A DNA stretch of 64,000 nucleotides from an uncultured Chitinophagaceae bacterium (GTDB lineage Bacteria; Bacteroidota; Bacteroidia; Chitinophagales; Chitinophagaceae): positions 2,660 through 66,659 of the forward strand of contig CAIKTE010000180.1 of the NCBI GenBank assembly GCA_903830285.1, given 5' to 3'. Position numbers and translations under genes: made by a program. Below are positions 1-64,000 of this stretch, in pieces (within the stretch, counting starts at the first letter, position 1; every line of letters starts with the position of its first letter). Under the pieces are notes generated by a model. That model had not been told where the DNA came from. It saw only the letters and a program-made list of their open reading frames with translations, and ran no database searches.

Positions 1-1640
1 AAAATGATCAATGTTCCGCGATCATAATTCTTATTATTGTAAGTAAATGGTTTATCCGCATAACGGACCTTTACATTGTTCTTTAATAAATAAGCCAATA
101 CCTGAACACTGTTCATCGAGGTGTAGGGGATCAAATAACCATAAGCAGAATTAGTGATCACTATCTCTTTGGAAGCAGATGCCGTTGTTTCTTTCTTTTC
201 TTTCAATGCATAGCCTTCCACGCCATAAGCATAAGGAATACTCCATGCAGTGATATCATAAGTGGCACTATCGGTCAGTTTGCTTTTCTGTTCAAATAAA
301 ACTTTTGCCAATGCGCTTTTGGGTTGATACATGGAAACTGCGATGGCATTATCATCGAGTTGTACTTCTTCTTCTTTGTTTGAAAAATAGCGATAGCCTT
401 TTATCTTACCGCTTACATTACCGTATTCTATCCCGTTTCTGTCGAGTAGTGTTTTTATCGCCGCAATTTTGTTTGCATCTTTACTGCTAACGATATAAGT
501 TTTATAATCCGCATTTTTTGCATTGCGGTTATCATCAAAGAACTTCTTGTACTCATCGATCAATTTTTGTGCATTCTTTGAAGACACTTCAATGGTGGAA
601 AGACTTGTTGTAAAATGGTGCATGGCACGATCCACCAAGGTCAAAGTATCACCGCTTTTTTGTTTCACGCCCAATCCTGCACTGATACCACCCTGTTCAA
701 AGGTCATACCGATCGCTCCGTTGTAAGTGGGATAAGTATCTCCGTAAGATGGATAAAACAGATCGAACCTTTCTTTGGTAAAATATAACCAACCCTTGGC
801 ATCAAAATATTTGGCATGATTTCTACCGATCATATCCTGAAAGTCGCGTTGCCATTTAGTGATCACTTCATGATAGGGTTCTGCAGCGGGTGCAAAATAA
901 TAGGGTTGATTGTATCCCTGTTCATGAAAATCAACATGTACCTGTGGCATCCATTCATTGTATACTTTTAAGCGTTGTTGTGTTTCAATTTGAGTTTGCC
1001 ATGCCCAGTCTCTGTTCAGATCAAAATTATAATGATTGGTCCTTCCCTGCGGCCAAGGCTCTGCATGTTCTCTTGCCTGCGGATCTGTATTAAAGTTTTT
1101 TCCCACAGCAACATTATACCAATTCACGTAACGGTCCCTTCCATCAGGATTGATACAGGGATCAATGATCACGATCGTATTCTTTAACCATTCTTTTGTT
1201 TGTGCATTATTGGGATCTACCAGCGCATACAAAGTAAGCATGGCGGCTTCGCTCGATGCGGGTTCATTGCCATGTACATTATAACTTAACCATACTATCG
1301 CAGGCGTTCCCTCTGTGATGGGCGCCATTCTGTCTTTAGTTAATCCCGCAATACGTAAATTGTTTTTCCTGATGCCGTCTAATTTCTTCAGGTTTTCGGG
1401 TGATGCGATATAAGCGATCATCAATTCTCTTCCTTCATTTGTTTCACCATACTTTTCTGTTTTTACCATATCAGGTTTTGCCTGCGCCACAGCTTTGAAG
1501 TATTCCACAATTTTATGATGTCGTGTAAATCTTGTTCCAACTTCATACCCAAGAAACTGTTCCGGACTCTGCAGGGTTTGACCAACAGAATTGATACAGA
1601 TAAGAACTGTTACGATACTTAAAGAAATTATTTTTTTCAT
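1..1640 (-). CDS. M14 family zinc carboxypeptidase (N-terminal ~546 codons; 3' end lies beyond the left window edge)
   Basis: Absent from the ORF track because no stop lies in the window. My reverse-strand translation from ATG at 1640 gives MKKIISLSIVTVLICINSVGQ (signal peptide), then WLSYNVHGNEPASSEA, IIDPCINPDGRDRY, FDLNRDWAWQTQ and VHVDFHEQGY. This is the HxxE...H zinc-ligand context of peptidase M14. The frame stays open to position 1. Confidence 0.85.
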   Translation of the reverse strand, partial: MKKIISLSIVTVLICINSVGQTLQSPEQFLGYEVGTRFTRHHKIVEYFKAVAQAKPDMVKTEKYGETNEGRELMIAYIASPENLKKLDGIRKNNLRIAGLTKDRMAPITEGTPAIVWLSYNVHGNEPASSEAAMLTLYALVDPNNAQTKEWLKNTIVIIDPCINPDGRDRYVNWYNVAVGKNFNTDPQAREHAEPWPQGRTNHYNFDLNRDWAWQTQIETQQRLKVYNEWMPQVHVDFHEQGYNQPYYFAPAAEPYHEVITKWQRDFQDMIGRNHAKYFDAKGWLYFTKERFDLFYPSYGDTYPTYNGAIGMTFEQGGISAGLGVKQKSGDTLTLVDRAMHHFTTSLSTIEVSSKNAQKLIDEYKKFFDDNRNAKNADYKTYIVSSKDANKIAAIKTLLDRNGIEYGNVSGKIKGYRYFSNKEEEVQLDDNAIAVSMYQPKSALAKVLFEQKSKLTDSATYDITAWSIPYAYGVEGYALKEKKETTASASKEIVITNSAYGYLIPYTSMNSVQVLAYLLKNNVKVRYADKPFTYNNKNYDRGTLII

Positions 1641-1673
1641 GATTCAATAATGAACAGTGAATGTAATGAAAGT

Positions 1674-1706
1674 AAAAAAGCAGCCCAAATTATAGTGGCT
1701 GCTCTT
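1674..1706 (-). terminator. Rho-independent terminator downstream of 1734..2138
   Basis: Stem AGCAGCC/GGCTGCT (1679-1685 / 1697-1703), followed on the minus strand by a T6 run. Confidence 0.6.
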
Positions 1707-1733
1707 TCATAATTAATTGATAAAAGTAACATG

Positions 1734-2138
1734 TCATACATGCTCTTTTGTTAAATGAACCTTGGTCATGTCTAAATAATGATTTTGCAACTGATGAATA
1801 TAATGTACATCGGGATGATGCCGTTTATCTTCCCGGTACCACATATCAAAATGCGAGAAATCATTTGCTTTATGCAATAAGATCCTGAAAGATTCTTTCT
1901 TGTATTTTACGGTTGCATCAGGCAATGATTCTTTTGTAAAACCAAGAGCGGCCAGGCTTTCATCATTGATGGGGATGGGCTGTAGATCTTCAGTTTCGTA
2001 CCAGAATTCCTGCACTTCTGTTTCTACGCGTACCTGTTTCTCGTCTCCGTTTAAACCTGTTACTTCCCCTTCTCTGGTTTTACCTTCATACTCGGCAAAC
2101 AGCAGATCACCTACTTTTATGTCGTTGAATTTGATCAT
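1734..2138 (-). CDS. hypothetical cytoplasmic protein (134 aa)
   Basis: Clean ORF with its own terminator. No motif I recognise and no signal peptide. Confidence 0.6.
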   Translation of the reverse strand: MIKFNDIKVGDLLFAEYEGKTREGEVTGLNGDEKQVRVETEVQEFWYETEDLQPIPINDESLAALGFTKESLPDATVKYKKESFRILLHKANDFSHFDMWYREDKRHHPDVHYIHQLQNHYLDMTKVHLTKEHV

Positions 2139-2260
2139 ATGGAAATCGTTTTTTTGTTGGTCATTAAGTTACGACTGTTTTTGGTAATTGCAAATGTTTG
2201 GGACATAATTAAGTAAATGAAAACATCCTGAGCCTGAATTGCCCGGATCATTTCCTGCAT

Positions 2261-2290
2261 AAAAAAAGCCGGTATAAAATACCGGCTTTC
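2261..2290 (-). terminator. Rho-independent terminator downstream of 2301..2762
   Basis: AAAGCCGGTAT/ATACCGGCTTT stem. The minus-strand reading ends in a T7 run. Confidence 0.7.
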
Positions 2291-2300
2291 TCCATTCATT

Positions 2301-2762
2301 TTAATACAATCCTCTGAACCATGGAATACCTTCAAACCTGAATGGCCATGGAATACTTGCCAATATGATGATCAAAGCAATGATGTATAGTGTTGCTAAT
2401 TTTCTGTTTTTCTTTAGCGCCGGAATATCTTTCTTAGCTACAGTTCTAGAGATTGTGATCAGGATAACAGCAATGATCATTCCTGTTATATGCTCTACTG
2501 CCCAAAAACGCATATAGCTGTCTTTCATAACAGCTGCACCAAACTGTGTAAAAAAAGCATATCCTTTATCCCCGGCAAAATATTGAAACAATCCAACCAG
2601 TATATTGATATGTGTAAAGACCAATAAGCGCAGGTTCCATTTTTTATCATAATCCGTATAAGGAGAATCTGCATTTACCAAACTTCTGAAAAGGTTTATG
2701 ATCAACAATAACAAAATGATCCAACGCAATAAACTATGCAATCCTAATATTCCATTGTACAT
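2301..2762 (-). CDS. small integral membrane protein (4 predicted TM helices)
   Basis: Translation shows four hydrophobic stretches (e.g. LLRWIILLLLIINLF and ITGMIIAVILITI). No catalytic motif seen. Confidence 0.6.
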   Translation of the reverse strand: MYNGILGLHSLLRWIILLLLIINLFRSLVNADSPYTDYDKKWNLRLLVFTHINILVGLFQYFAGDKGYAFFTQFGAAVMKDSYMRFWAVEHITGMIIAVILITISRTVAKKDIPALKKNRKLATLYIIALIIILASIPWPFRFEGIPWFRGLY

Positions 2763-2890
2763 AAACTGTAAAATTAGAGGGTGAATAAAATTTCAATAAA
2801 ATACGGGGGGTGTTTTGCAATGGGTATTGGACACGAATATAATCTACCACTAAGATAGAATCTAGAAATGATATCCCAATTATTTTGTAA

Positions 2891-3988
2891 CTATTTTACC
2901 CAATCGGCCACAAATAAATTGGTATCGTGTCCGCCTCCGTTATTTCTATTGGATGAAAACAGTATTTTTTTGCCATCCGGGCTAAACATAGGAAATGCAT
3001 CAAACCCTTTGTCGCGGCTGATCTTTTCCAATCCCTTGCCATTGATATCGGTCAGATACATATTGAAAGGAAAGCCATATTTATATTCATGATTACTGCA
3101 GAAAATGATATTCTTTCCGTCGGGTGTAAAATTAGGTGCCCAGTTGGCCTGTTCTAAGAAAGTGATCTGGTGCTGATCTGTTCCATCGGCATTGGCAATA
3201 AATACTTCCATATGGGTTGGTGCCACCAAATTCTCTTTCAGCAAAGACTTGTAGTCATCGATCTCTTCTTTTGTTTGAGGCCTGCTGGCACGCCAAACAA
3301 TTTTCTTATCATCCGGACTAAACCAAGCGCCACCATCATATCCCAATGTATTGGTGATGCGTTTTACTTTCTCGGTCTTCATATCCATGATATACAGATC
3401 GATATCGCCATCACGAACCGAAGTAAAGATCATCTTCTTGCCATCATGCGATAAAGTACCTTCTGCATCATAGCCCTTTGTTTTGGTCAATTGTTTAATG
3501 ATCTTTCCACTTGTATCGGCTAAGAAAATATCATAACTGTCGTAGATAGGCCAGATATATTTATTGCCGTATTTAGAACGATCGGGCAATGGAGGACAGG
3601 TATCCGCTCCCAGATGTGTGGATCCGAAAATAAAATGTTTCCCATCAGGTAAGAAAAAAGAACAGGTTGTTCTTCCTTTTCCAGAACTCACCATATGGTA
3701 TTTGAAAGGATCTCCAAACTTCACAGGCATTTTCCCGATGAATAACTGATCACAATTCAATCCTTCTTTGGGATTGGTACGTTGAAAGATCACATACTTT
3801 CCATCGTAGCTCCAATAAGCTTCGGCATTGTCGCCGCCAAAAGTTAATTGCTGTATGTTTTTAAAATGCCTTTCATTGGCATACTGAACACTGTCGGTTG
3901 GGGTTGGCTGAACGGAGAACTGAACAGCGAAAGAAGATAAGATACTCAATAAAATAAAAGCGGAAACAATCAGTAAGGGTTTCTTCAT
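2891..3988 (-). CDS. TolB-like / PD40 (WD40-like) beta-propeller repeat protein, secreted
   Basis: Signal peptide MKKPLLIVSAFILLSILSSFA. Repeated motifs of the form S.DGK.I.F.S.R.G..D.Y (FSPDGKKILFSSNR, LSHDGKKMIFTSVRDGDIDLY, FSPDDKKIVW, FTPDGKNIIFCSN). Confidence 0.8.
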   Translation of the reverse strand: MKKPLLIVSAFILLSILSSFAVQFSVQPTPTDSVQYANERHFKNIQQLTFGGDNAEAYWSYDGKYVIFQRTNPKEGLNCDQLFIGKMPVKFGDPFKYHMVSSGKGRTTCSFFLPDGKHFIFGSTHLGADTCPPLPDRSKYGNKYIWPIYDSYDIFLADTSGKIIKQLTKTKGYDAEGTLSHDGKKMIFTSVRDGDIDLYIMDMKTEKVKRITNTLGYDGGAWFSPDDKKIVWRASRPQTKEEIDDYKSLLKENLVAPTHMEVFIANADGTDQHQITFLEQANWAPNFTPDGKNIIFCSNHEYKYGFPFNMYLTDINGKGLEKISRDKGFDAFPMFSPDGKKILFSSNRNNGGGHDTNLFVADWVK

Positions 3989-4066
3989 AAATGTAAAATA
4001 AAAGTCAAAATTATGTTTGTGCTACCTAGCATTTGTCAAAAAACAGTCATTCATCAAAAAGCATTC

Positions 4067-4074
4067 TATTTTTG
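4067..4074 (+). promoter_or_regulatory. candidate Bacteroidota -7 promoter box (TATTTTTG = TAnnTTTG)
   Basis: Exact match to the TAnnTTTG consensus, 5 nt upstream of ATG 4079. Confidence 0.3.
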
Positions 4075-4078
4075 CTGC

Positions 4079-4882
4079 ATGAAACAATTTATTTCTGTTG
4101 CAGTTGTTATGATAATTTTTCTACAAGCTTGCAACAATGATACTACAAATTCGGAAGATAAAAAAAGACTTAAAGGAAATACGGCTTTATTGCATCAATT
4201 AGAACAGCAGATCACTAAAAACCCCGACAGCAGCGGATTACGATTAAAATTAGTGGATGCATTAGACAGTTTAAGTCGTTATAAAGAAGCCAATGTTCAG
4301 ATGGATTCATTGATCAAAAAAGACAGTATGAATTATGGTCTTTGGTTCAGAAAAGCAAAATTGCTGGAAACTGCAAAAGACACACTCAATGCCATCTTAT
4401 CTTATACAAAAGCCATCAAGATCTATCCTTCACCCGACGGGCAATTACAATTAGCCAACTTATTGGCCGAATCTAAAAATGAAAATGCACTAGTGCTTTG
4501 TCAGCGTGTACAGGATCTTCGCCTGGGCAGGGACTATTCGGCACATTGCAACTTTATTGCGGGTGTTTATTTTGCAAGGATCGGCAACAAACAAAAAGCC
4601 GAGCAATTATTCGATGCCTGCATCAACGATAATTTCGCTTACATGGAAGCTTATCTGGAAAAAGGATTTATTTTTTATGATGCTCGAAAATTCGCCGACG
4701 CTTTAAAAATATTTCAGATGGCCGCCAAGGTCAATAATACTTATGCCGATGCCTATTACTGGCAGGCAAAATGTTTTGAGGCCCTGAACAAAAAAGAGGA
4801 AGCCATTAAAAACTATCAAACGGCATTGCTGCTTGACAAAGATCTCAAAGAAGCTAAAGAAGCTTTAAAACGCTTGCAATAG
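4079..4882 (+). CDS. TPR-repeat lipoprotein
   Basis: Track ORF 4013..4882. I prefer the start at ATG 4079 (MKQFISVAVVMIIFLQAC, lipobox). TPR-like A/Y/L periodicity throughout (AYYWQAKCFEALNKKEEAIKNYQTALLLD). Confidence 0.75.
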   Translation: MKQFISVAVVMIIFLQACNNDTTNSEDKKRLKGNTALLHQLEQQITKNPDSSGLRLKLVDALDSLSRYKEANVQMDSLIKKDSMNYGLWFRKAKLLETAKDTLNAILSYTKAIKIYPSPDGQLQLANLLAESKNENALVLCQRVQDLRLGRDYSAHCNFIAGVYFARIGNKQKAEQLFDACINDNFAYMEAYLEKGFIFYDARKFADALKIFQMAAKVNNTYADAYYWQAKCFEALNKKEEAIKNYQTALLLDKDLKEAKEALKRLQ

Positions 4883-4998
4883 TGTTTAGTATGAATATGA
4901 TGTTTTAGATTTGCTAGAGCAAAAACTAATATTTAAAAAAAGAAAAACTAAACCGTTCCGATAAACAGTAAACAATTAAACTAATAAACCTACAAACA

Positions 4999-5646
4999 AT
5001 GCCCATCATCGCTCCTTCATTATTAGCCAGCAACTTTTTAAGATTAGAAGACGAATGCAAGATGCTGAATGAAAGCACTGCCGATTGGTTTCATCTGGAT
5101 GTGATGGATGGAAGGTTTGTTCCCAATATCAGTTTTGGCTTGCCCGTGATAGAACATATCCGCAAAGCAACAACCAAACCACTGGATGTTCATTTAATGA
5201 TCGAAGAGCCCGGAAAATTTGCAGAAGATTTTAAGAATGCAGGTGCCGATATTTTAACCGTACATCTCGAAGCATGCCCTAATCTGCATCGCAATATTCA
5301 GCAAATTAAAGCCCTGGGCATGAAAGCAGGGGTAGCATTGAATCCTCATACTACGGTTCAGTTGCTTGCTGATATTTTACATGAAGTGGACCTTGTTTTA
5401 TTGATGAGTGTGAATCCCGGATTCGGTGCACAAAAATTCATCTCGCATACCGTAGGTAAAGTGCGTGCCCTAAAGCATATGATCAAGGAAAGGGGATTAA
5501 AAACACTGATAGAAATTGATGGCGGCGTTACACTCGAGAACGCTCCCGCCATACTGCATACCGGAGCAGATATTTTAGTAGCAGGCAATACCGTTTTTAA
5601 AGCCGATGATCCTAAAGCGATGATCGCAAGATTAAAAGCCTTGTAA
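4999..5646 (+). CDS. rpe: ribulose-phosphate 3-epimerase
   Basis: IAPSLLASNF...HLDVMDGRFVPNISFG...VHLM...MSVNPGFGAQKF...EIDGGV, the canonical Rpe motifs. Confidence 0.95.
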   Translation: MPIIAPSLLASNFLRLEDECKMLNESTADWFHLDVMDGRFVPNISFGLPVIEHIRKATTKPLDVHLMIEEPGKFAEDFKNAGADILTVHLEACPNLHRNIQQIKALGMKAGVALNPHTTVQLLADILHEVDLVLLMSVNPGFGAQKFISHTVGKVRALKHMIKERGLKTLIEIDGGVTLENAPAILHTGADILVAGNTVFKADDPKAMIARLKAL

Positions 5647-6184
5647 TTTATTGTTGATTGCATAACTGAATGGATCTTTAAATGCTGCCGTTTTCTTCCT
5701 ACCCTCTTTTGAGTTACATTAACAATTTATTTGGTTTCAACGAAGGATGAGCGAACCTCTGCCGAACAGACACGGAACAAACCCTCCCTATTTTACAAGA
5801 CCCTTTTAATGGACAAAACCAGTCTTTCTTCCTGACCTGTGTATTATCTGCTTCGTATCTTTTTGCTGATTTGTTCGAGCGTTCTTCGAGTGCCCTGCAA
5901 CAAAACAGCTAGAAGGTAGCAGGAGATCACGAAGGAATTACGAAGAAAGCAGTAATAAATCAGGGATAATTTTCATAGCGCTCAAAATGATAAATTAAAG
6001 ATCCTAAACCCGCTAATAATTTCCCTTTATCACAAAAAGAAAACCATAAGTCTTTTTACATTTGGAATGCTTTCAATTAGTACTGATGAATCTACTTTTC
6101 GCATCGGTACACAGTCAAATTTCTACTCTTATTGCTATTGATTAAAAAGAAACGGATGTAATATATTTTATTAAATAAACTGCC

Positions 6185-9100
6185 ATGATCAACAAAATAA
6201 CAGCATCCTCGAAATTATACATGTTGGTATTTATCATGTCTTTTTTCATCATCGCGATCGGAGTATACGGGATCATTGAAATGAAAACAATGAATCAAAA
6301 TACCGGGACGCTTTATGCTGATCGTGTGTTTCCCTTACAACAATTAACCACTATACGATTTGCATACGCTGCTAAAATCATCTCTGCAGTAGAACAAGTA
6401 CAAACCTCCAAACTGGGTTTTAAAGAAGCAACAAAAAAAATACTGGAAGCTGAAAAAAACATTCATGAAAATTGGAAAGCATATCTGCTCACTTATCTAA
6501 CACCCGAAGAAGATCGATTGGCCAAACAAACTTCTGTGTTAATGAATCAATCGATCCAATCAATTGAAAAGCTGAAGGCCGTTTTGAACAAAGAAGATAT
6601 CAGTGGATTGAATAAGATCATCAATCAGGAATTATATCCTGCATTCAATCCGGTAATTGAGAAGTTGAGTGAATTGATCGAATTACAGGTAACAGTTGGT
6701 GCTGCAGTATATAAAGACAGTAATAAGGTTTATCATTCCTCTTTAAAAAGACTCATCCTCCTGATCGCACTATCTCTGATCCTAGCCATTCCTCTTTGTT
6801 ACTATTTGATCAGAAATATCAAAGATTTGATCAGAGATCTTAAAGAAAGCAATGAAACAATAAAAAAGAGCGAGGAAAAACTCTGGGCATTTATTAAATA
6901 TGCTGGTGATGCCATTTTCATCATGAACGAATCACTTTTTATCGTTGATATAAACGAGAGTGCCGGTAAGCTGCTGGGATATTCACGCGAAGAACTTTTA
7001 AGAATGAGAATCCCGGATATCATGACTGCCGCTGAACAAAAATCGTTTCCATTAAGATTGGATGTAATAAAAAAAGAAGGGGCATCACTGCAGGAAAGAA
7101 AATTAAAAAAGAAAGATGGAACTTATGTAGATATAGAAGTGAATATAAAATTGCTTGAAAACATTGGATACATATCCATCATGCGCGACGTTACAGAACG
7201 AAAAATAACAGAGCTTGCTTTAAAAGAATCTGAGGAAAAATACCGTTACCTGTTTCAAAATAATCCGGCATTTATCATTATTTGGGATCCCCAAACCCTT
7301 CGCATACTGGAAGTGAATAATACGGTATTGGATACATACGGGTACAATAAAGAAGAATGGGAAGAAATGACGATATTGGATTATCGCAGTAAAGAAGATC
7401 ATGAGAAAATAAAAGCATTTGCAAAAAGCATGATCGAAAGTAATGAAGTGATCACAAGAAGAACATGGCCACATTTGAAGAAGAACGGGGAAGAAATGCT
7501 GATGGAGGTTGAATCGCATAAAATAATGTACAATAAACGCAATGCCATTCTTTCGCTTGCTATTGATGTTACAGAACAAATGAATACCCAAACGGCATTA
7601 AGGAAAAGTGAGGACTGTTTCCGATCCCTGGTTGACAATGCAGCGGATGCCATTTTTATGGTGGACGATTCCGGGATCATCTTTGACGTAAACCTTAGTG
7701 CTTCTCAGTTACTCAATTATACAAAGAAGGAATTGATCGGAATGTCTGTTTTAAATTTATATCCAACTCATATTCGGGAGGGTGTGCCGGAATTATGGGA
7801 TATACTCAGAAAAAATAAATCATTTACAAACGAAACAAAATTGCTCAGGAATAATGGCAGTTCCGTTGAGGTGGAAATAAGCAGGACGATGCTACCTGAT
7901 GCTTCGGGAGCCATTGCCATTATTCGCGATATTACCGAACGTAAAGTAGTAGAAGAAAAGATAAAAAATAGTGAAGCAAGACTAAAAGAAGCACAGGCAA
8001 TAGCATTGCTGGGTAGTTGGGAGATCGATTTGGTGAATAATATTCACATTTGGTCGGATGAGTTTTATAAGATATTCGGCGTAAAGAAGGGAGAAATAGA
8101 ACCTTCTACCGAAGCTTTGCTTTCTTTCATGTACCCTGATGATGTGGTGAAAGCACAGGAAGAGATCAATGAAGCTTTTCAAACTTACAAAGAATCGACT
8201 ACTGACTTTCGCTTTTTAGGAAAGGAAGGAACAAAGAGATACGCGTATATTGAATGGAGATTTGAATTTGATAAAAACAAAAATCCTATCAGGTTGTACG
8301 GGACTTTGCAGGATATAACAGAAAGAAAAATAGCAGAAAGAAATATCAAACAATCTGAAGCCAATTATCGGCAATTGTTTGATCTTAGTCCGGCTTCCAT
8401 GTGGGTGATCGATGAACAAAATTATACATTCCTTCAGGTCAACAAAGCCTGCATCAACAATTATGGTTACAGCAAAGAAGAATTTGCAAATATGTCCATT
8501 AAAGATATCAGCCCTGGTTACAATGAGATCAATAATGAAAACGGTTCCACAAAAAAGAGTATGCTCAATTCCATTTTTATTGGCGAGCAAAAGCATATTA
8601 AAAAATCTGGAGAGATCATGGATGTTGTTACCTCCAGTATGTCGATCGTATTAAACGGAGAAAAGAAAACATTGATGATCGCATTAGATGTAACAGAAAA
8701 GAATCTATACGAACAGAAACTAACAAGAGCTGCTATAAAAGCACAGGAAGATGAACGATATGAGATAGGAGGAGAACTGCATGATAATGTATGCCAGATA
8801 CTGGCTACATCACTGATCTATCTGGGATTTATAAAGAAAAAATTCTCGCAAGAAGCTGCTGATCTGTTTGGAGAAACACAAGGATCCATAACGCTTGCAT
8901 TGAATGAGATCCGCAATCTTTCACATCGTTTGGCCCCAGCATTTTTCGATAACACATCATTAGATGATGCATTCAAACATTTATTGAACAGTTTCAATAT
9001 TGAAAAAAAATACGAGATCAGCTTACATTTTGATACGGTTGCCAAAAGCTATCCGATCAGCCGTGAACTGCAGCTGAATCTATACAGGATATTACAGGAA

Positions 9101-9355
9101 CAATTGAGGAATATTTTAAAACATGCAAAGGCTTCAAGGATTGAAGTAATCGTTACCATTAAAAATAATATACTGCAAATGCGAATAGCAGATAATGGTA
9201 TTGGCATTGATACTAAAACAATTAAAGAAGGAATAGGATTAGCCAATATGAACAGAAGAGCACAATTGTTCTCTGGTAAATTTACTCTGGTAGATCCTGT
9301 TGAAGAAAAAGGATGTGAAGTGCTGGTAGAAATACCTCTTTCCAATAATAACTGA
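6185..9355 (+). CDS. multi-PAS sensor histidine kinase: N-terminal 4-helix-bundle (MCP-like) sensor between two TM helices, about five PAS domains, HisKA_3 + HATPase_c
   Basis: TM1 LYMLVFIMSFFIIAIGVYGII and TM2 LILLIALSLILAIPLCYYLI. Five S-E-x-x-[FY]R-type PAS openings, each ending in D[IV]TERK. H-box GGELHDNVCQILA (NarL-class HisKA_3). ATP lid ADNGIGID...GIGLANM. Confidence 0.9.
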   Translation: MINKITASSKLYMLVFIMSFFIIAIGVYGIIEMKTMNQNTGTLYADRVFPLQQLTTIRFAYAAKIISAVEQVQTSKLGFKEATKKILEAEKNIHENWKAYLLTYLTPEEDRLAKQTSVLMNQSIQSIEKLKAVLNKEDISGLNKIINQELYPAFNPVIEKLSELIELQVTVGAAVYKDSNKVYHSSLKRLILLIALSLILAIPLCYYLIRNIKDLIRDLKESNETIKKSEEKLWAFIKYAGDAIFIMNESLFIVDINESAGKLLGYSREELLRMRIPDIMTAAEQKSFPLRLDVIKKEGASLQERKLKKKDGTYVDIEVNIKLLENIGYISIMRDVTERKITELALKESEEKYRYLFQNNPAFIIIWDPQTLRILEVNNTVLDTYGYNKEEWEEMTILDYRSKEDHEKIKAFAKSMIESNEVITRRTWPHLKKNGEEMLMEVESHKIMYNKRNAILSLAIDVTEQMNTQTALRKSEDCFRSLVDNAADAIFMVDDSGIIFDVNLSASQLLNYTKKELIGMSVLNLYPTHIREGVPELWDILRKNKSFTNETKLLRNNGSSVEVEISRTMLPDASGAIAIIRDITERKVVEEKIKNSEARLKEAQAIALLGSWEIDLVNNIHIWSDEFYKIFGVKKGEIEPSTEALLSFMYPDDVVKAQEEINEAFQTYKESTTDFRFLGKEGTKRYAYIEWRFEFDKNKNPIRLYGTLQDITERKIAERNIKQSEANYRQLFDLSPASMWVIDEQNYTFLQVNKACINNYGYSKEEFANMSIKDISPGYNEINNENGSTKKSMLNSIFIGEQKHIKKSGEIMDVVTSSMSIVLNGEKKTLMIALDVTEKNLYEQKLTRAAIKAQEDERYEIGGELHDNVCQILATSLIYLGFIKKKFSQEAADLFGETQGSITLALNEIRNLSHRLAPAFFDNTSLDDAFKHLLNSFNIEKKYEISLHFDTVAKSYPISRELQLNLYRILQEQLRNILKHAKASRIEVIVTIKNNILQMRIADNGIGIDTKTIKEGIGLANMNRRAQLFSGKFTLVDPVEEKGCEVLVEIPLSNNN

Positions 9356-9590
9356 TCATACTTGCTAATTTTGCTCAACGGTTTTTGTTCTAATATTAAT
9401 GGCCTGTAGCAAAATAATTTCACAATTTCTTTACAGCATCACTCTACTAATTTTTCGAACTTTGATCTTATAGCTTTCCACATCTGTTGATAAGAAGTGT
9501 TAGGTATTATGGGTTGATTAAAATTAAATTTGAATTGGAAGGATTAGTTAGTACGAACCCATATATTCTCATCATTAAACGGGCAATCAT

Positions 9591-10571
9591 TTGACAGACA
9601 CAATCATTAACCTCGAATCCGTTAATCCGATTGAATTCTTCGGTGTAAACAACGGAAAATTAGACCTGCTCAAAAAGAAATTTCCTTTATTAAAAATTCT
9701 CTCCCGTGGTACGCAGATAAAATTAAGCGGCGCACCTGAACAAATCGACAATGCGAAAGAGAAGATCGATCTCATCCTTCAATATCTCGAACGCAATGGT
9801 CATTTGAGTGAGAATTATTTTGAGCAGATCCTCGGCGGCGATGATGCCGAGACCATCGACAATTTCGTAGATAAAAATCCGAACGACATTTTAGTATTCG
9901 GACCAAATGGTAAAACAGTAAGGGCCAGAACAGCCAACCAGAAAAAAATGGTGCAGGCTGCAGACCGCAATGATGTTGTATTTGCCATCGGGCCTGCCGG
10001 TACAGGTAAGACCTATACTGCAGTTGCATTGGCAGTACGCGCATTAAAAAATAAAATGGTCAAGAAAATTATTTTGACCCGTCCCGCAGTTGAAGCAGGA
10101 GAAAGTTTAGGTTTTTTACCGGGTGATCTGAAAGAAAAGATCGACCCCTATTTACGCCCATTATATGATGCACTGGATGATATGATACCCGCTGATAAAT
10201 TGGGTTATTATATGACCACACGCACCATTGAAATTGCACCACTCGCTTATATGCGCGGAAGAACTTTGGATAATGCTTTCATCATTTTGGATGAAGCACA
10301 AAACACCAATGACCTTCAGCTGAAAATGTTTCTAACACGTATCGGTGCCAATGCAAAAGCCATCATTACAGGTGATCCAACACAGGTGGATCTGCCGAGA
10401 AATATGCGCAGCGGTTTGGATAAAGCCATTCGCATTCTCGACAATATCGATGGTATTGCACATATTGCTTTGAATGAAGAAGATGTGGTTCGTCACCGTT
10501 TGGTGAAATCGATCATCAAGGCTTATGAAAAAGAACACGAGAAAGAAGAACAGGCACACGGACATCGTTAA
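9591..10571 (+). CDS. phoH: PhoH-like ATPase (PhoH/YbeZ)
   Basis: Walker A GPAGTGKTY and ILDEAQN (Walker B), plus the ITGDPTQVDLP signature. TTG start per the track. Confidence 0.9.
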   Translation: MTDTIINLESVNPIEFFGVNNGKLDLLKKKFPLLKILSRGTQIKLSGAPEQIDNAKEKIDLILQYLERNGHLSENYFEQILGGDDAETIDNFVDKNPNDILVFGPNGKTVRARTANQKKMVQAADRNDVVFAIGPAGTGKTYTAVALAVRALKNKMVKKIILTRPAVEAGESLGFLPGDLKEKIDPYLRPLYDALDDMIPADKLGYYMTTRTIEIAPLAYMRGRTLDNAFIILDEAQNTNDLQLKMFLTRIGANAKAIITGDPTQVDLPRNMRSGLDKAIRILDNIDGIAHIALNEEDVVRHRLVKSIIKAYEKEHEKEEQAHGHR

Positions 10572-10592
10572 AATATTTGTTTGATAAAACAG

Positions 10593-10619
10593 AAGGCGGC
10601 TTTGGCTGCCTTTTGTTTT
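10593..10619 (+). terminator. Rho-independent terminator after phoH
   Basis: AAGGCGGC-TTTG-GCTGCCTT stem with one G.T pair, followed by TTGTTTT. Confidence 0.55.
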
Positions 10620-10714
10620 ATAGAATCATTAGGATTGTTAAAACCCTATCATTCGATCAACATGAAAGAAAATGGTTATTTTTGATGACTATTCTAACAC
10701 AAAAAAAGGATAAA

Positions 10715-11716
10715 ATGAAAAAGCTTGTATTTCTTCTGCTCCTTGCATGCGCTGTAAATGGCAACGCACAAACAATCGGAGCCGAACCCATTAAGAAGAG
10801 TACATATGATCCCAATGCTTTAAAATATTCAGGGTCCATACGATCTGCAAAAAAACCTGTTAGCACTAAAAAATCATTTTCTTCCGCTCCTGCATCAAAT
10901 ACATCGACAAATACAGCGACACATGCATCAACAACAACACCTGCTATTTATCCGGATCAAAATCCCTCTTCGAAAAATATTGTATATCAATATATAGATA
11001 CTTTATACCCTAACAGTGAAAATCATTTTCCCTTACAGGGCAATGCCGGCATTGGAACCAATGCGCCACAAGCTGCTTTAGAGATCAAAAGAAATGCAGG
11101 TGATACCAGAAAGAAAAATGTTTTATTACAACTCAGTAATCAATGGTCGGCAAACGGGCAAAACGAACCCAGTATCATGTTTTCAAATGGTGACATCAGT
11201 TCTATTGAAAATGTAAGTTACTGGACGATCGGTGCCAGGGTTTCAGGAGATAAAACATTGAATACGCCGCAGACCTTTAAAATTTCTCATAAACCTATAG
11301 GGAGCAATGTGGAAATGGAATATTTTTCTATTGACTCTTATCAGGGCAAAGTAAAAATCGGTGATGTGAATTCTAATGTGGATGGCTATAAATTATTTGT
11401 GGAGGAAGGCATCCTGACAGAAAAAGTTAAAGTAGCTGTGAAGAATTCTGATGACTGGTTCGATAATGTTTTTAATAAAGATTATAAATTGATATCATTA
11501 AATAGTTTAAATGATTATATCAACATCTATCATCATTTACCGGATATGCCAACAACAGATGAAGTAATGAAAAATGGCATTGATCTCGGAAAAATGAATG
11601 GCTTGCTGTTAAAGAAAGTAGAAGAACTGACAAAATATATGATCGAAATTAAAACTGAATTAGATCAAACAAAAAAAGATCTGGAAGAAACAAAGAAGAT
11701 GATCCATAAAAATTAA
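10715..11716 (+). CDS. secreted protein with a tail-fibre-like C-terminal module and terminal coiled coil
   Basis: Track ORF 10577..11716. I prefer ATG 10715 (MKKLVFLLLLACAVNGNAQ signal peptide). S/T-rich linker, a GNAGIGTNAPQAALEI motif, and C-terminal DWFDNVFNKDYKLISLNSLNDYINIYHHLPDMPTTDEV...LLLKKVEELTKYMIE. Confidence 0.7.
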   Translation: MKKLVFLLLLACAVNGNAQTIGAEPIKKSTYDPNALKYSGSIRSAKKPVSTKKSFSSAPASNTSTNTATHASTTTPAIYPDQNPSSKNIVYQYIDTLYPNSENHFPLQGNAGIGTNAPQAALEIKRNAGDTRKKNVLLQLSNQWSANGQNEPSIMFSNGDISSIENVSYWTIGARVSGDKTLNTPQTFKISHKPIGSNVEMEYFSIDSYQGKVKIGDVNSNVDGYKLFVEEGILTEKVKVAVKNSDDWFDNVFNKDYKLISLNSLNDYINIYHHLPDMPTTDEVMKNGIDLGKMNGLLLKKVEELTKYMIEIKTELDQTKKDLEETKKMIHKN

Positions 11717-11733
11717 TTCGAACTTATATCATT

Positions 11734-11768
11734 AAAAAGCCGCAGATAAAATTTGTCTGCGGCTTTTT
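11734..11768. terminator. bidirectional terminator between 10715..11716 (+) and ribBA (-)
   Basis: A5-GCCGCAGA-loop-TCTGCGGC-T5. Confidence 0.75.
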
Positions 11769-11800
11769 AATTATTGAAATGACCGGTTAAATTATAAGGA

Positions 11801-13006
11801 TCATTTTCCTTTCAAAATATCATGACCCATTTTATCGCGCTTGGTGGTAAGATATTTTTCGTTGAAAGGATTTGATGCGATCTCAATAGGAACAATATCT
11901 ACGATCTCCAATCCATATCCTTTTAATGCGGCACGTTTACGGGGGTTGTTACTCATTAGTTTTAATTTGGTAACACCTAATTTTCTGAGCATCTGTGCAC
12001 CCACGCCGTAATCTCTTTCATCCATACCGAAACCCAGGTGCAGATTAGCTTCTACGGTATCCATTCCCTCTTCCTGTAATTTATAAGCCTTTAATTTATT
12101 GATCAATCCAATGCCTCTTCCTTCCTGATTCATGTATAAAATAACACCTTTGCCTTCGGCCTCTACCATTTGCATGGCTTTATGCAATTGATCGCCGCAA
12201 TCGCATCTGAAGCTACCTAATATATCTCCTGTAAAACAACTGCTGTGTACCCTTGTGAGAATAGGTTCACTTTCATTCCATGTTCCTTTTATTAATGCAA
12301 GATGCTCAGCACCGGATGTCTTTTCTTTAAAAGCTGCTAATTTAAAATGGCCATATTTAGTAGGCATTTCAACACGGGTGATCTCTTCTACCAGAGAATC
12401 TGTTTGTAAACGGTATTCGATCAGATCCTTGATAGAAATGATCGTAAGATCGAATCTTTTTGCAATTGTCAATAGTTGGGCTAATCGAGCCATGGTTCCG
12501 TCTTCATTCATCACTTCAACCAGGACGCCTGCATGCGCCAAACCGGCTAATCGGGCCAGGTCGATCGTAGCTTCAGTATGGCCTGCCCTTCTTAAAACAC
12601 CCCCTGTTTTAGCCCTTAGTGGGAAAATATGCCCCGGCCTGCCCAGATCATCCGCTTTCGTTTCGGGATGGATCAATGCTGCAATGGTTTTGGCCCTGTC
12701 CTGAGCAGATATCCCTGTGGTGGTACCCTGACCGATGAGATCGATGGATACTGTAAAGGCAGTTTCATGTAAAGAGGTATTGGAAGTCACCATGGGCTGC
12801 AGATCCAACTGCCTGCATCTTTCCTCGGTTAATGCCACACAAATCAAGCCCCGTCCCTCTTTGCTCATAAAGTTGATCACTTCAGGGGACGCAAATTCTG
12901 CTGCAATAATGAAGTCACCTTCATTTTCACGGTCTTCATCATCCACTACAATAACCATTTTACCATTCCTGATCGCTTCTATTCCTTCAACTATAGTATT
13001 CAGCAT
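11801..13006 (-). CDS. ribBA: bifunctional 3,4-dihydroxy-2-butanone-4-phosphate synthase / GTP cyclohydrolase II
   Basis: N-terminal half [14 protein letters not shown]...[13 protein letters not shown] (RibB). C-terminal half [21 protein letters not shown]...[11 protein letters not shown] (RibA zinc site). Confidence 0.95.
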
Positions 13007-13250
13007 TTCTAGATATTTTTTCTTGGCAAAATTACAGTTCCTGCAACAGTAAAGATTTGCTGATTACAAATTGATTCCTCAGTTTGTAAGAAATTGGTCA
13101 AAAAAGCTGCATTTGGGCTGTACAAAATCTAAGGAGGGTCGCAAACACAAAAGAAACTAACATATTCTGAATAAAAAAAACAGTTTGTTAATATTATGTT
13201 GCAATAGTAAAGGGATTATTTGCTTTATTTGCAACTGAAAATTTAACATT

Positions 13251-16200
13251 ATGCTTAGTAAAAAATTTTTATCACTACTATTGGCTGTAACATTATCAGT
13301 CACGTTAATGGCGCAAGAAACTACGTCTGAAATTCAGGGTACCGTTTCAGATGGTGCAAACTTAGTTGCCGGCGCTTCAATTACAGCCATACACACTCCA
13401 ACAGGTACAAGGTATGTTACTACCACTCGTAAAGATGGTCGTTACAATTTATCCAACCTTAAAATTGGTGGGCCTTACACAGTAACAGCCAGTTTTGTGG
13501 GTTACAAGACCGAAAAACAAGAAGGAATCATTCTTGCTTTAGGTCAGGAATTCAGAGCTGATTTTGGCTTAAAATTAGACACTAAGACACTGGAAAGTGT
13601 TACCGTAAACACTACAGCCCGTCAGAATAAAATATTCAGCACTAGCCGTACCGGTAGCCAGGAAGTAGTTACAAGAGCTCAAATTGAGCAATTGCCTACG
13701 ATCAACCGTTCTATCAGTGACTTTACAAGATTGGAACCAACAGCAAATGGTTTAAGCATAGGTGGTCGTACCAGTCAGTATAATAACATGACATTGGATG
13801 GTGCTAACTTCAATAACAGTTTTGGTTTATCTTCTACTTTGGGCGGACAAACAAGTTCTCAGCCTGTTAGTATGGAAGCGATCGAACAAATTCAAGTTCA
13901 GGTTTCTCCTTATGATGTAAAACAAGGCGGATTTGCAAGTACAGGTATCAATACAGTAAGTAAAAGTGGTACCAACACTTTCAAAGGAACTGTTTATACT
14001 TATATGAAAAATCAGAATTATCAAGGTTATAATGTAAGTGGTGTAACCGTTCCTAAGACCGACTTTAATTATAAGATCCAGGGTATTTCATTGGGTGGAC
14101 CGATCATCAAGAATAAAGTCTTCTTCTTCTTCAGTGGAGAACAAGTAAGACAAACTGCACCTTCTTCCAGTTATATAGCTTCAGATGCATCGCATCCGAT
14201 CGCTTCCGGTTCAGTTTCTCAGGCAAATGCTGATACTTTAACAGCTTTATCAAATTTTTTACAGAGCAAGTATAATTATAATCCCGGTGCTTTTCAGAAC
14301 TTCTCTTTCCAAACTAACAGTGATAAGATCACTGCTAAATTAGATTTCAACTTAGGTAACAGCACATTGACTTTAAAATACAATTATTTAAAATCATTTG
14401 CTGACCAGTTTGCAAGTACCAGCAGACCAGGTAGTGGATTTGTTACTGGTGGTCAACCGGGTAATACTTCAATGCCTTTCTTCGGAAGCGGTTATGTGAT
14501 CAACAATAACTTCAACATCTTCTTAGCAGAATTGAATACAAGGTTCAGTAATAAATCAACAAACAAATTCCAGGTTGGTTATACTGCATTAAGAGATTTC
14601 CGTTCAGCACATACAGCTTCTGATTTCCCATTAGTGGATATCCTGAATGGTGGTAATATCATGACAACTTTCGGATACGAGCCTTATACTTATAATAACG
14701 TATTGAATACCGATGTATATCAATTCAACGACGTCTTTACTTTATATAAAGGTGCTCATGAGATCACTATCGGAACTCAGAACTCTTACAAAAAATATCA
14801 GAACGCATTTGCACCGGGATGGAATGGTGCTTATCAATTCAATTCCCTGACTGATTTCTATAATGCCGCAAATAACGGTACTATGAATACTTCAGGAACT
14901 ACTACTACCAATAAGACCGGATATTATTTACAATATTCAGCTTTACCTGGTGGTGCATTCCCATGGGCTTATGCCGGTTCAACTGAGTTGAGCTTGTTCT
15001 TACAAGACAAATGGCGTATGTCTCAGAATTTCACATTGACTTATGGTATCCGTGCAGACTATACTGCTTATAAACAAGCTATGACCGATAATGCAGATTT
15101 TGATGCTTTAAAATTCAAAGATGGCGTTTCCTATAATATTGGTCAGGCCCCAATGACTAATCTGATCATCTCTCCAAGAGTTGGATTTAACTGGGATGTA
15201 TTGGGTGATAAAACATTACAATTCCGTGGTGGATTTGGTGTATTTGAAGGCGCTCCACCATTTGTATGGGTTAGTAACCAAGCAAGTAATAATGGTGTAC
15301 AGTTCGGTTCATTTACTGCAAACGTAGGTGGATCTACTTCAGCTACACCTAGTTCATATATTGGTTCATATCCTTTCAGTGCTGACGTTAATAAATACAG
15401 ACCTTCAAGTGGTGCTGCACTTTCTTCTTACAGTACTGCATTGGTTGCAAGCAATTTCAAATATCCTACTGTGTTAAAGACCACTATCGCAATGGATAAG
15501 AAATTCGCAAAAGACTGGATCTTTACAATTGAAGCAAATTATTCAAGAGATCTGAATGCCGTTTATTATTCAAACACCAATCTTAATGAGACCAATGCTT
15601 ATGCTTTGGCAGGTGCTGATAACAGATCTCGTTATTTGACAACAGTGTCTACCAGTAACAAATATTATTACGCAGGTACTTCATCAAAAAATCCGAATAT
15701 TGGTAACAGCATCTTAATGAGTAATAATTCACAAGGATTTGTATTTACCGGAACTTTCAGGATTCAAAAGAGTACACGTAATTTCACAGGATCATTGGCT
15801 TATACTTATCAATCAGCTTTGAATACTGCTGAAGGTGGAAGTACAGCTTCTTCTTTATGGAGTGCTGCTGCTGTTGGAAATCAAGATCCTAATGCTGCTA
15901 ATTTAGGTTTTGCTTCTTATTATCAACCACATCGTATCATTGCTGCTATCACTTACAAATTAGTAGAGAGCAAAATGTTCAACACTACTTTTGGTGCTGT
16001 TTACGAAATTGCTCCTAATGGTACTGGTAACTATACTTACAATGGCGATTTAAACGGTGATGGTAATACAGGTAATGATCTGATCTTTATTCCTAAAACT
16101 CAGGGTGATATTAATCTTGTAAGAGCAGGTTCAGGTGGTAATGGTACTACTGCTACTCCTGCAGATGCAAGAACTGCCGGACAGATTTGGAGCCAATTGG

Positions 16201-16613
16201 ATGCTTTCATTCAAACAAGCCCTTACCTGAAAAAACACCGTGGTGAATATGCAGAAAGAAATGCGAATGTGTATCCTATGTTCAATAAACTGGATGTGAA
16301 TGTTACACAGAACATCAATTTCAAGGCAGGAACTACCATGCATACATTGCAAATTTCGCTTGATCTGATCAATGCTGGTAATTTGATCAACAATCATTGG
16401 GGAGTGGCACAATCACCGATTGTCAGCAATTTCCTGAAGTATGAAGGTTTAGTTACTTCTACTTCAAATGCGAATGGTGCTGCATTGAATACACCTTCAT
16501 ACTCAATGCCATACCAAACAGGTTCAACTCCATATTCAAATGCATTCGGAAATACAACAAGTATTTTCTCACGCTGGCAGATGCAATTGGGTCTCAGATA
16601 TTTGTTTAACTAA
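13251..16613 (+). CDS. TonB-dependent outer-membrane receptor with N-terminal carboxypeptidase-regulatory-like domain (Oar-like)
   Basis: Signal peptide, then GTVSDGANLVAGASITAIHTPTGTRYVTTTRKDGRYNLSNLKIGGPYTVTASFVGY (CarboxypepD_reg). A plug region follows, then a long beta-barrel ending in an aromatic residue near the C-terminus (LRYLFN). Confidence 0.9.
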   Translation: MLSKKFLSLLLAVTLSVTLMAQETTSEIQGTVSDGANLVAGASITAIHTPTGTRYVTTTRKDGRYNLSNLKIGGPYTVTASFVGYKTEKQEGIILALGQEFRADFGLKLDTKTLESVTVNTTARQNKIFSTSRTGSQEVVTRAQIEQLPTINRSISDFTRLEPTANGLSIGGRTSQYNNMTLDGANFNNSFGLSSTLGGQTSSQPVSMEAIEQIQVQVSPYDVKQGGFASTGINTVSKSGTNTFKGTVYTYMKNQNYQGYNVSGVTVPKTDFNYKIQGISLGGPIIKNKVFFFFSGEQVRQTAPSSSYIASDASHPIASGSVSQANADTLTALSNFLQSKYNYNPGAFQNFSFQTNSDKITAKLDFNLGNSTLTLKYNYLKSFADQFASTSRPGSGFVTGGQPGNTSMPFFGSGYVINNNFNIFLAELNTRFSNKSTNKFQVGYTALRDFRSAHTASDFPLVDILNGGNIMTTFGYEPYTYNNVLNTDVYQFNDVFTLYKGAHEITIGTQNSYKKYQNAFAPGWNGAYQFNSLTDFYNAANNGTMNTSGTTTTNKTGYYLQYSALPGGAFPWAYAGSTELSLFLQDKWRMSQNFTLTYGIRADYTAYKQAMTDNADFDALKFKDGVSYNIGQAPMTNLIISPRVGFNWDVLGDKTLQFRGGFGVFEGAPPFVWVSNQASNNGVQFGSFTANVGGSTSATPSSYIGSYPFSADVNKYRPSSGAALSSYSTALVASNFKYPTVLKTTIAMDKKFAKDWIFTIEANYSRDLNAVYYSNTNLNETNAYALAGADNRSRYLTTVSTSNKYYYAGTSSKNPNIGNSILMSNNSQGFVFTGTFRIQKSTRNFTGSLAYTYQSALNTAEGGSTASSLWSAAAVGNQDPNAANLGFASYYQPHRIIAAITYKLVESKMFNTTFGAVYEIAPNGTGNYTYNGDLNGDGNTGNDLIFIPKTQGDINLVRAGSGGNGTTATPADARTAGQIWSQLDAFIQTSPYLKKHRGEYAERNANVYPMFNKLDVNVTQNINFKAGTTMHTLQISLDLINAGNLINNHWGVAQSPIVSNFLKYEGLVTSTSNANGAALNTPSYSMPYQTGSTPYSNAFGNTTSIFSRWQMQLGLRYLFN

Positions 16614-16633
16614 TTATTTGAAACTTTTCCATA

Positions 16634-16668
16634 TAAAAAAACCGCTTCAAATTTGAAGCGGTTTTTTT
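16634..16668. terminator. bidirectional Rho-independent terminator
   Basis: A7-CCGCTTCAAA/TTTGAAGCGG-T7 perfect palindrome between convergent genes. Confidence 0.85.
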
Positions 16669-16690
16669 GTGCTTGTTTTACAAGAAGAAA

Positions 16691-17470
16691 TTATCTTTTG
16701 CCCCATCCCCATTTTAAAAAATCAGGGAATGCTCTGGCCCATGTTTCTACATCATGCTTGCCATCTTCCAGTTCAAAGTATTTGATATGCTGATCGGTAT
16801 AGCCTTTTGCTTTCAATTCAACGATCAGATCCAGGGTATCGTCAATGCTGTCGATCACACCATTCTTATTCCTGTCTTCTGTTTCATCCAATGCACCGCA
16901 TTCAAAAAAGAATTGAAGCCATGGATAAAAATGACCATTCAAGATCTGTAAATGCATGAGGCGATCTGTTTCATCATTATATTCATCATTGTATCCTTTT
17001 CTTCTCCACCATAAGCTTCCGCTGAAGACTCCTATCTTAGAAAATTCATCTGCATGATTATAAACGATATCCAGAGCACTCAAACCACCCAAAGAAAATC
17101 CCGCAAACGATTTCTCTTTAAAAGAAGGCGCATTGTATGTTTTACGGATAAAAGGCAGTAACTCGTCAAAAATGAATTTAGCGTACAAACCTGCTTTATC
17201 ACCCCTCCCTTTAAAATCGGCGCTGTAAGCAGTGCCGTATTCGCGTTTTCTTTCAGCACCGCAATGAATGCCGATGCACATGATCGGTTCGATTTCCTGT
17301 TCAGAGATCAACCTGTCGAGTATTTCGTTAAATGGCATTTTTACTAGGTCCTGCCCGTCATTGATCAGCAATAGATTCATTAATTCGGGGTGAGAAAACA
17401 GTGCCGGGCGATATACATCTGCTATAATATCTCTTTCCAGATATTGTGATGTAATGATGTGTTGTTCCAT
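16691..17470 (-). CDS. esterase family alpha/beta hydrolase (putative-esterase / enterochelin-esterase-like fold)
   Basis: GFSLGG nucleophile elbow with distal D/H. Track ORF runs to 17533. I prefer the start at MEQHIITSQY (17470) because a TACATTTG box sits at 17515-17522. ATG 17509 is also possible. Confidence 0.75.
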   Translation of the reverse strand: MEQHIITSQYLERDIIADVYRPALFSHPELMNLLLINDGQDLVKMPFNEILDRLISEQEIEPIMCIGIHCGAERKREYGTAYSADFKGRGDKAGLYAKFIFDELLPFIRKTYNAPSFKEKSFAGFSLGGLSALDIVYNHADEFSKIGVFSGSLWWRRKGYNDEYNDETDRLMHLQILNGHFYPWLQFFFECGALDETEDRNKNGVIDSIDDTLDLIVELKAKGYTDQHIKYFELEDGKHDVETWARAFPDFLKWGWGKR

Positions 17471-17514
17471 CAATATATTAGATAAGACCGTTGTTCTTTC
17501 TTGAGGCATAGCCT

Positions 17515-17522
17515 CAAATGTA
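17515..17522 (-). promoter_or_regulatory. candidate -7 promoter box (TACATTTG) for the esterase gene
   Basis: The reverse complement of caaatgta matches TAnnTTTG. Confidence 0.3.
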
Positions 17523-17648
17523 AGGCAAAGCATTTAGAGATAAACTTCAAGATTTACACAGGATTTTACTGAAATGTAAATGAGTTTATTTAAATTGAAA
17601 TCGAAACGCATCATCAACCATTTTATTTTACAACATAAAAGATCGCGC

Positions 17649-18602
17649 ATGAAAAAGATCGGCATATTACACGGAAAGGAAAGAAGTTTCCCCGATGCAT
17701 TTGTTGAAAGGATCAACAGTAAAAATATTCCAGGTGTTATTGCAGAAGCGGTAAAGATCGATAAGGTCATGCAAGGTGTTGCAACCGAGTATGCAGTTAT
17801 TATAGACCGCATCAGTCAGGATGTTCCTTTCTATCGCGCTTATTTAAAGAATGCTGCACTATGCGGAACAGCAGTGATCAATAACCCCTTTTGGTGGAGT
17901 GCTGATGAGAAATTCTTTAATAACTGTTTGGCAACAAAGATCGATGTGCCCGTACCAAAAACGGTGATACTTCCTTCGCATGATCTGCCTGATGATACTT
18001 CTGCTGAATCATTTGCCAATCTTTCTTATCCGCTGGACTGGGAGAATATTTTTAGTTATGTTGGTTTTCCCGCTTATATGAAACCCTTTGCAGGCGGGGG
18101 CTGGAAGAATGTATATCGATTGACTGATAAAGAAGATTTTTTTATTAAACATGCAGAGACCAATCAATTGGTCATGCTATTGCAGGAAGAAATTGTTTTT
18201 GATGAATATTATCGTTGCTATTGCATTGGAGGTAAGCATGTTCGCATCATGCCTTATGAACCTCGCAATCCGCATCATCTTCGTTATGTTGCCAACTTTA
18301 ATCCTTCGCCCGAAAGATTAAAACAAATGGAAGATATTGTACTTCGTATCAACCATTATTTGGGATATGATTTTAATACCGTAGAATTGGCATTACGCGA
18401 TGGAGTGCCTTATGCCATTGATTTCTGTAACCCTGCACCAGATGCTGAAAAGACAAGTGTTGGTGAAGAAAATTTTGCATGGGTGGTTGAAACTGCTGCC
18501 AATTATGCCATAGAAAAAGCATTGACACATGTTGACGGAGCTGATAATTTAACATGGGGGGAATATATCAAACGAGGCTCTGTAAAAACTGCATTGTATT
18601 AG
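17649..18602 (+). CDS. ATP-grasp family ligase (RimK / glutathione-synthetase-like)
   Basis: Track ORF 17580..18602. I prefer ATG 17649 (MKKIGILHG). Pre-ATP-grasp layout, glycine-rich KPFAGGGWKNVY, late E..N pattern (VELALRDGVPYAIDFCNP). Confidence 0.7.
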   Translation: MKKIGILHGKERSFPDAFVERINSKNIPGVIAEAVKIDKVMQGVATEYAVIIDRISQDVPFYRAYLKNAALCGTAVINNPFWWSADEKFFNNCLATKIDVPVPKTVILPSHDLPDDTSAESFANLSYPLDWENIFSYVGFPAYMKPFAGGGWKNVYRLTDKEDFFIKHAETNQLVMLLQEEIVFDEYYRCYCIGGKHVRIMPYEPRNPHHLRYVANFNPSPERLKQMEDIVLRINHYLGYDFNTVELALRDGVPYAIDFCNPAPDAEKTSVGEENFAWVVETAANYAIEKALTHVDGADNLTWGEYIKRGSVKTALY

Positions 18603-18626
18603 TAATATCCAATTAAAATAAAAAGC

Positions 18627-19736
18627 ATGGCACATATTGATTTCAGGCATTTTACTTTAGGTGTTGAAGAAGAATACATGGTCATTGATCCAGTAACGCG
18701 TGAATTAAAAAGTCATGAACAGAAGATCGTAAGCGAAGGCCATAAGGTGATCAAAGATAAAGTGAAAGCAGAAATGCATCAGGCCGTGGTAGAAGTGGGT
18801 ACTGATATCTGTGCCGATGCTGAAGAAGCTTATAATGATGTTGCTACACTTCGAGGAACCATTGCTGAAATTGCCGGTAGTATGGGATTATGGGTGGGTG
18901 CATCAGGAACACATCCTTTCAGTAATTGGAACAGCCAATTGATAACAGATCATGATCGCTATCACCAAATAGTAAATGAGTTACAGGATGCTGCAAGAAG
19001 CAATCTTATTTTCGGGCTACATGTGCATGTTGGAATGGAAGACAGGAAGATGGCTATCCATATTGCCAACAGTGCCAGATATTTTTTACCGCATGTGTAT
19101 GCGCTGAGCACCAATTCTCCTTTTTGGGAAGGAAGATTAACCGGCTATAAATCTTATCGTACTAAAGTGTTTGATAAGTTTCCGCGTACCGGTATCCCTG
19201 ATTATTTTGAAAGCATTGAAGCCTATGATAATTATGTGTCGTTATTGATCAAGACAAATTGCATCGATAATGCCAAGAAGATTTGGTGGGACCTGCGGGT
19301 TCATCCTTTTTTTAATACTGTTGAGTTTCGCATTTGTGATATCCCGATGACCGTTAATGAAACCATTGCCATTGCTTCTTTATTCCAGGCCATTTGTGCA
19401 AAACTGTATAAACTACGCAATAAGAACCTGAACTTCATCATCTATCAACGCGCATTATTGAATGAAAATAAGTGGCGAGCAAGCAGGTATGGAATTGACG
19501 GAATGATGATAGATTTCGGGAAAGAAACCGAAGTAAATACCCGTTTGCTCTTATATGAATTATTGGATTTTGTGGACGACGTTGTCGATGATCTGGGCTG
19601 CAGAAATGCCATGAGCTATCTCCATAAAATGATCGAACAGGGAACAGGGGCCGACAGGCAATTAAAAGTCTATGAAGAAACAAATAGTATGATTAGTGTA
19701 GTCGATTATATACACGACCAATTTCTTACACAATAA
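18627..19736 (+). CDS. carboxylate-amine ligase, glutamate-cysteine ligase family 2 (YbdK-like)
   Basis: FTLGVEEEYMVID opening, GLHVHVG, and the RTG.P...WWDLR.HP...VEFRICD signature of GCS2 enzymes. Confidence 0.85.
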   Translation: MAHIDFRHFTLGVEEEYMVIDPVTRELKSHEQKIVSEGHKVIKDKVKAEMHQAVVEVGTDICADAEEAYNDVATLRGTIAEIAGSMGLWVGASGTHPFSNWNSQLITDHDRYHQIVNELQDAARSNLIFGLHVHVGMEDRKMAIHIANSARYFLPHVYALSTNSPFWEGRLTGYKSYRTKVFDKFPRTGIPDYFESIEAYDNYVSLLIKTNCIDNAKKIWWDLRVHPFFNTVEFRICDIPMTVNETIAIASLFQAICAKLYKLRNKNLNFIIYQRALLNENKWRASRYGIDGMMIDFGKETEVNTRLLLYELLDFVDDVVDDLGCRNAMSYLHKMIEQGTGADRQLKVYEETNSMISVVDYIHDQFLTQ

Positions 19737-19881
19737 AACTGTTAAAAAGCCCTGAATCTGAAGTCAGACAGGCTTAGCCGAATACATTTTTTGTAATTTC
19801 ATTCAGGAAAACCTGCCTTTTCAGGCAGCAACTAAGTATCCTATGGCATCTATTGAATGAAACAACCTAAAACTGCCCCAA

Positions 19882-20418
19882 TTGACAGAATTTGAATTGA
19901 TCAAAGGCTGTGTCAAGCAAAATACAAGCTATCAGCGTATGCTATTTGAGCAATATGCAGGTAAATTCATGACCGTATGCTTAAGATATGCCAATGATTC
20001 TATGGAGGCTGAAGATATGTTGCAGGAAGGGTTTATCAGAATATTCAATAATATCCATCAATTTAAGTTTGAAGGGTCTTTTGAAGGTTGGATGCGCCGT
20101 ATAGTGGTAAATGTTGCTTTAAAGCATTTGCAGAAAAAGAAATTGCAATTCAGTGAGATCAAAGAAAATCATGCTGATACTCCTGCCATACAAGCATACG
20201 CTTATAATCATCTAGGAGAAGAAGAAATACTGAAACTGATCAATCAATTACCTGAAGGCTATAAAATTGTTTTTAACCTGAATGTAATTGAGGGTTATAG
20301 CCATGAAGAAATTGCCAAACTATTGAATATACAACCCAGCACGAGCAGAAGCCAATTGGTTAAGGCCCGCAAAATGCTGCAACAACAAATTGTACACTTA
20401 CAAAAAATAGCTGTGTAA
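19882..20418 (+). CDS. ECF-type RNA polymerase sigma-70 factor
   Basis: Region 2 CLRYANDSMEAEDMLQEGFIRIF. Region 4 EGYSHEEIAKLLNIQPSTSRSQLVKARKML. TTG start per the track. Confidence 0.9.
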   Translation: MTEFELIKGCVKQNTSYQRMLFEQYAGKFMTVCLRYANDSMEAEDMLQEGFIRIFNNIHQFKFEGSFEGWMRRIVVNVALKHLQKKKLQFSEIKENHADTPAIQAYAYNHLGEEEILKLINQLPEGYKIVFNLNVIEGYSHEEIAKLLNIQPSTSRSQLVKARKMLQQQIVHLQKIAV

Positions 20419-21920
20419 TGCCTGAAAAATTATTCGACAATTTTATTAGGAGCAGATTAAACGACTACTCCTCCCCTGTGCCGGATGGCTTATGGGAAAA
20501 AATTGTACAGGATAATTTTATCAGGACTGAGTTAAACAATTATTCCGCACCTGTGCCGGATGGCTTATGGGAAAAAATTGTACGCGAGAAAGGCCATCGT
20601 CCTACAGGATTTTGGTGGACTAATAATGCTCGTTTATTAACTGCTCTTGGTATGATCATTCTTTTAGCTAGTGGTTTCTATTTTTTAAATACTCAAAAAC
20701 AAAGCATTGTAAAAAATAATTCTACTCATTTAAATAATACAAAGCAATCTGATCAAAACAATCTTTCACTGCAGGATAAGAACAAAGCTGAAAGCAATGC
20801 TGTTAGCAATGACAGATCAACATTTACAGATACCGAAATCAATACTGTCGCATCATCTGCAAATACAACAGCAAGAAAAAAAGATCTGTCCAATATCAAT
20901 TCAGGTTTTTATGACAGCAGGAATAACAAAGCATTGATCTCTTTCATGCAAAACAAAAACGAGCAAAGCAGTGCTGCAATTCCAGCAACAGAAATTGCCG
21001 ACAATGAAACAGGATTGAACGCAGGAAATGAAATGCAGCATTATTATTCTCAGAAAAAACTGAATGGGGAATTGCTTTCATCATCAGGAAATATTTACAG
21101 TCTTAATAATTTACATAATCCGCCGCTTAATCTAAGGACGATATTTGGATTAGGAAATGACTGTCCGAGTGCAAACGGCACTCAAAGAAATGACTGGTAT
21201 CTTGAAGTGTACGGATCACCCGATTACAGCATAAAAAGCTTGTCAGGCAATGGTTTGAACAGTGTCTATATTCAGAAAAAAGACAGTGCCGAAAAAATGT
21301 ATGGGGGCTTTACCATTGGTGCCAAGATCAGTAAAAATGTAGGTGATCATTTTATGCTCAAAGCCGGTTTACAATATTCTCAACTGAATGAAAAATTTGC
21401 TCTACAAACTGAAAGCGAAAGAAGAACAACTGTTGTGATCGTGAGCAGAACTGTAATCAGGCCGCAGGGTGATACTACATTCAACGATACCACATCAGTA
21501 ACTCAGATCGGTTATGCAGTCAGAAAGAGTATCAACAATTACAAGAATTTAGAAATACCTATCGGCATCGGTTATGAATTTGGAGAGGTGAAAGACAAAT
21601 GGAAAGTCGCAGTGAATGGCGGTATCATACTGAATGTAACATCCTGGTATAATGGAGTAACCTTAGACACAGCCTATAATGTTGTATCCGTTAATTCTAA
21701 AGGCAATAATGGTTTCTACAGCAGAAATACGGGGCTAAGTTTGTATGGGAGTGTAAGCCTGATCAGAAATATCAATGAAAAAATCGATGTTTTTGCAGAA
21801 CCATATTTCAGATTGGGATTATCAAGCATTTCAAGTAATATAGGTTACAGCCAGAAATTCAATGCTGCAGGTATATCATTGGGTGTTAGAATGAAATTGA
21901 ATAAAAAGCAGCATTTATAA
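20418..21920 (+). CDS. putative anti-sigma-like membrane protein with C-terminal outer-membrane beta-barrel-type domain
   Basis: TAATG overlap with the sigma gene. Two 25-aa N-terminal repeats (..PVPDGLWEKIV..), one TM (LLTALGMIILLASGFYFL), an S/N-rich linker, and a C-terminal region of alternating-hydrophobic strands (YGGFTIGAKIS, LKAGLQYSQL, AAGISLGVRMKL). Confidence 0.7.
   Translation: MPEKLFDNFIRSRLNDYSSPVPDGLWEKIVQDNFIRTELNNYSAPVPDGLWEKIVREKGHRPTGFWWTNNARLLTALGMIILLASGFYFLNTQKQSIVKNNSTHLNNTKQSDQNNLSLQDKNKAESNAVSNDRSTFTDTEINTVASSANTTARKKDLSNINSGFYDSRNNKALISFMQNKNEQSSAAIPATEIADNETGLNAGNEMQHYYSQKKLNGELLSSSGNIYSLNNLHNPPLNLRTIFGLGNDCPSANGTQRNDWYLEVYGSPDYSIKSLSGNGLNSVYIQKKDSAEKMYGGFTIGAKISKNVGDHFMLKAGLQYSQLNEKFALQTESERRTTVVIVSRTVIRPQGDTTFNDTTSVTQIGYAVRKSINNYKNLEIPIGIGYEFGEVKDKWKVAVNGGIILNVTSWYNGVTLDTAYNVVSVNSKGNNGFYSRNTGLSLYGSVSLIRNINEKIDVFAEPYFRLGLSSISSNIGYSQKFNAAGISLGVRMKLNKKQHL
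20442..20591 (+). repeat. 75-bp tandem duplication (2 x 25 codons) inside 20418..21920
   Basis: A 34-bp block, cctgtgccggatggcttatgggaaaaaattgtac, is identical at 20475-20508 and 20550-20583. The other half of each unit has diverged. Confidence 0.9.
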
Positions 21921-21949
21921 ACAAAAGCATATCTACTATTAACCCTGAG

Positions 21950-22933
21950 ATGAAAAAAATATTGTACATACTATTCATTACTGTTCTTCTGAATTCCTGT
22001 AAAAAAGAATTCTCGGATAGTTTTACACCATACCCTACGATGGGTATCAATGATACGGTTTGGACCAATAAACCATTAACTAATGGTTTTATGGATTCTA
22101 TCTCATATGCAATCAATAATACAGTATGGTTTGTTGATTCTTTTAATACTGTACAGGAAAAGAAATTTAAATTGAATGATAGTTTGGAGATATCCTTCCC
22201 GTCACATTCGTATAGTTCTCCCAATAATCCCGGTCCACTTCCCGATGGCATTATCAAAGTTGAAGTATTGGCAATTCAGAAAAAGGGAGATTATATAAAA
22301 TCTTTAATTCCCACTTCCAGCAAAAATTATTTATTGGAAACAACAGGCTCATTTTTTGTACGGCTATCCAGATACGGGCAAGAAGTAGTGATGGCAGCTA
22401 ACACCGGATTTAATATTAGGTGGAGAGATGATAATCCCAGGACAAACCTGAAATTTTTTGAAGGTGCATCTATACCTAACAAAGATTCACTGTTTACTTG
22501 GCTTCCTGCTCCTACTGATGGTTATATTACTGTTTGGGATTCCACTTCATTAGGAGCCAATAAGAAAGGTTATCAGTTAACTTCTAAAAGCACAAATTGG
22601 CTAAGCAGCAGTAGTTTTATTGATACTTCATATGGCACTACCAGATTGAATGTTACGCTGCCTTTAAACAGTACAAATAAGAATACAATGGTGTTTGCGG
22701 TATTCAATGATAAAAGAACTGTTGTGAGACTAACAACAGATTTTGTAACACGTTCTTTTTATTGTATGAATGTTCCTCTGAACAGTAGTGTAACAATTCT
22801 ATCCATATCATTGATCGATAATGAATTCTATTTAGGAACAAGATCTGTAATTGTAAAGAATGCCGACCGATTCACTGTAACACCGGCAAAGAGTTCGGTT
22901 GGGAATATTATAAGTGTACTTGATAATTTGTAA
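21950..22933 (+). CDS. hypothetical lipoprotein
   Basis: MKKILYILFITVLLNSC lipobox. No recognisable domain. Confidence 0.65.
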   Translation: MKKILYILFITVLLNSCKKEFSDSFTPYPTMGINDTVWTNKPLTNGFMDSISYAINNTVWFVDSFNTVQEKKFKLNDSLEISFPSHSYSSPNNPGPLPDGIIKVEVLAIQKKGDYIKSLIPTSSKNYLLETTGSFFVRLSRYGQEVVMAANTGFNIRWRDDNPRTNLKFFEGASIPNKDSLFTWLPAPTDGYITVWDSTSLGANKKGYQLTSKSTNWLSSSSFIDTSYGTTRLNVTLPLNSTNKNTMVFAVFNDKRTVVRLTTDFVTRSFYCMNVPLNSSVTILSISLIDNEFYLGTRSVIVKNADRFTVTPAKSSVGNIISVLDNL

Positions 22934-22936
22934 TGG

Positions 22937-23908
22937 TTATTGCATTTCTTTTTTGAAATCAAACAAAGTAGCAGTGAATATGGCCCTTTCGCGTTTCTTG
23001 AAGATCGCATCCCAGTTGCCTTTATAACGTAACACTTTAGGAACAGTCAGGTCTCCTATCTTGGTCATTTCTACTTCCATACTTACATCAAAACTGTAGA
23101 ATCCTGCTTTATAACTCAATGAATAATTTCTTGCCAACACTTCCAATGATTTGATCTCGAACCAGGTTGTCATTTCATCAACCACCACTTCATCACGTTT
23201 AAATAGTCCCAGATCTTCTTTAGGTATAATTGAAAACTGGTAACATAATTTGCCCTGATATTCAACAACATCTAATTTGTAATCGTAGATCTTTCTCGCA
23301 TGATCATCATAGAGGTCCAATTTATTTCCAATAAACGGTATACCCGGTATTTTTTTACCCGGATTGAAGAACAGCATCTTTAATTGTTCTTTATACTTTT
23401 CCATTCCTTTTTTATCGCTAACTGTAAGATTTCTTCCTTTTACAATATTATTCTCGCCACAGATCTTCCCTTTCGTAAAGAACAAACCGGCATATAGTTC
23501 AGGAGTCAAATAATTATAATTTCCCTGTTCATCAAAAAAGTCACCTGTAACCTTCTGTTCCTGCACTTCCATTGTTCTGCAACCGCTGCTGCGTGTCTGC
23601 TTGGTCTTGCTGTATAAAGAAGCTTTTACAGCCCCTTTTTTGTCCAGCATTTTAATATCGTTATAAGAAGAGAAATTGAGAATGCGCAGGTTGCGGAACG
23701 CTTTGTAAAATGTAGTGTCTTCCTTTATTTGTTGTAATAATTTTTTATAATCAAAATTATTTCTGACCCATACGTCGGGAAGAGTTACTTTTTTATTGTC
23801 GATAAATACTGTAGTGTCATTTTTTTTATCAGTTTCAATTTTAGTTTGCTGTGCAAAAGAAAATTGAGTGATGAAAAGGGAAAGAAATATTAATAGTAGT
23901 TTGATCAT
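22937..23908 (-). CDS. hypothetical secreted protein
   Basis: Signal peptide MIKLLLIFLSLFITQFSFA. Its start overlaps the def stop by 4 nt (ATGA-type coupling). Confidence 0.65.
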   Translation of the reverse strand: MIKLLLIFLSLFITQFSFAQQTKIETDKKNDTTVFIDNKKVTLPDVWVRNNFDYKKLLQQIKEDTTFYKAFRNLRILNFSSYNDIKMLDKKGAVKASLYSKTKQTRSSGCRTMEVQEQKVTGDFFDEQGNYNYLTPELYAGLFFTKGKICGENNIVKGRNLTVSDKKGMEKYKEQLKMLFFNPGKKIPGIPFIGNKLDLYDDHARKIYDYKLDVVEYQGKLCYQFSIIPKEDLGLFKRDEVVVDEMTTWFEIKSLEVLARNYSLSYKAGFYSFDVSMEVEMTKIGDLTVPKVLRYKGNWDAIFKKRERAIFTATLFDFKKEMQ

Positions 23909-24483
23909 TTAGGGAAAACCATTTTATAATCGACTTTTATCTTGCCTTTATTGATATCATTCAATTTACGCTGCAATAATTTCTTCTTCAACGGTTTCAA
24001 ATAATCAATGAAAAGCTTTCCTTCAATATGATCATATTCATGCTGAATAATTCGTGCAGTGATCCCGTTGAAAATTTCTGTATGCTGAACAAATGCTTCA
24101 TCATAATATTCGATCACCACTTCCTCGGGGCGTAAAATATCTTCCCGTATTTTAGGAATGCTTAAACAGCCTTCATTATACGACCATTCTTCGCCATTCA
24201 ATTCTGTAATATGCGCATTGATAAATATTTTTTTAATCCCGGGTTCATCAGGATATTTTCCAAGTTCATCTTCTTCCAACCCATCAAATATCTGGGAGCT
24301 GTCCATCACGAATATTCGGATATTCTTATTGATCTGGGGAGCGGCCAAACCAACTCCATTACTGGCATACATGGTTTCCCACATATCGTCAATGAGCGTG
24401 TTTAGATCCGGATGATCTGAAGGAATTTCCTGCGCTACTTTTCTTAATATCTGAGCACCATAGGCTACAATGGGTAAAATCAT
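23905..24483 (-). CDS. def: peptide deformylase
   Basis: GVGLAAPQ, EGCLSIP and QHEYDHIEG motifs. Track ORF extends to 24537, but MILPIVAYGAQILR (24483) is the typical Def N-terminus. Confidence 0.92.
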   Translation of the reverse strand: MILPIVAYGAQILRKVAQEIPSDHPDLNTLIDDMWETMYASNGVGLAAPQINKNIRIFVMDSSQIFDGLEEDELGKYPDEPGIKKIFINAHITELNGEEWSYNEGCLSIPKIREDILRPEEVVIEYYDEAFVQHTEIFNGITARIIQHEYDHIEGKLFIDYLKPLKKKLLQRKLNDINKGKIKVDYKMVFPK

Positions 24484-24552
24484 GAATAGTACATATTTTT
24501 TGACCGAATGCCGCAAAAATAGCTGCAAATAGCGCAATCAGCAAATCATAAA

Positions 24553-24966
24553 TCAAGGGTGGTTTTGAAGGTATTCCTGGAGCATGATGGTGGCTGCGAT
24601 CTGGTCTATATTGCCTTTCACTTGCCTATCCTTCTTTTTCATGCCCATTTCTACCATGGCTCTTGATGCCATTTTAGAAGTGTAGCGTTCGTCTACTGTT
24701 TGAATGGGAATAGTGGGGAACTCCTTTTTCAATCGAACGATCGCCTGTTTTACCAAAGGAGTGGCATGGGTGGCAGAATCGTCCAGATTCAAAGGTTCGC
24801 CTATCAATATTAGTTCAACATCTTCCTGCTGAAAATATTTTTTCAAGAAAGAAAAGAGGTCTTTGGTCTCTACAGTAGTTAAAGCGGTGGCAATGATCTT
24901 GAATGGATCAGTTACTGCTAATCCGGTTCTTTTTCCGCCATAATCGATACAGATAATTCGAGACAT
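24553..24966 (-). CDS. ruvX: Holliday junction resolvase-like nuclease RuvX (YqgF)
   Basis: IICIDYGGKRTGLAVTD opening and ...VDERYTS..A, the YqgF family signature. Confidence 0.9.
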   Translation of the reverse strand: MSRIICIDYGGKRTGLAVTDPFKIIATALTTVETKDLFSFLKKYFQQEDVELILIGEPLNLDDSATHATPLVKQAIVRLKKEFPTIPIQTVDERYTSKMASRAMVEMGMKKKDRQVKGNIDQIAATIMLQEYLQNHP

Positions 24967-24969
24967 AAT

Positions 24970-25040
24970 GAAGTACGATTTACGAAGTACGATTTATGAA
25001 GTACGAGGTATAAAAAAGTTCGTACTTATAACTTCGTACA
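24970..25040. repeat. cluster of five GAAGTACGA-type 9-mers (three direct at 14-bp spacing, two inverted)
   Basis: GAAGTACGA at 24970, 24984 and 24998. TCGTACTT at 25020 and ACTTCGTA at 25031. The cluster fills the ubiA-like/ruvX intergenic gap. Confidence 0.85.
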
Positions 25041-25041
25041 T

Positions 25042-25962
25042 CTAACTTAAAAACAGATCCGCAATCACAAAAACCGCAAACACAACACTTGCGATACCGT
25101 TAGCTGTCATGAATGCAATATTAACTTTACTTAGGTCATTAGGCTTTACGATAGAATGCTGATAGATCAACATTCCGACGAAAACAGCAATTCCTATCCA
25201 ATAGATCCAATGAAAATTTCCATAAAGACCTGCCGCTACCACACATCCTGCGCTTAGAACATGCAACAATTCCGAAACATGCAATGCTTTTGCCTTTCCC
25301 ATTGCAGACGGGATGGAGTATAATTTTTGTGATTGATCGAAATCGATATCCTGTAAAGCATAAATGATATCAAAACCACTTACCCAAAATACAACAGCGA
25401 ATGAAAATAAAATGGGTAATACTGCAAATACACCCGTTACTGCTAAATAAGCACCGATGGGCGCTAATGACAAACCAATACCCAGCACCAGATGACAGAG
25501 TGGGGTGAAGCGTTTGGTAAAACTATAAAACAAGATGACGAATAATGCAACAGGTGATAAATAAAAACAAATATTGTTAATAAAGAAACAAGAGACAAGA
25601 AACAAGAGACAAGAAAGGATCACGAAACGTAATGCACTGTTTGGAGAAATAATGCCTTTGGGAATTTCCCGAATGGCTGTTCGAGGATTTTTTTCATCAA
25701 AACTCCTGTCCAGATATCGGTTGAAAGCCATGGCCGCACTACGGGCTGTGACCATACAAATAATAACAAGGATAAATTTTGCTACTAAAAACCAGTAAGG
25801 AGAAGATATATTTTCAGGTTTTTGAAATGGATTTCTCCCCCACCATTCTCCAGTATGAAAACTTTCCTTCATACCCAGAAAAAAGCCAATGAGAGCAAAA
25901 GGCATTGCGAATATGGTATGTGAGAATTTTACTAAGGATAAATAATTTTTGATAGCGGTCAT
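25042..25962 (-). CDS. UbiA family aromatic prenyltransferase (4-hydroxybenzoate polyprenyltransferase-like)
   Basis: LVKFSHTIFAMPFAL opening, NRYLDRSFD (NxxxDxxxD) and a second Asp-rich box YALQDIDFD, about 8 TM helices. I prefer the start at ATG 25962. Confidence 0.85.
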   Translation of the reverse strand: MTAIKNYLSLVKFSHTIFAMPFALIGFFLGMKESFHTGEWWGRNPFQKPENISSPYWFLVAKFILVIICMVTARSAAMAFNRYLDRSFDEKNPRTAIREIPKGIISPNSALRFVILSCLLFLVSCFFINNICFYLSPVALFVILFYSFTKRFTPLCHLVLGIGLSLAPIGAYLAVTGVFAVLPILFSFAVVFWVSGFDIIYALQDIDFDQSQKLYSIPSAMGKAKALHVSELLHVLSAGCVVAAGLYGNFHWIYWIGIAVFVGMLIYQHSIVKPNDLSKVNIAFMTANGIASVVFAVFVIADLFLS

Positions 25963-26022
25963 AGTAGATAGTTCATGGTTGATCGAAAACAAAAATAAGG
26001 TTGATAATTATATTTTGGGCTA

Positions 26023-26562
26023 TTACCTATTACCTATAAACAATGATTTTCTCACTAATTCCCACAACACTATGCCTGCAGCAACAGAAATATTGAGTGA
26101 GTGTTTCATTCCCAATTGAGGTATTTCAATACAACCATCGCATAAAGGCAATAAACTCGCATCCACTCCTTCTACCTCATTCCCAAAAATGACAGCCATC
26201 GGTTCATTTATTGCAGGAAATTTTTCTAATGAAATACTCCCTTCGGTTTGCTCCACTGCAAATATTTTATACTCTCTTTCTTTTAATTGCTGAATGGCTT
26301 CTGTAGTCGTTGCAAAATGGATCCAGTCAACTGTTTCTGTTGCACCCAAAGCCGTTTTGTGAATATCCCTATGGGGTGGTTGTGGCGTATACCCGCATAA
26401 ACAAATGGCTTCAATCAAAAATGCATCAGATGTGCGGAAAACGCTTCCCACATTATGCATGCTGCGAATATTATCCAATACAACGATAATTTTATTTTTA
26501 TCGGCCTGTCTGAATTCTTCTACAGATTTTCGCCCCAATTCATCCATTGATAATTTTCGCAT
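26023..26562 (-). CDS. TrmH/SpoU family RNA 2'-O-methyltransferase
   Basis: VLDNIRSMHNVGSVFRTSDAF, VIFGNEVEGV and SLNISVAAGIVLWE, the three SpoU motifs. Confidence 0.88.
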   Translation of the reverse strand: MRKLSMDELGRKSVEEFRQADKNKIIVVLDNIRSMHNVGSVFRTSDAFLIEAICLCGYTPQPPHRDIHKTALGATETVDWIHFATTTEAIQQLKEREYKIFAVEQTEGSISLEKFPAINEPMAVIFGNEVEGVDASLLPLCDGCIEIPQLGMKHSLNISVAAGIVLWELVRKSLFIGNR

Positions 26563-26664
26563 GGCGGCAAAGGTAACTCACCATTGGTGGAATATTTACA
26601 AGGTTTAGCCGAATTTTTGCATTTATCGGCTTAATAATTTTTATCTTACTCAAAACATCAAACC

Positions 26665-28263
26665 ATGAGAAAAATAACTGTCTTCAGCATTTTGTTGCTT
26701 TTTTGCTTTCACAACAATATTATCGCGCAAACAGAAAAGATCGATAATACAACCATTGAAAAGATCAAAGATGAAGGATTAAAACATTCGCAGGTTATGG
26801 ATATTATTTTCCACCTTACAGATGCGAGTGGCAATCGCCTAACCAATTCACCCGGTTATTTCCGTGCGGCCAATTACGCAAAAGAAACACTTGCAAATTG
26901 GGGTTTGAAGAATGCAAAACTCGATCCATGGGGTGAATTTGGTAAAGGATGGGAACTGGAAAAAAGTTATCTGGCCATTACAGCTCCTTACTATAAATCA
27001 TTGGAAGCTTATCCTAAAGCATGGTGTGCCGGAACCGATGGTTTGAAAAATGCTGAAGTGGTCGCAGTAACTGTAACTGATTCTGCAGCATTAGATGCCT
27101 ACAGAGGCAAACTGAAAGGCAAAATCATTGTGATCGATAAATTAGATACTTACAAACAAAGTTTCAAAGCAGACGCATCCCGTTATACCGACGAAGATTT
27201 GACAAAAATGTCAAATGCTCAACCACAGGAACCCAGACAGCAGGCTAATCCAAATGATACTGCTGCAGCAAGAAGACAGAGAGAACAATTTCAGCAGCGT
27301 GGAGCACAGCAACGTGTGTTGAATACTTTAAAGGATATAGCAAAGAGTGAAGGCGCATTGGCCATACTTAGCAGCAGCACAAGATTTCATGATGGCACTT
27401 TATTCACACAAGGCGGCGGTGGTTATAAGGGAAGCGACCCTGAAAATTTTCTTGATATTGTCATTGGCATTGAAGACTACAATACCATTCTACGTTTGGT
27501 GAAAGCAGGTACTCCTGTTAAATTGGATGCAGATGTAAAAACAAAATTCCATTCAAAAGATCTTCAAGGATATAATGTAATAGCAGAAATTCCGGGAACC
27601 GATCCAAAACTAAAAGATGAAATAGTAATGATCGGTGCACATCTCGATTCATGGCATACAGGAACAGGGGCAACAGATAATGCAGCAGGAAGTGCCGTAA
27701 TGATGGAAGCTATTCGCATTATCAAAACCTTGGGCATTCAAAATAAAAGAACCATCCGTATTGGTTTATGGGGCGGCGAAGAAGAAGGTTTATTGGGATC
27801 AAGAGGTTATGTAAAGAAAACCTTTGCTGACCCAACTGTAATGCAATTATCAGCAGAACATGAAAAATTCTCTAGCTATTTCAATATTGATAATGGAACA
27901 GGGAAAGTTCGTGGTATTTATTTACAAGGAAATGAAGCAGAGCGGAATATTTTTGCACAATGGTTCGCTCCTTTAAAAGATATAACCGACGGAACGATCA
28001 CCATCAGCAATACAGGAGGAACAGACCATCTTTCTTTTGATGCGGTGGGCCTTCCTGGTTTCCAATTCATTCAGGATCCGATGGAATATGATACGAGAAC
28101 ACACCACAGCAATATGGATGTGTATGATCATCTCAGTGAAGATGACTTGAAACAAATCGCAACTGTTGTGGCCACATTCGTTTTTGATGCATCACAAAGA
28201 GCCGAAAAATTACCGCGTAAAGAGTTGCCAAAACCAAGACCTGCCGGGCAAAGAGGATTTTAA
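26665..28263 (+). CDS. M28 family metallopeptidase with PA (protease-associated) domain, secreted
   Basis: Signal peptide. HLDSWHTGTGATDNAAGSAVMME, WGGEEEGLLGS and GGTDHLSF, the M28 zinc-ligand blocks. Confidence 0.88.
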   Translation: MRKITVFSILLLFCFHNNIIAQTEKIDNTTIEKIKDEGLKHSQVMDIIFHLTDASGNRLTNSPGYFRAANYAKETLANWGLKNAKLDPWGEFGKGWELEKSYLAITAPYYKSLEAYPKAWCAGTDGLKNAEVVAVTVTDSAALDAYRGKLKGKIIVIDKLDTYKQSFKADASRYTDEDLTKMSNAQPQEPRQQANPNDTAAARRQREQFQQRGAQQRVLNTLKDIAKSEGALAILSSSTRFHDGTLFTQGGGGYKGSDPENFLDIVIGIEDYNTILRLVKAGTPVKLDADVKTKFHSKDLQGYNVIAEIPGTDPKLKDEIVMIGAHLDSWHTGTGATDNAAGSAVMMEAIRIIKTLGIQNKRTIRIGLWGGEEEGLLGSRGYVKKTFADPTVMQLSAEHEKFSSYFNIDNGTGKVRGIYLQGNEAERNIFAQWFAPLKDITDGTITISNTGGTDHLSFDAVGLPGFQFIQDPMEYDTRTHHSNMDVYDHLSEDDLKQIATVVATFVFDASQRAEKLPRKELPKPRPAGQRGF

Positions 28264-28285
28264 CTTATTATAAATCATTTTTTTA

Positions 28286-28312
28286 AAAGGCTTGCTTTTG
28301 CAGGCCTTTTTT
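28286..28312 (+). terminator. Rho-independent terminator after the M28 peptidase gene
   Basis: AAAGGCTTGC-tttt-GCAGGCCTTT (one G.T pair), followed by TTT. Confidence 0.7.
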
Positions 28313-28521
28313 ATTAAGAAGAAATAGAAAAGGGCAATTTTGATTTTATTAATATAAATCAGTTAAGGTATCTCTATCGTTACACTAATAGCTGAATATT
28401 AACAGCTCGAAGAATCCCACATATTACTCGAGCGGTGCAACAGCAACTTAAATCCTATTTGGAATGGTTAAATAATTTTCCCCAAATAACAATTCAGCTG
28501 ATTAACCTTTCAACCAAGTGC

Positions 28522-28529
28522 TATATTTG
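28522..28529 (+). promoter_or_regulatory. candidate -7 promoter box (TATATTTG) abutting the mutS start
   Basis: Exact TAnnTTTG match ending 6 nt before ATG 28536. Confidence 0.3.
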
Positions 28530-28535
28530 TCACCC

Positions 28536-31172
28536 ATGTCGAAATCTGCATCCGATACACCTTTAATGCAACAGCACAAGGCTATTAAACAAAGATATCC
28601 TGATGCCATTTTATTGTTTCGTGTAGGGGATTTTTATGAAACATTCGGGGAAGATGCCATAAAAGCTTCGGCAGTATTGGGCATTACATTAACAAAGAGA
28701 AATAATGGTGCTGCAAATTCATCAGAACTGGCAGGTTTTCCACATCATGCATTGGATACTTATTTGCATAAATTGGTAAAAGCAGGTTATCGTGTCGCTA
28801 TCTGCGATCAACTCGAAGATCCTAAACAAGCGAAGGGCATCGTTAAACGCGGCGTAACAGAATTGGTAACTCCCGGTATTGCCACCAACGATAAATTATT
28901 AGAACATAACAGTAATAATTTTTTAGCCGCTATTCATTTCAATGAAGCAAATATAGGTGTGGCATTTTTGGATATTTCAACAGGTGAATTTTTTGTTGCA
29001 GAAGGGGATGTGGAATACATTGATAAATTATTACAGAGTTTAAAACCCGCTGAAGTTATTTTCCAACGCAGTTTTCAAAAACATTTTAAAGAAACATTCG
29101 GAGCTAAATTCTATACTTACACTTTAGAGAGCTGGATCTTTGATGAAGCATTTGCTACTGAAACTTTACTAAAACATTTTCAAACACATTCGCTGAAAGG
29201 ATATGGTGTTGAAAATATGCAGCACGGAATTATTGCTGCAGGAGCTGTGTTATATTATTTGAAAGAAACCGAGCATCCCAACTTACAACATATCTCTGCG
29301 GTTCAAAGAATTGAAAGAGATGATTTTTTGTGGATGGATCGTTTCACCATTCGCAATCTCGAAATATTAAACAGCGGTGCAGGTGAAGGCAACAGTTTAT
29401 TAAAAGTGTTAGACAATACAGTAAGTGCCATGGGTGCACGTTTGCTGAAACGATGGACTGTATTCCCATTGAAAGACATTAAAAAAATAAATGAGCGACT
29501 TGATACGGTTGAATTATTGATCAAAGAAACTGATGCCAGGCATCATTTAGCACAATATATTAAGCATTGCGGTGATATTGAAAGGTTGGTGAGTAAGATC
29601 CCAATGAAAAAGATCAATCCGCGTGAAGTGATGCAACTTGCCAAAGGACTCCAACAAACCGCAAGTATCAAAACTGTTTGTGAATCTTCTTCCAATGCCT
29701 ATTTAAAAAGATTAGGAGACGGATTAAATTGCTGCCATTTTATTTTAGAAAAAATATTAAATGAGTTCATTGAGACACCACCGGTTGCTGCAAGTAAAGG
29801 CGGGGTGATCAAAGAAGGTGTTCATAAAGAATTGGATGAATTGAGAAAAATAGCAAGTGGTGGTAAAGATTATCTCATTAATATTCAACAACGTGAATCT
29901 GAGAATACTGGTATTTCTTCTTTAAAGATCAGTTTCAATAATGTATTCGGCTATTATCTGGAAGTAACGAATCTTCATAAAAATAAAGTTCCGGCAGATT
30001 GGATCCGCAAACAAACACTTGCCAATGCTGAGCGTTATATCACTCCTGAATTAAAAGAATACGAAGAGAAAATCATAGGTGCAGAAGATAAGATCTTAGC
30101 CATTGAAATGGATTTGTACGATCAGTTGCTGATAGCATTACAGGATTATATTACAGCAATACAAATCAATGGAAATATCATAGCCATCATTGATTGCCTG
30201 ATCTGTTTTGCAGAAAATGCATTAAGGTTTAATTATAAAAAACCGCAATTGCATGACGGGCTGGAATTAGAGCTCAAAGAAAGCAGGCATCCCGTTATCG
30301 AAAGAAATCTGACTGCAGGTGAAACGTATATTGCCAATGATATCACTCTTGATCCATTGGCACAACAGATCATTATTTTGACAGGCCCAAATATGAGTGG
30401 AAAGAGTGCTATACTCAGGCAAACAGCACTCATTACATTAATGGCCCATATGGGAAGCTTTGTTCCTGCTGTATTTGCTAAGATCCCTTTAACAGATAAA
30501 ATATTTACACGTGTTGGTGCCAGCGATAATTTAAGCGGCGGTGAAAGTACCTTCATGGTTGAGATGAATGAAACGGCCAGCATCATTAATAATATTTCTC
30601 CACGTAGCCTGATATTGCTCGATGAAATTGGAAGAGGCACATCTACTTACGATGGTATTTCCATTGCATGGAGCATTGTTGAATTTTTACATAGTTCACC
30701 TTCAGCACCCAAAACTTTATTTGCAACACATTATCATGAGTTGAATGAACTTGAGGAAAAATTGCCGAGAGTAAAAAATTATCATGTTACCAATAAAGAG
30801 ATTGGCAATAAAATTATTTTTCTACGCAAATTAGCCCCAGGAGGAAGTACACATAGTTTTGGTATCCATGTAGCAAAAATGGCTGGAATGCCGCCCAGTT
30901 TGATTGATAGGGCAAATGAGATATTGAAGCAGTTAGAGGATAGTCGGGAGTCGGAGGTCGGGAATCTGGAGTCGAAATCCAAGAGTCAAAAAGCAACATT
31001 AGATCAGGTAATTAAACAAATAGGAAGTCCGCAAATGCAACTCTCCATCTTCGATGCGCATTCACAAACATTCGATGAGATGAGAAAGATGCTGACAGAA
31101 ATGGATATAAACCGCCTGACTCCAGTCGAAGCTTTGATGAAGTTGAATGAAATAAAAAATCTTCTCAAATAA
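28536..31172 (+). CDS. mutS: DNA mismatch repair protein MutS
   Basis: TPLMQQH..IK..YPDAILLFRVGDFYETFGEDA, Walker A GPNMSGKS, DEIGRGTSTYDG and TLFATHYHEL. I prefer the start at ATG 28536 (track ORF opens at 28518). Confidence 0.97.
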   Translation: MSKSASDTPLMQQHKAIKQRYPDAILLFRVGDFYETFGEDAIKASAVLGITLTKRNNGAANSSELAGFPHHALDTYLHKLVKAGYRVAICDQLEDPKQAKGIVKRGVTELVTPGIATNDKLLEHNSNNFLAAIHFNEANIGVAFLDISTGEFFVAEGDVEYIDKLLQSLKPAEVIFQRSFQKHFKETFGAKFYTYTLESWIFDEAFATETLLKHFQTHSLKGYGVENMQHGIIAAGAVLYYLKETEHPNLQHISAVQRIERDDFLWMDRFTIRNLEILNSGAGEGNSLLKVLDNTVSAMGARLLKRWTVFPLKDIKKINERLDTVELLIKETDARHHLAQYIKHCGDIERLVSKIPMKKINPREVMQLAKGLQQTASIKTVCESSSNAYLKRLGDGLNCCHFILEKILNEFIETPPVAASKGGVIKEGVHKELDELRKIASGGKDYLINIQQRESENTGISSLKISFNNVFGYYLEVTNLHKNKVPADWIRKQTLANAERYITPELKEYEEKIIGAEDKILAIEMDLYDQLLIALQDYITAIQINGNIIAIIDCLICFAENALRFNYKKPQLHDGLELELKESRHPVIERNLTAGETYIANDITLDPLAQQIIILTGPNMSGKSAILRQTALITLMAHMGSFVPAVFAKIPLTDKIFTRVGASDNLSGGESTFMVEMNETASIINNISPRSLILLDEIGRGTSTYDGISIAWSIVEFLHSSPSAPKTLFATHYHELNELEEKLPRVKNYHVTNKEIGNKIIFLRKLAPGGSTHSFGIHVAKMAGMPPSLIDRANEILKQLEDSRESEVGNLESKSKSQKATLDQVIKQIGSPQMQLSIFDAHSQTFDEMRKMLTEMDINRLTPVEALMKLNEIKNLLK
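30942..30990 (+). repeat. degenerate 7-bp tandem tract (7 units, AGTCGGR-like) within the mutS C-terminal linker
   Basis: AGTCGGG AGTCGGA GGTCGGG AATCTGG AGTCGAA ATCCAAG AGTCAAA, read directly from the sequence. Confidence 0.85.
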
Positions 31173-31189
31173 GAACTGTGATTTGTCCT

Positions 31190-32299
31190 ATGAACAAGAA
31201 GCAAATAATATTAGTCTTACTTATCTGTTTCATATCTATCCCGGCTTCAATACTTTCTCAAAAAAAAGAGGCACGTAAAAGTTTTTGTGTATTTGGTTAT
31301 TATGCAGGAAGACCAACAATGATCGACAGTTTCCCGATAGAAAAATTAACGCATCTCTGTTTTAGTTTCACTCATTTGAAAGGAAATAGAATAGCTGTTT
31401 CTAATTTAAGAGATACTTTAGCAATCTTAAATTGTGTTGCCATAAAAAAAAGAAATCCGAACTTAAAAGTGATCATTTCAATGGGTGGCTGGACAGGATG
31501 TTATACTTGTTCAGCTATTTTTTCATCTGATAGTTCCAGAAAAATATTTGCTTCTTCTGTAAAACAATTACTCGATTATTTTAAAGCCGATGGTATTGAT
31601 CTGGACTGGGAATATCCGGCTATTAAAGGCCCGCTCGGACATCCTTACGACCGAAGTGATAAAGAAAGTTTCACGGCATTGATCAAAACATTAAGGGATA
31701 GTTTAGGAATAGGAAAAGAAATAAGCTTTGCTGCCGGCGGCTTTACCAAATACATTAATGAATCTGTTGAATGGGACAAAGTGGCTCCGCTGGTGGATCG
31801 AATTAATATAATGACTTACGATCTGATCACCGGGTATGATACCATTACCGGCCATCACACCGCCTTATATTCAACGCGCCATCAAAAAGAATCCTGCGAC
31901 AATGCAGTGAGAATGCTGACTAAAAAAGGTGTACCAAAAAGCAAGCTTCTAATTGGAGCTGCATTTTATGCTAGGATCTGGGAAAATGTTTCTGCAGTAG
32001 ATAATGGTTTATATCAACCTGGTCAATTTTTAAGCGGTGTTTCTTTCAAAAATTTTTCTTCTTCTTTATCAAAAGATAGTGGCTTTATTTATCACTGGGA
32101 TAATAAGGCGAATGCAGCATCTTTATATAATCCTCAGAAAAAGTGGCTGGTAACTTTTGACGATAGCGCCTCCATTTCATTAAAAATAAAATATGCCTTG
32201 AAAAAAAGGCTTAACGGCATCATGTTTTGGCAATTGGCGGATGATAGTTTTCAGAATGGCCTATTAGATGTCATTGACTCTTTCAGGAAAAGTAAATAG
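31190..32299 (+). CDS. glycoside hydrolase family 18 (chitinase-like), secreted
   Basis: DGIDLDWEYP catalytic motif (DxxDxDxE), SMGGW, MTYD. Signal peptide from MNKKQIILVLLICFISIPASILS. Track ORF opens at GTG 31178. Confidence 0.88.
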   Translation: MNKKQIILVLLICFISIPASILSQKKEARKSFCVFGYYAGRPTMIDSFPIEKLTHLCFSFTHLKGNRIAVSNLRDTLAILNCVAIKKRNPNLKVIISMGGWTGCYTCSAIFSSDSSRKIFASSVKQLLDYFKADGIDLDWEYPAIKGPLGHPYDRSDKESFTALIKTLRDSLGIGKEISFAAGGFTKYINESVEWDKVAPLVDRINIMTYDLITGYDTITGHHTALYSTRHQKESCDNAVRMLTKKGVPKSKLLIGAAFYARIWENVSAVDNGLYQPGQFLSGVSFKNFSSSLSKDSGFIYHWDNKANAASLYNPQKKWLVTFDDSASISLKIKYALKKRLNGIMFWQLADDSFQNGLLDVIDSFRKSK

Positions 32300-32421
32300 T
32301 TAAAGTCTGATTAAAAATTACTACTAGCTTATTTATTAATTGTTATCAAAGCGTTATAATAGCACTATATAAGTAACTACTGCATAGTCTTTGTATCTAT
32401 ACTAGTATAAAAATAAAGGTT

Positions 32422-32793
32422 ATGAAAAAATTATTAATGATCATCTTATCAGTATCATTATTCTCAGCAGTTACTGCACAAAGGCATGGCGTAGTAGTTG
32501 TAAGGTCTTATGCGCCGGTTTATTCAAGCTTTAACGTAGGCCTTGGTTACGGGTATTCCCCATTTTATAATCCATACTATTCTCCATATGGATATAATAA
32601 TAATTACAGGCCCTCAAAATTGGATAATCAGATCGCAGACATAACACATGATTATGCCGATAAGATCGAGTCTGTCCGTTTGTATAAAACACTTTCCGGT
32701 TCACAGAGAAGGGAAGAAATCAGAAATCTTAAAAAAGAGCGAGACAATGAAATCAACGAGGTTAAAATTAATTATCATAAACAAAAAAGCTGA
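32422..32793 (+). CDS. small secreted protein with Y/P/N-rich segment and charged C-terminal helix
   Basis: Signal peptide MKKLLMIILSVSLFSAVTA. GYGYSPFYNPYYSPYGYNNNY. Followed by a terminator. Confidence 0.6.
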   Translation: MKKLLMIILSVSLFSAVTAQRHGVVVVRSYAPVYSSFNVGLGYGYSPFYNPYYSPYGYNNNYRPSKLDNQIADITHDYADKIESVRLYKTLSGSQRREEIRNLKKERDNEINEVKINYHKQKS

Positions 32794-32801
32794 TGAATGA
32801 T

Positions 32802-32835
32802 AAAGCGTTGTAAAATTTATAACGCTTTATTATTG
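32802..32835 (+). terminator. Rho-independent terminator
   Basis: AAAGCGTT-loop-AACGCTTT followed by ATTATTG. Confidence 0.55.
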
Positions 32836-33013
32836 TTGAAAATCTTACCCCTGCTATTTTACTGGGTTTTGAATCAGTGTCATTCTTTAGCTTAGCAAGG
32901 TTGTGTCATTCAGTTGTAAATTCTGTTTATCTATCTGCAAATAAAACCATAAATTCATTTGTTAACATGGTAAAAAATATTTTCTTTTTAATTTCATGCT
33001 ATAAATTGATCTC

Positions 33014-33955
33014 ATGAAAAAGCTGATTAAATTTTTTGCCTATTTCCTTTTATCAACAATAATACCTTTAATTATTTTTCTCTCTACATTATTAGAAAAA
33101 GATATTCCTGTTGAACAATTAAAACCCAAATACACAAATGCTTCTTCGCATTTTATGCCATTGATGGGTATGCAAGTGCATTATCGTGATGAAGGAAATA
33201 CAAATGATTCTGTTCCTTTGATATTACTGCATGGCATGTCATCTTCTTTGAATACCTGGGATAGTGTTGTATTGTTTTTATTGAATGGACAAAAAAGGTT
33301 GATCAGCATTGATCTGCCTGCTTTTGGATTAACGGGGCCAAATCCTGAAAACACATACAGTTTTGCATATTACAATCAATTCTTAGATTCATTTTTTAAC
33401 CAACTGCATATTACAAGATGTATGATCGCAGGTAATTCATTAGGCGGTGCGATCGCATGGGAATATGCCGCAGTACATCATACTATTTCTAAATTAATAT
33501 TGATTGATGCAGCGGGTTATCCAATAAAAAACGCAAAAGGTTCTATTGGTTTTAAGATCGCATCAACACCTGTTATCAATAATCTCCTATTGTATATTAC
33601 CCCGAAATCGTTGGTGCGTAAAAGTCTGGAAGGAATTTATTTTGATAAGACGAGAGTAACTGATGCCCAGGTAGAGCGTTTTCATGATGTTGCCATCAGC
33701 GAAGGGAACAGAAAGGCTGCTTTAACAATTTTCAAAAAAGGGTTTGAAAAAGAGCCTGAAAAGATCAATATGATAACTGCCCCCACATTGATCATATGGG
33801 GCGATCATGATCAAGTAATTCCCTTAGAAAATGCCTATTTGTTCGAAAAGAATATTAAAGGAAGCAAGCTAGAGGTATTAAAGAATATTGGACATGTTCC
33901 GATGGAAGAAGCACCCAAGAAAGTTGCGGACCTGATCGCATCTTTTATCAGATAG
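33014..33955 (+). CDS. alpha/beta hydrolase (membrane-anchored or secreted)
   Basis: HGMSSS oxyanion region, GNSLGG nucleophile elbow, late D and H (GDHDQV, GHVPMEE). Confidence 0.85.
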   Translation: MKKLIKFFAYFLLSTIIPLIIFLSTLLEKDIPVEQLKPKYTNASSHFMPLMGMQVHYRDEGNTNDSVPLILLHGMSSSLNTWDSVVLFLLNGQKRLISIDLPAFGLTGPNPENTYSFAYYNQFLDSFFNQLHITRCMIAGNSLGGAIAWEYAAVHHTISKLILIDAAGYPIKNAKGSIGFKIASTPVINNLLLYITPKSLVRKSLEGIYFDKTRVTDAQVERFHDVAISEGNRKAALTIFKKGFEKEPEKINMITAPTLIIWGDHDQVIPLENAYLFEKNIKGSKLEVLKNIGHVPMEEAPKKVADLIASFIR

Positions 33956-34002
33956 AATTAGACTAAGTTTTTTCAAAAAGTTAAATATTGTTTTGAACGT
34001 AC

Positions 34003-34054
34003 AAGTGTGCCCCGAGGGGATTCCTTTGGAACGACGCAAGCGCAGATGCATAAA
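34003..34054 (-). repeat. dispersed intergenic element, copy A (inverted relative to copies B and C)
   Basis: The reverse complement reads TTTAT-GCATC-tgcgc-TTGCGTCG-TTCCAAAGGAA-TCCCCTCGGGG-CACACTT. It aligns with 63689-63741 and 43027-43057. Confidence 0.85.
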
Positions 34055-34094
34055 GAATCAGAAGCTGATTTAACACATGCCATTTTATTGATCT

Positions 34095-35693
34095 TTGTTA
34101 TGCGCTCTGCAAATTGTATCTTTGCAAAAATCTTTACGCATTTTGAGAAGAAAGATAAAATATTATCGACTCATCTGGCTAAAGCACGATCTTCCCGCAG
34201 GTTTATCTGTTTTTTTAGTTGCACTACCACTTTGTCTGGGTATAGCACTTGCATCCGGAGCTCCTTTATACGCAGGCATTTTATCAGGCATTATTGGAGG
34301 TATTGTTGTTTCTGTCGTAAGCGGATCTCAATTAGGCGTTTCCGGTCCAGGTGCCGGATTATCTACCGTTGTAGCAGCTTCCATTATTTCTTTGGGCGAT
34401 TATAAAGTATTTCTTTTATCGGTGATGGTTGCGGGATTATTTCAAATATTCCTTGGTTTCTTAAAATTAGGGGTGATCGCTAATTATTTTCCTTCAGCTG
34501 TAATTAAAGGAATGCTGGCAGCAATCGGGATCATTTTGATCTCTAAACAAATTCCCGTTGCTTTGGGTTATGATCAACCTGATTTCTGGGACAGTGGATT
34601 TTTACGTTTGTTCTCACCAAGAAATTCATTGAGTGTTATTGATAATTTTAATAAGCATACAACAAGAGGTGCCATCATTATTACATCAGCATCACTTGCT
34701 GTATTTTTTATTCTAAAAAAATATTTCCCTGTCAGGCATACTTTGTTACCAGCGCCATTGTTGGCAGTTGCAGCGGGAATCGTTATTAATTCAGTCTTTT
34801 CGATGATCGCTTCCGATCTTTTATTAAAACAAACACAGTTGGTGAATATTCCGCATAACTTATTCGGCCAAATAACATTCCCTGATTTTTCGAAAATATT
34901 TTCAACTGCTGAAATATGGAAAGACGGATTGATCATTGGTTTATTGGCAACTTTAGAAACATTACTATGTTGCGAAGCGATAGATAAATTAGATGTTCGT
35001 AACAGAATTACACCTGTAAACAGAGAATTGTTTGCACAGGGTATAGGAAATATACTTTGCGGTTTAGTTGGTGCAATCCCTATGACAGCAGTGATCGTAA
35101 GAGGTTCTGCCAATATAGATGCAGGCGGCAGAACAAAACTCTCTGCATTTACACACGGCTTATTTTTATTATTGGCAGTGTTGTTAATTCCTTTTGTAGT
35201 GAATATGATCCCATATGCTTCACTAGCTGCAGTATTGATTGTTACAGGCTTTAATTTGACAAAACCGAAACTTTATCGAAATATGTGGAGTTTAGGGTGG
35301 AAGCAATTTCTCCCTTTCATTTTAACCATCGTAGTTATACTGCTCACTGATCTTTTGGTAGGAGTTTGTATAGGCTTATTACTCTCGATTTATTTTATTA
35401 TTCAAAATAATTTTACTGCAGAATACAAGATCCAGAAAAAAAAGGAACATGCTACAGAAGTATTTTACATTAAACTGAACAGCATGGTCACTTTTTTAAA
35501 TAAAGTGAACCTAAAAGAAGCACTGGACCAAATACCTGAATATTCTGTTTTAACGATAGATGGAAGTGAAAGCCGCTTCATTGATTATGATATACTTGAG
35601 ATCATCAGTGAATACAGCAATAAAGCACATGATAGGCATATTGAACTGCACTTAAATGGTATTGAAAAAGTAAATATTACTGCCATTCACTAA
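34095..35693 (+). CDS. SulP family inorganic anion transporter with C-terminal STAS domain
   Basis: DLPAGLSVFLVALPLCLGIALASGAP, many TM helices, and a STAS-like C-terminal region (YIKLNSMVTFLN...LTIDGSESRFIDYDILEII). The start is uncertain: TTG 34095 per the track, while an in-frame TTG at 34143 follows a TATCTTTG box. Confidence 0.85.
   Translation: MLCALQIVSLQKSLRILRRKIKYYRLIWLKHDLPAGLSVFLVALPLCLGIALASGAPLYAGILSGIIGGIVVSVVSGSQLGVSGPGAGLSTVVAASIISLGDYKVFLLSVMVAGLFQIFLGFLKLGVIANYFPSAVIKGMLAAIGIILISKQIPVALGYDQPDFWDSGFLRLFSPRNSLSVIDNFNKHTTRGAIIITSASLAVFFILKKYFPVRHTLLPAPLLAVAAGIVINSVFSMIASDLLLKQTQLVNIPHNLFGQITFPDFSKIFSTAEIWKDGLIIGLLATLETLLCCEAIDKLDVRNRITPVNRELFAQGIGNILCGLVGAIPMTAVIVRGSANIDAGGRTKLSAFTHGLFLLLAVLLIPFVVNMIPYASLAAVLIVTGFNLTKPKLYRNMWSLGWKQFLPFILTIVVILLTDLLVGVCIGLLLSIYFIIQNNFTAEYKIQKKKEHATEVFYIKLNSMVTFLNKVNLKEALDQIPEYSVLTIDGSESRFIDYDILEIISEYSNKAHDRHIELHLNGIEKVNITAIH
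34117..34124 (+). promoter_or_regulatory. candidate -7 promoter box (TATCTTTG) for the SulP gene
   Basis: Exact TAnnTTTG match. It lies inside the 5' extension of the track ORF, which argues for a later start. Confidence 0.3.
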
Positions 35694-35743
35694 TAATTTC
35701 ATGTAAATAACTCATTCTCAAGTTTTACAAAAAATTGTAGCTC

Positions 35744-35765
35744 AAACTGCAAACGTTTGCAGTTT
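35744..35765. promoter_or_regulatory. perfect 22-bp palindrome AAACTGCAAACGTTTGCAGTTT (LacI/PurR-type operator-like)
   Basis: Perfect dyad centred on CG. The core TGCAAACGTTTGCA fits the TGnAAnCGnTTnCA pattern of LacI-family operators. It lies about 105 bp upstream of 35869. Confidence 0.5.
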
Positions 35766-35868
35766 ATAGCATGTAAAGAACATGAGAAGTGTCATCTTTT
35801 TACTATTCGATTTCTTCTAATTTTCGCCGGCTAAAACGATTGCTTCACACATTTCTCATACCCTTATT

Positions 35869-36954
35869 ATGTCAACTGCAAATTATGATTTCAAATCAGG
35901 AGACCAATTATCTCCTCGTTCCATTTTGCTCTGGCGAATTGTACAAACTGCTGTTTGGTTAGTAGGTGTCATTATCTTAACATGTTTATTATTTTTTCCA
36001 TCGGTTGGTGTTATTTTATTCTGGAATATTTTGATCCCAGTTGCTCCCGTATTATTTGTTGTTGCTGTTGGCGTATGGAGAAATGTTTGCCCGTTAGCTA
36101 CTACTAATTTATTACCCAGACAATTGGGTTTATCTAAAAGTAAAAAACTAAGCGCTAAACAATTAGGTCAGCTTAATCTGATAGCAGTAATTGCATTATT
36201 TGTGATCGTGCCTTTACGTCACGCAGTATTCAATAACAATGGCGTAGCTACAGGAATAATGATCATTGCAATGGCGGCCATTGGTGTAACGATGGGATTC
36301 TTTTATGAATGGAAAAGTGCCTGGTGTTCAGGATTATGTCCAGTTCATCCTGTTGAAAAACTATATGGAGGTAATGTTTTATTGTCTGTACCCAATGCCA
36401 ATTGTGATCAATGCATGAATTGTGTGATCCCATGTCCTGATTCAACGCCTAATCTAAATCCTAAAATTTATGCCAAAACAGTGTATCATAAGATAAGTGG
36501 TTTATTGATCATTGGTGGTTTACCGGGCTTTATCTGGGGTTGGTTTCATGTACCCGATGAACATCAGATCACATCATTTGCCACATTCTTTGGGGTATAT
36601 GAAATTCCATTGATGGGACTTGCTGTAACGCTTGTAGCTTATTTAATATTATCAAATGTTATTGATGCTAAATATGAAAGGAAACTGATCAGCATATTTG
36701 CAGCATCTGGTGTTTCTTGTTATTATTGGTACAGAATACCTGCTTTGATCGGCTTTGGCAAGTTCGCTCCCGACGGATTATTATACAGTCTGAAGGATGT
36801 CATTCCAGAATGGATCGTTCCTATCATACCTATTCTAACAACGGTTTTCTTTTTCTATTGGCTGGTTATCCGCAAACGGAATAACAGAAGTTGGGTGATC
36901 AGGCCGCAATTTGCCAATAAAGCAGAAAATCTGCAGACAAAGTTATCTGCATAA
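35869..36954 (+). CDS. polytopic membrane protein with NapH/MauN-like cysteine motifs (putative 4Fe-4S binding)
   Basis: WRNVCPLAT, WCSGLCPVHP and CDQCMNCVIPCPD (CxxCxxCxxxCP), plus about 8 TM helices. Confidence 0.7.
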   Translation: MSTANYDFKSGDQLSPRSILLWRIVQTAVWLVGVIILTCLLFFPSVGVILFWNILIPVAPVLFVVAVGVWRNVCPLATTNLLPRQLGLSKSKKLSAKQLGQLNLIAVIALFVIVPLRHAVFNNNGVATGIMIIAMAAIGVTMGFFYEWKSAWCSGLCPVHPVEKLYGGNVLLSVPNANCDQCMNCVIPCPDSTPNLNPKIYAKTVYHKISGLLIIGGLPGFIWGWFHVPDEHQITSFATFFGVYEIPLMGLAVTLVAYLILSNVIDAKYERKLISIFAASGVSCYYWYRIPALIGFGKFAPDGLLYSLKDVIPEWIVPIIPILTTVFFFYWLVIRKRNNRSWVIRPQFANKAENLQTKLSA

Positions 36955-37149
36955 GATATATTGTACTTACTGAATTAATATTCTCAAGAAATCAATTATC
37001 TTTTCAGTTCGGAAGAGCTGTTTGAGATAATTGACCTTTTTGCTTTAGCATTTTCCTGGTAGTAACTAAGAAGGATGATTTATGCAATAAAATGTTTTAT
37101 CAAAAACAACTAATACGGTTTATGAACTTTTTTTACTAAATCGATTGCT

Positions 37150-38385
37150 ATGCAAAATTGGCGAATTAAGGTTTCGTTATTTCTAAACTATTTTGTTTTT
37201 GCGATTTTATTGAACAGTTCGGGTATTGCCATCAAGCAAGTTCAAAACAATTTTCATGTCAATAGTCAGGCAGCGGCATGGATCGACCCATGCAAAGATC
37301 TTAGCATTGCCATCCTTTCCTTTTTAGTAGCATCGTTTATTGTAAGAATTGGTTACAAACGTGCCATGCTTATTGCATTAGGGATTGTATCAGCAAGTTG
37401 TTTTGTAATACCTAACGTGCCTCAATTCATTGCCATAAAAATACTGTTTGTAATTGTGGGTGCTTGTTTCGCATTGATCAAAATGAGTGTATATAGTACG
37501 ATTGGCATCATTACAAAAAGTTCAAATGAGCATATACGCTTTATGAATTTTATCGAATCCTTTTTTACTGTTGGGAATTTCGCTTTATATTTTATTTTCA
37601 GTTTTTATATAGATAATGCTCATCCCGAATCAACTTCCTGGCTAAAGTCATATTATTTAATAGGCGGAATTTCAATTCTGGCATTTCTTTTATTGCTTAC
37701 TTCAACATTAGATGAATCGAGTATTCAAATAAGTGCTACTAACTTGGCACCTGATTTTTTTGACATGTTCAAACTGATGCTTCAGCCACTGATCTTGTCC
37801 TTTATTTGCTGTGCATTCTTTTATGTTCTAATAGAGCAAAGCATACAGAATTTTCTGCCTACGTTTAATGAAAAAGTGCTGCAACTACCTAGTAAACTAA
37901 GTATTCAAATGGCCAGCATTCTGGCAGCATCATATGCTCTAGGACGATTCCTTGCAGGAATAGTACTTAAAAAAATTCCATGGTTCTATGTATTAATTAC
38001 TTGTTTGCTTTTAGCAGCAGGCATGGTTTTGATTGCCATGCCTTTGGCTCAGGATGCTGATGGCAGTCATGCTACCAATTGGTTCAATGCACCGATAGCA
38101 ACATATATTTTCCCGTTGATCGGTCTGTTTTTAGCTCCGATATATCCCTCCATTAATTCAGCAATTCTAAGTTCTTTACCGAAAGCAAAACATGGCTTGA
38201 TGTCGGGGCTTATCATTGTTTTTTCAGCGATCGGGGGCAGTGCCGGGTCATTAATTACAGGACATATTTTTGATGCCTTTGGCGGAAAAACAGCATTTTA
38301 TTTTTCGTTGGTTCCGATGACCATTCTCATCATATGTTTATCTGTATTTAAGAAATTGCAACCCAAACTAAAATCTTCAGAATAA
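37150..38385 (+). CDS. MFS sugar transporter (glucose/galactose-type FHS family-like)
   Basis: 12 TM layout with the LFLNYFVFAILLNSSGIAI opening. First gene of a same-strand cluster with trehalase. Confidence 0.8.
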   Translation: MQNWRIKVSLFLNYFVFAILLNSSGIAIKQVQNNFHVNSQAAAWIDPCKDLSIAILSFLVASFIVRIGYKRAMLIALGIVSASCFVIPNVPQFIAIKILFVIVGACFALIKMSVYSTIGIITKSSNEHIRFMNFIESFFTVGNFALYFIFSFYIDNAHPESTSWLKSYYLIGGISILAFLLLLTSTLDESSIQISATNLAPDFFDMFKLMLQPLILSFICCAFFYVLIEQSIQNFLPTFNEKVLQLPSKLSIQMASILAASYALGRFLAGIVLKKIPWFYVLITCLLLAAGMVLIAMPLAQDADGSHATNWFNAPIATYIFPLIGLFLAPIYPSINSAILSSLPKAKHGLMSGLIIVFSAIGGSAGSLITGHIFDAFGGKTAFYFSLVPMTILIICLSVFKKLQPKLKSSE

Positions 38386-38401
38386 TCAGCTTATTTATTT
38401 T

Positions 38402-39895
38402 ATGGCAGAATATTTTTTTATAGAAAGCTTAGGAGAACTGTATGTTGATGTTCAATCAAAAGAAATTTTCCCTGACTCCAAATTTTTCGTGGATTGTACT
38501 CCCAAATTTCCTATTGCAGAAATATTGAAAAAATATAAAGCAGAAAAAGTTGCCAACAATTTCAGTTTGAAATTATTTGTTGCAACCAATTTTACTTTCC
38601 CTGATGAAATAGATACACACTATAAATCATCCAACAAGCCGATCCAGCAACATCTTCAGGGATTGTGGGATGTGTTGAAACGTATGCCCGATGAAAAAAG
38701 TGGTACTTTAATTCCATTGCCGCACTCCTATATTGTTCCGGGGGGAAGATTTAGAGAAGTATACTATTGGGACAGCTATTTTACCATGTTAGGTTTACAA
38801 ATTTCAAAGAGGATGGATATCATAGAAAACATGGTCGAGAATTTTTCTTACCTCATCCATCAGATCGGTTTTATCCCAAATGGTAACCGAACTTATTATC
38901 TCGGTCGTTCGCAACCTCCTTTTTTTGCATTGATGGTAAAATTATTGAGAGAAGAAAAAGGTGATACAGCTTTATTGAAATATGCAAGTGCTTTAGAAAA
39001 AGAATATCAGTTCTGGATGGATGGAGAAAAAAGCCTTACAAAAGAGAATACTGCTCAAAGAAGAGTTGTTCTTTTACCCAATGGCTCCTTAATGAATAGA
39101 TACTGGGATGATCATGATATTCCCAGGCCTGAAGCTTATATAGAAGATACGCATCTTGCAAAGCAAACAAATGCAGCGCCAACAAAGATTTACAGAGATA
39201 TTCGGGCAGCAGCAGAATCGGGATGGGATTTCAGCAGCCGATGGTTTAAGCTGAAAGACAAAATGGAAACAATTCAAACAACGGAATTAATTCCAGTTGA
39301 TCTGAATTGTTTATTGCTCCATCTCGAAGAAACTTTATTAGAGATCTATGAACTAAAAAAAGATCATTCACAAATACATTTATTTAAATCAAAGATCACA
39401 CAACGAAAAAAAGCCATTCAAACTTATTGCTGGAATGAAGAAACCGGCTTCTATTTCGATTATCATCATATAAAAAACGAACAAACCTTCCATTACAATT
39501 TGGCAGCAGTTTACCCATTGTTCTTTTCAATCGCTACCGAAAAGCAATCAAAATCTGTAGCACAAATAATAGAAGAGATGTTCTTACACTCAGGGGGTGT
39601 TGTTACCACAATTCATAAAACAGGCCAACAGTGGGACGCTCCCAACGGTTGGGCACCCCTGCAATGGATGACCTTTAAGGCTTTGAAGAATTATGGTCAT
39701 CTTGATCTTGCCAAAAAGATCAAAGACAACTGGGTTGCTGCCAATGAAAAAGTCTATAAAGAAACAGGCAAGATGATGGAGAAATATAACGTGATGGATA
39801 CTACCACTCAGGCAGGAGGTGGTGAATATCCCAATCAGGATGGGTTTGGCTGGACCAACGGAGTTTATTTAAAATTGGTCAATGAAATATTATAA
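38402..39895 (+). CDS. alpha,alpha-trehalase (GH37), cytoplasmic type
   Basis: PGGRFREVYYWDSYF (trehalase signature 1) and QWDAPNGWAPLQW (signature 2). No signal peptide. Confidence 0.93.
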   Translation: MAEYFFIESLGELYVDVQSKEIFPDSKFFVDCTPKFPIAEILKKYKAEKVANNFSLKLFVATNFTFPDEIDTHYKSSNKPIQQHLQGLWDVLKRMPDEKSGTLIPLPHSYIVPGGRFREVYYWDSYFTMLGLQISKRMDIIENMVENFSYLIHQIGFIPNGNRTYYLGRSQPPFFALMVKLLREEKGDTALLKYASALEKEYQFWMDGEKSLTKENTAQRRVVLLPNGSLMNRYWDDHDIPRPEAYIEDTHLAKQTNAAPTKIYRDIRAAAESGWDFSSRWFKLKDKMETIQTTELIPVDLNCLLLHLEETLLEIYELKKDHSQIHLFKSKITQRKKAIQTYCWNEETGFYFDYHHIKNEQTFHYNLAAVYPLFFSIATEKQSKSVAQIIEEMFLHSGGVVTTIHKTGQQWDAPNGWAPLQWMTFKALKNYGHLDLAKKIKDNWVAANEKVYKETGKMMEKYNVMDTTTQAGGGEYPNQDGFGWTNGVYLKLVNEIL

Positions 39896-39921
39896 CTTTA
39901 CAGGATATTATACGAATTGCA

Positions 39922-40419
39922 ATGTCCATTTCTATCACACAAACTACTGACGAAGAAATACTGAAAAGCTGTGCCACAATCATGTGCGAGTCAGAGCCCT
40001 GGATCACCTTGCAAAGAAATTATTCGGATTGTTTAGAATCTGTTCATGGTAATTATAAAGAAATATATATGACCAAGGATAATAATAAATTATCAGGATT
40101 TATTATTTTACAGATGGCAGGAACATTCAAAGGCTATATTCAGACCATTTGCGTTGCTCCAGAAGCAAGAGGAAAAGGTATCGGCACTGCATTGATACAA
40201 TTTGCAGAGCAAAGAATATTCAGCATTTCGCCCAATGCGTTTATGTGCGTTTCTTCTTTCAACCATGAAGCAGCAAAATTATACCAGCAATTGGGCTATG
40301 AAAAAATTGGCGAACTGAAAGATTTTATTCTGGAAGGATATTCTGAAATATTATTGCGTAAATCGATCGGAACTTTATCTGAATTTAAATACGCTCATTA
40401 TCAAAAAGAAAAAACATAA
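39922..40419 (+). CDS. GNAT family N-acetyltransferase
   Basis: ICVAPEARGKGIGTALI (acetyl-CoA binding Q/RxxGxG/A motif) and a YQQLGYEKIG tail. Confidence 0.85.
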   Translation: MSISITQTTDEEILKSCATIMCESEPWITLQRNYSDCLESVHGNYKEIYMTKDNNKLSGFIILQMAGTFKGYIQTICVAPEARGKGIGTALIQFAEQRIFSISPNAFMCVSSFNHEAAKLYQQLGYEKIGELKDFILEGYSEILLRKSIGTLSEFKYAHYQKEKT

Positions 40420-41414
40420 TGCAGCAAAACAGTACTTTAAAAAAACTTTCTGAAATTTTAAACCTCAGTATCTCTACGGTATCAAGGGCTTTAAAAGATC
40501 ATCCTGATATTTCCGAGAAAACAAAAAAGAAAGTAAGGGAACTGGCTGATGCATTGGATTACGAGCCTAATACATACGCTATTCAGCTTCGCACGAATTC
40601 AAGTAAAGTGATCGGTATATTATTGCCTTCAATCACTAACTTTTTTTATGACTCTTTTATTGCAGCTGTAGAGGTAAAGGCAAGAGAATTCGGTTATTCT
40701 GTAGTGATCATGCAATCGGGTGATTCTGTAGAAATAGAGTCTGCCAATCTTAAACTATTAAAACAAAACCGCATCTCAGGTTTATTTGTTTCACTTACCA
40801 TTGATACCAAAAACATTGAATCATTCTTAAAATTAAATGACCTGGAAATACCTGTTATTTTCTTAGACAGGGTTCCTGATTATGAAAATTGTAATAAGAT
40901 CTGTTTTGCCGACAGAGATGCATCGCGACTGGCAGCAGATGCATTAATAGAAAAAAATAAAAATCATGTTTTAGCACTCTTTGGCCATCCCAATTTAACC
41001 ATCACCCAAAAAAGGGAATCCTCATTCAGAGAAACTTATCAGAAAAATTCGCCTAAAACAAAATTAGACATTCATTTCCCAGAAAACTCAGCACCATCAA
41101 GGGTTGTAACATTGGCTGCTTTGAAAAAGAAAGACAGGCCTGATGCGATTTTTTGCATGGGCGACCTTATTTTGATTGGTGTAATGGAAGCCATTCATGA
41201 AATGAACATAAAAGTACCGGAAGAAATATCTATTATCAGTATCAGCAATGGTTTTATACCCAATATGTATAATCCCAAGATCACTTATGTAGAAACCAGT
41301 GGTTATAAATTAGGGATGGTTGCATTCGACAGAATGCTTGCCTGCCTCTTAGATAAAGATAGCATGAAAGAAGTTTGGGTAGAACCTATTCTTGTCCCCG
41401 GAAAATCTTTATAA
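40419..41414 (+). CDS. LacI family transcriptional regulator
   Basis: N-terminal HTH LKKLSEILNLSISTVSRALKDHPDISEKTKKKV and a periplasmic-binding-protein-like core. ATAATG overlap with the GNAT stop. Confidence 0.9.
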   Translation: MQQNSTLKKLSEILNLSISTVSRALKDHPDISEKTKKKVRELADALDYEPNTYAIQLRTNSSKVIGILLPSITNFFYDSFIAAVEVKAREFGYSVVIMQSGDSVEIESANLKLLKQNRISGLFVSLTIDTKNIESFLKLNDLEIPVIFLDRVPDYENCNKICFADRDASRLAADALIEKNKNHVLALFGHPNLTITQKRESSFRETYQKNSPKTKLDIHFPENSAPSRVVTLAALKKKDRPDAIFCMGDLILIGVMEAIHEMNIKVPEEISIISISNGFIPNMYNPKITYVETSGYKLGMVAFDRMLACLLDKDSMKEVWVEPILVPGKSL

Positions 41415-41416
41415 TA

Positions 41417-42337
41417 CTATTTTACTGATCGTAATGTGGCATAGAGATCAGGAAAATCTGAGATCATGCCATCTACTCCCATTTGTTTTAATTCTTTCAT
41501 CCTGATCAGATCATTGATCGTCCATGGAATTAGTTTAATTCCCAACTCCTTACATTGTTTTACCAATAATACTGTTACCGTTGTATGATCGGGAGAATAA
41601 ATAGTTGGAATAAATCCGAGCTCTTTTAATCTTTCTGCAAAAGACCTATCGGATGGCGGCTCAAATAAATAAGCTGTTTTTATTTCCGGATAATGTTCGT
41701 GTAAATATTGAAGCGTCCGAATATCAAATGACTGGATGATCACACGTTCCCCTACTCTTTTTTCTTTGATCACAGCCACAATTAATTCTACAAATTGATC
41801 CGGCTTTGGATGATAGATCCCATCTGTTGCAGATTGCGATTTTGTTTCAATATTATATTGGATCGGCTTTAATGAATGCAGCGTTGTATAAGCTTCTGCA
41901 CTATCGATCACATCAGCCAATCTTGGCTTATGCACTGCTAATTTTTGTTGACCAGGGAAACGAGGATGCGGTTTTGATCCAACATCGAATGTTTGTGTTT
42001 GCGCATAAGTCATTTCATAAATATTCAATGACTTCTCCTCTTTTTCATTTACAAAACTACCATCAGCCCTTGTGGTTATTTCATGATTGAAAAATGGTTC
42101 GTGACTGATGATGACCTGTTTATCCTTTGTGATCACAGCATCCATTTCCAAAGTGCTTACATGCAGATCTATGGCCTTTAAAAAAGCAGGAATAGTATTC
42201 TCGGGCATTAATCCCCTGCAACCGCGATGACCTTCATAGTCGAAACCCCCAACCCCTAAAGGGGGGTTATTAAGCTTTCTGCTGTTCATACAAGCAATGA
42301 TTAATAGTACACTTAATACTGTAAATAATTTTTTCAT
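41417..42337 (-). CDS. glycerophosphodiester phosphodiesterase (GDPD), lipoprotein/secreted
   Basis: EGHRGCRGLMPENT, LEMD, ISHEP, and a late PWTIND motif. Confidence 0.88.
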   Translation of the reverse strand: MKKLFTVLSVLLIIACMNSRKLNNPPLGVGGFDYEGHRGCRGLMPENTIPAFLKAIDLHVSTLEMDAVITKDKQVIISHEPFFNHEITTRADGSFVNEKEEKSLNIYEMTYAQTQTFDVGSKPHPRFPGQQKLAVHKPRLADVIDSAEAYTTLHSLKPIQYNIETKSQSATDGIYHPKPDQFVELIVAVIKEKRVGERVIIQSFDIRTLQYLHEHYPEIKTAYLFEPPSDRSFAERLKELGFIPTIYSPDHTTVTVLLVKQCKELGIKLIPWTINDLIRMKELKQMGVDGMISDFPDLYATLRSVK

Positions 42338-42966
42338 TTTCGAAAAAGTTGATCTTTTCGTTTTTCCATTTCTGCAGCTACCCTTTTTTGTTCGGCATCG
42401 CCTGTATTCAAACTGCTTAGAATATTATTATAGGTTTTTTCATCCTTGTTCTGACTGAGCTTAAAAATATTTTCTAAAGAATCAACTTTTATTTCAAAAG
42501 CAACGATGGCTTTGCTTAAACGCTGCACATATTCTTCGGGCATATGTTTGTAGGATGCAGGAGAATCAGCATTATTTTCAAAATGAGCTGTCAACTCGCT
42601 CAGCATTTGCAATAATTGTGCATCATCCAAGAAAGTCAGTTCCCCTTTTGCATGAACGCTCATATAATTCCAGGTAGAAGCCTGCTGTTTGTTTTCGTAA
42701 ACACTTGCACTGACATAAGTATGCGCGCCACTGAAAACAACCAGCACATTTTTATTTTGTTCCAATGCTTTGTGATGATCTGTTTGGCGCATGATATGTG
42801 CCTGCAAATACATCACACCATCTCGTTCTTTTAATAGTACCGGCACTTGTGTGGCAACGGGTTTATTTTCTGCATCCACAGCTATCAGCATGGCAAATGG
42901 ATGTTGCTTCATAAAATCAATTACAACATCAGCATTATTTTCTTTAAAGTAAGAAAGGTTATACAT
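42334..42966 (-). CDS. FMN-binding negative transcriptional regulator (PaiB family)
   Basis: FKENNADVVIDFMKQHPFAMLI...HIMRQTDH...NK, the typical PaiB/pyridoxamine-oxidase-like split barrel. 4-nt overlap with the GDPD start. Confidence 0.8.
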   Translation of the reverse strand: MYNLSYFKENNADVVIDFMKQHPFAMLIAVDAENKPVATQVPVLLKERDGVMYLQAHIMRQTDHHKALEQNKNVLVVFSGAHTYVSASVYENKQQASTWNYMSVHAKGELTFLDDAQLLQMLSELTAHFENNADSPASYKHMPEEYVQRLSKAIVAFEIKVDSLENIFKLSQNKDEKTYNNILSSLNTGDAEQKRVAAEMEKRKDQLFRK

Positions 42967-43026
42967 GAGATGAAGATAAACAAAGAATTAAACTTGAGAG
43001 TGATGTTTATGTTGTCGCTATTGAAT

Positions 43027-43057
43027 TTTATAGCATCGGTTGTTGCGTCGCACACTT
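43027..43057 (+). repeat. dispersed intergenic element, copy C (lacks the 22-nt double mini-hairpin core)
   Basis: TTTATAGCATC-ggttg-TTGCGTCG|CACACTT. Both flanks of copies A and B are present and directly abutted. Confidence 0.75.
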
Positions 43058-43312
43058 TTACTCCATAGCCTTGTGCCGCGGAGTACTTCAAGGTTCAGTT
43101 TTATAGCAACAAAATGAATGAAATGCTTGGAGGATTGTTGTAACGACAATACAAAAAACGCAACGTTATAACACTGATTTTAAATATTATTTTTTGACCT
43201 TCATGCATACTAAAGCATAAATTTTGGAGTGTTGGCTATAATTTAAAAAATAACATTGATTGTTGGGTAACTTTATAGACCAATATTTCTTTTCCATATA
43301 AATCCTAGATTT

Positions 43313-44044
43313 ATGAAACCAAATTTTTTACTTTTCATCATAGTTTTATTTGGTTTGAACTGTAAAAAGGACGCTTCAATAAACACTTTAACAGTAAGAG
43401 GGCATGTACTAAGCGAAATAACAAATAAACCATTCCCTAATTCCAAAGTTTTTATTACAGTGTATAAAACAGTATATTTTGGTTATATGCCTTTAACTGC
43501 TTCGATTGATCATAAAAATACAATAACAGACAGTTTAGGAAACTTCACTAGTGATATTATTATAGATAATGACTCTTCTACTGTAATAAGGTTTGAAAAA
43601 ATTGCAGATAAACAATCAGGTGATCTTGTTAAAAATGCTGAATTTAGTTTTTTATTATTTAGGCAAAACCCAATTACCAATTTATATGTTAGACAATATG
43701 CAGACCTAATAATAAACCTGAAAAATGTTATCCCATTTGACAATAATGATCAAGTAAGCATTTCATATTTTGTGACTGGTTCTTCTTTATCACATGACCC
43801 TGTTGATTCTGTAATAAATTATGGGTTAATAAATCAGCCATATTTACCACCAGCTTATAATGATGGTAAAAATCTTTTTTGGATTGGCAAAGATGTGAAT
43901 TCGACAATTGCAATAAAAGTTCAAGAAAGTACTACATTTCAAATTTTTTGGACAGCTAAAAAAAACAATATTATCACAAGCTATAAATCACAAATATTCA
44001 ATACTTCGATCAATAGTGTAAATAAGTTTGAAATTAACTATTAA
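43313..44044 (+). CDS. hypothetical lipoprotein
   Basis: MKPNFLLFIIVLFGLNC lipobox. The N-terminus (VRGHVLSEITNKPFPNSKVFI) resembles a carboxypeptidase-regulatory-like fold start. Visibly more AT-rich than its neighbours. Confidence 0.6.
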   Translation: MKPNFLLFIIVLFGLNCKKDASINTLTVRGHVLSEITNKPFPNSKVFITVYKTVYFGYMPLTASIDHKNTITDSLGNFTSDIIIDNDSSTVIRFEKIADKQSGDLVKNAEFSFLLFRQNPITNLYVRQYADLIINLKNVIPFDNNDQVSISYFVTGSSLSHDPVDSVINYGLINQPYLPPAYNDGKNLFWIGKDVNSTIAIKVQESTTFQIFWTAKKNNIITSYKSQIFNTSINSVNKFEINY

Positions 44045-44251
44045 AATTTTTTACTATCACTATCAGTGTATTTTAGTAATTGTAGCTTGACGGTAGTTAG
44101 TGAGATTTTGTTCCAACTCAATTGAAATATAAGACCCAACAAAATAATTTATCAATAATAAAACACAGTTCCGCTCCCTTCATCTCATTTCCACGACTAC
44201 TTAAATGCGACCTTTTATCGGAGTCTTCTAGATTATATAAAAAAAACTATC

Positions 44252-44581
44252 ATGAATCCTTTTTTTCATTCTGAATATTTTTCAGTTTCCCAAAAGAGTG
44301 TCCAACACTCAACGATGAGTGTTGAAGTCTCAACCACGAGTATTTTAGTCTCATCTCCGAGTATCGGAGTCTCATCCTTAAGTGTTTTTGTGTCAACGAT
44401 GTGTGTCAAACACTCAACATTGAGTATCAGAGTGTCTCCGTTGAGTATAAAACACTCATCGATGAGTATTGGAGACACAAATTTGTCAGTCAGAGCCTCA
44501 TCCTTGAGTATCAGACACTCAACTCTGAGTGTAAAACTGACAAGATTGCAGAAATCAGTAATGCCTATCAATTTAGCCTAG
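44252..44581 (+). other. 109-codon ORF spanning the 21-bp repeat array; coding status unresolved
   Basis: Ser-rich heptads S-[VI]-x-[VH]-S-[ST]-[LM] x12. The opposite strand (44266..44571) and a second + frame are open over the same DNA, so openness alone is not evidence of coding. Confidence 0.3.
44296..44547. repeat. 12 x 21-bp tandem array, consensus GAGTRT-N5-RNCTCA-WCNNT, no indels
   Basis: GAGT (or a one-mismatch variant) at 44296, 44317, 44338, 44359, 44380, 44401, 44422, 44443, 44464, (44485), 44506 and 44527. CTCA sits at unit positions 13-16. Junctions form ACTCA-N4-TGAGT dyads. Confidence 0.95.
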
Positions 44582-44610
44582 TTGGGGCTAAAGCCGGAAG
44601 CCCTTTCATT

Positions 44611-44652
44611 GAATTGCCCCGAACTTAAGTTTGGGGCAATTCAGTTTTGATG
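44611..44652 (+). terminator. 32-bp near-perfect palindrome GAATTGCCCCGAACTTAAGTTTGGGGCAATTC followed by AGTTTTG (candidate + strand terminator)
   Basis: The only mismatch is G/T. This is a G.U pair on the + strand transcript but an A/C mismatch on the - strand transcript. Confidence 0.5.
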
Positions 44653-44668
44653 CTATCCCTTAAATACA

Positions 44669-44701
44669 AATCCTCCGAGGTTTTAAAAACCTCGGAGGAT
44701 T
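44669..44701 (-). terminator. 33-bp perfect palindrome (AATCCTCCGAGGTTTT-A-AAAACCTCGGAGGATT) downstream of mrp/apbC
   Basis: Perfect dyad starting 24 nt after the 44725 stop. Confidence 0.65.
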
Positions 44702-44724
44702 GTTATACAAAAAGATATCACATG

Positions 44725-45822
44725 TTAATTCACTATTTCCAGCACTTTTGTCTTAGGAATATTTGCATTTCTAATAGCAATATTTCTAACCGCCAGGGAA
44801 GCAAAATTTCTAAAAGCATTTTGCGTAACGGCATCATCACCTACCATGGCAGGAACGCCGCCATCACCTCCTTCTCGGATGCTTTGCACCAAAGGGATTT
44901 GTCCAAGGAAAGGCAATTCATATTCTTCGGCTAAATTCTTTCCGCCTTCTTTTCCGAACAAATAATATTTATTATCGGGCAATTCTGCCGGCGTGAAATA
45001 AGCCATATTTTCTACCAATCCGATGATGGGCACATTGATCTGCGCCTGAGCAAACATGGCAATAGCTTTCTTTGCATCGGCCAATGCTACAGTTTGAGGA
45101 GTAGTAACCACAACAGCACCTGTTACCGGAACAGTTTGTATCAATGTTAAATGAATATCGCCTGTGCCCGGTGGCATATCTATGATCAAATAGTCCAGTT
45201 CGCCCCAATCTACTTCCGTTACAAATTGACGGATGGCACTGCTGGCCATCGGCCCGCGCCAAACCACCGCATTTTTTTCGTCCACCAATAATCCGATACT
45301 CATTAATTTGATACCGAATTTTTCTATTGGAACGATAAAAGCTTTGCCATCTACTTCCTTCATCAAAGGCCTTTCGCCACGAATACCGAACATGATGGGT
45401 ACACTGGGCCCATAAATATCCGCATCCATCAATCCCACACTAGCACCTCCTTCGGCCAATGCCAAAGCCAGGTTAGCTGCAACAGTACTTTTACCCACGC
45501 CGCCTTTGCCACTCACCACAGCTATAATATTTTTTACGCCATTCAATACCAGTTGACCATCTTTTCTGTTGCTAGAAGTATTGGCGGTAAAATTCACCTG
45601 TACAATAGCGGCTTTATTTACCAGTATTTTAATGGCATTCTCACAGGCAGAACGCATCATATCCTTCATAGGACATGCAGGAGTGGTCAAAACAAGCGTA
45701 AAGCTTACCGTATTGCCGTCAATGGCAATATCCTTGATCATATTCAATGTAACCAGATCTTTTCCCAGATCAGGTTCCTGTACATTACTCAGCGCTTTGA
45801 GTATTTCGGCTTCAGTCATCAT
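44725..45822 (-). CDS. apbC: Mrp/NBP35 family iron-sulfur cluster carrier ATPase (ApbC)
   Basis: N-terminal MIP18-like domain (ILKALSNVQEPDLGKDLVTLNMI), deviant Walker A SGKGGVGKST, DMPPGTGD. The CxxC-equivalent region is replaced by MAYF..., as in many Bacteroidota. Confidence 0.9.
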   Translation of the reverse strand: MMTEAEILKALSNVQEPDLGKDLVTLNMIKDIAIDGNTVSFTLVLTTPACPMKDMMRSACENAIKILVNKAAIVQVNFTANTSSNRKDGQLVLNGVKNIIAVVSGKGGVGKSTVAANLALALAEGGASVGLMDADIYGPSVPIMFGIRGERPLMKEVDGKAFIVPIEKFGIKLMSIGLLVDEKNAVVWRGPMASSAIRQFVTEVDWGELDYLIIDMPPGTGDIHLTLIQTVPVTGAVVVTTPQTVALADAKKAIAMFAQAQINVPIIGLVENMAYFTPAELPDNKYYLFGKEGGKNLAEEYELPFLGQIPLVQSIREGGDGGVPAMVGDDAVTQNAFRNFASLAVRNIAIRNANIPKTKVLEIVN

Positions 45823-45938
45823 GAAAGTTTTTGTTAAAAAGCTGGATCGGGCGCAAAGTTAACCATCAGGAACTTTACTTTGTTACGAAATACAAAGTAT
45901 GAACAAATATGTTTATCACTTTTAAATAATTGAATTCC

Positions 45939-45946
45939 TATTTTTG
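45939..45946 (+). promoter_or_regulatory. candidate -7 promoter box (TATTTTTG)
   Basis: Exact TAnnTTTG match 6 nt upstream of ATG 45952. Confidence 0.3.
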
Positions 45947-45951
45947 TACGA

Positions 45952-46605
45952 ATGATGAGATCGCTACGATACATTCTTTTACTTACAGGATTTTTTGTTT
46001 TGCAGCAGGTAAGGGCGCAGAATGAAACCCGCAGAGATTCAGTAATTCAGTTATTTGGAGTGGTGATGACATCCGACAGTTTACGTGCTGTTCCCGCAGC
46101 CAGTGTAATTGTAATGGGAAAAGGCAGGGGTACGATCACCAATAACGATGGTGTGTTTTCTATAGTAGTTTTAAAGGGAGACCATATCTTATTTTCATCC
46201 ATCGGATTTAAAGACAAGTCTATTTTCATACCAAGGGACCTGACCGAAACACAGTACAGTGTTATTCAGTTATTGGTTTCAGATACGAATTATTTACCCG
46301 CCACCATTTTAAAACCTCGCCCTACACGAGAACAATTTGAAAGAGATTTTGCCAATACCAGGGTTCCCGATGATATGTATGAGACTGCAAGACAAAACAC
46401 AGATCAGGCCAAATTAAGGGCTTTGATGGCTACACTTCCGCAAGATGGCAGGGAAGCTGTAAACTATCAATTAAGGCAGGATGCCAATAAATATTATTAT
46501 GCCGGACAAATACCTCCTCAAAATATCTTTAATCCATTTGCCTGGGCTGAGTTCATAAAAGCCTGGAAGCGGGGTGATTTTAAGAATAAGTCCTCGGGAA
46601 ACTGA
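45952..46605 (+). CDS. carboxypeptidase-regulatory-like domain protein, secreted
   Basis: Signal peptide. LFGVVMTSDSLRAVPAASVIVMGKGRGTITNNDGVFSIVVLKGDHILFSSIGF. Confidence 0.7.
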   Translation: MMRSLRYILLLTGFFVLQQVRAQNETRRDSVIQLFGVVMTSDSLRAVPAASVIVMGKGRGTITNNDGVFSIVVLKGDHILFSSIGFKDKSIFIPRDLTETQYSVIQLLVSDTNYLPATILKPRPTREQFERDFANTRVPDDMYETARQNTDQAKLRALMATLPQDGREAVNYQLRQDANKYYYAGQIPPQNIFNPFAWAEFIKAWKRGDFKNKSSGN

Positions 46606-46673
46606 TGATCGCTTCTTCATCGCTGAATAGCCAATAATTCTTACCTTACCTGCCAATCATTTTTGAAAGTAAT

Positions 46674-47564
46674 ATGAAAAATATTTCAGTGATCGGTGCA
46701 GGAACAATGGGAAACGGCATTGCTCATGTATTTGCACAAAATGGTTTTACAGTTTCATTGATAGATGTGAATGCCAACCAATTAGAAAAGGCATTGGCTA
46801 CCATTTCAAAAAATCTTGACCGACAAATTGCTAAATCTTTGCTGACTGAAGAAGACAAGAAGAAAACCTTATCTCAGCTCAGTACTTATTCGGATATAAC
46901 TGCGGGTGTTCAAAATGCTGATCTGATCGTGGAAGCAGCCACCGAAAATATTGAATTGAAACTCAAGATCTTTAAACAGCTGGATGAAGCTGCTCCTACC
47001 AAAACAATTTTAGCCAGCAATACTTCTTCTATTTCCATTACAAAGATCGCTGCAGTAACCAAAAGGCCAGAATCAGTGATCGGCATGCATTTCATGAACC
47101 CTGTTCCGGTAATGAAACTGGTAGAGATCATTAATGGATATGCAACTAAAAAAGAAGTAACAGAAAATATTGTTGCATTGAGTATTGAATTGGGAAAGAT
47201 ACCCTGCGTAGTGAATGATTATCCCGGCTTTATTGCCAACAGGATCTTAATGCCAATGATCAATGAAGCCATTTACAGTTTATATGAGGGTGTTGCCGGT
47301 GTGGAAGAAATCGATACTGTAATGAAACTGGGAATGGCGCATCCGATGGGACCCTTACAGTTAGCAGATTTCATTGGGCTGGATGTTTGTCTCAGTATTT
47401 TAAATGTATTGCATGCCGGTTTCGGCAATCCGAAATATGCAGCCTGTCCATTATTGGTAAATATGGTAACAGCGGGTAAAACAGGCATAAAAACCGGCGA
47501 AGGGTTTTATGCATATTCAGCTGTAAATAAAGATCTAATTGTAAGTAATCGATTTAAAAAATAA
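46674..47564 (+). CDS. hbd: 3-hydroxybutyryl-CoA / 3-hydroxyacyl-CoA dehydrogenase
   Basis: VIGAGTMGNGIA Rossmann motif, SNTSS, HFMNPVP, and a C-terminal MGPLQLADFIGLD domain. Confidence 0.9.
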   Translation: MKNISVIGAGTMGNGIAHVFAQNGFTVSLIDVNANQLEKALATISKNLDRQIAKSLLTEEDKKKTLSQLSTYSDITAGVQNADLIVEAATENIELKLKIFKQLDEAAPTKTILASNTSSISITKIAAVTKRPESVIGMHFMNPVPVMKLVEIINGYATKKEVTENIVALSIELGKIPCVVNDYPGFIANRILMPMINEAIYSLYEGVAGVEEIDTVMKLGMAHPMGPLQLADFIGLDVCLSILNVLHAGFGNPKYAACPLLVNMVTAGKTGIKTGEGFYAYSAVNKDLIVSNRFKK

Positions 47565-47569
47565 TATCC

Positions 47570-48328
47570 ATGTTTTTTATTCTCTCCAAAATATTTGATT
47601 TTTTGATGGCACCCATTTCGTGGATACTGATCTTATTGATCTGGATGATTATTGTTAAATCTAAAAAAGCAAAGAAAAGATTATCTATCATCATCATTTG
47701 TATTTCCATTCTATTTTCTAATAGTTTTTTATACCGGACATTTGTTTTAGCATGGCAGCCAAAGCAATCGGTTCTTATAAAAGGAAATCAGTATTCTGCA
47801 GGTATCTTATTAGGTGGATTTACAGGATTTGATATTGACAAAAGAGGATATTTTAACGAAGCCGCTGATCGTTTTATTCAAGCAGAAAAATTATATCATG
47901 AGGGTTTTATTCAAAAAATAATTATCAGCGGTGGATCAGGCCAACTTATTAATAATGAAGCCAAGGAAGCGGATTTTGTAAAAGGCGAATTAATTGCCAG
48001 TGGTGTAGCGGAAAAAGACATTATCATTGAAAACAAATCACGCAATACCTATGAGAATGCTATTTTTTCAAAACGAATTCTTGATTCATTAAAATTAAGC
48101 GGTCCTTATATTTTACTTACTTCGGCAACGCATATGCCGAGATCAATTAAAATTTTTAAGAAAGCTGCAATGACTGTCATTCCATTTCCTTGCGATTATC
48201 ATGTAATTAATTCTCACATTTCTTGGGAAGGAATTGTAATTCCGGAATTAAAACTATTGAATGACTGGGCTATTATTTTTCATGAAATAATCGGATTGAA
48301 AGTGTATCAGTTAACCGGTAAAGCCTGA
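47570..48328 (+). CDS. YdcF/ElyC family (DUF218) protein, membrane-anchored
   Basis: N-terminal TMs, IIISGGSG, NTYENA, LLTSATHMPRS. Confidence 0.8.
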   Translation: MFFILSKIFDFLMAPISWILILLIWMIIVKSKKAKKRLSIIIICISILFSNSFLYRTFVLAWQPKQSVLIKGNQYSAGILLGGFTGFDIDKRGYFNEAADRFIQAEKLYHEGFIQKIIISGGSGQLINNEAKEADFVKGELIASGVAEKDIIIENKSRNTYENAIFSKRILDSLKLSGPYILLTSATHMPRSIKIFKKAAMTVIPFPCDYHVINSHISWEGIVIPELKLLNDWAIIFHEIIGLKVYQLTGKA

Positions 48329-48946
48329 TCAGATCTTCGTTGCATTTATGGTATGCATATCGTTTATTTTGTACAATACTTCTTCTAATCTCGCTTTGGG
48401 TATTCCGATCTTCAGCAAACAAAATAATTGCATTTCCTGATGGAGGATACTGCAGTTAAACTGCTTTACAACCGTCATCACTTCATTCATTTTTGTATAA
48501 TCGAAATGTAGTTCGTACTTTATTTCTACCTGCTTTTGCACAACAGGAATCATTTGCAAAGTCAATGCAGCAGACGTTTTATAAGCATTGATCAAACCGG
48601 GGACGCCCAATAATGTCCCACCAAAATAGCGAACAACTATTACTGAAATATCTGTCAATTGTTTACTGTCAATTTGATTTAAAATAGGTTTACCGGCAGT
48701 ACCGCTTGGTTCGCCATCATCACTCACTCGAAAATTATTGCCATCAATTCCAATGCGATAAGCAAAACAATGATGCACTGCTTTAGGATGTTCTTTCTTG
48801 AGTGTTTGTAAATAACTTTTGGCTTCGTCAACTGAAGTTATAGGATAGGCATAAGCAATAAACTTACTTCCCCTGTCTTTAAACTCAGCGATCGAAGATT
48901 GGCTGATGGTATAATAAAAGTCCTGTTCTATATTTGTTTTACTCAT
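48329..48946 (-). CDS. YigZ / IMPACT family protein
   Basis: KDRGSKFIAYAYP...HHCFAYR...DDGEPSGTAGKPIL..., the UPF0029 signature. 8-nt overlap with ribD. Confidence 0.88.
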   Translation of the reverse strand: MSKTNIEQDFYYTISQSSIAEFKDRGSKFIAYAYPITSVDEAKSYLQTLKKEHPKAVHHCFAYRIGIDGNNFRVSDDGEPSGTAGKPILNQIDSKQLTDISVIVVRYFGGTLLGVPGLINAYKTSAALTLQMIPVVQKQVEIKYELHFDYTKMNEVMTVVKQFNCSILHQEMQLFCLLKIGIPKARLEEVLYKINDMHTINATKI

Positions 48947-49979
48947 GTTTATAATATTGAATCAGGTCATTTCTATACTTTTCTTCTTTCATATATAAGG
49001 CGTTCCGTAACTGAGGAGCAGATAATCCATCCCCCACCAACAAGAATTCATTTGTGATCACCCTTACTTCGTCCCAAATATCTCCATCAATAAAAGATTG
49101 CAAGGTCTTCGCCCCTCCTTCCACCAAAATGCTTTGAATATTCAATTGATAACAGGCATCCATTATTTGTTGAATAATATTCTCAGCTTTCTCCAAGCGA
49201 TAAAATATTGTGTTTTTATCTTCTTCCTGTTTAATATTATTGAAAATAATTGTCTTTAGGCTATTATCGAATATTTTCAAAGTTGGTGAAAGTCGTAAGT
49301 GTTTATCCAGTACCAATCTTACTGGGCTCCTTCCTGCCGCGAATCGATTATTTAATGAAGGATCATCAAGTAATGCAGTATTGGTACCTATAAAAATAGC
49401 AGTCTCCTCACTCCTCCATTGATGCACTAATCGATTACTATATTCATTAGTGATGAATAATCGTTCTTTTGAAAGTGCAGCAATCTTATTGTCTACAGTT
49501 TGCGCCCATTTTAAAACAATATAAGGTCGGCGTTTTTCATGAAAAGTAAAGAAGCGTTTATTCAACTCTTTTGCCTCATTTGCTAAAATGTCAATTGTCA
49601 CCTCAATTCCCGCATGTTGCAATTTTTCAATTCCTTTTCCATTTACTTCTTCAAAAGGGTATCTACAGGCAATAACCACCCTGGGAATTTTATGTTGGAT
49701 GATCAGATCAGTGCAAGGAGGTGTTTTACCAAAATGAGCACAGGGTTCTAATGAAACATATAATACTGATTGACTGATGAGTGTCTTGTTTCTTTCTTCA
49801 ACACCATTAATACAAATTACTTCCGCATGAGCTTTGCCATATTGTTGATGATAGCCTTCGCCGATAATACGATCATCATACACCAAAATAGCAGCTACTA
49901 ACGGGTTGGGGGCAACATAACCCTTCCCTAACTTTGCCAGTTCCAGGCAACGATACATGTATGATTCATCTTTGGTCAC
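48939..49979 (-). CDS. ribD: bifunctional diaminohydroxyphosphoribosylaminopyrimidine deaminase / 5-amino-6-(5-phosphoribosylamino)uracil reductase
   Basis: PNPLVAAILV, HAEV, and SLEPCAHFGKTPPC (CMP/dCMP deaminase zinc site). C-terminal reductase domain LVEGGAKTLQSFI. Confidence 0.95.
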   Translation of the reverse strand: MTKDESYMYRCLELAKLGKGYVAPNPLVAAILVYDDRIIGEGYHQQYGKAHAEVICINGVEERNKTLISQSVLYVSLEPCAHFGKTPPCTDLIIQHKIPRVVIACRYPFEEVNGKGIEKLQHAGIEVTIDILANEAKELNKRFFTFHEKRRPYIVLKWAQTVDNKIAALSKERLFITNEYSNRLVHQWRSEETAIFIGTNTALLDDPSLNNRFAAGRSPVRLVLDKHLRLSPTLKIFDNSLKTIIFNNIKQEEDKNTIFYRLEKAENIIQQIMDACYQLNIQSILVEGGAKTLQSFIDGDIWDEVRVITNEFLLVGDGLSAPQLRNALYMKEEKYRNDLIQYYKHE

Positions 49980-50016
49980 TTGTCAAAACTAATTGAAAAA
50001 GCAGTAGCATTGCAGA

Positions 50017-50880
50017 ATGAGTATTCAGGAAGCATATAAAAAATTATTGTTTCAGTTATACGAATTATACGATAACCGTGAAGCTGCTAATATTGCAGAT
50101 ATGGTGATCGAGTTTATCACCGGTCAGAGAAAGACAGATCGTATCATCCATAAAACGATCCCTTTAAATTTTCAGCAGCAGGAGCAATTAGAGAACCTTA
50201 CACAAGAATTATTGCAATACAAGCCGGTACAATATGTGTTGAAAGAAACCTGGTTTTCAAGGATGAAATTTTTTGTGAATGAAGCAGTACTGATCCCTAG
50301 ACCAGAAACAGAAGAATTGATCAACTGGATCATTCAGGATATTAAAAGCAATAAAATTAAAGTGAACAGCATTCTTGATATTGGAACAGGTAGCGGATGT
50401 ATTCCTATATCATTAAAGAAAAAGAATGAATTACTTTCAGTTTCTGCACTTGACATAAGTGAAGATGCATTAAAAGTTGCTGCGAAAAATGCAGATGACC
50501 TCCATGCAGGTATCAATTTTATTTGTTCTGATTTTTTAGATGAAAATACCTGGAATGAATTTCCTGTTTATGACATCATCGTAAGCAATCCTCCTTATGT
50601 CAAACAATCCGAAAGCGAAACTATGCGAAAGATAGTTATCGATTTTGAACCACATCTTGCATTATTTGTAACAGATGAAGATCCTTTACTCTTTTATAAA
50701 AAAATAGCAAGGTTCGGAAAAGATCATCTTTCTAAAGAAGGAAATATTTTTGTGGAGATCAACGAATGTTTGGGTGAAGAAGTAATTGCTCTTTTCAAAA
50801 AAGAAAAATACAATGCTGAATTAAGAAAAGACATGCATGGAAAAGACAGGATGCTCAAAGCCAGCTTTATAAACAACTAA
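50017..50880 (+). CDS. prmC: peptide chain release factor N5-glutamine methyltransferase
   Basis: LIPRPETE, DIGTGSGCI, and the SNPPY catalytic motif. Confidence 0.92.
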   Translation: MSIQEAYKKLLFQLYELYDNREAANIADMVIEFITGQRKTDRIIHKTIPLNFQQQEQLENLTQELLQYKPVQYVLKETWFSRMKFFVNEAVLIPRPETEELINWIIQDIKSNKIKVNSILDIGTGSGCIPISLKKKNELLSVSALDISEDALKVAAKNADDLHAGINFICSDFLDENTWNEFPVYDIIVSNPPYVKQSESETMRKIVIDFEPHLALFVTDEDPLLFYKKIARFGKDHLSKEGNIFVEINECLGEEVIALFKKEKYNAELRKDMHGKDRMLKASFINN

Positions 50881-52448
50881 ATGATCTTATAAATAGCCCA
50901 ATTCTTTGTTTCGAACATGAGGATCGGGCGAAATTGCTGGCGTATTTCCATTTGGTGAATATTATAATCATTCAATACCGTAAAGCTTCTCAGCCGATTG
51001 ATCGATTTTGCCACACAAACAAAACGGGCTCCTAATTTCGGATTTTCAACAATCGTTATAAAGTTATTATTATTTGGAAGAACCACTGTTTTCAATGTTC
51101 TTAAATGCGCCATTATTTTATATGCCGCTGCATCATCCATTAGTATTTTATGCGTTTCATCTGTAATATCAGAAATGTAAGAAGCCAACTGATATTCTTC
51201 TGAAGTCTGACGTTCATCTTTCCAGATACTCACCTTCTTTAAAGAAGCGAAAAACAATCTTTCTTCCACATCGCTTGAATGAATGAAATAGAAAATTCCC
51301 GTGAATATATTTGCGATTGCCACAGCCATAATGATTGGATAGAGCAATTTTGTTTTGTATTTCTTACCGGCATAAACACTTAGTCCCAATAATGCAATCA
51401 CCAGAAAAATAAGATAATATTCGATGGTGATATATATTTGATTATCGAGCAGAATGATCGAAATAAGTATGAATGGTGCCAGCAGTGTAAACAATTCGTA
51501 TAAGTTTCCTTTAAATAAAACAAAGAGCAGTATCAATAAGGGAGTTAACAGTAGTATGTATATCTGAAAGATGATGTGATTCTGTTCACCAACATTATCC
51601 ACGGCACCGGATGCGATCAGATTACCGATGGATTCGTTTCCGGTAACATGCCAATTGGCGTATTGACTGGTCAAAAAATAAGTTGCATCGCCCGCATGAT
51701 AGAAATTCAAAGTCTTAAATAAGTATAATGCCCCAATAGGCAATAAGAATACGATGATATAAATAGCCAATGTTCTGTTTGCTAATTTTCTTCTTTGAGA
51801 ACGATTATTCAACGATTCGAAATATTGTAAAACAGGAGGCTGGTCTTTTTGAAGTTTCAAACCCTGTAATGAAACAAGGAAAATAAAAGGAAAGAATGCC
51901 AAAAGCATCCAGATAAAATTATAGTCACAAAACACCAGACAGGAAAGATAAATACTTGCCATTGACAGATAGAAAGAAGTCTGGCTTCGATAATAATTGA
52001 AAAGACTTCTGAATACTAAATAAAAGAATAAAAGTATGGAAGCCACACCACGTCCAGACGTTGCGGCATAAATGATACCCGGATGAAAAACAAAGACCAA
52101 TAATAACATCGGCAAAAACACCCTGCGAGGTAATTTTGATTTTGCAAAATCATTCAGCAATAAGAAGAATAAAATAGTTGTGAATGCAGTTGATGCCAAA
52201 ATTGGTGCAAAGGGATAGCCAAATGGAGTAAAAACAATAGAAGATAAAAATATCAAACTAGGAAAAGTAGTACCTAATGTAAGCAATGTGTTATCATCGG
52301 TTTCAAAAAGCAATTTTATTTTTTCTGCGATAAACATTGCTTCAGAATGTTCATACCCTGTTCGATGCAACACCCAGGAAACAAGGATATAGTACACCAT
52401 CAGAAACAGCGCAATAAATATAGCTATGTATTTTTTTAAAAAAATCAT
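50877..52448 (-). CDS. polytopic membrane protein (about 12+ TM, GT-C/ArnT-PMT-like topology) with C-terminal soluble domain; last gene of the BcsB/GT2 operon
   Basis: Hydrophobic helices through about residue 400, then a roughly 120-aa hydrophilic tail. 5-nt gap to the upstream GT2 gene. 4-nt convergent overlap with prmC (CTAA). Confidence 0.7.
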   Translation of the reverse strand: MIFLKKYIAIFIALFLMVYYILVSWVLHRTGYEHSEAMFIAEKIKLLFETDDNTLLTLGTTFPSLIFLSSIVFTPFGYPFAPILASTAFTTILFFLLLNDFAKSKLPRRVFLPMLLLVFVFHPGIIYAATSGRGVASILLFFYLVFRSLFNYYRSQTSFYLSMASIYLSCLVFCDYNFIWMLLAFFPFIFLVSLQGLKLQKDQPPVLQYFESLNNRSQRRKLANRTLAIYIIVFLLPIGALYLFKTLNFYHAGDATYFLTSQYANWHVTGNESIGNLIASGAVDNVGEQNHIIFQIYILLLTPLLILLFVLFKGNLYELFTLLAPFILISIILLDNQIYITIEYYLIFLVIALLGLSVYAGKKYKTKLLYPIIMAVAIANIFTGIFYFIHSSDVEERLFFASLKKVSIWKDERQTSEEYQLASYISDITDETHKILMDDAAAYKIMAHLRTLKTVVLPNNNNFITIVENPKLGARFVCVAKSINRLRSFTVLNDYNIHQMEIRQQFRPILMFETKNWAIYKII

Positions 52449-52453
52449 ATTCT

Positions 52454-54325
52454 TTATGTTGCAGCCGCTACAGCAGCATTTACGTTTGCAGTTGCAGAAG
52501 ATGAAACTTTAGTGAGTCCGTGATTTGTCTTTTCCCAATAAAATGGTTTGTATATCAATTGCCAGAGGCCTTTATAAGCTGCAATGCTGTGCATCAACCA
52601 ATATACCGGATTCAGAATGGCAAATAATATCAATTCATAAAATCTACGTTTGAACACTGCAAGCATATTAATGTACACCATCAGTACATTGCCTGCTATA
52701 AAATTAAATGTTGCGATATACAATACCCAATCCGGGAAAAGTTGTCTAACAAAATTAAAATTGAAAATGATGTAGAATAAAAAGAATACCAACAATACCG
52801 GATACAATAAAAATGTAAATGAAGTTCCGCCAATAAAGAAGTTGAATCCAAAGAAGCCCTGCCATCCAATTCTTCGTATCAATGAAACGGGATTACGCAT
52901 GTGTACCAAATAAGTTTGCATATACCCCTTGATCCAGCGTGAACGTTGACGGATCCAGTTGAATGGTTCGTTGTTTGCCTCTTCCAATGTAGTGCTGTTA
53001 ACAACACCTATCTTATATTGTTTATCGTATACTCTCACTCCAAGATCCGCATCTTCTGTAACATTAAACGGATCCCAAGCACCTAGTTCCATTAATTTAT
53101 TTAATTTGAAATGGTTGCTCGTTCCTCCTAAAGGAATAGGCACATCCAAAGTTTCCAAACCGGGCAACATATAATCAAACCAATAAGAATATTCCAAAGT
53201 GAACATTCTTGTCAAAAGGTTTTCATTTTTATTAAAGTAATTCAGTGCTCCTTGTAAAACAACAAATTCATCAGGTAATTTCCTGAATAATACAACTACC
53301 TTTTTTAACTGATCAGAATCTGGAACATCTTCCGCATCATAAATGGTTAATAATTCTCCTCGTGAAAAATACAATCCGTAATTACAGGCTTTCGGTTTTG
53401 TTTTTGGTGCGTGAAAAGGAACAACAATGGTTTCAAAGTTAGCCGGGAAATCCAGGTTTCTTACTGCATTCAGTGTTTTATCATCATCTTCTTCTATCAA
53501 CAATTTAACGTCGAGTTTGGCTCTTGGATAGTCGAGACTACGCAGATTCCATATTAGTTTACGAATGAGTTTATCTTCCTTATAAACCGGCAACAGGATC
53601 GTGTAAACGGGCAATGAAGCTTCGTCTACTCTTTTTACATCTGCCTTTGAAACCGCTTCATGCAATTCGGACATAGAGCCTCTTAGTGCCAGATACAATT
53701 TAAATAAGATGGAGAAAAGGAAAAATACACTCGACAAAAGATTGATAATAATGATTGTAGGCGAAAAATACAGGATCAGCATCGTGAGATTGAAAGCAAT
53801 AAAACCAAAAACAAATATCAATTGTGCATTGGTAAATGTTACCAACCCAGAGCTTTCAGCGTCTTTACGCATTAGACTGAATACTGCTTCTTTTACATAA
53901 AATTCTCCCCTTGTTTTATGTGCCAGCCAAGTAATATCCAGATCTGATGCAGCAACAAATCTGATCTTCATCCTGAATTTTACATATAGGCTGTTCAGCA
54001 ATTTTTCATCCAACGGGTCTGCCGCAGCAACTAATAATGTTCCATCGATTTCTTTTCGCAAAGGGATATACAGAAAAGAATTGAGGTGCTGAATATCGCA
54101 TTGATGAATATACACATCATCCATTTCTTCATTGCGTACATCAATCAATGGGAAGTTCTCTTTTTCCAAAAAATCGACATACACTTTACGTGTCAAAAAT
54201 CCGAAATTCAGTGCAGCTTTGATAGGTGCATAACTGTACATATTGGCTATCGCTTCTACCTCATCCAATTTCGCATGAGTAAAGAAGCCCGTTTCTGCCA
54301 TCTTATGTAATCCGCACCGGGTCAT
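52454..54325 (-). CDS. processive family-2 glycosyltransferase (cellulose-synthase-like) with N-terminal T2SSE_N/MshEN-like domain
   Basis: N-terminal LLVAAADPLDEKLLNSLYVKFRMKIRFVAASDLDI (GspE-N type). Two TM helices. GT2 core with YDAEDVP (DxD), TEDADLGVR (TED) and QRSRWIKG (QxxRW). C-terminal TM bundle ending FYWEKTNHG. No PilZ. Confidence 0.85.
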   Translation of the reverse strand: MTRCGLHKMAETGFFTHAKLDEVEAIANMYSYAPIKAALNFGFLTRKVYVDFLEKENFPLIDVRNEEMDDVYIHQCDIQHLNSFLYIPLRKEIDGTLLVAAADPLDEKLLNSLYVKFRMKIRFVAASDLDITWLAHKTRGEFYVKEAVFSLMRKDAESSGLVTFTNAQLIFVFGFIAFNLTMLILYFSPTIIIINLLSSVFFLFSILFKLYLALRGSMSELHEAVSKADVKRVDEASLPVYTILLPVYKEDKLIRKLIWNLRSLDYPRAKLDVKLLIEEDDDKTLNAVRNLDFPANFETIVVPFHAPKTKPKACNYGLYFSRGELLTIYDAEDVPDSDQLKKVVVLFRKLPDEFVVLQGALNYFNKNENLLTRMFTLEYSYWFDYMLPGLETLDVPIPLGGTSNHFKLNKLMELGAWDPFNVTEDADLGVRVYDKQYKIGVVNSTTLEEANNEPFNWIRQRSRWIKGYMQTYLVHMRNPVSLIRRIGWQGFFGFNFFIGGTSFTFLLYPVLLVFFLFYIIFNFNFVRQLFPDWVLYIATFNFIAGNVLMVYINMLAVFKRRFYELILFAILNPVYWLMHSIAAYKGLWQLIYKPFYWEKTNHGLTKVSSSATANVNAAVAAAT

Positions 54326-54385
54326 AGTTTTATTATTTTACGCTGTAAGAATAATTCCTGATTCACGAAAATTCCCTTCTCTTTA

Positions 54386-56413
54386 TTATACAATTTCCTG
54401 TGACTTACGAACCCTGTTTCTTACAAAGAAGAAAGCCAATAATACTAATCCCAATAAGATCAATAACAACAAATACTTATAATTTTCCCAGAAGATGGCT
54501 AATTTATTTTTTTCACCACGATATAAAACAGAACTGGAATCTTCGGGCATTTTAAAGAAATAGTTACTGATACCATTACTGTTTGAGATCAGCACATTAC
54601 TTTCAATCTCAGTAAGCTGTGTACTTAGATTTTTAATAACACTTGCAAATGCATCTTTATGACTACTGTCCCCCAAAGAAGTAACTAATAAAACCGTATT
54701 ACCTTTTTCTCTGAAAATTTGAGCCATCCCACTATTGGAGAAGTCATTAATGGAATAAGTTAATTGACCCTTACTGTCTTTGTACAATTGAAAATCCCTG
54801 TCGAATTGTACCGGAAGATTGGTGAAATTTTTGACAAACTGGTCATTGCGTTGCAATAATGCGATCAGATTAAAACCCCTTAAATCATCGAGTGATGATT
54901 TATCTGCAGCTACTAGCTGAGGCACGATCAATTTATTGAAATCATTCTTGATCGGTGCATTTAACTGATACAATAACTCACCAACAGAAGAAACAATATT
55001 CGAATTATATAAGCTTGGTGATATTACTATTTTAGAAGGTACTTTCCTGAACTCTGCGGGGAAATTAAAGAAGCTGTAAAACTTATTTTCTCTTTCACCA
55101 CTGAAAGTAAGTGTTGAACTTTTTACGTTTACAAATGCAAAGAAGTTACTAAATCCATCCTTACAAATGTTTGTACCAGGATGAAATCTGAATTCGACTT
55201 CTAACGTATTGAATTTGCTTAACAGATAAGGCTTCAGATCGATATCATCAATGAAGTTTGTTCTGTCCATTAATGATGCATTGAAAATCAAATTCTGGTT
55301 CAGATAGATATTCAAAAAGCCTCTGTCATCAGGTTTTAAAACAGAGAAATAACTTTCTAGATGAAAAGTAAGTTTGTTGGGAATTGCATTGAATTCACTT
55401 AGAGAGAAATTGTATTTCTGTCTTAATCCGCCAATACCTTCCATCAATGCAGGATTACCTCCAATGTCTTCCAATGCAGTGATCAATGGTGATGGATTAT
55501 CAATAGAAACATTGCTTGGCACGCCTTCATTGATCAGCATTCTGTCAGAAAATGCGCTACTGATCCTTTTGTTGCTAGCTAGGGTATTGATCGCTTTGCG
55601 ATAACCGGTTGCATCAGCACCGGTAACAACCAACACTAATTTTGAGGTAAAGCCAATATTCACTCTTGCAACCATAATTAATCCCTGACCTTGTGCCAGA
55701 GAAGGAATAACCTGTTTAACCAGGAGTGGTAATTTATCGGAACTACCAATAACGATACCGCTTGGAACTGTATCTTGTTGCTGATACATTCCTGTATGAA
55801 CAGGTAATGGTGAATTTTGTTTTAATAAAGTATAAATAATTCCACCGGCAGTAAGATCATCCAGATCTGATGAGGCAGGTGTATAAACCGAATTAAATTC
55901 CTGAATCCATTCTTTGATACTACGTTTATAAGAAAGGGGTCCTGAATTATTCAGCGCTAAGAAAGATGAATTCTTTACAGCTATCCAGCAAGCAGGGTTA
56001 TCCACGTCCTTACAATATTCATCGCCAACACTCATTTTAGCCGACACTTTCAGTTTAATGAATCTTCCATCAGGCTGTAAATATTTTCTGTTCATTGGTA
56101 CAATAACAGTGAACATGGTATCAACAGCAGAGGCAATGATCCTTTGTGTGAATACAGGTTCATCCTTTAAATAAACCACCACAACAGAATTATTAGGATT
56201 CAATACCTGAGATGCGCGGATATTAATGAATATCTTGCTTTGATCTACATTGTCGTCAGGTTTTACTTTTAAAAAGTAGCTGAGCGATCCTGTAATACCA
56301 ACGATTGATTCATCATCATAACCCATAGATTCGAATGTTCGTTGAGATTGGGCAAACAAGCCGCCAATACTGCTGATTAAAAAAACCAAAAAAAGAAGAC
56401 ATTTAGATTTCAT
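54386..56413 (-). CDS. BcsB-like cellulose synthase regulatory/periplasmic subunit
   Basis: Signal peptide. Two internal repeats (..VVVYLKDEPVF...IKLKVSA...EYCKDVDNPACWIAVKNSS.. and ..LNIYLNQNLIF...LEVEFRFHPGTNICKD..). These parallel the BcsB pattern (E. coli ..KVYLNDELMG...DVCENPASTTLWLDV.. as I recall it). Single C-terminal TM anchor LLLLILLGLVLLAFFFV. Confidence 0.8.
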   Translation of the reverse strand: MKSKCLLFLVFLISSIGGLFAQSQRTFESMGYDDESIVGITGSLSYFLKVKPDDNVDQSKIFINIRASQVLNPNNSVVVVYLKDEPVFTQRIIASAVDTMFTVIVPMNRKYLQPDGRFIKLKVSAKMSVGDEYCKDVDNPACWIAVKNSSFLALNNSGPLSYKRSIKEWIQEFNSVYTPASSDLDDLTAGGIIYTLLKQNSPLPVHTGMYQQQDTVPSGIVIGSSDKLPLLVKQVIPSLAQGQGLIMVARVNIGFTSKLVLVVTGADATGYRKAINTLASNKRISSAFSDRMLINEGVPSNVSIDNPSPLITALEDIGGNPALMEGIGGLRQKYNFSLSEFNAIPNKLTFHLESYFSVLKPDDRGFLNIYLNQNLIFNASLMDRTNFIDDIDLKPYLLSKFNTLEVEFRFHPGTNICKDGFSNFFAFVNVKSSTLTFSGERENKFYSFFNFPAEFRKVPSKIVISPSLYNSNIVSSVGELLYQLNAPIKNDFNKLIVPQLVAADKSSLDDLRGFNLIALLQRNDQFVKNFTNLPVQFDRDFQLYKDSKGQLTYSINDFSNSGMAQIFREKGNTVLLVTSLGDSSHKDAFASVIKNLSTQLTEIESNVLISNSNGISNYFFKMPEDSSSVLYRGEKNKLAIFWENYKYLLLLILLGLVLLAFFFVRNRVRKSQEIV

Positions 56414-56424
56414 ATTGTTTCTAT

Positions 56425-57801
56425 TTAAAATTGGGTACAGTTAAACTCTATTCTGTAATAATTTCCAGTGTTTTCATCGCTACTATATGCAAAAGTTCCT
56501 CCCATGGTTTCAGTTAATTTCTTAGCCACAGAGAATCCCATTTCTGAGTCAACTTTCACAGATTCTTTTAACGATCTGAATGGTTGTAATTTAGTGAACA
56601 GTTCATTCATCTTTGCAACCCCAACCAATTTCCCGATATTAATTACTTCAATCACACACTTATCGTTTTGCCTATTGGTATGCACTGTTATTATCGAATC
56701 TACTTCTGCATACCGGATCGCATTGGTTAACAGTTTAAATAAGACCTGACTGAGAAATAATCTGTCTAAATGCACCATGATTGGTGATGCAGACAAATGC
56801 AATTGCAGATTGATCTGTTTTATCTGAGCCGAATCTGCCACATCCAACACTGCCTGTTCTACTTCCGGACTAATATCAAAGTTTTCTTGCGTAAACTGAA
56901 CTTTGGCCTCATCCCTATCAGCAGAAGCAGCCAATTTCTCAGAAAGATAATTGAGTTTATCATTGCCCGTGCTAATGTAATTTAGTATTTCTTTCTGCTC
57001 TTCGGAAAGGTTATCCGATTTGTTTTTCAACAGGTCTATTGACATCTGAATAGAGCCCGTAAAATTTCTGAAATCATGGAGCATAATATTCAGGGTATTA
57101 TGCCTGTAATCGTTCAGCACTTTCAATTTTCTATTCGCATCTTCAATTACATATTTCTGATCGTTGATCTTTTCATTTTGTTCTAATTGGCGATTTTTTG
57201 CCTCATCGATCAAAATATTTTTAGCGATCTCTCTTTTCAGGATCGCATAGCGATTGTAGGCGATCAAACAAGAAAAAGCTGACACAACAAAATACACTCC
57301 GCCGCCATGCGAGATCAGTAAATTGTATTTATCCACCCTTTCTCTGTTTGAGAAAAGTATGAATATCACAAAATATGTCAACAAACAAATAAATACAGAA
57401 TAGATAGGTGGCCAGAAAATAGCTGTATTGATCAGCAAGATCGCAACTGAAAGAATAAGAAAATAAGGCATTACATGATTGAGCGGGATCATTCCGCAAA
57501 AAAATGAGTGCATCAGGAGGTTGACCACAATAAACCAAGTGATGGTTTTTATATAATTCCACTCTCGCTTATTGCCAATGATATAAATCGTATAAGAGAT
57601 AACAGCTACAATTAATCTGATCAGCATCAGATCGGTCCACATATCTTTCAGAAAAAGAAAATCGAGTAGCCAAAAGAGCGGAAGGGAAAAAAGAACTGTC
57701 CACATTACCACATTGGCATAATAGATACCTTTTTTATTAAGTTCGTCAGCAAACGCCTCTTTATTTATATTTACAAAGGAAAATTTAAAATTATTGGGCA
57801 T
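56425..57801 (-). CDS. membrane sensor histidine kinase (about 6 TM N-terminal domain, DHp + CA), no partner response regulator nearby
   Basis: H-box IMLHDFRNFTGSI and N-box LLTNAIRYA. The G1/G2 boxes look degenerate (EVINIGKLVG; SEMGFSVAKK). 11-nt gap to the BcsB-like gene. Confidence 0.8.
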   Translation of the reverse strand: MPNNFKFSFVNINKEAFADELNKKGIYYANVVMWTVLFSLPLFWLLDFLFLKDMWTDLMLIRLIVAVISYTIYIIGNKREWNYIKTITWFIVVNLLMHSFFCGMIPLNHVMPYFLILSVAILLINTAIFWPPIYSVFICLLTYFVIFILFSNRERVDKYNLLISHGGGVYFVVSAFSCLIAYNRYAILKREIAKNILIDEAKNRQLEQNEKINDQKYVIEDANRKLKVLNDYRHNTLNIMLHDFRNFTGSIQMSIDLLKNKSDNLSEEQKEILNYISTGNDKLNYLSEKLAASADRDEAKVQFTQENFDISPEVEQAVLDVADSAQIKQINLQLHLSASPIMVHLDRLFLSQVLFKLLTNAIRYAEVDSIITVHTNRQNDKCVIEVINIGKLVGVAKMNELFTKLQPFRSLKESVKVDSEMGFSVAKKLTETMGGTFAYSSDENTGNYYRIEFNCTQF

Positions 57802-57840
57802 ATAGGGTATTATGCATTCTGAAAATCAATTCTTTATTCT

Positions 57841-58944
57841 GTGAAAATATACATTAAATTAATAAGAGTTTTTTTAGGGATAAATTTATTGTTTGGTGTA
57901 TCACTATCCACATTAAGTGCAAAACTTAGGGATGATAATCTGGCAGACATCAAAAAAAACTTAGGAGGCGGGGTGAATATCTCTCTTTTTGAACATTACT
58001 GGACCACTCCAGATTTTTTATATCAGGAAGATATTTCAGGTAAATTAAATAATATAGCTAAAGCTGGTTTTAAAACAGTTCGTATCCCCGTTGCTTTTGA
58101 TAATTTTTTAGAGCCAAAATCCTTCAATCTGCAACCCCAGATTATCAGCAAATTGAAAGATATTTACAATACTTGTGCTGCAAAAAGGCTCAATCTTATC
58201 ATCACATACCATTACGGTAAACTCAATAACAATAATAGCCCGGGAGAAATAGAGCGCATTTCTTGGATGTGGAAACAGATCCAGCGTCAATTTTCCGGAC
58301 AGGGATATTCCAGCCTTTTTTTTGAATTATATAATGAACCTGTGATGAACGGTATTTTGTGGAAAAAAACCATCACTACTATTATCCAGAATTTACGGTA
58401 TGAAGACAAAAGCAGGATATATATTATTGGTGCGGTTAATTATAACAGCCTGGATGAACTAAATGTAATGGGCAGATTACCCGATGATAAACTGTTTTAC
58501 AGCTTCCATTTTTACGAACCATTTATTTTTACACATCAGGGTGCAGACTGGACAAATAACAAAACTGCCCTTTTAAAATTGCCTTATCCTTACAAAAAAA
58601 GCAGAATGCCTGATGCTGTATTTATAGAAAACAGCGGTACAAACGATAAAGAACTAAGCAGATATCCACATGAAGCCACCCATGAATATATCCGTGAACG
58701 CTTTAAAACCATCGCAGAAACCTGCTTAAGAAATAATATGCCGCTTATCTGTACCGAAGTGGGTGTTATTAAATTAGCCGACCGTAAATCCAGAAAAAAT
58801 TATTTACTAGATGTAACAGGCGATTTGAGTAACCTGGGCGTTCAAGCAATTTTATGGGATTATGACGATAAATTCTCCATCAAAAGAAACGATATTGACA
58901 TCGAAAGGTATTTACATAAGTGGTTGATGAAAAGTAAAAATTAA
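57841..58944 (+). CDS. glycoside hydrolase family 5 (cellulase/endo-beta-glycanase), secreted
   Basis: Signal peptide. FELYNEP (acid/base Glu in the NEP motif), H.Y, and CTEVG (nucleophile Glu). GTG start per the track, 39 bp from the divergent kinase start. Confidence 0.85.
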   Translation: MKIYIKLIRVFLGINLLFGVSLSTLSAKLRDDNLADIKKNLGGGVNISLFEHYWTTPDFLYQEDISGKLNNIAKAGFKTVRIPVAFDNFLEPKSFNLQPQIISKLKDIYNTCAAKRLNLIITYHYGKLNNNNSPGEIERISWMWKQIQRQFSGQGYSSLFFELYNEPVMNGILWKKTITTIIQNLRYEDKSRIYIIGAVNYNSLDELNVMGRLPDDKLFYSFHFYEPFIFTHQGADWTNNKTALLKLPYPYKKSRMPDAVFIENSGTNDKELSRYPHEATHEYIRERFKTIAETCLRNNMPLICTEVGVIKLADRKSRKNYLLDVTGDLSNLGVQAILWDYDDKFSIKRNDIDIERYLHKWLMKSKN

Positions 58945-58983
58945 TGCGCACCTTTAATTATTATAATCATCAATATAATAATT

Positions 58984-59892
58984 ATGGCCTCGGTTCTTTC
59001 CTTACACAATATCAGTAAACGTTATGGTTCCATTCAGGCTTTAAACGATGTTTCTTTTGAAGTACCTGAAGGAAGTGTATTTGGCATTCTCGGTCCGAAT
59101 GGCAGTGGCAAAACCACCATGCTGAGTATCATTCTGGATATCCTGAGACCGAATACCGGGAATTTTTCCTGGTTCGGAGTATTGGGCGGATCACCTGATT
59201 GCAGAAAAATGGTCGGATCTCTTTTAGAAACGCCTAACTTTTATCATTACCTATCTGCAGTTGATAACCTGAATATCACTCAAGCCATCAGCGGAAGGGG
59301 AACAGCAGTAGATATTGATGCAGCATTGGAGATCGTTAATCTTACACAACGCAAAAAAAGCAAGTTCAGTACTTATAGTTTGGGCATGAAACAACGCCTT
59401 GCCATTGCTGCTGCATTTTTAGGCAATCCCAAAGTATTGGTTTTGGATGAACCTACGAATGGATTGGATCCAGTTGGCATTGCTGAAATAAGACGACTCA
59501 TTAAAGAATTAGCAGCAAGAGGTGTAACCATTATCATGGCAAGCCATTTATTGGATGAGGTAGAGAAAGTTTGTACGCATGTAGCTATTTTGAAAAAAGG
59601 GGATTTATTAACCGCCGGAGCTGTTGATGAGGTGCTGGTTAATGAAGATATTGTTGAATTGAGTGCTTCAGATATTGACTTATTAGAAAATGTTTTAAAA
59701 GATTATCCTTTAAAGACCAATCTTAAAAAAGAAGAAAATATGCTTCAGCTGTTCTTTCCTGTTGGAACTGCCAACCTTGAAAACATAAACCAATTCTGTT
59801 TCGAAAAAGGAGTAACACTAAACATGTTATTACACAAGAAGAAAAGTTTAGAAACTAAATTCTTAGAACTTACCAGTGCAACCAATAACTAA
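58984..59892 (+). CDS. ABC transporter ATP-binding protein
   Basis: Walker A GPNGSGKTT, signature YSLGMKQRL, Walker B VLVLDEPTNGLD. Confidence 0.92.
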   Translation: MASVLSLHNISKRYGSIQALNDVSFEVPEGSVFGILGPNGSGKTTMLSIILDILRPNTGNFSWFGVLGGSPDCRKMVGSLLETPNFYHYLSAVDNLNITQAISGRGTAVDIDAALEIVNLTQRKKSKFSTYSLGMKQRLAIAAAFLGNPKVLVLDEPTNGLDPVGIAEIRRLIKELAARGVTIIMASHLLDEVEKVCTHVAILKKGDLLTAGAVDEVLVNEDIVELSASDIDLLENVLKDYPLKTNLKKEENMLQLFFPVGTANLENINQFCFEKGVTLNMLLHKKKSLETKFLELTSATNN

Positions 59893-59910
59893 TCTTTCAA
59901 ACTTATCAAT

Positions 59911-60738
59911 ATGTTACAATTATTAAAGATCGAATGGCTTAAAATAAAAAAGTATCCTACTTTTTGGTGGATGCTGGGCATTGTTGCATTGACTTATCCG
60001 GGTATTAATTATATGTTTCATCATGTGTATGAAAGCGTGATCGGTAGAAAAGACATGGCTGGAAATGTTGCCAAATTTTTATTAGGCAACCCTTTTGCAT
60101 TTCCCGATGCATGGCATTCAGTTGCTTATTTTTCTTCATTCTTCGTAATAGTTCCGGCATTATTGATCATTATGCTGGTAAGTAATGAATACACTTATAA
60201 AACATCCAGGCAAAATATTATTGATGGGTGGAGCCGCAATCAGTTTATCAATGCCAAAATAATTGATGTTACTATCATCAGTTTAATTGTTACTATTTCT
60301 TATACGATTGTTGCGGCAATTTTCGGATTTTATTATTCCGATACTGTTCGTGTAACCCGCTGGGCAGAAGAACTGCAGTACATTCCTTTATTTTTTCTTC
60401 AAACATTTGCCTATCTGAGCTGGGCATTTTTATTAGCATTTTTATTGCGCAGGGCATTTATTGCATTGGGTATTTTCATTTTTTATTCGCTTATCATCGA
60501 AAACATCATTAAAGGTTATTTCAAGTTTAGAGAATGGGGCATCCGCGAATATTTGCCCTTCGAAATATCTAACAGGCTTTTGCCGATGCCTAATTTTTTA
60601 GGAAAATTAAACGAAGCATCCAATGATGCCTATAAAAAATCGCTGATAGATGTCAACTGGCATGTGCTGTATACTTTAATTCTTACATCAGCTATCTGGT
60701 GGCTGTGCTATTACCTGAATAAGAAAAGAGATCTATAA
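59911..60738 (+). CDS. ABC-2 type transporter permease
   Basis: Six hydrophobic helices, directly downstream of the ATPase gene. Confidence 0.8.
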   Translation: MLQLLKIEWLKIKKYPTFWWMLGIVALTYPGINYMFHHVYESVIGRKDMAGNVAKFLLGNPFAFPDAWHSVAYFSSFFVIVPALLIIMLVSNEYTYKTSRQNIIDGWSRNQFINAKIIDVTIISLIVTISYTIVAAIFGFYYSDTVRVTRWAEELQYIPLFFLQTFAYLSWAFLLAFLLRRAFIALGIFIFYSLIIENIIKGYFKFREWGIREYLPFEISNRLLPMPNFLGKLNEASNDAYKKSLIDVNWHVLYTLILTSAIWWLCYYLNKKRDL

Positions 60739-60908
60739 ATACTGAAAATATATTCACTTGTTTTTTGTTTGATAGATCCTTTTGTAAATAAAGGATTTGT
60801 TGTACAAAAATGCCTCTATGAGTGCCTTTGGGGAAGAGGTACGTAAATTTTATTATAAATACGATATCGGATTCAAAAAAAACAGTATCTTTTTATTCAC
60901 TAAAAAAA

Positions 60909-62276
60909 ATGAAAATGAAAGTCAACAGAATTTTCTTTGTGCTTTTGCTTTTTCCTTTCATAGCAAATGCACAACCAAGATTACCGCAAGGTTATTTCTG
61001 GCAAAAATTAAGCAATGGCCTGGAAGTAGTGGTGATTGAAAACAATAAAGTACCATTGGCAACTATTGAAATAGCTGTAAAGAACGGCGCATATACAGAA
61101 GGACCTGAATACAGTGGTCTTTCTCATCTTTTCGAACATATGTTCTTTAAAGCCAATAAGGATTATCCCACACAGGAAAAATTATTAAAGAGAACACAGG
61201 AACTGGGTGCCATCTGGAATGGTACAACAGATGTAGAAAGAGTGAATTATTTTTTCACTTTTGATAAAGACAGTTTAAATCAGGGGCTAAAATTTCTGAA
61301 TGCTGCTATTCGATTCCCGATCTACAGACCTGAAGACATGCAAAAAGAAAGGCCTGTTGTAGATGGCGAATTTCAAAGAGCTGAAAGTGATCCCGGTTTT
61401 CAGATCTGGTACGAATGCCAGAAGAAATTATGGGGAGATCTGGTAACAAGAAAAAATGCCATCGGTGATCATAATATCATCAATACCGCAACACCTGAGA
61501 AAATGATGATCATCAAAAACAAATATTATTTTCCCAATAATTCATTATTGATCATTTGTGGGGATGTAAAACATGATCAGGCCTTTGCCTATGCTCAAAA
61601 GATCTTTGGCGATTGGGCAAATAGTGGATTTAATCCGCATGAAAAATATCCCATACCTGAATTCCCTCCATTAAAAGCAACCGAATACTTTATCAAAGAA
61701 TCTTCCATTGCACAAACACCTTACAGCAATTATTGGTGGCATGGACCGGATTACAGAAATGATTCTGCAGGTACAGTTGCAGCAGATGTTTTCTCTACCA
61801 TTGTAGGATTGAATTCTTCCAAATGGCAGCAGGCCATCGTTGATAAAGGACTTGCAACCTATGCCGGTCTTAGTTATGAAACAAGAAGATATGTAGGGCC
61901 TATCAGTGTTTTTGTAGTACCCAACCCAACTAAATTAAAAGAATGCAATGCCGAGATATTGCATCAGATCAGTTTATGGCAACAGCCCGATTATTTTACT
62001 GATGAACAATTAGAAACTGCGAAACAGATCTTAAGACGCAACAATATCAGGAATCAGGAAAAGCCTTCTTCATTAGCCAGCCAGCTTACTTATCATTGGT
62101 GCAGCACTTCTTATGAGTTTTATACAGATTATACCGACAACTGTTTAAAAGTTACTAGAGAAGATATCAGAAAATATATCGCCAGATATATCACCGGCAA
62201 GCCTTATGTAGCCGGCATCATCATTAATGCCGAAATGAATAAAGCTGCAAATGTTTCAGAATTTTTTAAACCTTAA
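60909..62276 (+). CDS. M16 family (pitrilysin-like) zinc peptidase, active subunit
   Basis: GLSHLFEHMFF (inverted zincin HxxEH). Signal peptide from MKMKVNRIFFVLLLFPFIANA. Track ORF opens at 60822. Confidence 0.88.
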   Translation: MKMKVNRIFFVLLLFPFIANAQPRLPQGYFWQKLSNGLEVVVIENNKVPLATIEIAVKNGAYTEGPEYSGLSHLFEHMFFKANKDYPTQEKLLKRTQELGAIWNGTTDVERVNYFFTFDKDSLNQGLKFLNAAIRFPIYRPEDMQKERPVVDGEFQRAESDPGFQIWYECQKKLWGDLVTRKNAIGDHNIINTATPEKMMIIKNKYYFPNNSLLIICGDVKHDQAFAYAQKIFGDWANSGFNPHEKYPIPEFPPLKATEYFIKESSIAQTPYSNYWWHGPDYRNDSAGTVAADVFSTIVGLNSSKWQQAIVDKGLATYAGLSYETRRYVGPISVFVVPNPTKLKECNAEILHQISLWQQPDYFTDEQLETAKQILRRNNIRNQEKPSSLASQLTYHWCSTSYEFYTDYTDNCLKVTREDIRKYIARYITGKPYVAGIIINAEMNKAANVSEFFKP

Positions 62277-62301
62277 TTCTACATTTTAAACTTCCTGATA
62301 T

Positions 62302-63672
62302 ATGCAACAGATAAGATCATTCACAAAACAAATACTATTTACACTGTTCTTTTTTGCAACATCCGTATTTGTATATGCGCAAAATAAAACTGCTTACGAA
62401 TTAACTGTTAACGGGGTAAAAGTGATCGTACAACCCAGTGGCAATAAGATCGTAGAAATACAAACACTGATAAGAGGTGGTGTACAAAATTATCCTGCAA
62501 ATAAAGCGGGCATTGAAAGCCTCGCCATGAGTGCATTGACAGAATGCGGCACTGCAAAAGATGATAAGAACAGTTTTAAAAATAAATTAGACAAAGTAAG
62601 TGCCCAGATCAACGGCTCTGCTGGAAAGGATTATTCCACATTTACTTTAAACTGTATTCAAAGTGATCTGGAAACTGTTTGGCCTCTTTATGTTGATGCG
62701 TTAACTGCGCCTCGTTTTGATGTAAAAGAATTTGAACGCATCAAACAAGATGCTATCAATGGAATAAAAGCACAGGCATCTCAACCCGATTATGCCATCA
62801 ATAAATTAGCAAAAGAAACAGCTTTTGCAGGAAAAGATTATGCAAAAGCTCCTGAAGGAACAGAAGAGAATGTAAAAGCATTATCCGCAGCTGAAACCAA
62901 AGGATATTATTCTGCCATCTTAACAAGATCAAGATTATTGATCGTGATCGTTGGCGAATTGGATAAGGCAACTATCGAAAGTAAAATACAAGCCTTATTG
63001 ACAACAATTCCTGCAGGACAACCATTTACGCTAAAAAAAGAATCATATACACCCGCGAAAAATACTTTTACGCAAGAGAAAAAAGAACTGGCCACCAATT
63101 ATATTCAGGGTGTTACCGGCGGACCTTTACCGGGCACTCCTGATTTCAATGCATTCAGAATTGCCATGCAGATCTTATATGACAGGCATTTCCTAGAAGT
63201 AAGAACCAATAATGGTTTGTCTTATGCACCGTATACTTATTTCGATGGTGGCACATCACCATCTGCAAACATTGTTGTTTCAACTACCGATCCTAATAAA
63301 TACATTGCCGTAGCAAACAAGCTCATCGATAAAACAAGGAAAGAAGGTTTTAAACCCGAAGAACTGAAAGACATGAAAACAACCTATGTCACCAGTTTCT
63401 TTTACAAACAGGAAACAAATGCTGCACAGGCTTCTTCTTTGGCAGCAAATGAGATACTGCACAATAACTGGCGCAGATCACTCACTTTAAATGATGATAT
63501 CAAAAAACTAACAACCGCCGATCTGAACAGGGTTTTCAATAAATACATTACCAATATCACATGGGTGTATCAGGGAGATCCTGCAAAAGTGAATCCTGAA
63601 TTGTATAAAGAGAAAATTGGTTCAAAAGAAAAATTACCTGAATCAAAATTAACACAGCAGAAAAAAGATTAG
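62302..63672 (+). CDS. M16 family peptidase, non-catalytic partner subunit (no HxxEH)
   Basis: Same fold pattern (..GIESLAMSALTECGT.. occupies the HxxEH position). Signal peptide. Adjacent to the active M16 gene. Confidence 0.8.
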   Translation: MQQIRSFTKQILFTLFFFATSVFVYAQNKTAYELTVNGVKVIVQPSGNKIVEIQTLIRGGVQNYPANKAGIESLAMSALTECGTAKDDKNSFKNKLDKVSAQINGSAGKDYSTFTLNCIQSDLETVWPLYVDALTAPRFDVKEFERIKQDAINGIKAQASQPDYAINKLAKETAFAGKDYAKAPEGTEENVKALSAAETKGYYSAILTRSRLLIVIVGELDKATIESKIQALLTTIPAGQPFTLKKESYTPAKNTFTQEKKELATNYIQGVTGGPLPGTPDFNAFRIAMQILYDRHFLEVRTNNGLSYAPYTYFDGGTSPSANIVVSTTDPNKYIAVANKLIDKTRKEGFKPEELKDMKTTYVTSFFYKQETNAAQASSLAANEILHNNWRRSLTLNDDIKKLTTADLNRVFNKYITNITWVYQGDPAKVNPELYKEKIGSKEKLPESKLTQQKKD

Positions 63673-63688
63673 GATACTGGCGACAGTA

Positions 63689-63741
63689 TTTGTAGCATCC
63701 TCCCTTGCGTCGTTCCGAAGGAATCCCTTTGGGACACACTT
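63689..63741 (+). repeat. dispersed intergenic element, copy B
   Basis: TTTGTAGCATC-ctccc-TTGCGTCG-TTCCGAAGGAA-TCCCTTTGGGA-CACACTT. Confidence 0.85.
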
Positions 63742-63763
63742 ATACTGTATATCATTTATCAAC

Positions 63764-63798
63764 AAAATAAAACCGAACTCATCATTCGGTTTTATTTT
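63764..63798. terminator. bidirectional terminator overlapping the stop of the right-edge gene
   Basis: AAAATAAAACCGAA-ctcatca-TTCGGTTTTATTTT, a 14-bp stem. Confidence 0.7.
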
Positions 63799-64000
63799 TT
63801 ATCAGATCTTCAAATGCGGCCTCAACAGTTGGATATAAAAAATCAAAGCCTGTTGATCTTATTTTATCATTGTTAACGCTTGCACTCTTTAATACTTCAA
63901 TGCTCATTTCTCCCAGCATTATTTTTAATACAAATGCAGGAACAGTAACAGGAATGAAAACGCGTCCGCACATTTGTTTCGCTAATGAGATAATTAGTTG
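63782..64000 (-). CDS. C-terminal part of a TIGR01777/YfcH-type epimerase-family protein (DUF1731 end); 5' part lies beyond the right edge
   Basis: The frame stays open upstream of the track ORF to position 64000 (..QLIISLAKQMCGRVFIPVTVPAFVLKIMLGEMS..LKS..V...K....GF.F.YP....A...L), the typical YfcH C-terminus. Confidence 0.65.
   Translation of the reverse strand, partial: QLIISLAKQMCGRVFIPVTVPAFVLKIMLGEMSIEVLKSASVNNDKIRSTGFDFLYPTVEAAFEDLIKNKTE

Follow-up and report, generated by a model that had tools for sequence, protein, structure and literature searches.

The 64-kb window analyzed here (64,000 nucleotides of a contig from an uncultured Chitinophagaceae bacterium) contains an array of twelve 21-bp units. 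The array is a "satellite" member of a family that appears to have passed horizontally between filamentous cyanobacteria, Bacteroidota, and some further phyla. We tentatively regard it as a platform on duplex DNA, its dyad sites spaced by two helical turns, which would serve as the docking place of a protein.

A phased 21-bp array in an accessory segment

The preliminary description of this DNA had claimed a real, strictly phased, indel-free 21-bp array, and the sequence confirms it (Table 1). Each unit consists of a 17-bp imperfect palindrome, TGAGTRT-N3-AYACTCA, and a 4-bp linker. The pattern GAGT-N8-CTCA-N5-GAGT, with at most one mismatch, has 10 matches in the window, all of them within the array, while shuffled sequences are expected to give 0.14. 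The statement that GAGT or a one-mismatch variant recurs at twelve 21-bp steps holds for nine units with the exact motif and two with one mismatch (AAGT at 44380 and GTGT at 44401), but not for the unit at 44485, where GTCA deviates more. CTCA, assigned to unit positions 13 to 16, is exact in 8 of the 12 units, and the ACTCA-N4-TGAGT dyads quoted earlier are present at 44307, 44412, 44454, and 44517; no isolated dyad site was found elsewhere in the 64-kb window. Four positions not named before are also conserved, A10 (11 of 12 units), S11 (12 of 12), C18, and T21, and when these are counted in, the half-site becomes 7 bp long (TGAGTRT / AYACTCA). Tandem Repeats Finder recovers only two pieces of the array, both with a period of 21, because the units average 61% identity. 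Window units such as GAGTATCAGACACTC, GAGTGTCAAACACTC, and GAGTATAAAACACTC match the family consensus, which was built mainly from Nostocales arrays.

Table 1. Features of the array and its surroundings (positions in the window)
Feature	Position	Strand	Remarks
Accessory (variable) segment	42992..44723		Between the paiB-like gene and mrp; contains the lipoprotein gene, the array, and terminators
Lipoprotein-like ORF, 243 aa	43313..44044	+	Upstream of the array; cargo
ORF of 109 aa, heptad [LM]S[VI]x[VH]S[ST]	44252..44581	+	By-product of the repeat, not a gene
Antisense ORF of 101 aa, heptad E-x-x-[IT]-L-x-x	44266..44571	-	By-product of the repeat
21-bp unit array	44296..44547	none	12 contiguous units, indel-free (direct reading in 21-bp register)
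Array unit consensus, window lineage			G1 A2 G3 T4 R5 T6 N N N A10 S11 W12 C13 T14 C15 A16 W C18 N N T21
Best-matching single dyad site, TGAGTATAAAACACTCA	44442..44458	none	Perfect match to the 17-bp palindrome TGAGTRT-N3-AYACTCA
Second perfect 17-bp palindrome site	44505..44521		Same TGAGTRT-N3-AYACTCA pattern
13-bp inverted repeat, left arm, CAAATTTGTCAGT	44478..44490		Repeat formed by the off-consensus units 10 and 12; partner of 44536-44548 when the consensus is folded
13-bp inverted repeat, right arm, ACTGACAAGATTG	44536..44548		Consensus fold
Small stem-loop, TTTAGCC-N7-GGCTAAA	44572..44592	+	Between array and terminator; kept in L165, not clearly in L128
Intrinsic-terminator-like GC-rich hairpin, GAATTGCCCCGAAC-TTAA-GTTTGGGGCAATTC then CAGTTTTG	44611..44650	+	For + transcripts crossing the array

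As described earlier, the array lies in a 680-bp gap between the lipoprotein ORF (ending at 44044) and mrp (ending at 44725). The housekeeping context proposed for it was not borne out. The adjacent mrp is a housekeeping Mrp/NBP35 gene, but it is also found in relatives that have a 92 to 98% identical Mrp and no array, which makes the array part of an accessory segment. In L125, L126, and L130, homology to the window ends at 44723 and restarts at 42992, with a gap of only 123 to 235 bp. Four states of the mrp-paiB gap were seen: it is empty, or it contains the array alone, the array with the lipoprotein gene, or the array with a DMP19-like gene. The 243-aa lipoprotein ORF, which has no match in Pfam, NCBIfam, or PHROGs, is missing in the array-only relatives L128 and L129, and L165 has the DMP19-like gene instead. 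Neither a target-site duplication nor a clean insertion boundary is visible at the window locus. GC skew shows only a weak sign change near 40 kb, which a stretch of 64 kb is too short to interpret.

The orthologous arrays of L128 (12 units) and L165 (11 units) align with the window array unit by unit, at 86 to 87% identity and without internal indels. Random variation in copy number had been named as the expectation for a neutral minisatellite; the number differs by one whole unit only (11 versus 12), and the half-sites are conserved. Scanning metagenomes for further orthologues yielded two, both of the L128 type. The three arrays diverge by 6.5 to 13.9%, compared with 27 to 36% at fourfold-degenerate sites of the adjacent mrp, that is, 2 to 4 times more slowly, and their immediate flanks are only 55 to 82% identical, with gaps. 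Core positions of the unit vary half as often as the remaining positions. Across the three orthologues, the 13-bp inverted repeat of units 10 and 12 is unchanged or almost unchanged, and the terminator-like hairpin is 87.5% conserved. These comparisons show nucleotide-level purifying selection on the window array, although recombination between lineages could partly explain the lower divergence.

A family of arrays and a linked 158-aa protein

We counted as family members runs of 8 or more contiguous 21-bp units that match GAGTNTNAAASACTC-N6, lie between genes, and have no off-phase spacing, all of which applies to the window array. What had looked like a singular oddity is not one: scanning whole genomes for the pattern turned up at least 120 loci with 21-bp arrays in other genomes, mostly cyanobacteria and there mostly Nostocales. 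About 90 loci are stand-alone arrays; their consensus is GAGTATCAAAGACTCRTYNAC, and their median size is 12 units. Related Nostocales dominate this sample, and its loci were selected by the GAGT/CTCA pattern. When 74 oriented arrays were scanned with a phase-independent PWM, all 662 unit spacings were multiples of 21 (601 at 21 and 48 at 42) and none was off-phase, degenerate units included. Array size has a median of 12 units with an interquartile range of 11 to 14 (n = 65). The information profile consists of two conserved blocks of 4 to 7 bp, 11 bp apart, and a poorly conserved linker; A10, between the blocks, is conserved in both lineages, and A8 to A10 are conserved in the cyanobacterial arrays. 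No 7-nt sub-period runs through the unit: it is a true 21-mer, made up of three unrelated heptamers, and the only true heptamer run in the sample is that of L012 (Phycisphaerae). 15-mers identical to those of the window units occur in the Flavobacteriales locus L028 and also in the Aquimarina array L057, there on the strand opposite to the one printed.

Among 53 arrays, 37 lie between tandem genes, 14 between convergent genes, and 2 between divergent genes, so that divergent promoter regions are avoided. This avoidance also fits 3'-UTR elements and selfish repeats. Orientation relative to the neighboring genes is not fixed (20 sense, 11 antisense), ORFs over the arrays seldom reach past them, and no ParA-like neighbor recurs in about 90 loci. 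Nostocales genomes carry many copies each, often at contig ends. No match to the window array was found in plasmid and phage collections, and a Nostoc array matched only unannotated DNA of two cyanobacterial plasmids there. Viral contigs contain only short coding EY..L heptads and, on one 227-kb contig, an 8-unit array. The core 14- to 15-mers, in both orientations and as DNA and RNA, were absent from the literature searched, and we found no account of a 21-bp array in the literature on 21-bp or 21-nt repeats, STRR, and small dispersed repeats. The family, common to filamentous cyanobacteria and Bacteroidota, is thus seemingly undescribed.

Some arrays begin at the stop codon of a gene encoding a conserved 158-aa helical protein, in Nostocales and in one Flavobacteriales MAG. 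The gene directly precedes the array at ten loci found by the pattern, L028 among them. Sampling from the protein side added three more proteins of the family at seven loci (PCC 7120-like L167, Nostoc sp. L169 and L171, Nostoc punctiforme L170, and Chlorogloeopsis L173 to L175), and all of them show, where the contig is long enough, an array of 11 to 14 units beginning at the stop codon; the L171 contig breaks off after two units. In Nostoc punctiforme (CP001037.1), one such gene occupies 526,706-527,182 and its array about 527,180-527,440. The surrounding genes differ among these seven loci, and the orientation of gene-linked arrays flips (L111 and L028 versus Nostoc). The 158-aa gene is absent from the 64-kb window, and a profile search for remote homologues found none in the window or at the other Bacteroidota loci. 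The predicted model of the protein has a pLDDT of 53, which is too poor for a fold search, and therefore no DNA-binding fold can be claimed for it. It has no sequence match in the PDB, no PADLOC match, and no match to defense-system models. The idea that translation of the 158-aa gene continues into the array by recoding or read-through was rejected, the open frame being 0 at some loci and +1 at others.

Readings of the array

Because the phased array is real, its arms are unlike an RNA stem, and a coding function is excluded, recognition of the duplex by a putative dyad-symmetric protein fits best, as had been proposed. Each of the roughly 12 imperfect palindromes, 17 bp long and exactly 21 bp or two B-DNA turns apart, would be taken by a dimeric, dyad-symmetric, sequence-specific protein. 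Since all sites lie on one face of the helix, cooperative binding could join about 12 dimers in a single nucleoprotein complex that spans about 250 bp. As the binding partner, the 158-aa protein, at whose stop codon the anchored family copy starts, is the best candidate; we propose it by analogy with sopB-sopC and parB-parS. We infer the duplex target, the dimeric binding, and the identity of the partner, as well as the role of the complex, which may be organization, insulation, silencing, or propagation of the element. A bolder and doubtful extension is that the arrays and the 158-aa protein form a two-part system, in which the protein would coat its own array and, in trans, the "satellite" arrays. 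The resulting 250-bp nucleoprotein bodies would serve chromosome organization or segregation or act as transcription or supercoiling barriers, and the module would have been moved horizontally between multicellular cyanobacteria and Bacteroidota.

The array could instead act as RNA, either as the 3' UTR of the gene upstream or as a small RNA of its own ending at the terminator at 44611-44650, and be a multi-site sponge or scaffold for an RNA-binding protein or a structured, stabilizing or terminating 3' end. An array that starts at a stop codon is necessarily in the mRNA, and at the 53 loci at least one upstream gene is nearly always present. Since the stop-codon arrays are transcribed and a conserved plus-strand terminator follows the window array, we consider such a role possible, if rather improbable. 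The plus-strand hairpin with its T-run is kept in L128 and L165, and in L128 no other plus-strand gene needs it; the internal 13-bp inverted repeat is conserved as well. Both strands of the array fold far better than shuffled sequences (z scores of -7.7 and -8.4), but good folding energy is an automatic result in palindromic repeats. The arms behave unlike an RNA stem, in line with the preliminary description: at would-be pairs, G.U (133) is about as frequent as A.C (155), with 395 other mismatches, and positions 5 and 11 are not complementary. The mismatches are thus mostly non-wobble and without strand bias, no compensatory change was seen, and in RNAalifold with the three orthologues the covariation term is a penalty of +6.1. 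Of 59 arrays, only 15 are followed by a terminator when read in one orientation and 9 when read in the opposite one, orientation to genes is variable and flips even in gene-linked arrays, and neither hairpins nor sponge sites need an exact 21-nt period with zero indels. Rfam 15 gave 0 matches in the whole window at the gathering threshold and, for the region at E ≤ 10, sub-threshold chance matches only. An independent sRNA gene was rejected as a candidate, terminators not being consistently present.

We think it unlikely that the array is a selfish or structural intergenic repeat, minisatellite-like or similar to BOX, REP, or STRR, that has no dedicated host function, spreads inside genomes and from one genome to another, is tolerated only away from promoters, and owes its constraint to its own amplification or mobilization machinery. 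Presence/absence polymorphism, with four states at the window locus, would be natural for such a repeat, as would the many copies per Nostocales genome, often at contig ends, the depletion in divergent regions, and the inverted heptamer runs that flank some arrays. The number of units changes by whole units (11 versus 12, and 10 to 13 in one Nostoc locus group), and the patchy spread over Cyanobacteria, Bacteroidota, and Beggiatoaceae agrees with the one reported for the TAACTGA heptamers (PMC4679880). It is harder to reconcile with orthologues that keep positional unit identity and evolve more slowly than both fourfold sites (2 to 4 times) and their own flanks, with old arrays that keep perfect phase and conserved half-sites at 61% unit identity, with the narrow size distribution, and with a link to one protein gene that is kept across phyla while the neighbors change. 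No transposase or RAYT is consistently near the arrays, and the window locus has neither a target-site duplication nor a clean insertion boundary. Two specific classes were tried and rejected: for RAYT/REP, the only Y1 transposase near an array is the one at L028, at a distance of 1.2 kb, and for MITEs, strong flanking inverted repeats occur in only 4 of 61 arrays, with no target duplication at the window locus.

That the array codes for a small heptad-repeat protein, the 109-aa plus-strand (LSIRHST-like) or the 101-aa minus-strand one (ExxILxx-like), is highly improbable, and comparison of the sequences refutes it in practice. In its favor, the period is divisible by 3, the two frames stay open in 49 and 57, respectively, of the 74 oriented arrays, gene callers sometimes call them (154 aa in L165, 87 to 88 aa in L167 and L170), and phage contigs have short EYDELKR-type heptads that show this GAGT/CTCA pattern and do code for protein. 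Yet pN/pS over the array is 0.5 to 1.8 in all six frames, versus 0 to 0.02 for the adjacent mrp; it is 0.6 to 0.7 for the 109-aa ORF, whose pS is far below that of mrp, and 0.6 to 1.3 for the 101-aa ORF. By a tally of per-position differences, substitutions are spread evenly over codon positions (30 to 36% each), and the conservation has no 3-base periodicity. In L128, the plus-strand ORF has two in-frame stops and the minus-strand ORF, as read from the sequence, no usable start codon, and 7 of the 74 arrays lack any open frame. Some of the best-conserved bases of the unit fall on wobble positions (G1, A10, and C13), also in the frame of the 101-aa ORF; for A10, which is a wobble base in both of the open frames, conservation reaches 96%. 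The 109-aa ORF has no homologue among 5.8 billion proteins, neither ORF matches Pfam, NCBIfam, or PHROGs, and gene callers leave the array gap empty in L001 and L002. A protein homologue that explains the periodicity, which the preliminary description had asked to be checked, was thus not found, and "hypothetical proteins" of 87 to 154 aa annotated over such arrays are artifacts.

If the family is as it appears, it would be a widespread, selected cis element that keeps exactly to a ruler of two helical turns, favors a size of about 12 units, and has a candidate protein partner. Its carriers include the model organisms Anabaena PCC 7120 and Nostoc punctiforme. It would then be a chromosomal, multicopy counterpart to plasmid centromere-like arrays and a way to approach the unexplained sharing of short repeats by cyanobacteria and Bacteroidota, an exchange noted long ago.

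Comparison with known systems

REP/BIME elements of enterobacteria are extragenic, modular, multicopy palindromes biased to the 3' ends of genes, and pneumococcal BOX elements are extragenic, with modular tandem units of variable number (PMC3184786). The arrays resemble both in being extragenic and palindromic, in their preference for the 3' ends of genes, seen in the 53 gene contexts above, in their variable number of tandem units, and in being multicopy in some genomes. They differ in units half as long, an exact period, a sequence common across phyla, no stem covariation (no wobble or compensatory signature), and no RAYT link, the Y1 transposase near L028 being the only one. TAACTGA repeats, common to Cyanobacteria, Bacteroidetes, and Beggiatoaceae, are intergenic and lie in fixed orientation just upstream of start codons (PMC4679880). 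The STRR/TAACTGA repeats and the arrays share this unusual phylogenetic spread and the intergenic position; in contrast to TAACTGA, the array unit is a dyad-symmetric, orientation-independent 21-mer rather than a 7-nt unit. Heptamer runs sometimes flank 21-bp arrays.

The unit of ToxI is a 36-nt repeat, versus 21 nt here, and no ToxN-like endoribonuclease gene of a type III toxin-antitoxin system flanks the array. Iterons are direct repeats beside a rep gene, with DnaA boxes and an AT-rich unwinding region. The array has repeats in helical phase within their range of 17 to 22 bp, but none of these three companions is found at it, plasmid and phage collections gave no match, and the array is dispensable in close relatives with 92 to 98% identical Mrp.

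In the SlmA site of Escherichia coli, GTGAGTACTCAC, the TGAGT and ACTCA half-sites abut, and a dimeric helix-turn-helix protein spreads on the DNA from single, dispersed sites; the system is gammaproteobacterial. The array has the same half-sites, N7 or N4 apart and arrayed instead of dispersed. Ribbon-helix-helix (RHH) centromeres and operators include the ACTC tetramer boxes of TP228 parH, the 20-bp tandem repeats of pSK41 parC, the phased 11-bp repeats of R1 parC, and the heptad arrays of the omega protein. Common to these and the array are short half-sites (GAGT/ACTC in the array), direct and inverted, at about one per helical turn over 100 to 250 bp, an arrangement that implies cooperative coating of one DNA face. 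The array spacing alternates between 11 and 10 bp (21-bp unit), however, and is not 8, 7, or 11 bp; parF/parG and parM/parR genes are lacking, and the shared ACTC motif may be a coincidence.

The sopC centromere of the F plasmid consists of about 12 tandem 43-bp units, each with an inverted repeat, and follows sopB. Unlike sopC and P1 parS, the arrays have 21-bp units, are chromosomal, occur in many copies per Nostocales genome, and are missing in close relatives of the window organism. The preliminary likening to plasmid iterons and centromeres fails at the adjacent rep or par gene: the window array has no ParA/ParB genes and no operon of ParA/ParM and a centromere-binding protein beside it, its neighbors being the lipoprotein-like ORF and mrp. 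The likeness to sopC and parS lies in the tandem dyad half-sites in helical phase (12 units in the window and 662 spacings in the family), with about 12 units that carry inverted repeats and, in gene-linked copies, an array placed directly after a small protein gene.

Phased units in the window and across genomes

The window array belongs to a family of noncoding, exactly phased arrays that spans phyla, is under selection and has a candidate partner protein. It parses in 21-bp register into 12 contiguous units with no indels, as a preliminary description had proposed, and the dyads quoted there are present. GAGT is exact at the start of 9 of the 12 units and has one mismatch in 2 more, and CTCA occupies unit positions 13 to 16 in 8. 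All 10 window matches to GAGT-N8-CTCA-N5-GAGT with at most one mismatch lie inside the array (0.14 expected from shuffles). A lineage-specific profile adds A10 (11 of 12 units), S11 (12 of 12), C18 and T21; these positions, together with the half-sites, make each unit an imperfect palindrome of 17 bp, TGAGTRT-N3-AYACTCA, with a linker of 4 bp. The palindrome does not recur in the other 63.7 kb of the window, where the one match with two mismatches is at chance level. Mean likeness among units inside the array is only 61%.

An exact scan for three consecutive GAGT/CTCA units in one genome per species returned at least 120 loci; by our own arithmetic, 20 specified bases in 1.2e12 positions would give about 1 chance match. 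Among the matches listed, about 90 are stand-alone arrays of 8 to 28 units, and most come from Nostocales and other filamentous cyanobacteria. After orienting the arrays, the family consensus is GAGTATCAAAGACTCRTYNAC. Window units such as GAGTATAAAACACTC occur verbatim in the Flavobacteriales array (L028) and also in the Aquimarina array (L057), there on the opposite strand as printed. Every one of the 662 successive spacings from a phase-independent PWM scan was a multiple of 21, with none off phase. Arrays have a median of 12 units (IQR, 11 to 14) under a filter of at least 8 units, which cuts the lower tail. ORFs over arrays seldom reach past the array ends. Crude ORF-based gene calls place 37 of 53 arrays between tandem genes, 14 between convergent genes and only 2 between divergent genes; on the same calls, our binomial estimate for two or fewer divergent pairs at p = 0.25 is about 4e-5. 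The orientation of arrays relative to neighboring genes is not fixed. No description of a 21-bp GAGT/CTCA array family was found in the literature covered, most subscription-journal papers being outside its scope.

Inverted G-rich and C-rich heptamer runs, for example (GGGGAAT)n ... (ATTCCCC)n, bracket some Nostoc arrays; in single-stranded nucleic acid they would pair into a long stem enclosing the array. Only 4 of 61 arrays have strong flanks of this kind. A second Chitinophagaceae array (L084) has a different unit, GAGTCCAATGGTCTCATTGGA, whose variable segments are mutually complementary (CCAATG/CATTGG), placing GAG and CTC in loops of alternative hairpins. A 227-kb IMG/VR contig (L139) carries an 8-unit array, GAGTCCAACGTACTCACCCAC.

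Features of the window and of comparison loci
Feature	Locus	Position (strand)	Remarks
Array	Window	44296-44547	
Open frame over array	Window	44252-44581 (+)	109 aa
Open frame over array	Window	44266-44571 (-)	101 aa
Terminator stem	Window and orthologues	44611-44642	
Insertion or replacement hot spot	Window; L125, L126, L130, L128, L129, L165	42992-44723	mrp-paiB site
Cumulative GC skew	Window	36000-44000	Peak at about 36-40 kb, positive before, negative after; weak, confounded by gene orientation, 64 kb too short
mrp-paiB, empty	L125, L130, L126, P0024		Mrp 98%, 95% and 92% identical; paiB-like gene 123-235 bp after mrp
mrp-paiB, array only	L128, L129, L154, L161		Mrp 1 aa different; array and terminator, no lipoprotein gene
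mrp-paiB, DMP19-like	L165		DMP19-like gene, then 11-unit array
mrp-paiB, lipoprotein	Window		Lipoprotein gene and array in gap
Bacteroidota arrays (among the matches listed)	L028, L044, L057, L061, L084		Flavobacteriales, Ekhidna, Aquimarina, Paludibacter, Chitinophagaceae
Verrucomicrobia array (among the matches listed)	L078		
Array with different unit	L084	2571-2844 (minus-strand coordinates)	Chitinophagaceae MAG
Heptamer-bracketed Nostoc arrays	L018, L032, L069, L080, L085, L093, L102, L122		
Protein-side samples	P0208; P0196; P0234		PCC 7120-like; Nostoc sp. and N. punctiforme CP001037; Chlorogloeopsis
IS200-like Y1 transposase	L028	248-853	RAYT-like, Pfam PF01797; about 1.2 kb from array; none found near any other array
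Public gene calls wholly over arrays	L165; L167; L170	3103-3567; 3658-3921; 1982-2248	87-154 aa

A variable site and a linked gene

Among close relatives of the source organism, a Chitinophagaceae MAG, the mrp-paiB gap takes four states. Homology of the window to empty-gap relatives ends at 44723 and picks up again at 42992. The cargo genes, though different, in every case separate paiB from the array; at this variable site, the recurring core is the array plus terminator. The housekeeping context assigned earlier does not hold, as the array is missing in relatives with 92 to 98% identical Mrp.

The window array and its L128 orthologue, 12 units each, align unit by unit with 86.9% identity. 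The L165 array lacks exactly unit 1; it shares 86.1% identity with the window array and 93.5% with that of L128. Across the three lineages, mrp 4-fold sites differ by 27 to 36%, and the 60 to 70 bp on each side of the array are only 55 to 82% identical, with gaps. Variable columns make up 22% of positions outside the core and 11% of those inside it, a twofold difference. The window array is old, with phase and half-sites kept and interiors drifted. By the criterion set in the preliminary description, the array is not a neutral minisatellite: copy number differs by only one whole unit (11 versus 12), and the half-sites are kept.

All-against-all comparison of flanking ORFs revealed one specific recurrent neighbor, a gene for an approximately 158-aa protein in which a KMGDK motif is invariant. 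The stop codon of this gene adjoins the array at nine loci in cyanobacteria and in L028, where the family protein is 33% identical. Sampling from the protein side, we took another three family proteins, present at seven loci; wherever the contig reaches far enough (that of L171 stops after two units), an array of 11 to 14 units begins at the stop codon or immediately after it. The genes flanking the pair vary between these loci. The family has >1,700 members, all "hypothetical," and no match in Pfam, NCBIfam, PHROG, PADLOC or PDB; the AlphaFold model is all-helical and unreliable (pLDDT 53). The gene was not found in the window or in Bacteroidota loci other than L028. We regard the 158-aa protein as a candidate partner of the arrays.

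In several Nostocales (L019, L023, L067 and L169 to L172), genes for an 84-aa protein and an approximately 147-aa HNH endonuclease form a conserved pair upstream of the 158-aa gene, often with HicAB and a NACHT-HEAT STAND protein close by. This neighborhood has a conflict-system flavor.

Duplex DNA, RNA or protein

A reading in which a dyad-symmetric protein recognizes duplex DNA is favored by the non-stem results given below, the exact two-turn period, orientation independence and the conservation blocks, which are two half-sites 11 bp apart, with the conserved A10 lying between, and a free linker. Such a protein would recognize the array sequence specifically and bind cooperatively along one face of the duplex, a mechanism that we put forward as plausible but tentative.

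That the array is instead an RNA-level element is less likely but viable. Gene-linked arrays are certainly transcribed, and the window lineage conserves a terminator on the + strand as well as a 13-bp inverted repeat inside the array. However, across 917 units, the positions that would pair in a stem show G.U (133) about as often as A.C (155), and other mismatches (395) dominate. Positions 5 and 11 of the unit are not complementary, the RNAalifold covariation term is a penalty for the orthologous arrays, no Rfam family matches, and terminators beside arrays are inconsistent. Both array strands fold much better than shuffles, but palindromic repeats fold well automatically. On the + strand, one base pair of the terminator stem reads G-C in L165, A.C in L128 and G.U in the window, so both arms of the hairpin drift, with no clear strand preference. 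A selfish repeat, also a viable reading, is slightly less likely again.

A protein-coding heptad repeat is effectively excluded: pN/pS in three orthologous arrays (window, L128 and L165) is 0.5 to 1.8 in all six frames versus 0.00 to 0.02 for adjacent mrp. L128 has two stops within the + frame and, as read from its sequence, no usable start in the - frame. A tally of per-position differences shows substitutions spread equally over the three codon positions, and the would-be wobble bases of both open frames, G1, A10 (96%) and C13, are among the most conserved in 531 family units not chosen by the search pattern. A search of 5.8 billion clustered proteins gave no homologue for the 109-aa ORF, no family match was found for either ORF, and gene callers call nothing in the array gap of near-identical contigs. 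Public gene calls over arrays in L165, L167 and L170 are probably spurious "hypothetical proteins." In IMG/VR viral contigs (L131 to L143), the GAGT/CTCA pattern occurs as short runs of 3 to 4 units within larger ORFs, mostly encoding the heptad EYDELK[RK] in frame. Such runs appear to be genuine coding repeats with no relation to the arrays.

Comparison with known repeat systems

In architecture the arrays resemble partition centromeres (sopC, parC and parH) and iterons, but they do not qualify as members: par and rep genes are absent, the arrays lie on chromosomes in many copies, and the window copy is dispensable. REP/BIME and BOX elements have 3'-end bias and modularity in common with the arrays, which differ in having neither stem covariation nor RAYT. 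TAACTGA heptamer repeats have an odd Cyanobacteria-Bacteroidota distribution (PMC4679880) like that of the arrays, but the array unit differs in being a true 21-mer.

What the first reader, a model, noticed from the sequence alone, without database searches (positions are those of the whole stretch)
50877..58944. Cellulose-synthase-like exopolysaccharide locus with non-canonical regulation in a Bacteroidota background
A tight minus-strand operon has four genes:
- A sensor kinase at 57801-56425, followed by an 11-nt gap.
- A BcsB-like protein at 56413-54386, followed by a 60-nt gap.
- A processive GT2 at 54325-52454, followed by a 5-nt gap.
- A 523-aa polytopic membrane protein at 52448-50877.

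A secreted GH5 glycanase is transcribed divergently, only 39 bp from the kinase start.

The GT2 has the D, DxD (DAED), TED and QxxRW (QRSRW) hallmarks of processive beta-glycan synthases such as BcsA, PgaC, NodC and HAS. Its partner has the duplicated BcsB repeat with the C..(D/E)NPA..W motif and a C-terminal TM anchor. GH5 would be the functional analogue of BcsZ (GH8) in classical bcs operons.

Differences from described bcs types:
- The gene order is B then A.
- There is no PilZ domain.
- There is no BcsC/TPR-porin, BcsQ/E/G or other known accessory gene.
- A kinase and an unknown GT-C-like membrane protein are embedded in the operon.
Basis: partly seen in the sequence, partly recalled or inferred. 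Interest (0 to 1): 0.72.

Follow-up and report, generated by a model that had tools for sequence, protein, structure and literature searches.

The report
Bacteroidota Xag-type exopolysaccharide synthase locus
This is a real five-gene locus for making and trimming a secreted sugar polymer; it is not a cellulose (bcs) operon but a Bacteroidota version of the little-studied Xag/Sfz system of Xanthomonas and iron-oxidizing bacteria, one that appears to have lost the usual c-di-GMP switch and gained a histidine-kinase-like gene.

Summary
All five ORFs, the gaps between them and the catalytic motifs are as described.
- The partner protein is a full-length BcsB fold.
- The GT2 has the motifs of a processive, BcsA-like synthase.
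- The 523-aa protein has a GT-C fold.
- The divergent gene is a secreted GH5.

The locus is not a new bcs type. It is orthologous to bcsB-like/xagB/xagC/xagD of Xanthomonas and of stalk-forming iron oxidizers (sfz1-4). That cluster type is already published but has not been characterized biochemically, and it coexists with a canonical BcsA(PilZ)-BcsB in Xanthomonas.

The GT2 carries an N-terminal MshEN (T2SSE_N) domain. Many relatives outside Bacteroidota keep canonical tandem c-di-GMP motifs (14 of 45 loci). None of 31 Bacteroidota loci does. In 29 of those 31, a kinase-like gene sits at the head of the operon, against 0 of 45 elsewhere. GH5 replaces the GH113 found in other phyla. The small outer-membrane barrel XagA is missing from the window.

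The polymer is unknown, and cellulose is not established.

Verdict: a new variant of a known, poorly understood kind. Interest is moderate.

The parts
56425..57801 (-). Histidine-kinase-like membrane protein (458 aa). It has about 6 TM helices at the N-terminus, then a DHp-like region with H242 and a GHKL ATPase domain. It is the first gene of the operon.
   Evidence: - Pfam: HATPase_c E 1.6e-12; HisKA below its cut-off.
- Only generic histidine-kinase hits in NCBIfam and one in the PDB.
- Orthologs sit directly upstream of the BcsB-like gene in 29 of 31 Bacteroidota loci and in 0 of 45 loci from other phyla.
- The phospho-acceptor His is present here but replaced in Pedobacter and in two Flavobacteriia. 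The G1 box is degenerate (N-I-G-K-L-V-G).
- No receiver-domain ORF anywhere in the window.
54386..56413 (-). Divergent BcsB-family periplasmic subunit (675 aa), equivalent to Sfz1: signal peptide, two repeats of a beta-sandwich plus an alpha/beta domain, and a C-terminal TM anchor (helix 637-674).
   Evidence: - Pfam BcsB E 2.4e-19, in two stretches.
- AF2 model: pLDDT 78, pTM 0.67.
- The top 22 Foldseek hits are all BcsB: 9fmt E 7.5e-31, TM about 0.6 over about 660 columns; 4hg6_B E 4e-17.
- Internal repeat, BLASTP E 0.01.
- Its 69.6 bits compare with 725 bits for canonical Xanthomonas BcsB, so it is a distant subfamily.
52454..54325 (-). XagB/Sfz2-type processive GT2 synthase (623 aa): N-terminal MshEN-like domain, 2 TM helices, the GT-A catalytic domain, then C-terminal TM helices.
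   Evidence: - Pfam: Glyco_trans_2_3, Glyco_tranf_2_3 and MshEN.
- Best solved relatives are BcsA (4hg6, 4p00, 5ej1; E about 5e-10), with TED and QRxRW aligned.
- Far below the NCBIfam cut-offs for PgaC (58 vs 422 bits) and CelA (55 vs 699 bits).
- 46% identical to the X. cucurbitae XagB ORF and 43% to Mariprofundus PV-1 Sfz2.
- JGI names some homologs 'glycosyltransferase XagB'.
- Invariant DAED, TED, QRxRW, PLGGTSNH and WxKTxHG.
53906..54325 (-). MshEN-like regulatory domain of the GT2 (residues 1-140). Residues 1-58 form the helical subdomain, which has lost the c-di-GMP-binding residues. Residues 59-137 form the T2SSE_N core.
   Evidence: - Pfam MshEN matches residues 59-137.
- The relaxed 24-residue motif of Wang et al. 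2016 (PMC5013675) is absent here and in 0 of 120 close homologs.
- The alignment shows R1 and G3 replaced in both motifs, while G10 and the hydrophobic positions are kept.
- Tandem cores spaced 29 aa apart occur in 0 of 31 Bacteroidota loci and 14 of 45 others.
50877..52448 (-). XagC/Sfz3-family polytopic membrane protein (523 aa) with a predicted GT-C glycosyltransferase fold and a small C-terminal periplasmic alpha/beta domain.
   Evidence: - No Pfam, NCBIfam or PDB sequence match.
- AF2 model: pLDDT 82.6, pTM 0.85.
- The top 30 Foldseek hits are all GT-C enzymes (DPY19, STT3/PglB/AglB, ArnT, ALG9, AftA, Emb, PMT), with probability about 1.0 for the top 20 and TM 0.42-0.51.
- hhalign against Mariprofundus Sfz3: probability 96.6%, E 6e-10.
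- The iterated profile reaches Xanthomonas XagC at E 5e-25 and finds a member right after the GT2 in about 70 of 80 loci.
57841..58944 (+). Secreted GH5 endo-beta-1,4-glycanase (367 aa), transcribed divergently. It is the functional counterpart of XagD/Sfz4 (GH113) and of BcsZ/CcsZ.
   Evidence: - Pfam Cellulase E 3e-30.
- Catalytic NEP and TEVG are present.
- Nearest solved enzymes: endoglucanase H 7vt5 (E 5e-28), FnCel5A, CelC, TmCel5A and 6uje (E 2e-19).
- A GH5 ortholog flanks 26 loci, all Bacteroidota. The distantly related GH5 in Sporomusaceae L040 (E 9e-19) is a weaker match. GH113 takes this place in 10 loci from other phyla.
57802..57840 (.). A 39-bp divergent intergenic region between the kinase-like gene and the GH5.
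   Evidence: Read directly from the sequence. The sigma-70 consensus scan showed no enrichment (39 sites found, 39.1 expected) and does not apply to Bacteroidota promoters. No promoter was defined.

Best explanation
The locus encodes a synthase-dependent exopolysaccharide machine of the Xag/Sfz type, in a form specific to Bacteroidota.

Shown by homology, fold and synteny:
- A processive XagB-type GT2 with its own membrane channel.
- A BcsB-fold periplasmic partner anchored by a C-terminal helix.
- An XagC-type membrane protein with a GT-C fold.
- A secreted clan GH-A glycanase.
These four travel together across more than ten phyla.

Inferred mechanism:
1. The GT2 polymerizes a nucleotide-sugar at the cytoplasmic face and threads a beta-linked chain through the membrane.
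2. The BcsB-like protein receives and guides the chain in the periplasm.
3. The GT-C-fold protein modifies the chain on the periplasmic side using a polyprenyl-phosphate-sugar donor, for example by adding branches. Alternatively it may transfer the chain.
4. The GH5 trims or releases the polymer.

Inferred regulation: in many other phyla the MshEN domain of the GT2 has canonical c-di-GMP motifs and probably activates the enzyme as it does in NfrB. In Bacteroidota the binding residues are gone, and a membrane histidine-kinase-like protein has been recruited as the first gene of the operon. Several relatives also have a stand-alone receiver protein in the locus. Control is therefore most likely exerted by two-component signalling, transcriptionally or directly on the MshEN-like domain, rather than by c-di-GMP.

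The backbone is probably beta-1,4-linked (mannan, glucan or mixed). It is not shown to be cellulose.
For: Family identity:
- The GT2 is 41-50% identical to homologs from other phyla, including the Xanthomonas XagB ORF and Mariprofundus PV-1 Sfz2.
- Xanthomonas XagB and PV-1 Sfz2 share the MshEN+GT2 architecture.
- PV-1 reads BcsB (Pfam E 3e-20) > MshEN-GT2 > 501-aa protein > GH113. This is the published bcsB/xagBCD = sfz1-4 cluster (PMC4643136, PMC8250860).
- The 523-aa family is homologous to Sfz3 and to XagC.

Synteny:
- GH5 | HK > BcsB-like > GT2 > GT-C-like is found in Chitinophagaceae, Pedobacter, Mucilaginibacter and Flavobacteriia.
- The BcsB-like > GT2 > GT-C-like trio is also found in Ignavibacterium, Verrucomicrobia, Zeta-, Gamma- and Alphaproteobacteria, Gemmatimonadota, Thermotogae and cyanobacteria.

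Folds: BcsB and GT-C.

Processivity motifs.

Distinct from bcs: Xanthomonas has a canonical BcsA(PilZ)-BcsB next to xag, and Ferriphaselus has a separate bcsABZC.

Regulation:
- A G-to-L change in this motif gave the strongest loss of NfrB-dependent N4 plating among the MshEN mutants tested (PMC8669469).
- The kinase-like gene is confined to Bacteroidota loci.
- Stand-alone receiver genes lie inside the locus in L029, L031, L032, L033 and L037.

Hydrolase: GH5 and GH113 exchange in orthologous positions. In Xanthomonas, Clp represses xagABC and activates the endo-beta-1,4-mannanase gene manA (PMC7694446).
Against: - No biochemical datum exists for any member. The product, the donor sugar and the activity of the GT-C-fold protein are all unknown.
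- The GT-C assignment rests on a predicted structure with moderate TM-scores (0.42-0.51) and no sequence match.
- A quick cross-phylum alignment found no universally conserved acidic residue in the first periplasmic loop.
- No polyprenyl-phosphate-sugar synthase gene is linked to the locus.
- The window has no outer-membrane component. The XagA-like barrel found in relatives is absent, so secretion across the outer membrane is unexplained.
- Loss of c-di-GMP binding is inferred from the sequence only.
- The link between kinase gain and motif loss is confounded by phylogeny, because it rests on a single clade.
- The kinase has no receiver partner within 64 kb.
- Orthologs of the kinase in Pedobacter, Wenyingzhuangia and Algibacter lack the phospho-acceptor His, which does not fit a simple phosphorelay.
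Confidence: 0.7

Rival explanations
1. It is a true bacterial cellulose synthase: a divergent BcsA-BcsB pair making unmodified beta-1,4-glucan, with the GH5 as its BcsZ. In other words, a fourth bcs operon type.
For: - The best solved relatives of the GT2 are BcsA.
- The partner has the BcsB fold.
- The GH5 resembles endoglucanases, including 6uje, the GH5 of the clostridial cellulose locus (PMC7710045).
Against: - The GT2 scores 55 bits against a 699-bit cut-off for NCBIfam CelA. It scores equally weakly against PgaC.
- There is no PilZ.
- BcsA's FFCGS acceptor motif is aligned to an invariant PLGGTSNH.
- Xanthomonas and Ferriphaselus carry this system in addition to a canonical bcs operon.
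- Orthologous loci use GH113, a mannanase family, instead of GH5.
- An extra GT-C-fold gene is conserved in the locus.
Confidence: 0.15
2. Regulation is still by c-di-GMP. The MshEN-like domain binds the nucleotide through a variant site, as NfrB or proteobacterial XagB do, and the kinase only controls transcription.
For: - The domain is under strong purifying selection. The helix-2 signature IKAALNFGFLTRK is conserved from Chitinophagaceae to Ignavibacterium.
- G10 and the hydrophobic scaffold are kept.
- One Pedobacter ortholog keeps a motif-I-like QLGKLLLDEGLI.
- Many non-Bacteroidota relatives also fail the strict pattern.
Against: - R1 and G3 are replaced in both motifs in all 120 close homologs and in every Bacteroidota locus.
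- A G-to-L change in this motif gave the most profound defect among the NfrB MshEN mutants tested.
- No window ORF has a GGDEF or HD-GYP signature, though 64 kb says little about the whole genome.
Confidence: 0.15
3. The product is not a free exopolysaccharide but a periplasmic or envelope-bound glycan. The GT-C-fold protein acts as a transferase or ligase that attaches the chain to a lipid, a protein or peptidoglycan, which would explain the missing outer-membrane exporter.
For: - No XagA-like barrel or other porin is present in the window or in the Chitinophagaceae and Mucilaginibacter loci.
- GT-C enzymes include transferases acting on proteins and lipids.
- Some database names call the GT2 'beta-monoglucosyldiacylglycerol synthase'.
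Against: - Xanthomonas xagA and xagB mutants lose biofilm (PMC3609779).
- Related loci in Pedobacter, Flavobacteriia and Xanthomonas do encode the putative barrel.
- A secreted endoglycanase is conserved in the locus.
- The BcsB partner is typical of exported polymers.
Confidence: 0.12

Closest known systems
xagABCD of Xanthomonas (Tao et al. 2010; PMC3609779)
   Same: - XagB has the same MshEN+GT2 architecture and is 46% identical.
- XagC belongs to the same family as the 523-aa protein (iterated profile, E 5e-25).
- A clan GH-A hydrolase follows in the operon (XagD, GH113).
- The locus is needed for biofilm.
   Different: - Xanthomonas has no BcsB-like gene and no kinase in the operon.
- It has XagA, a putative small outer-membrane barrel, which the window lacks.
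- XagB keeps near-canonical c-di-GMP motifs.
- The hydrolase is GH113 rather than GH5.
bcsB-like/xagBCD = sfz1-sfz6 of stalk-forming iron oxidizers (Kato 2015, PMC4643136; Koeksoy 2021, PMC8250860)
   Same: - The same core order: BcsB-like > MshEN-GT2 > XagC/Sfz3 > hydrolase.
- Sfz1 is described with two BcsB-like domains, a signal peptide and a C-terminal TM helix, as here.
   Different: - Sfz2 carries canonical MshEN motifs, duplicated.
- The hydrolase is GH113.
- Sfz5, a weak XagA-like match (E 9e-10), and Sfz6 are present.
- There is no kinase.
- Those papers list Sfz3 as of unknown function.
BcsA-BcsB-BcsZ cellulose synthase
   Same: - A processive GT2 with TED and QxxRW.
- A BcsB-fold partner with a C-terminal anchor.
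- An associated endoglucanase-type hydrolase.
   Different: - No PilZ and no BcsC, BcsQ, BcsE or BcsG.
- The gene order is B then A.
- The GT2 is far below the CelA cut-off.
- There is an extra GT-C-fold subunit.
- The system coexists with true bcs in the same genomes.
NfrB-NfrA-YbcH of E. coli (PMC8669469)
   Same: A processive GT2 fused to an MshEN domain that controls polysaccharide secretion.
   Different: - In NfrB the MshEN domain is C-terminal, canonical, and binds c-di-GMP.
- Its partners are a TPR beta-barrel (NfrA) and YbcH, not BcsB or a GT-C protein.
- Here the domain is N-terminal and degenerate.
ccsZABHI clostridial cellulose synthase (PMC7710045)
   Same: A GH5 enzyme, rather than GH8, serves as the locus hydrolase. 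Its structure (6uje) is among the relatives of the window GH5.
   Different: CcsA has PilZ. CcsB is not homologous to BcsB. The host is Gram-positive.

Membership tests
Xag/Sfz-type synthase system (bcsB-like/xagB/xagC/xagD) | XagB-type GT2 with an N-terminal MshEN/T2SSE_N domain | tested here: met
   Pfam finds MshEN plus GT2 in the window protein, in Xanthomonas XagB and in PV-1 Sfz2. Identity is 43-46%.
Xag/Sfz-type synthase system (bcsB-like/xagB/xagC/xagD) | XagC/Sfz3-family membrane protein encoded immediately downstream of the GT2 | tested here: met
   The gap is 5 nt. hhalign to Sfz3 gives probability 96.6%. The iterated profile hits XagC at E 5e-25 and finds a member in 73 of 80 loci.
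Xag/Sfz-type synthase system (bcsB-like/xagB/xagC/xagD) | Associated glycoside hydrolase of the XagD/Sfz4 type (GH113) | tested here: not met
   The window has a GH5, not a GH113. GH5 takes this place in 26 Bacteroidota loci. Both families belong to clan GH-A (established CAZy classification), so this is an analogous replacement, not an ortholog.
Xag/Sfz-type synthase system (bcsB-like/xagB/xagC/xagD) | XagA (small secreted putative beta-barrel) | tested here: not met
   An HMM built from eight orthologs hits Xanthomonas XagA at E 2e-34 but no window ORF at E <= 0.01.
Bcs cellulose synthase | BcsA catalytic subunit: the CelA equivalog with a C-terminal PilZ domain | tested here: not met
   TIGR03030 scores 55 bits against a 699-bit cut-off, and there is no PilZ.
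Bcs cellulose synthase | BcsB subunit | tested here: met
   Pfam BcsB E 2.4e-19. The Foldseek top 22 hits are all BcsB, best E 7.5e-31. The protein is divergent: 70 bits against 725 bits for canonical BcsB.
Bcs cellulose synthase | The product is beta-1,4-glucan | not testable with these tools
   This requires isolating the polymer and analysing its linkages.
MshEN c-di-GMP receptor domain | Two tandem 24-residue motifs, RLGxxLLxxGLLxxxxLxxxLxxQ, 5 residues apart (PMC5013675) | tested here: not met
   There is no match even to the authors' relaxed pattern. R1 and G3 are replaced in both motifs. None of 120 close homologs matches.
MshEN c-di-GMP receptor domain | T2SSE_N/MshEN core fold (Pfam PF05157) | tested here: met
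   35.3 bits against a 23.1-bit cut-off, residues 59-137.
MshEN c-di-GMP receptor domain | Binds c-di-GMP | not testable with these tools
   This needs DRaCALA, ITC or MST on residues 1-145.
GT-C glycosyltransferases | GT-C membrane fold | tested here: met
   The AF2 model has pTM 0.85. The top 30 Foldseek hits are exclusively GT-C enzymes.
GT-C glycosyltransferases | Conserved catalytic acidic residue in the first periplasmic loop | tested here: inconclusive
   E33, E36 and E42 are conserved within the close family, and E36 across FCB and Verrucomicrobia. No acidic residue is invariant across phyla in a quick alignment. D175 is the majority residue in at least 60% of sequences.
GT-C glycosyltransferases | Sequence membership in a described GT-C family (PMT_2/ArnT, STT3, DPY19 and others) | tested here: not met
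   There is no hit in Pfam, NCBIfam or PDB sequences.
Two-component sensor histidine kinase | HisKA phospho-acceptor domain with the conserved His, plus an HATPase_c with N, G1 and G2 boxes | tested here: inconclusive
   HATPase_c is significant, but HisKA is below its cut-off. H242 and the N-box Asn are present. In the G1 box the Asp is replaced by Asn. Orthologs in three genera have lost the His.
Two-component sensor histidine kinase | Cognate response regulator | tested here: not met
   No receiver-domain ORF in the 64-kb window. Stand-alone receivers are present in the loci of some relatives.
GH5 | Pfam Cellulase domain with the catalytic NEP acid/base and the nucleophile Glu | tested here: met
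   E 3e-30. NEP at 165 and TEVG at 305.

The most novel reading that the evidence does not exclude
In Bacteroidota the c-di-GMP switch of an ancient, widespread synthase has been replaced. The degenerate MshEN domain, which keeps a lineage-specific conserved signature (hKxxLxhGhhxR), no longer reads c-di-GMP. Instead it is gated directly by the operon's kinase-like membrane protein, or by a phosphorylated single-domain receiver, or by a different nucleotide. This would be a new post-translational control mode for a synthase-dependent polysaccharide. The same machine would also be the first case of a cytoplasmic processive GT2 channel working in series with a periplasmic GT-C enzyme that decorates the nascent chain.
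Probability: 0.2. Interest if true: 0.75.

Novelty: new variant of a known kind. Interest (0 to 1): 0.5.

Why it matters
Xag/Sfz-type loci have been linked to Xanthomonas biofilms and proposed as the source of the twisted stalks of iron-oxidizing bacteria. Even so, neither the polymer nor the role of XagC/Sfz3 and XagA/Sfz5 is known.

This analysis gives the family a coherent parts list:
- a processive GT2 with an MshEN sensor;
- a BcsB-fold partner;
- a GT-C-fold subunit;
- a clan GH-A hydrolase;
- often a small putative outer-membrane barrel.

Soil and freshwater Bacteroidota (Sediminibacterium, Mucilaginibacter, Pedobacter and some Flavobacteriia) carry a highly conserved version, and several of these genera are cultivable. 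They could therefore serve to determine the polymer and to test how a c-di-GMP-type receptor domain is re-used once its binding residues are lost.

Tried and rejected
- **Promoter and terminator scan.** It found 39 sigma-70-like sites against 39.1 expected. It is uninformative and unsuited to Bacteroidota promoters.
- **The ~1300-aa GT2 relatives as BcsB-GT2 fusions.** I suspected Rosetta-stone fusions. Pfam shows 4-6 tandem MshEN domains instead.
- **Single-sequence hhalign of the 523-aa family against Xanthomonas XagC.** It was not significant (probability 0.3%). The relationship appeared only with an iterated profile. I accept it because the hits sit immediately downstream of the GT2 in nearly every locus.
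- **A loosened 11-residue core pattern for the c-di-GMP motif.** It gave false positives in Bacteroidota, at a conserved LLGEKYVK segment 284 residues before TED. I therefore report only the tandem criterion.
- **The GT2 gene upstream of Xanthomonas xagA as a GtrB-like polyprenyl-phosphate-sugar synthase.** Such an enzyme could supply the GT-C protein. It has no GtrB or DPMS-like hits and does not recur in other loci.
- **Profile search of the 523-aa family against PDB sequences.** Nothing.
- **Plasmid tblastn.** It gave only distant, poorly annotated relatives.
- **The ABC transporter next to the GH5.** It is a neighbour only in some Chitinophagaceae, so it is not part of the module.
- **Literature searches.** Searches for XagC as GT-C, for BcsB in Bacteroidetes and for c-di-GMP in Bacteroidetes found nothing relevant in the held library.
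- **Rfam and tRNA scans of the window.** Both empty.
- **One script timed out** and was re-run with faster alignment settings.

Full report
**Observation.**
- Kinase-like gene: 56425-57801(-)
- BcsB-like gene: 54386-56413(-)
- GT2: 52454-54325(-)
- 523-aa membrane protein: 50877-52448(-)
- Divergent GH5: 57841-58944(+)

The gaps are 11, 60 and 5 nt, and 39 bp separate the divergent start codons. The window is 33-41% G+C. All five proteins occur, residue for residue, in public assemblies. Close homologs are named Chitinophagaceae, Sediminibacterium or Parasediminibacterium.

**Domains.** Pfam finds the following.
- Kinase: HATPase_c (E 1.6e-12), with a HisKA match below the cut-off.
- Partner protein: BcsB (E 2.4e-19).
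- GT2: GT2 models plus an N-terminal MshEN/T2SSE_N domain (35 bits against a 23-bit cut-off), and no PilZ.
- GH5: Cellulase (E 3e-30).
- 523-aa protein: nothing.

NCBIfam places the GT2 far below the equivalog cut-offs of both PgaC (58 vs 422 bits) and CelA (55 vs 699 bits). DAED, TED and QRSRW are present. They are invariant in an alignment reaching 35% identity. The best solved relatives are BcsA structures, with TED and QRxRW aligned.

**Folds.** An AlphaFold2 model of the BcsB-like protein (pLDDT 78, pTM 0.67) shows four elements:
- a signal peptide;
- two beta-sandwich modules;
- two alpha/beta modules;
- a C-terminal helix (637-674).

Its top 22 Foldseek matches are all BcsB: E. coli 9fmt at E 7.5e-31 with TM about 0.6 over about 660 columns, and 4hg6_B at E 4e-17. 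The two halves are detectably related (BLASTP E 0.01), but the DNPA motif occurs only once.

The model of the 523-aa protein (pLDDT 82.6, pTM 0.85) matches only GT-C glycosyltransferases in its top 30 hits: DPY19, STT3/PglB/AglB, ArnT, ALG9, AftA, Emb and PMT. Probability is about 1.0 for the top 20, and TM is 0.42-0.51. A profile of the family finds nothing among PDB sequences.

**What the locus is.** JGI labels several GT2 homologs 'glycosyltransferase XagB'. I kept 80 loci from more than ten phyla. I called ORFs in these loci and searched them with profiles of the window proteins.
- **Bacteroidota.** Every locus with enough flanking sequence has the order GH5 | kinase-like > BcsB-like > GT2 > GT-C-like. 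This covers Chitinophagaceae, Pedobacter, Mucilaginibacter, Wenyingzhuangia, Algibacter, Flavimarina and UBA2664.
- **Other phyla.** The trio BcsB-like > GT2 > GT-C-like also occurs in Ignavibacterium, Chthoniobacterales, Mariprofundus, Gamma- and Alphaproteobacteria, Gemmatimonadales, Thermotogae and Chroococcidiopsis.
- **Mariprofundus ferrooxydans PV-1.** The genes read BcsB (Pfam E 3e-20) > MshEN-GT2 > a 501-aa protein homologous to the window's 523-aa family (hhalign probability 96.6%) > GH113. This is the bcsB-like/xagBCD cluster of Kato et al. 2015 (PMC4643136). It is also the sfz1-4 cluster of Koeksoy et al. 2021 (PMC8250860), where Sfz3 is listed as of unknown function.
- **Xanthomonas cucurbitae.** XagB has the same MshEN+GT2 architecture. 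The next ORF, XagC, joins the GT-C-like family with an iterated profile (E 5e-25). XagD is a GH113. A canonical BcsA (with PilZ) and BcsB (725 bits) lie 5 kb further on.

The Xag type is therefore a paralogue of bcs, not a variant of it. The window carries its Bacteroidota form.

**Regulation.** Pfam's MshEN model covers only residues 59-137. The c-di-GMP-binding tandem motifs defined by Wang et al. 2016 (PMC5013675) would lie in residues 1-58. Four observations bear on this.
1. The authors' own relaxed pattern matches nothing there, nor in any of 120 close homologs.
2. The alignment shows that the helical scaffold, G10 and the hydrophobic positions are kept, but R1 and G3 are replaced in both motifs.
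3. Relatives from Gamma-, Alpha- and Zetaproteobacteria, Chloroflexota and Gemmatimonadota carry canonical motifs 29 residues apart. Xanthomonas XagB is near-canonical.
4. Tandem cores occur in 14 of 45 non-Bacteroidota loci and in 0 of 31 Bacteroidota loci.

In NfrB, a Gly-to-Leu change in this motif gave the strongest defect (PMC8669469).

The kinase-like gene shows the opposite distribution. It is found in 29 of 31 Bacteroidota loci, the two exceptions being cut by contig ends, and in 0 of 45 others. In the window protein the phospho-acceptor His and the N-box Asn are present and the G1 box is degenerate. In Pedobacter, Wenyingzhuangia and Algibacter the His is replaced and Pfam no longer finds HisKA.

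Some FCB relatives have a stand-alone receiver gene inside the locus. Some alphaproteobacterial loci have a receiver fused to a borderline GGDEF domain right after the GT-C-like gene. The window has no receiver ORF and no GGDEF or HD-GYP signature.

I infer that two-component-type input has replaced c-di-GMP input in this lineage. That inference rests on one clade and on sequence only.

**Product.** The GH5 is closest to endoglucanases such as FnCel5A, TmCel5A, CelC and 6uje. The reference list of PMC7710045 cites TmCel5A structures solved with both cello-oligosaccharides and mannotriose. Orthologous loci use GH113, a family I know as beta-mannanases (own knowledge of CAZy). In Xanthomonas, Clp represses xagABC and activates the endo-beta-1,4-mannanase gene manA (PMC7694446). 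BcsA's FFCGS segment aligns to an invariant PLGGTSNH. A beta-1,4-linked backbone is plausible, but cellulose is not established.

**Export.** Pedobacter, Flavobacteriia, UBA2664, Ignavibacterium, a Synergistaceae MAG and an Aquificota MAG encode a secreted protein of about 277 aa, ending in an aromatic residue, between the BcsB-like gene and the GT2. An HMM of these proteins hits the ORF directly upstream of Xanthomonas xagB, that is XagA, at E 2e-34. It hits PV-1 Sfz5 weakly, at E 9e-10. The only library hint is a sub-threshold match to a beta-barrel DUF. No window ORF matches. How the window organism would export the polymer across its outer membrane is unexplained.

**Verdict.** The framing as a new bcs type is not. 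The locus is a new variant (degenerate MshEN, kinase-like gene, GH5, no XagA) of a known but uncharacterized kind. Three assignments were not found in the held literature and may be useful leads:
- the GT-C fold of XagC/Sfz3;
- the XagA/Sfz5 family link;
- the phyletic contrast between motif loss and kinase gain.

Noticed in passing
L008 9133-9963; L010 9052-9885; L033 9117-9950; L068 8729-9751; L052 14351-15298: A family of secreted proteins of about 277-340 aa ending in an aromatic residue, likely a small outer-membrane beta-barrel. It lies between the BcsB-like gene and the GT2 in Pedobacter, Flavobacteriia, Ignavibacterium and others. It matches Xanthomonas XagA (E 2e-34) and, weakly, Mariprofundus Sfz5 (E 9e-10). 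It is absent from the window and from the Chitinophagaceae and Mucilaginibacter loci.
   Followed up: partly
L029 5105-5470; L031 13318-13692; L037 10929-11309; L032 4954-5316; L033 5164-5526: Stand-alone receiver-domain proteins of about 120 aa (Pfam Response_reg, E 1e-23 to 1e-28) lie inside the xag-like locus of several FCB-group relatives. None is present in the window.
   Followed up: partly
L051 13386-14342; L067 13262-14314; L063 13199-14230: In alphaproteobacterial loci the gene right after the GT-C-like gene encodes a receiver fused to a borderline GGDEF domain (23-25 bits, cut-off 23.8), or to an unassigned C-terminal region in L063. This may be a dedicated local c-di-GMP module.
   Followed up: partly
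P0369, P0373, P0377 (distant GT2 relatives; no genomic context): Relatives of 950-1320 aa carry 3-6 tandem MshEN domains in front of the same GT2 module.
   Followed up: partly
L068 16498-21038: X. cucurbitae has a canonical BcsA (Cellulose_synt + PilZ) and BcsB (Pfam 725 bits) 5 kb downstream of xagABCD, so the two synthase systems sit side by side.
   Followed up: yes
L008 5682-7103; L010 5669-7036; L032 5765-7075; L033 5759-7075; L001 3193-4572: Orthologs of the operon's kinase-like gene have lost the phospho-acceptor His (to E, Q or Y) but keep their position in the operon. This suggests a role that does not need autophosphorylation.
   Followed up: partly
window 6185-9355 (+): A 1056-aa sensor kinase with a 4HB_MCP/TarH periplasmic module, three PAS domains and an HATPase_c. 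No receiver gene was found in the window.
   Followed up: no
window 37150-39895 (+): An MFS transporter followed by a trehalase (Pfam E 7e-142), likely a small trehalose-utilization pair.
   Followed up: no
window 11801-13006 (-) and 48939-49979 (-): The riboflavin genes ribBA and ribD lie 36 kb apart. No FMN riboswitch or any other Rfam family reached its gathering score in the window, and there are no tRNA genes in 64 kb.
   Followed up: partly
window 58984-60738 (+): An ABC ATPase and an ABC-2-type permease lie directly downstream of the GH5. The same pair neighbours the locus in some Chitinophagaceae (L004, L006, L027) but not in Mucilaginibacter or Pedobacter, so it is probably unrelated to the polysaccharide module.
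   Followed up: partly
window 56468-56749 (+): A 93-aa ORF lies antisense inside the kinase-like gene. It has no support and is most likely spurious.
   Followed up: no
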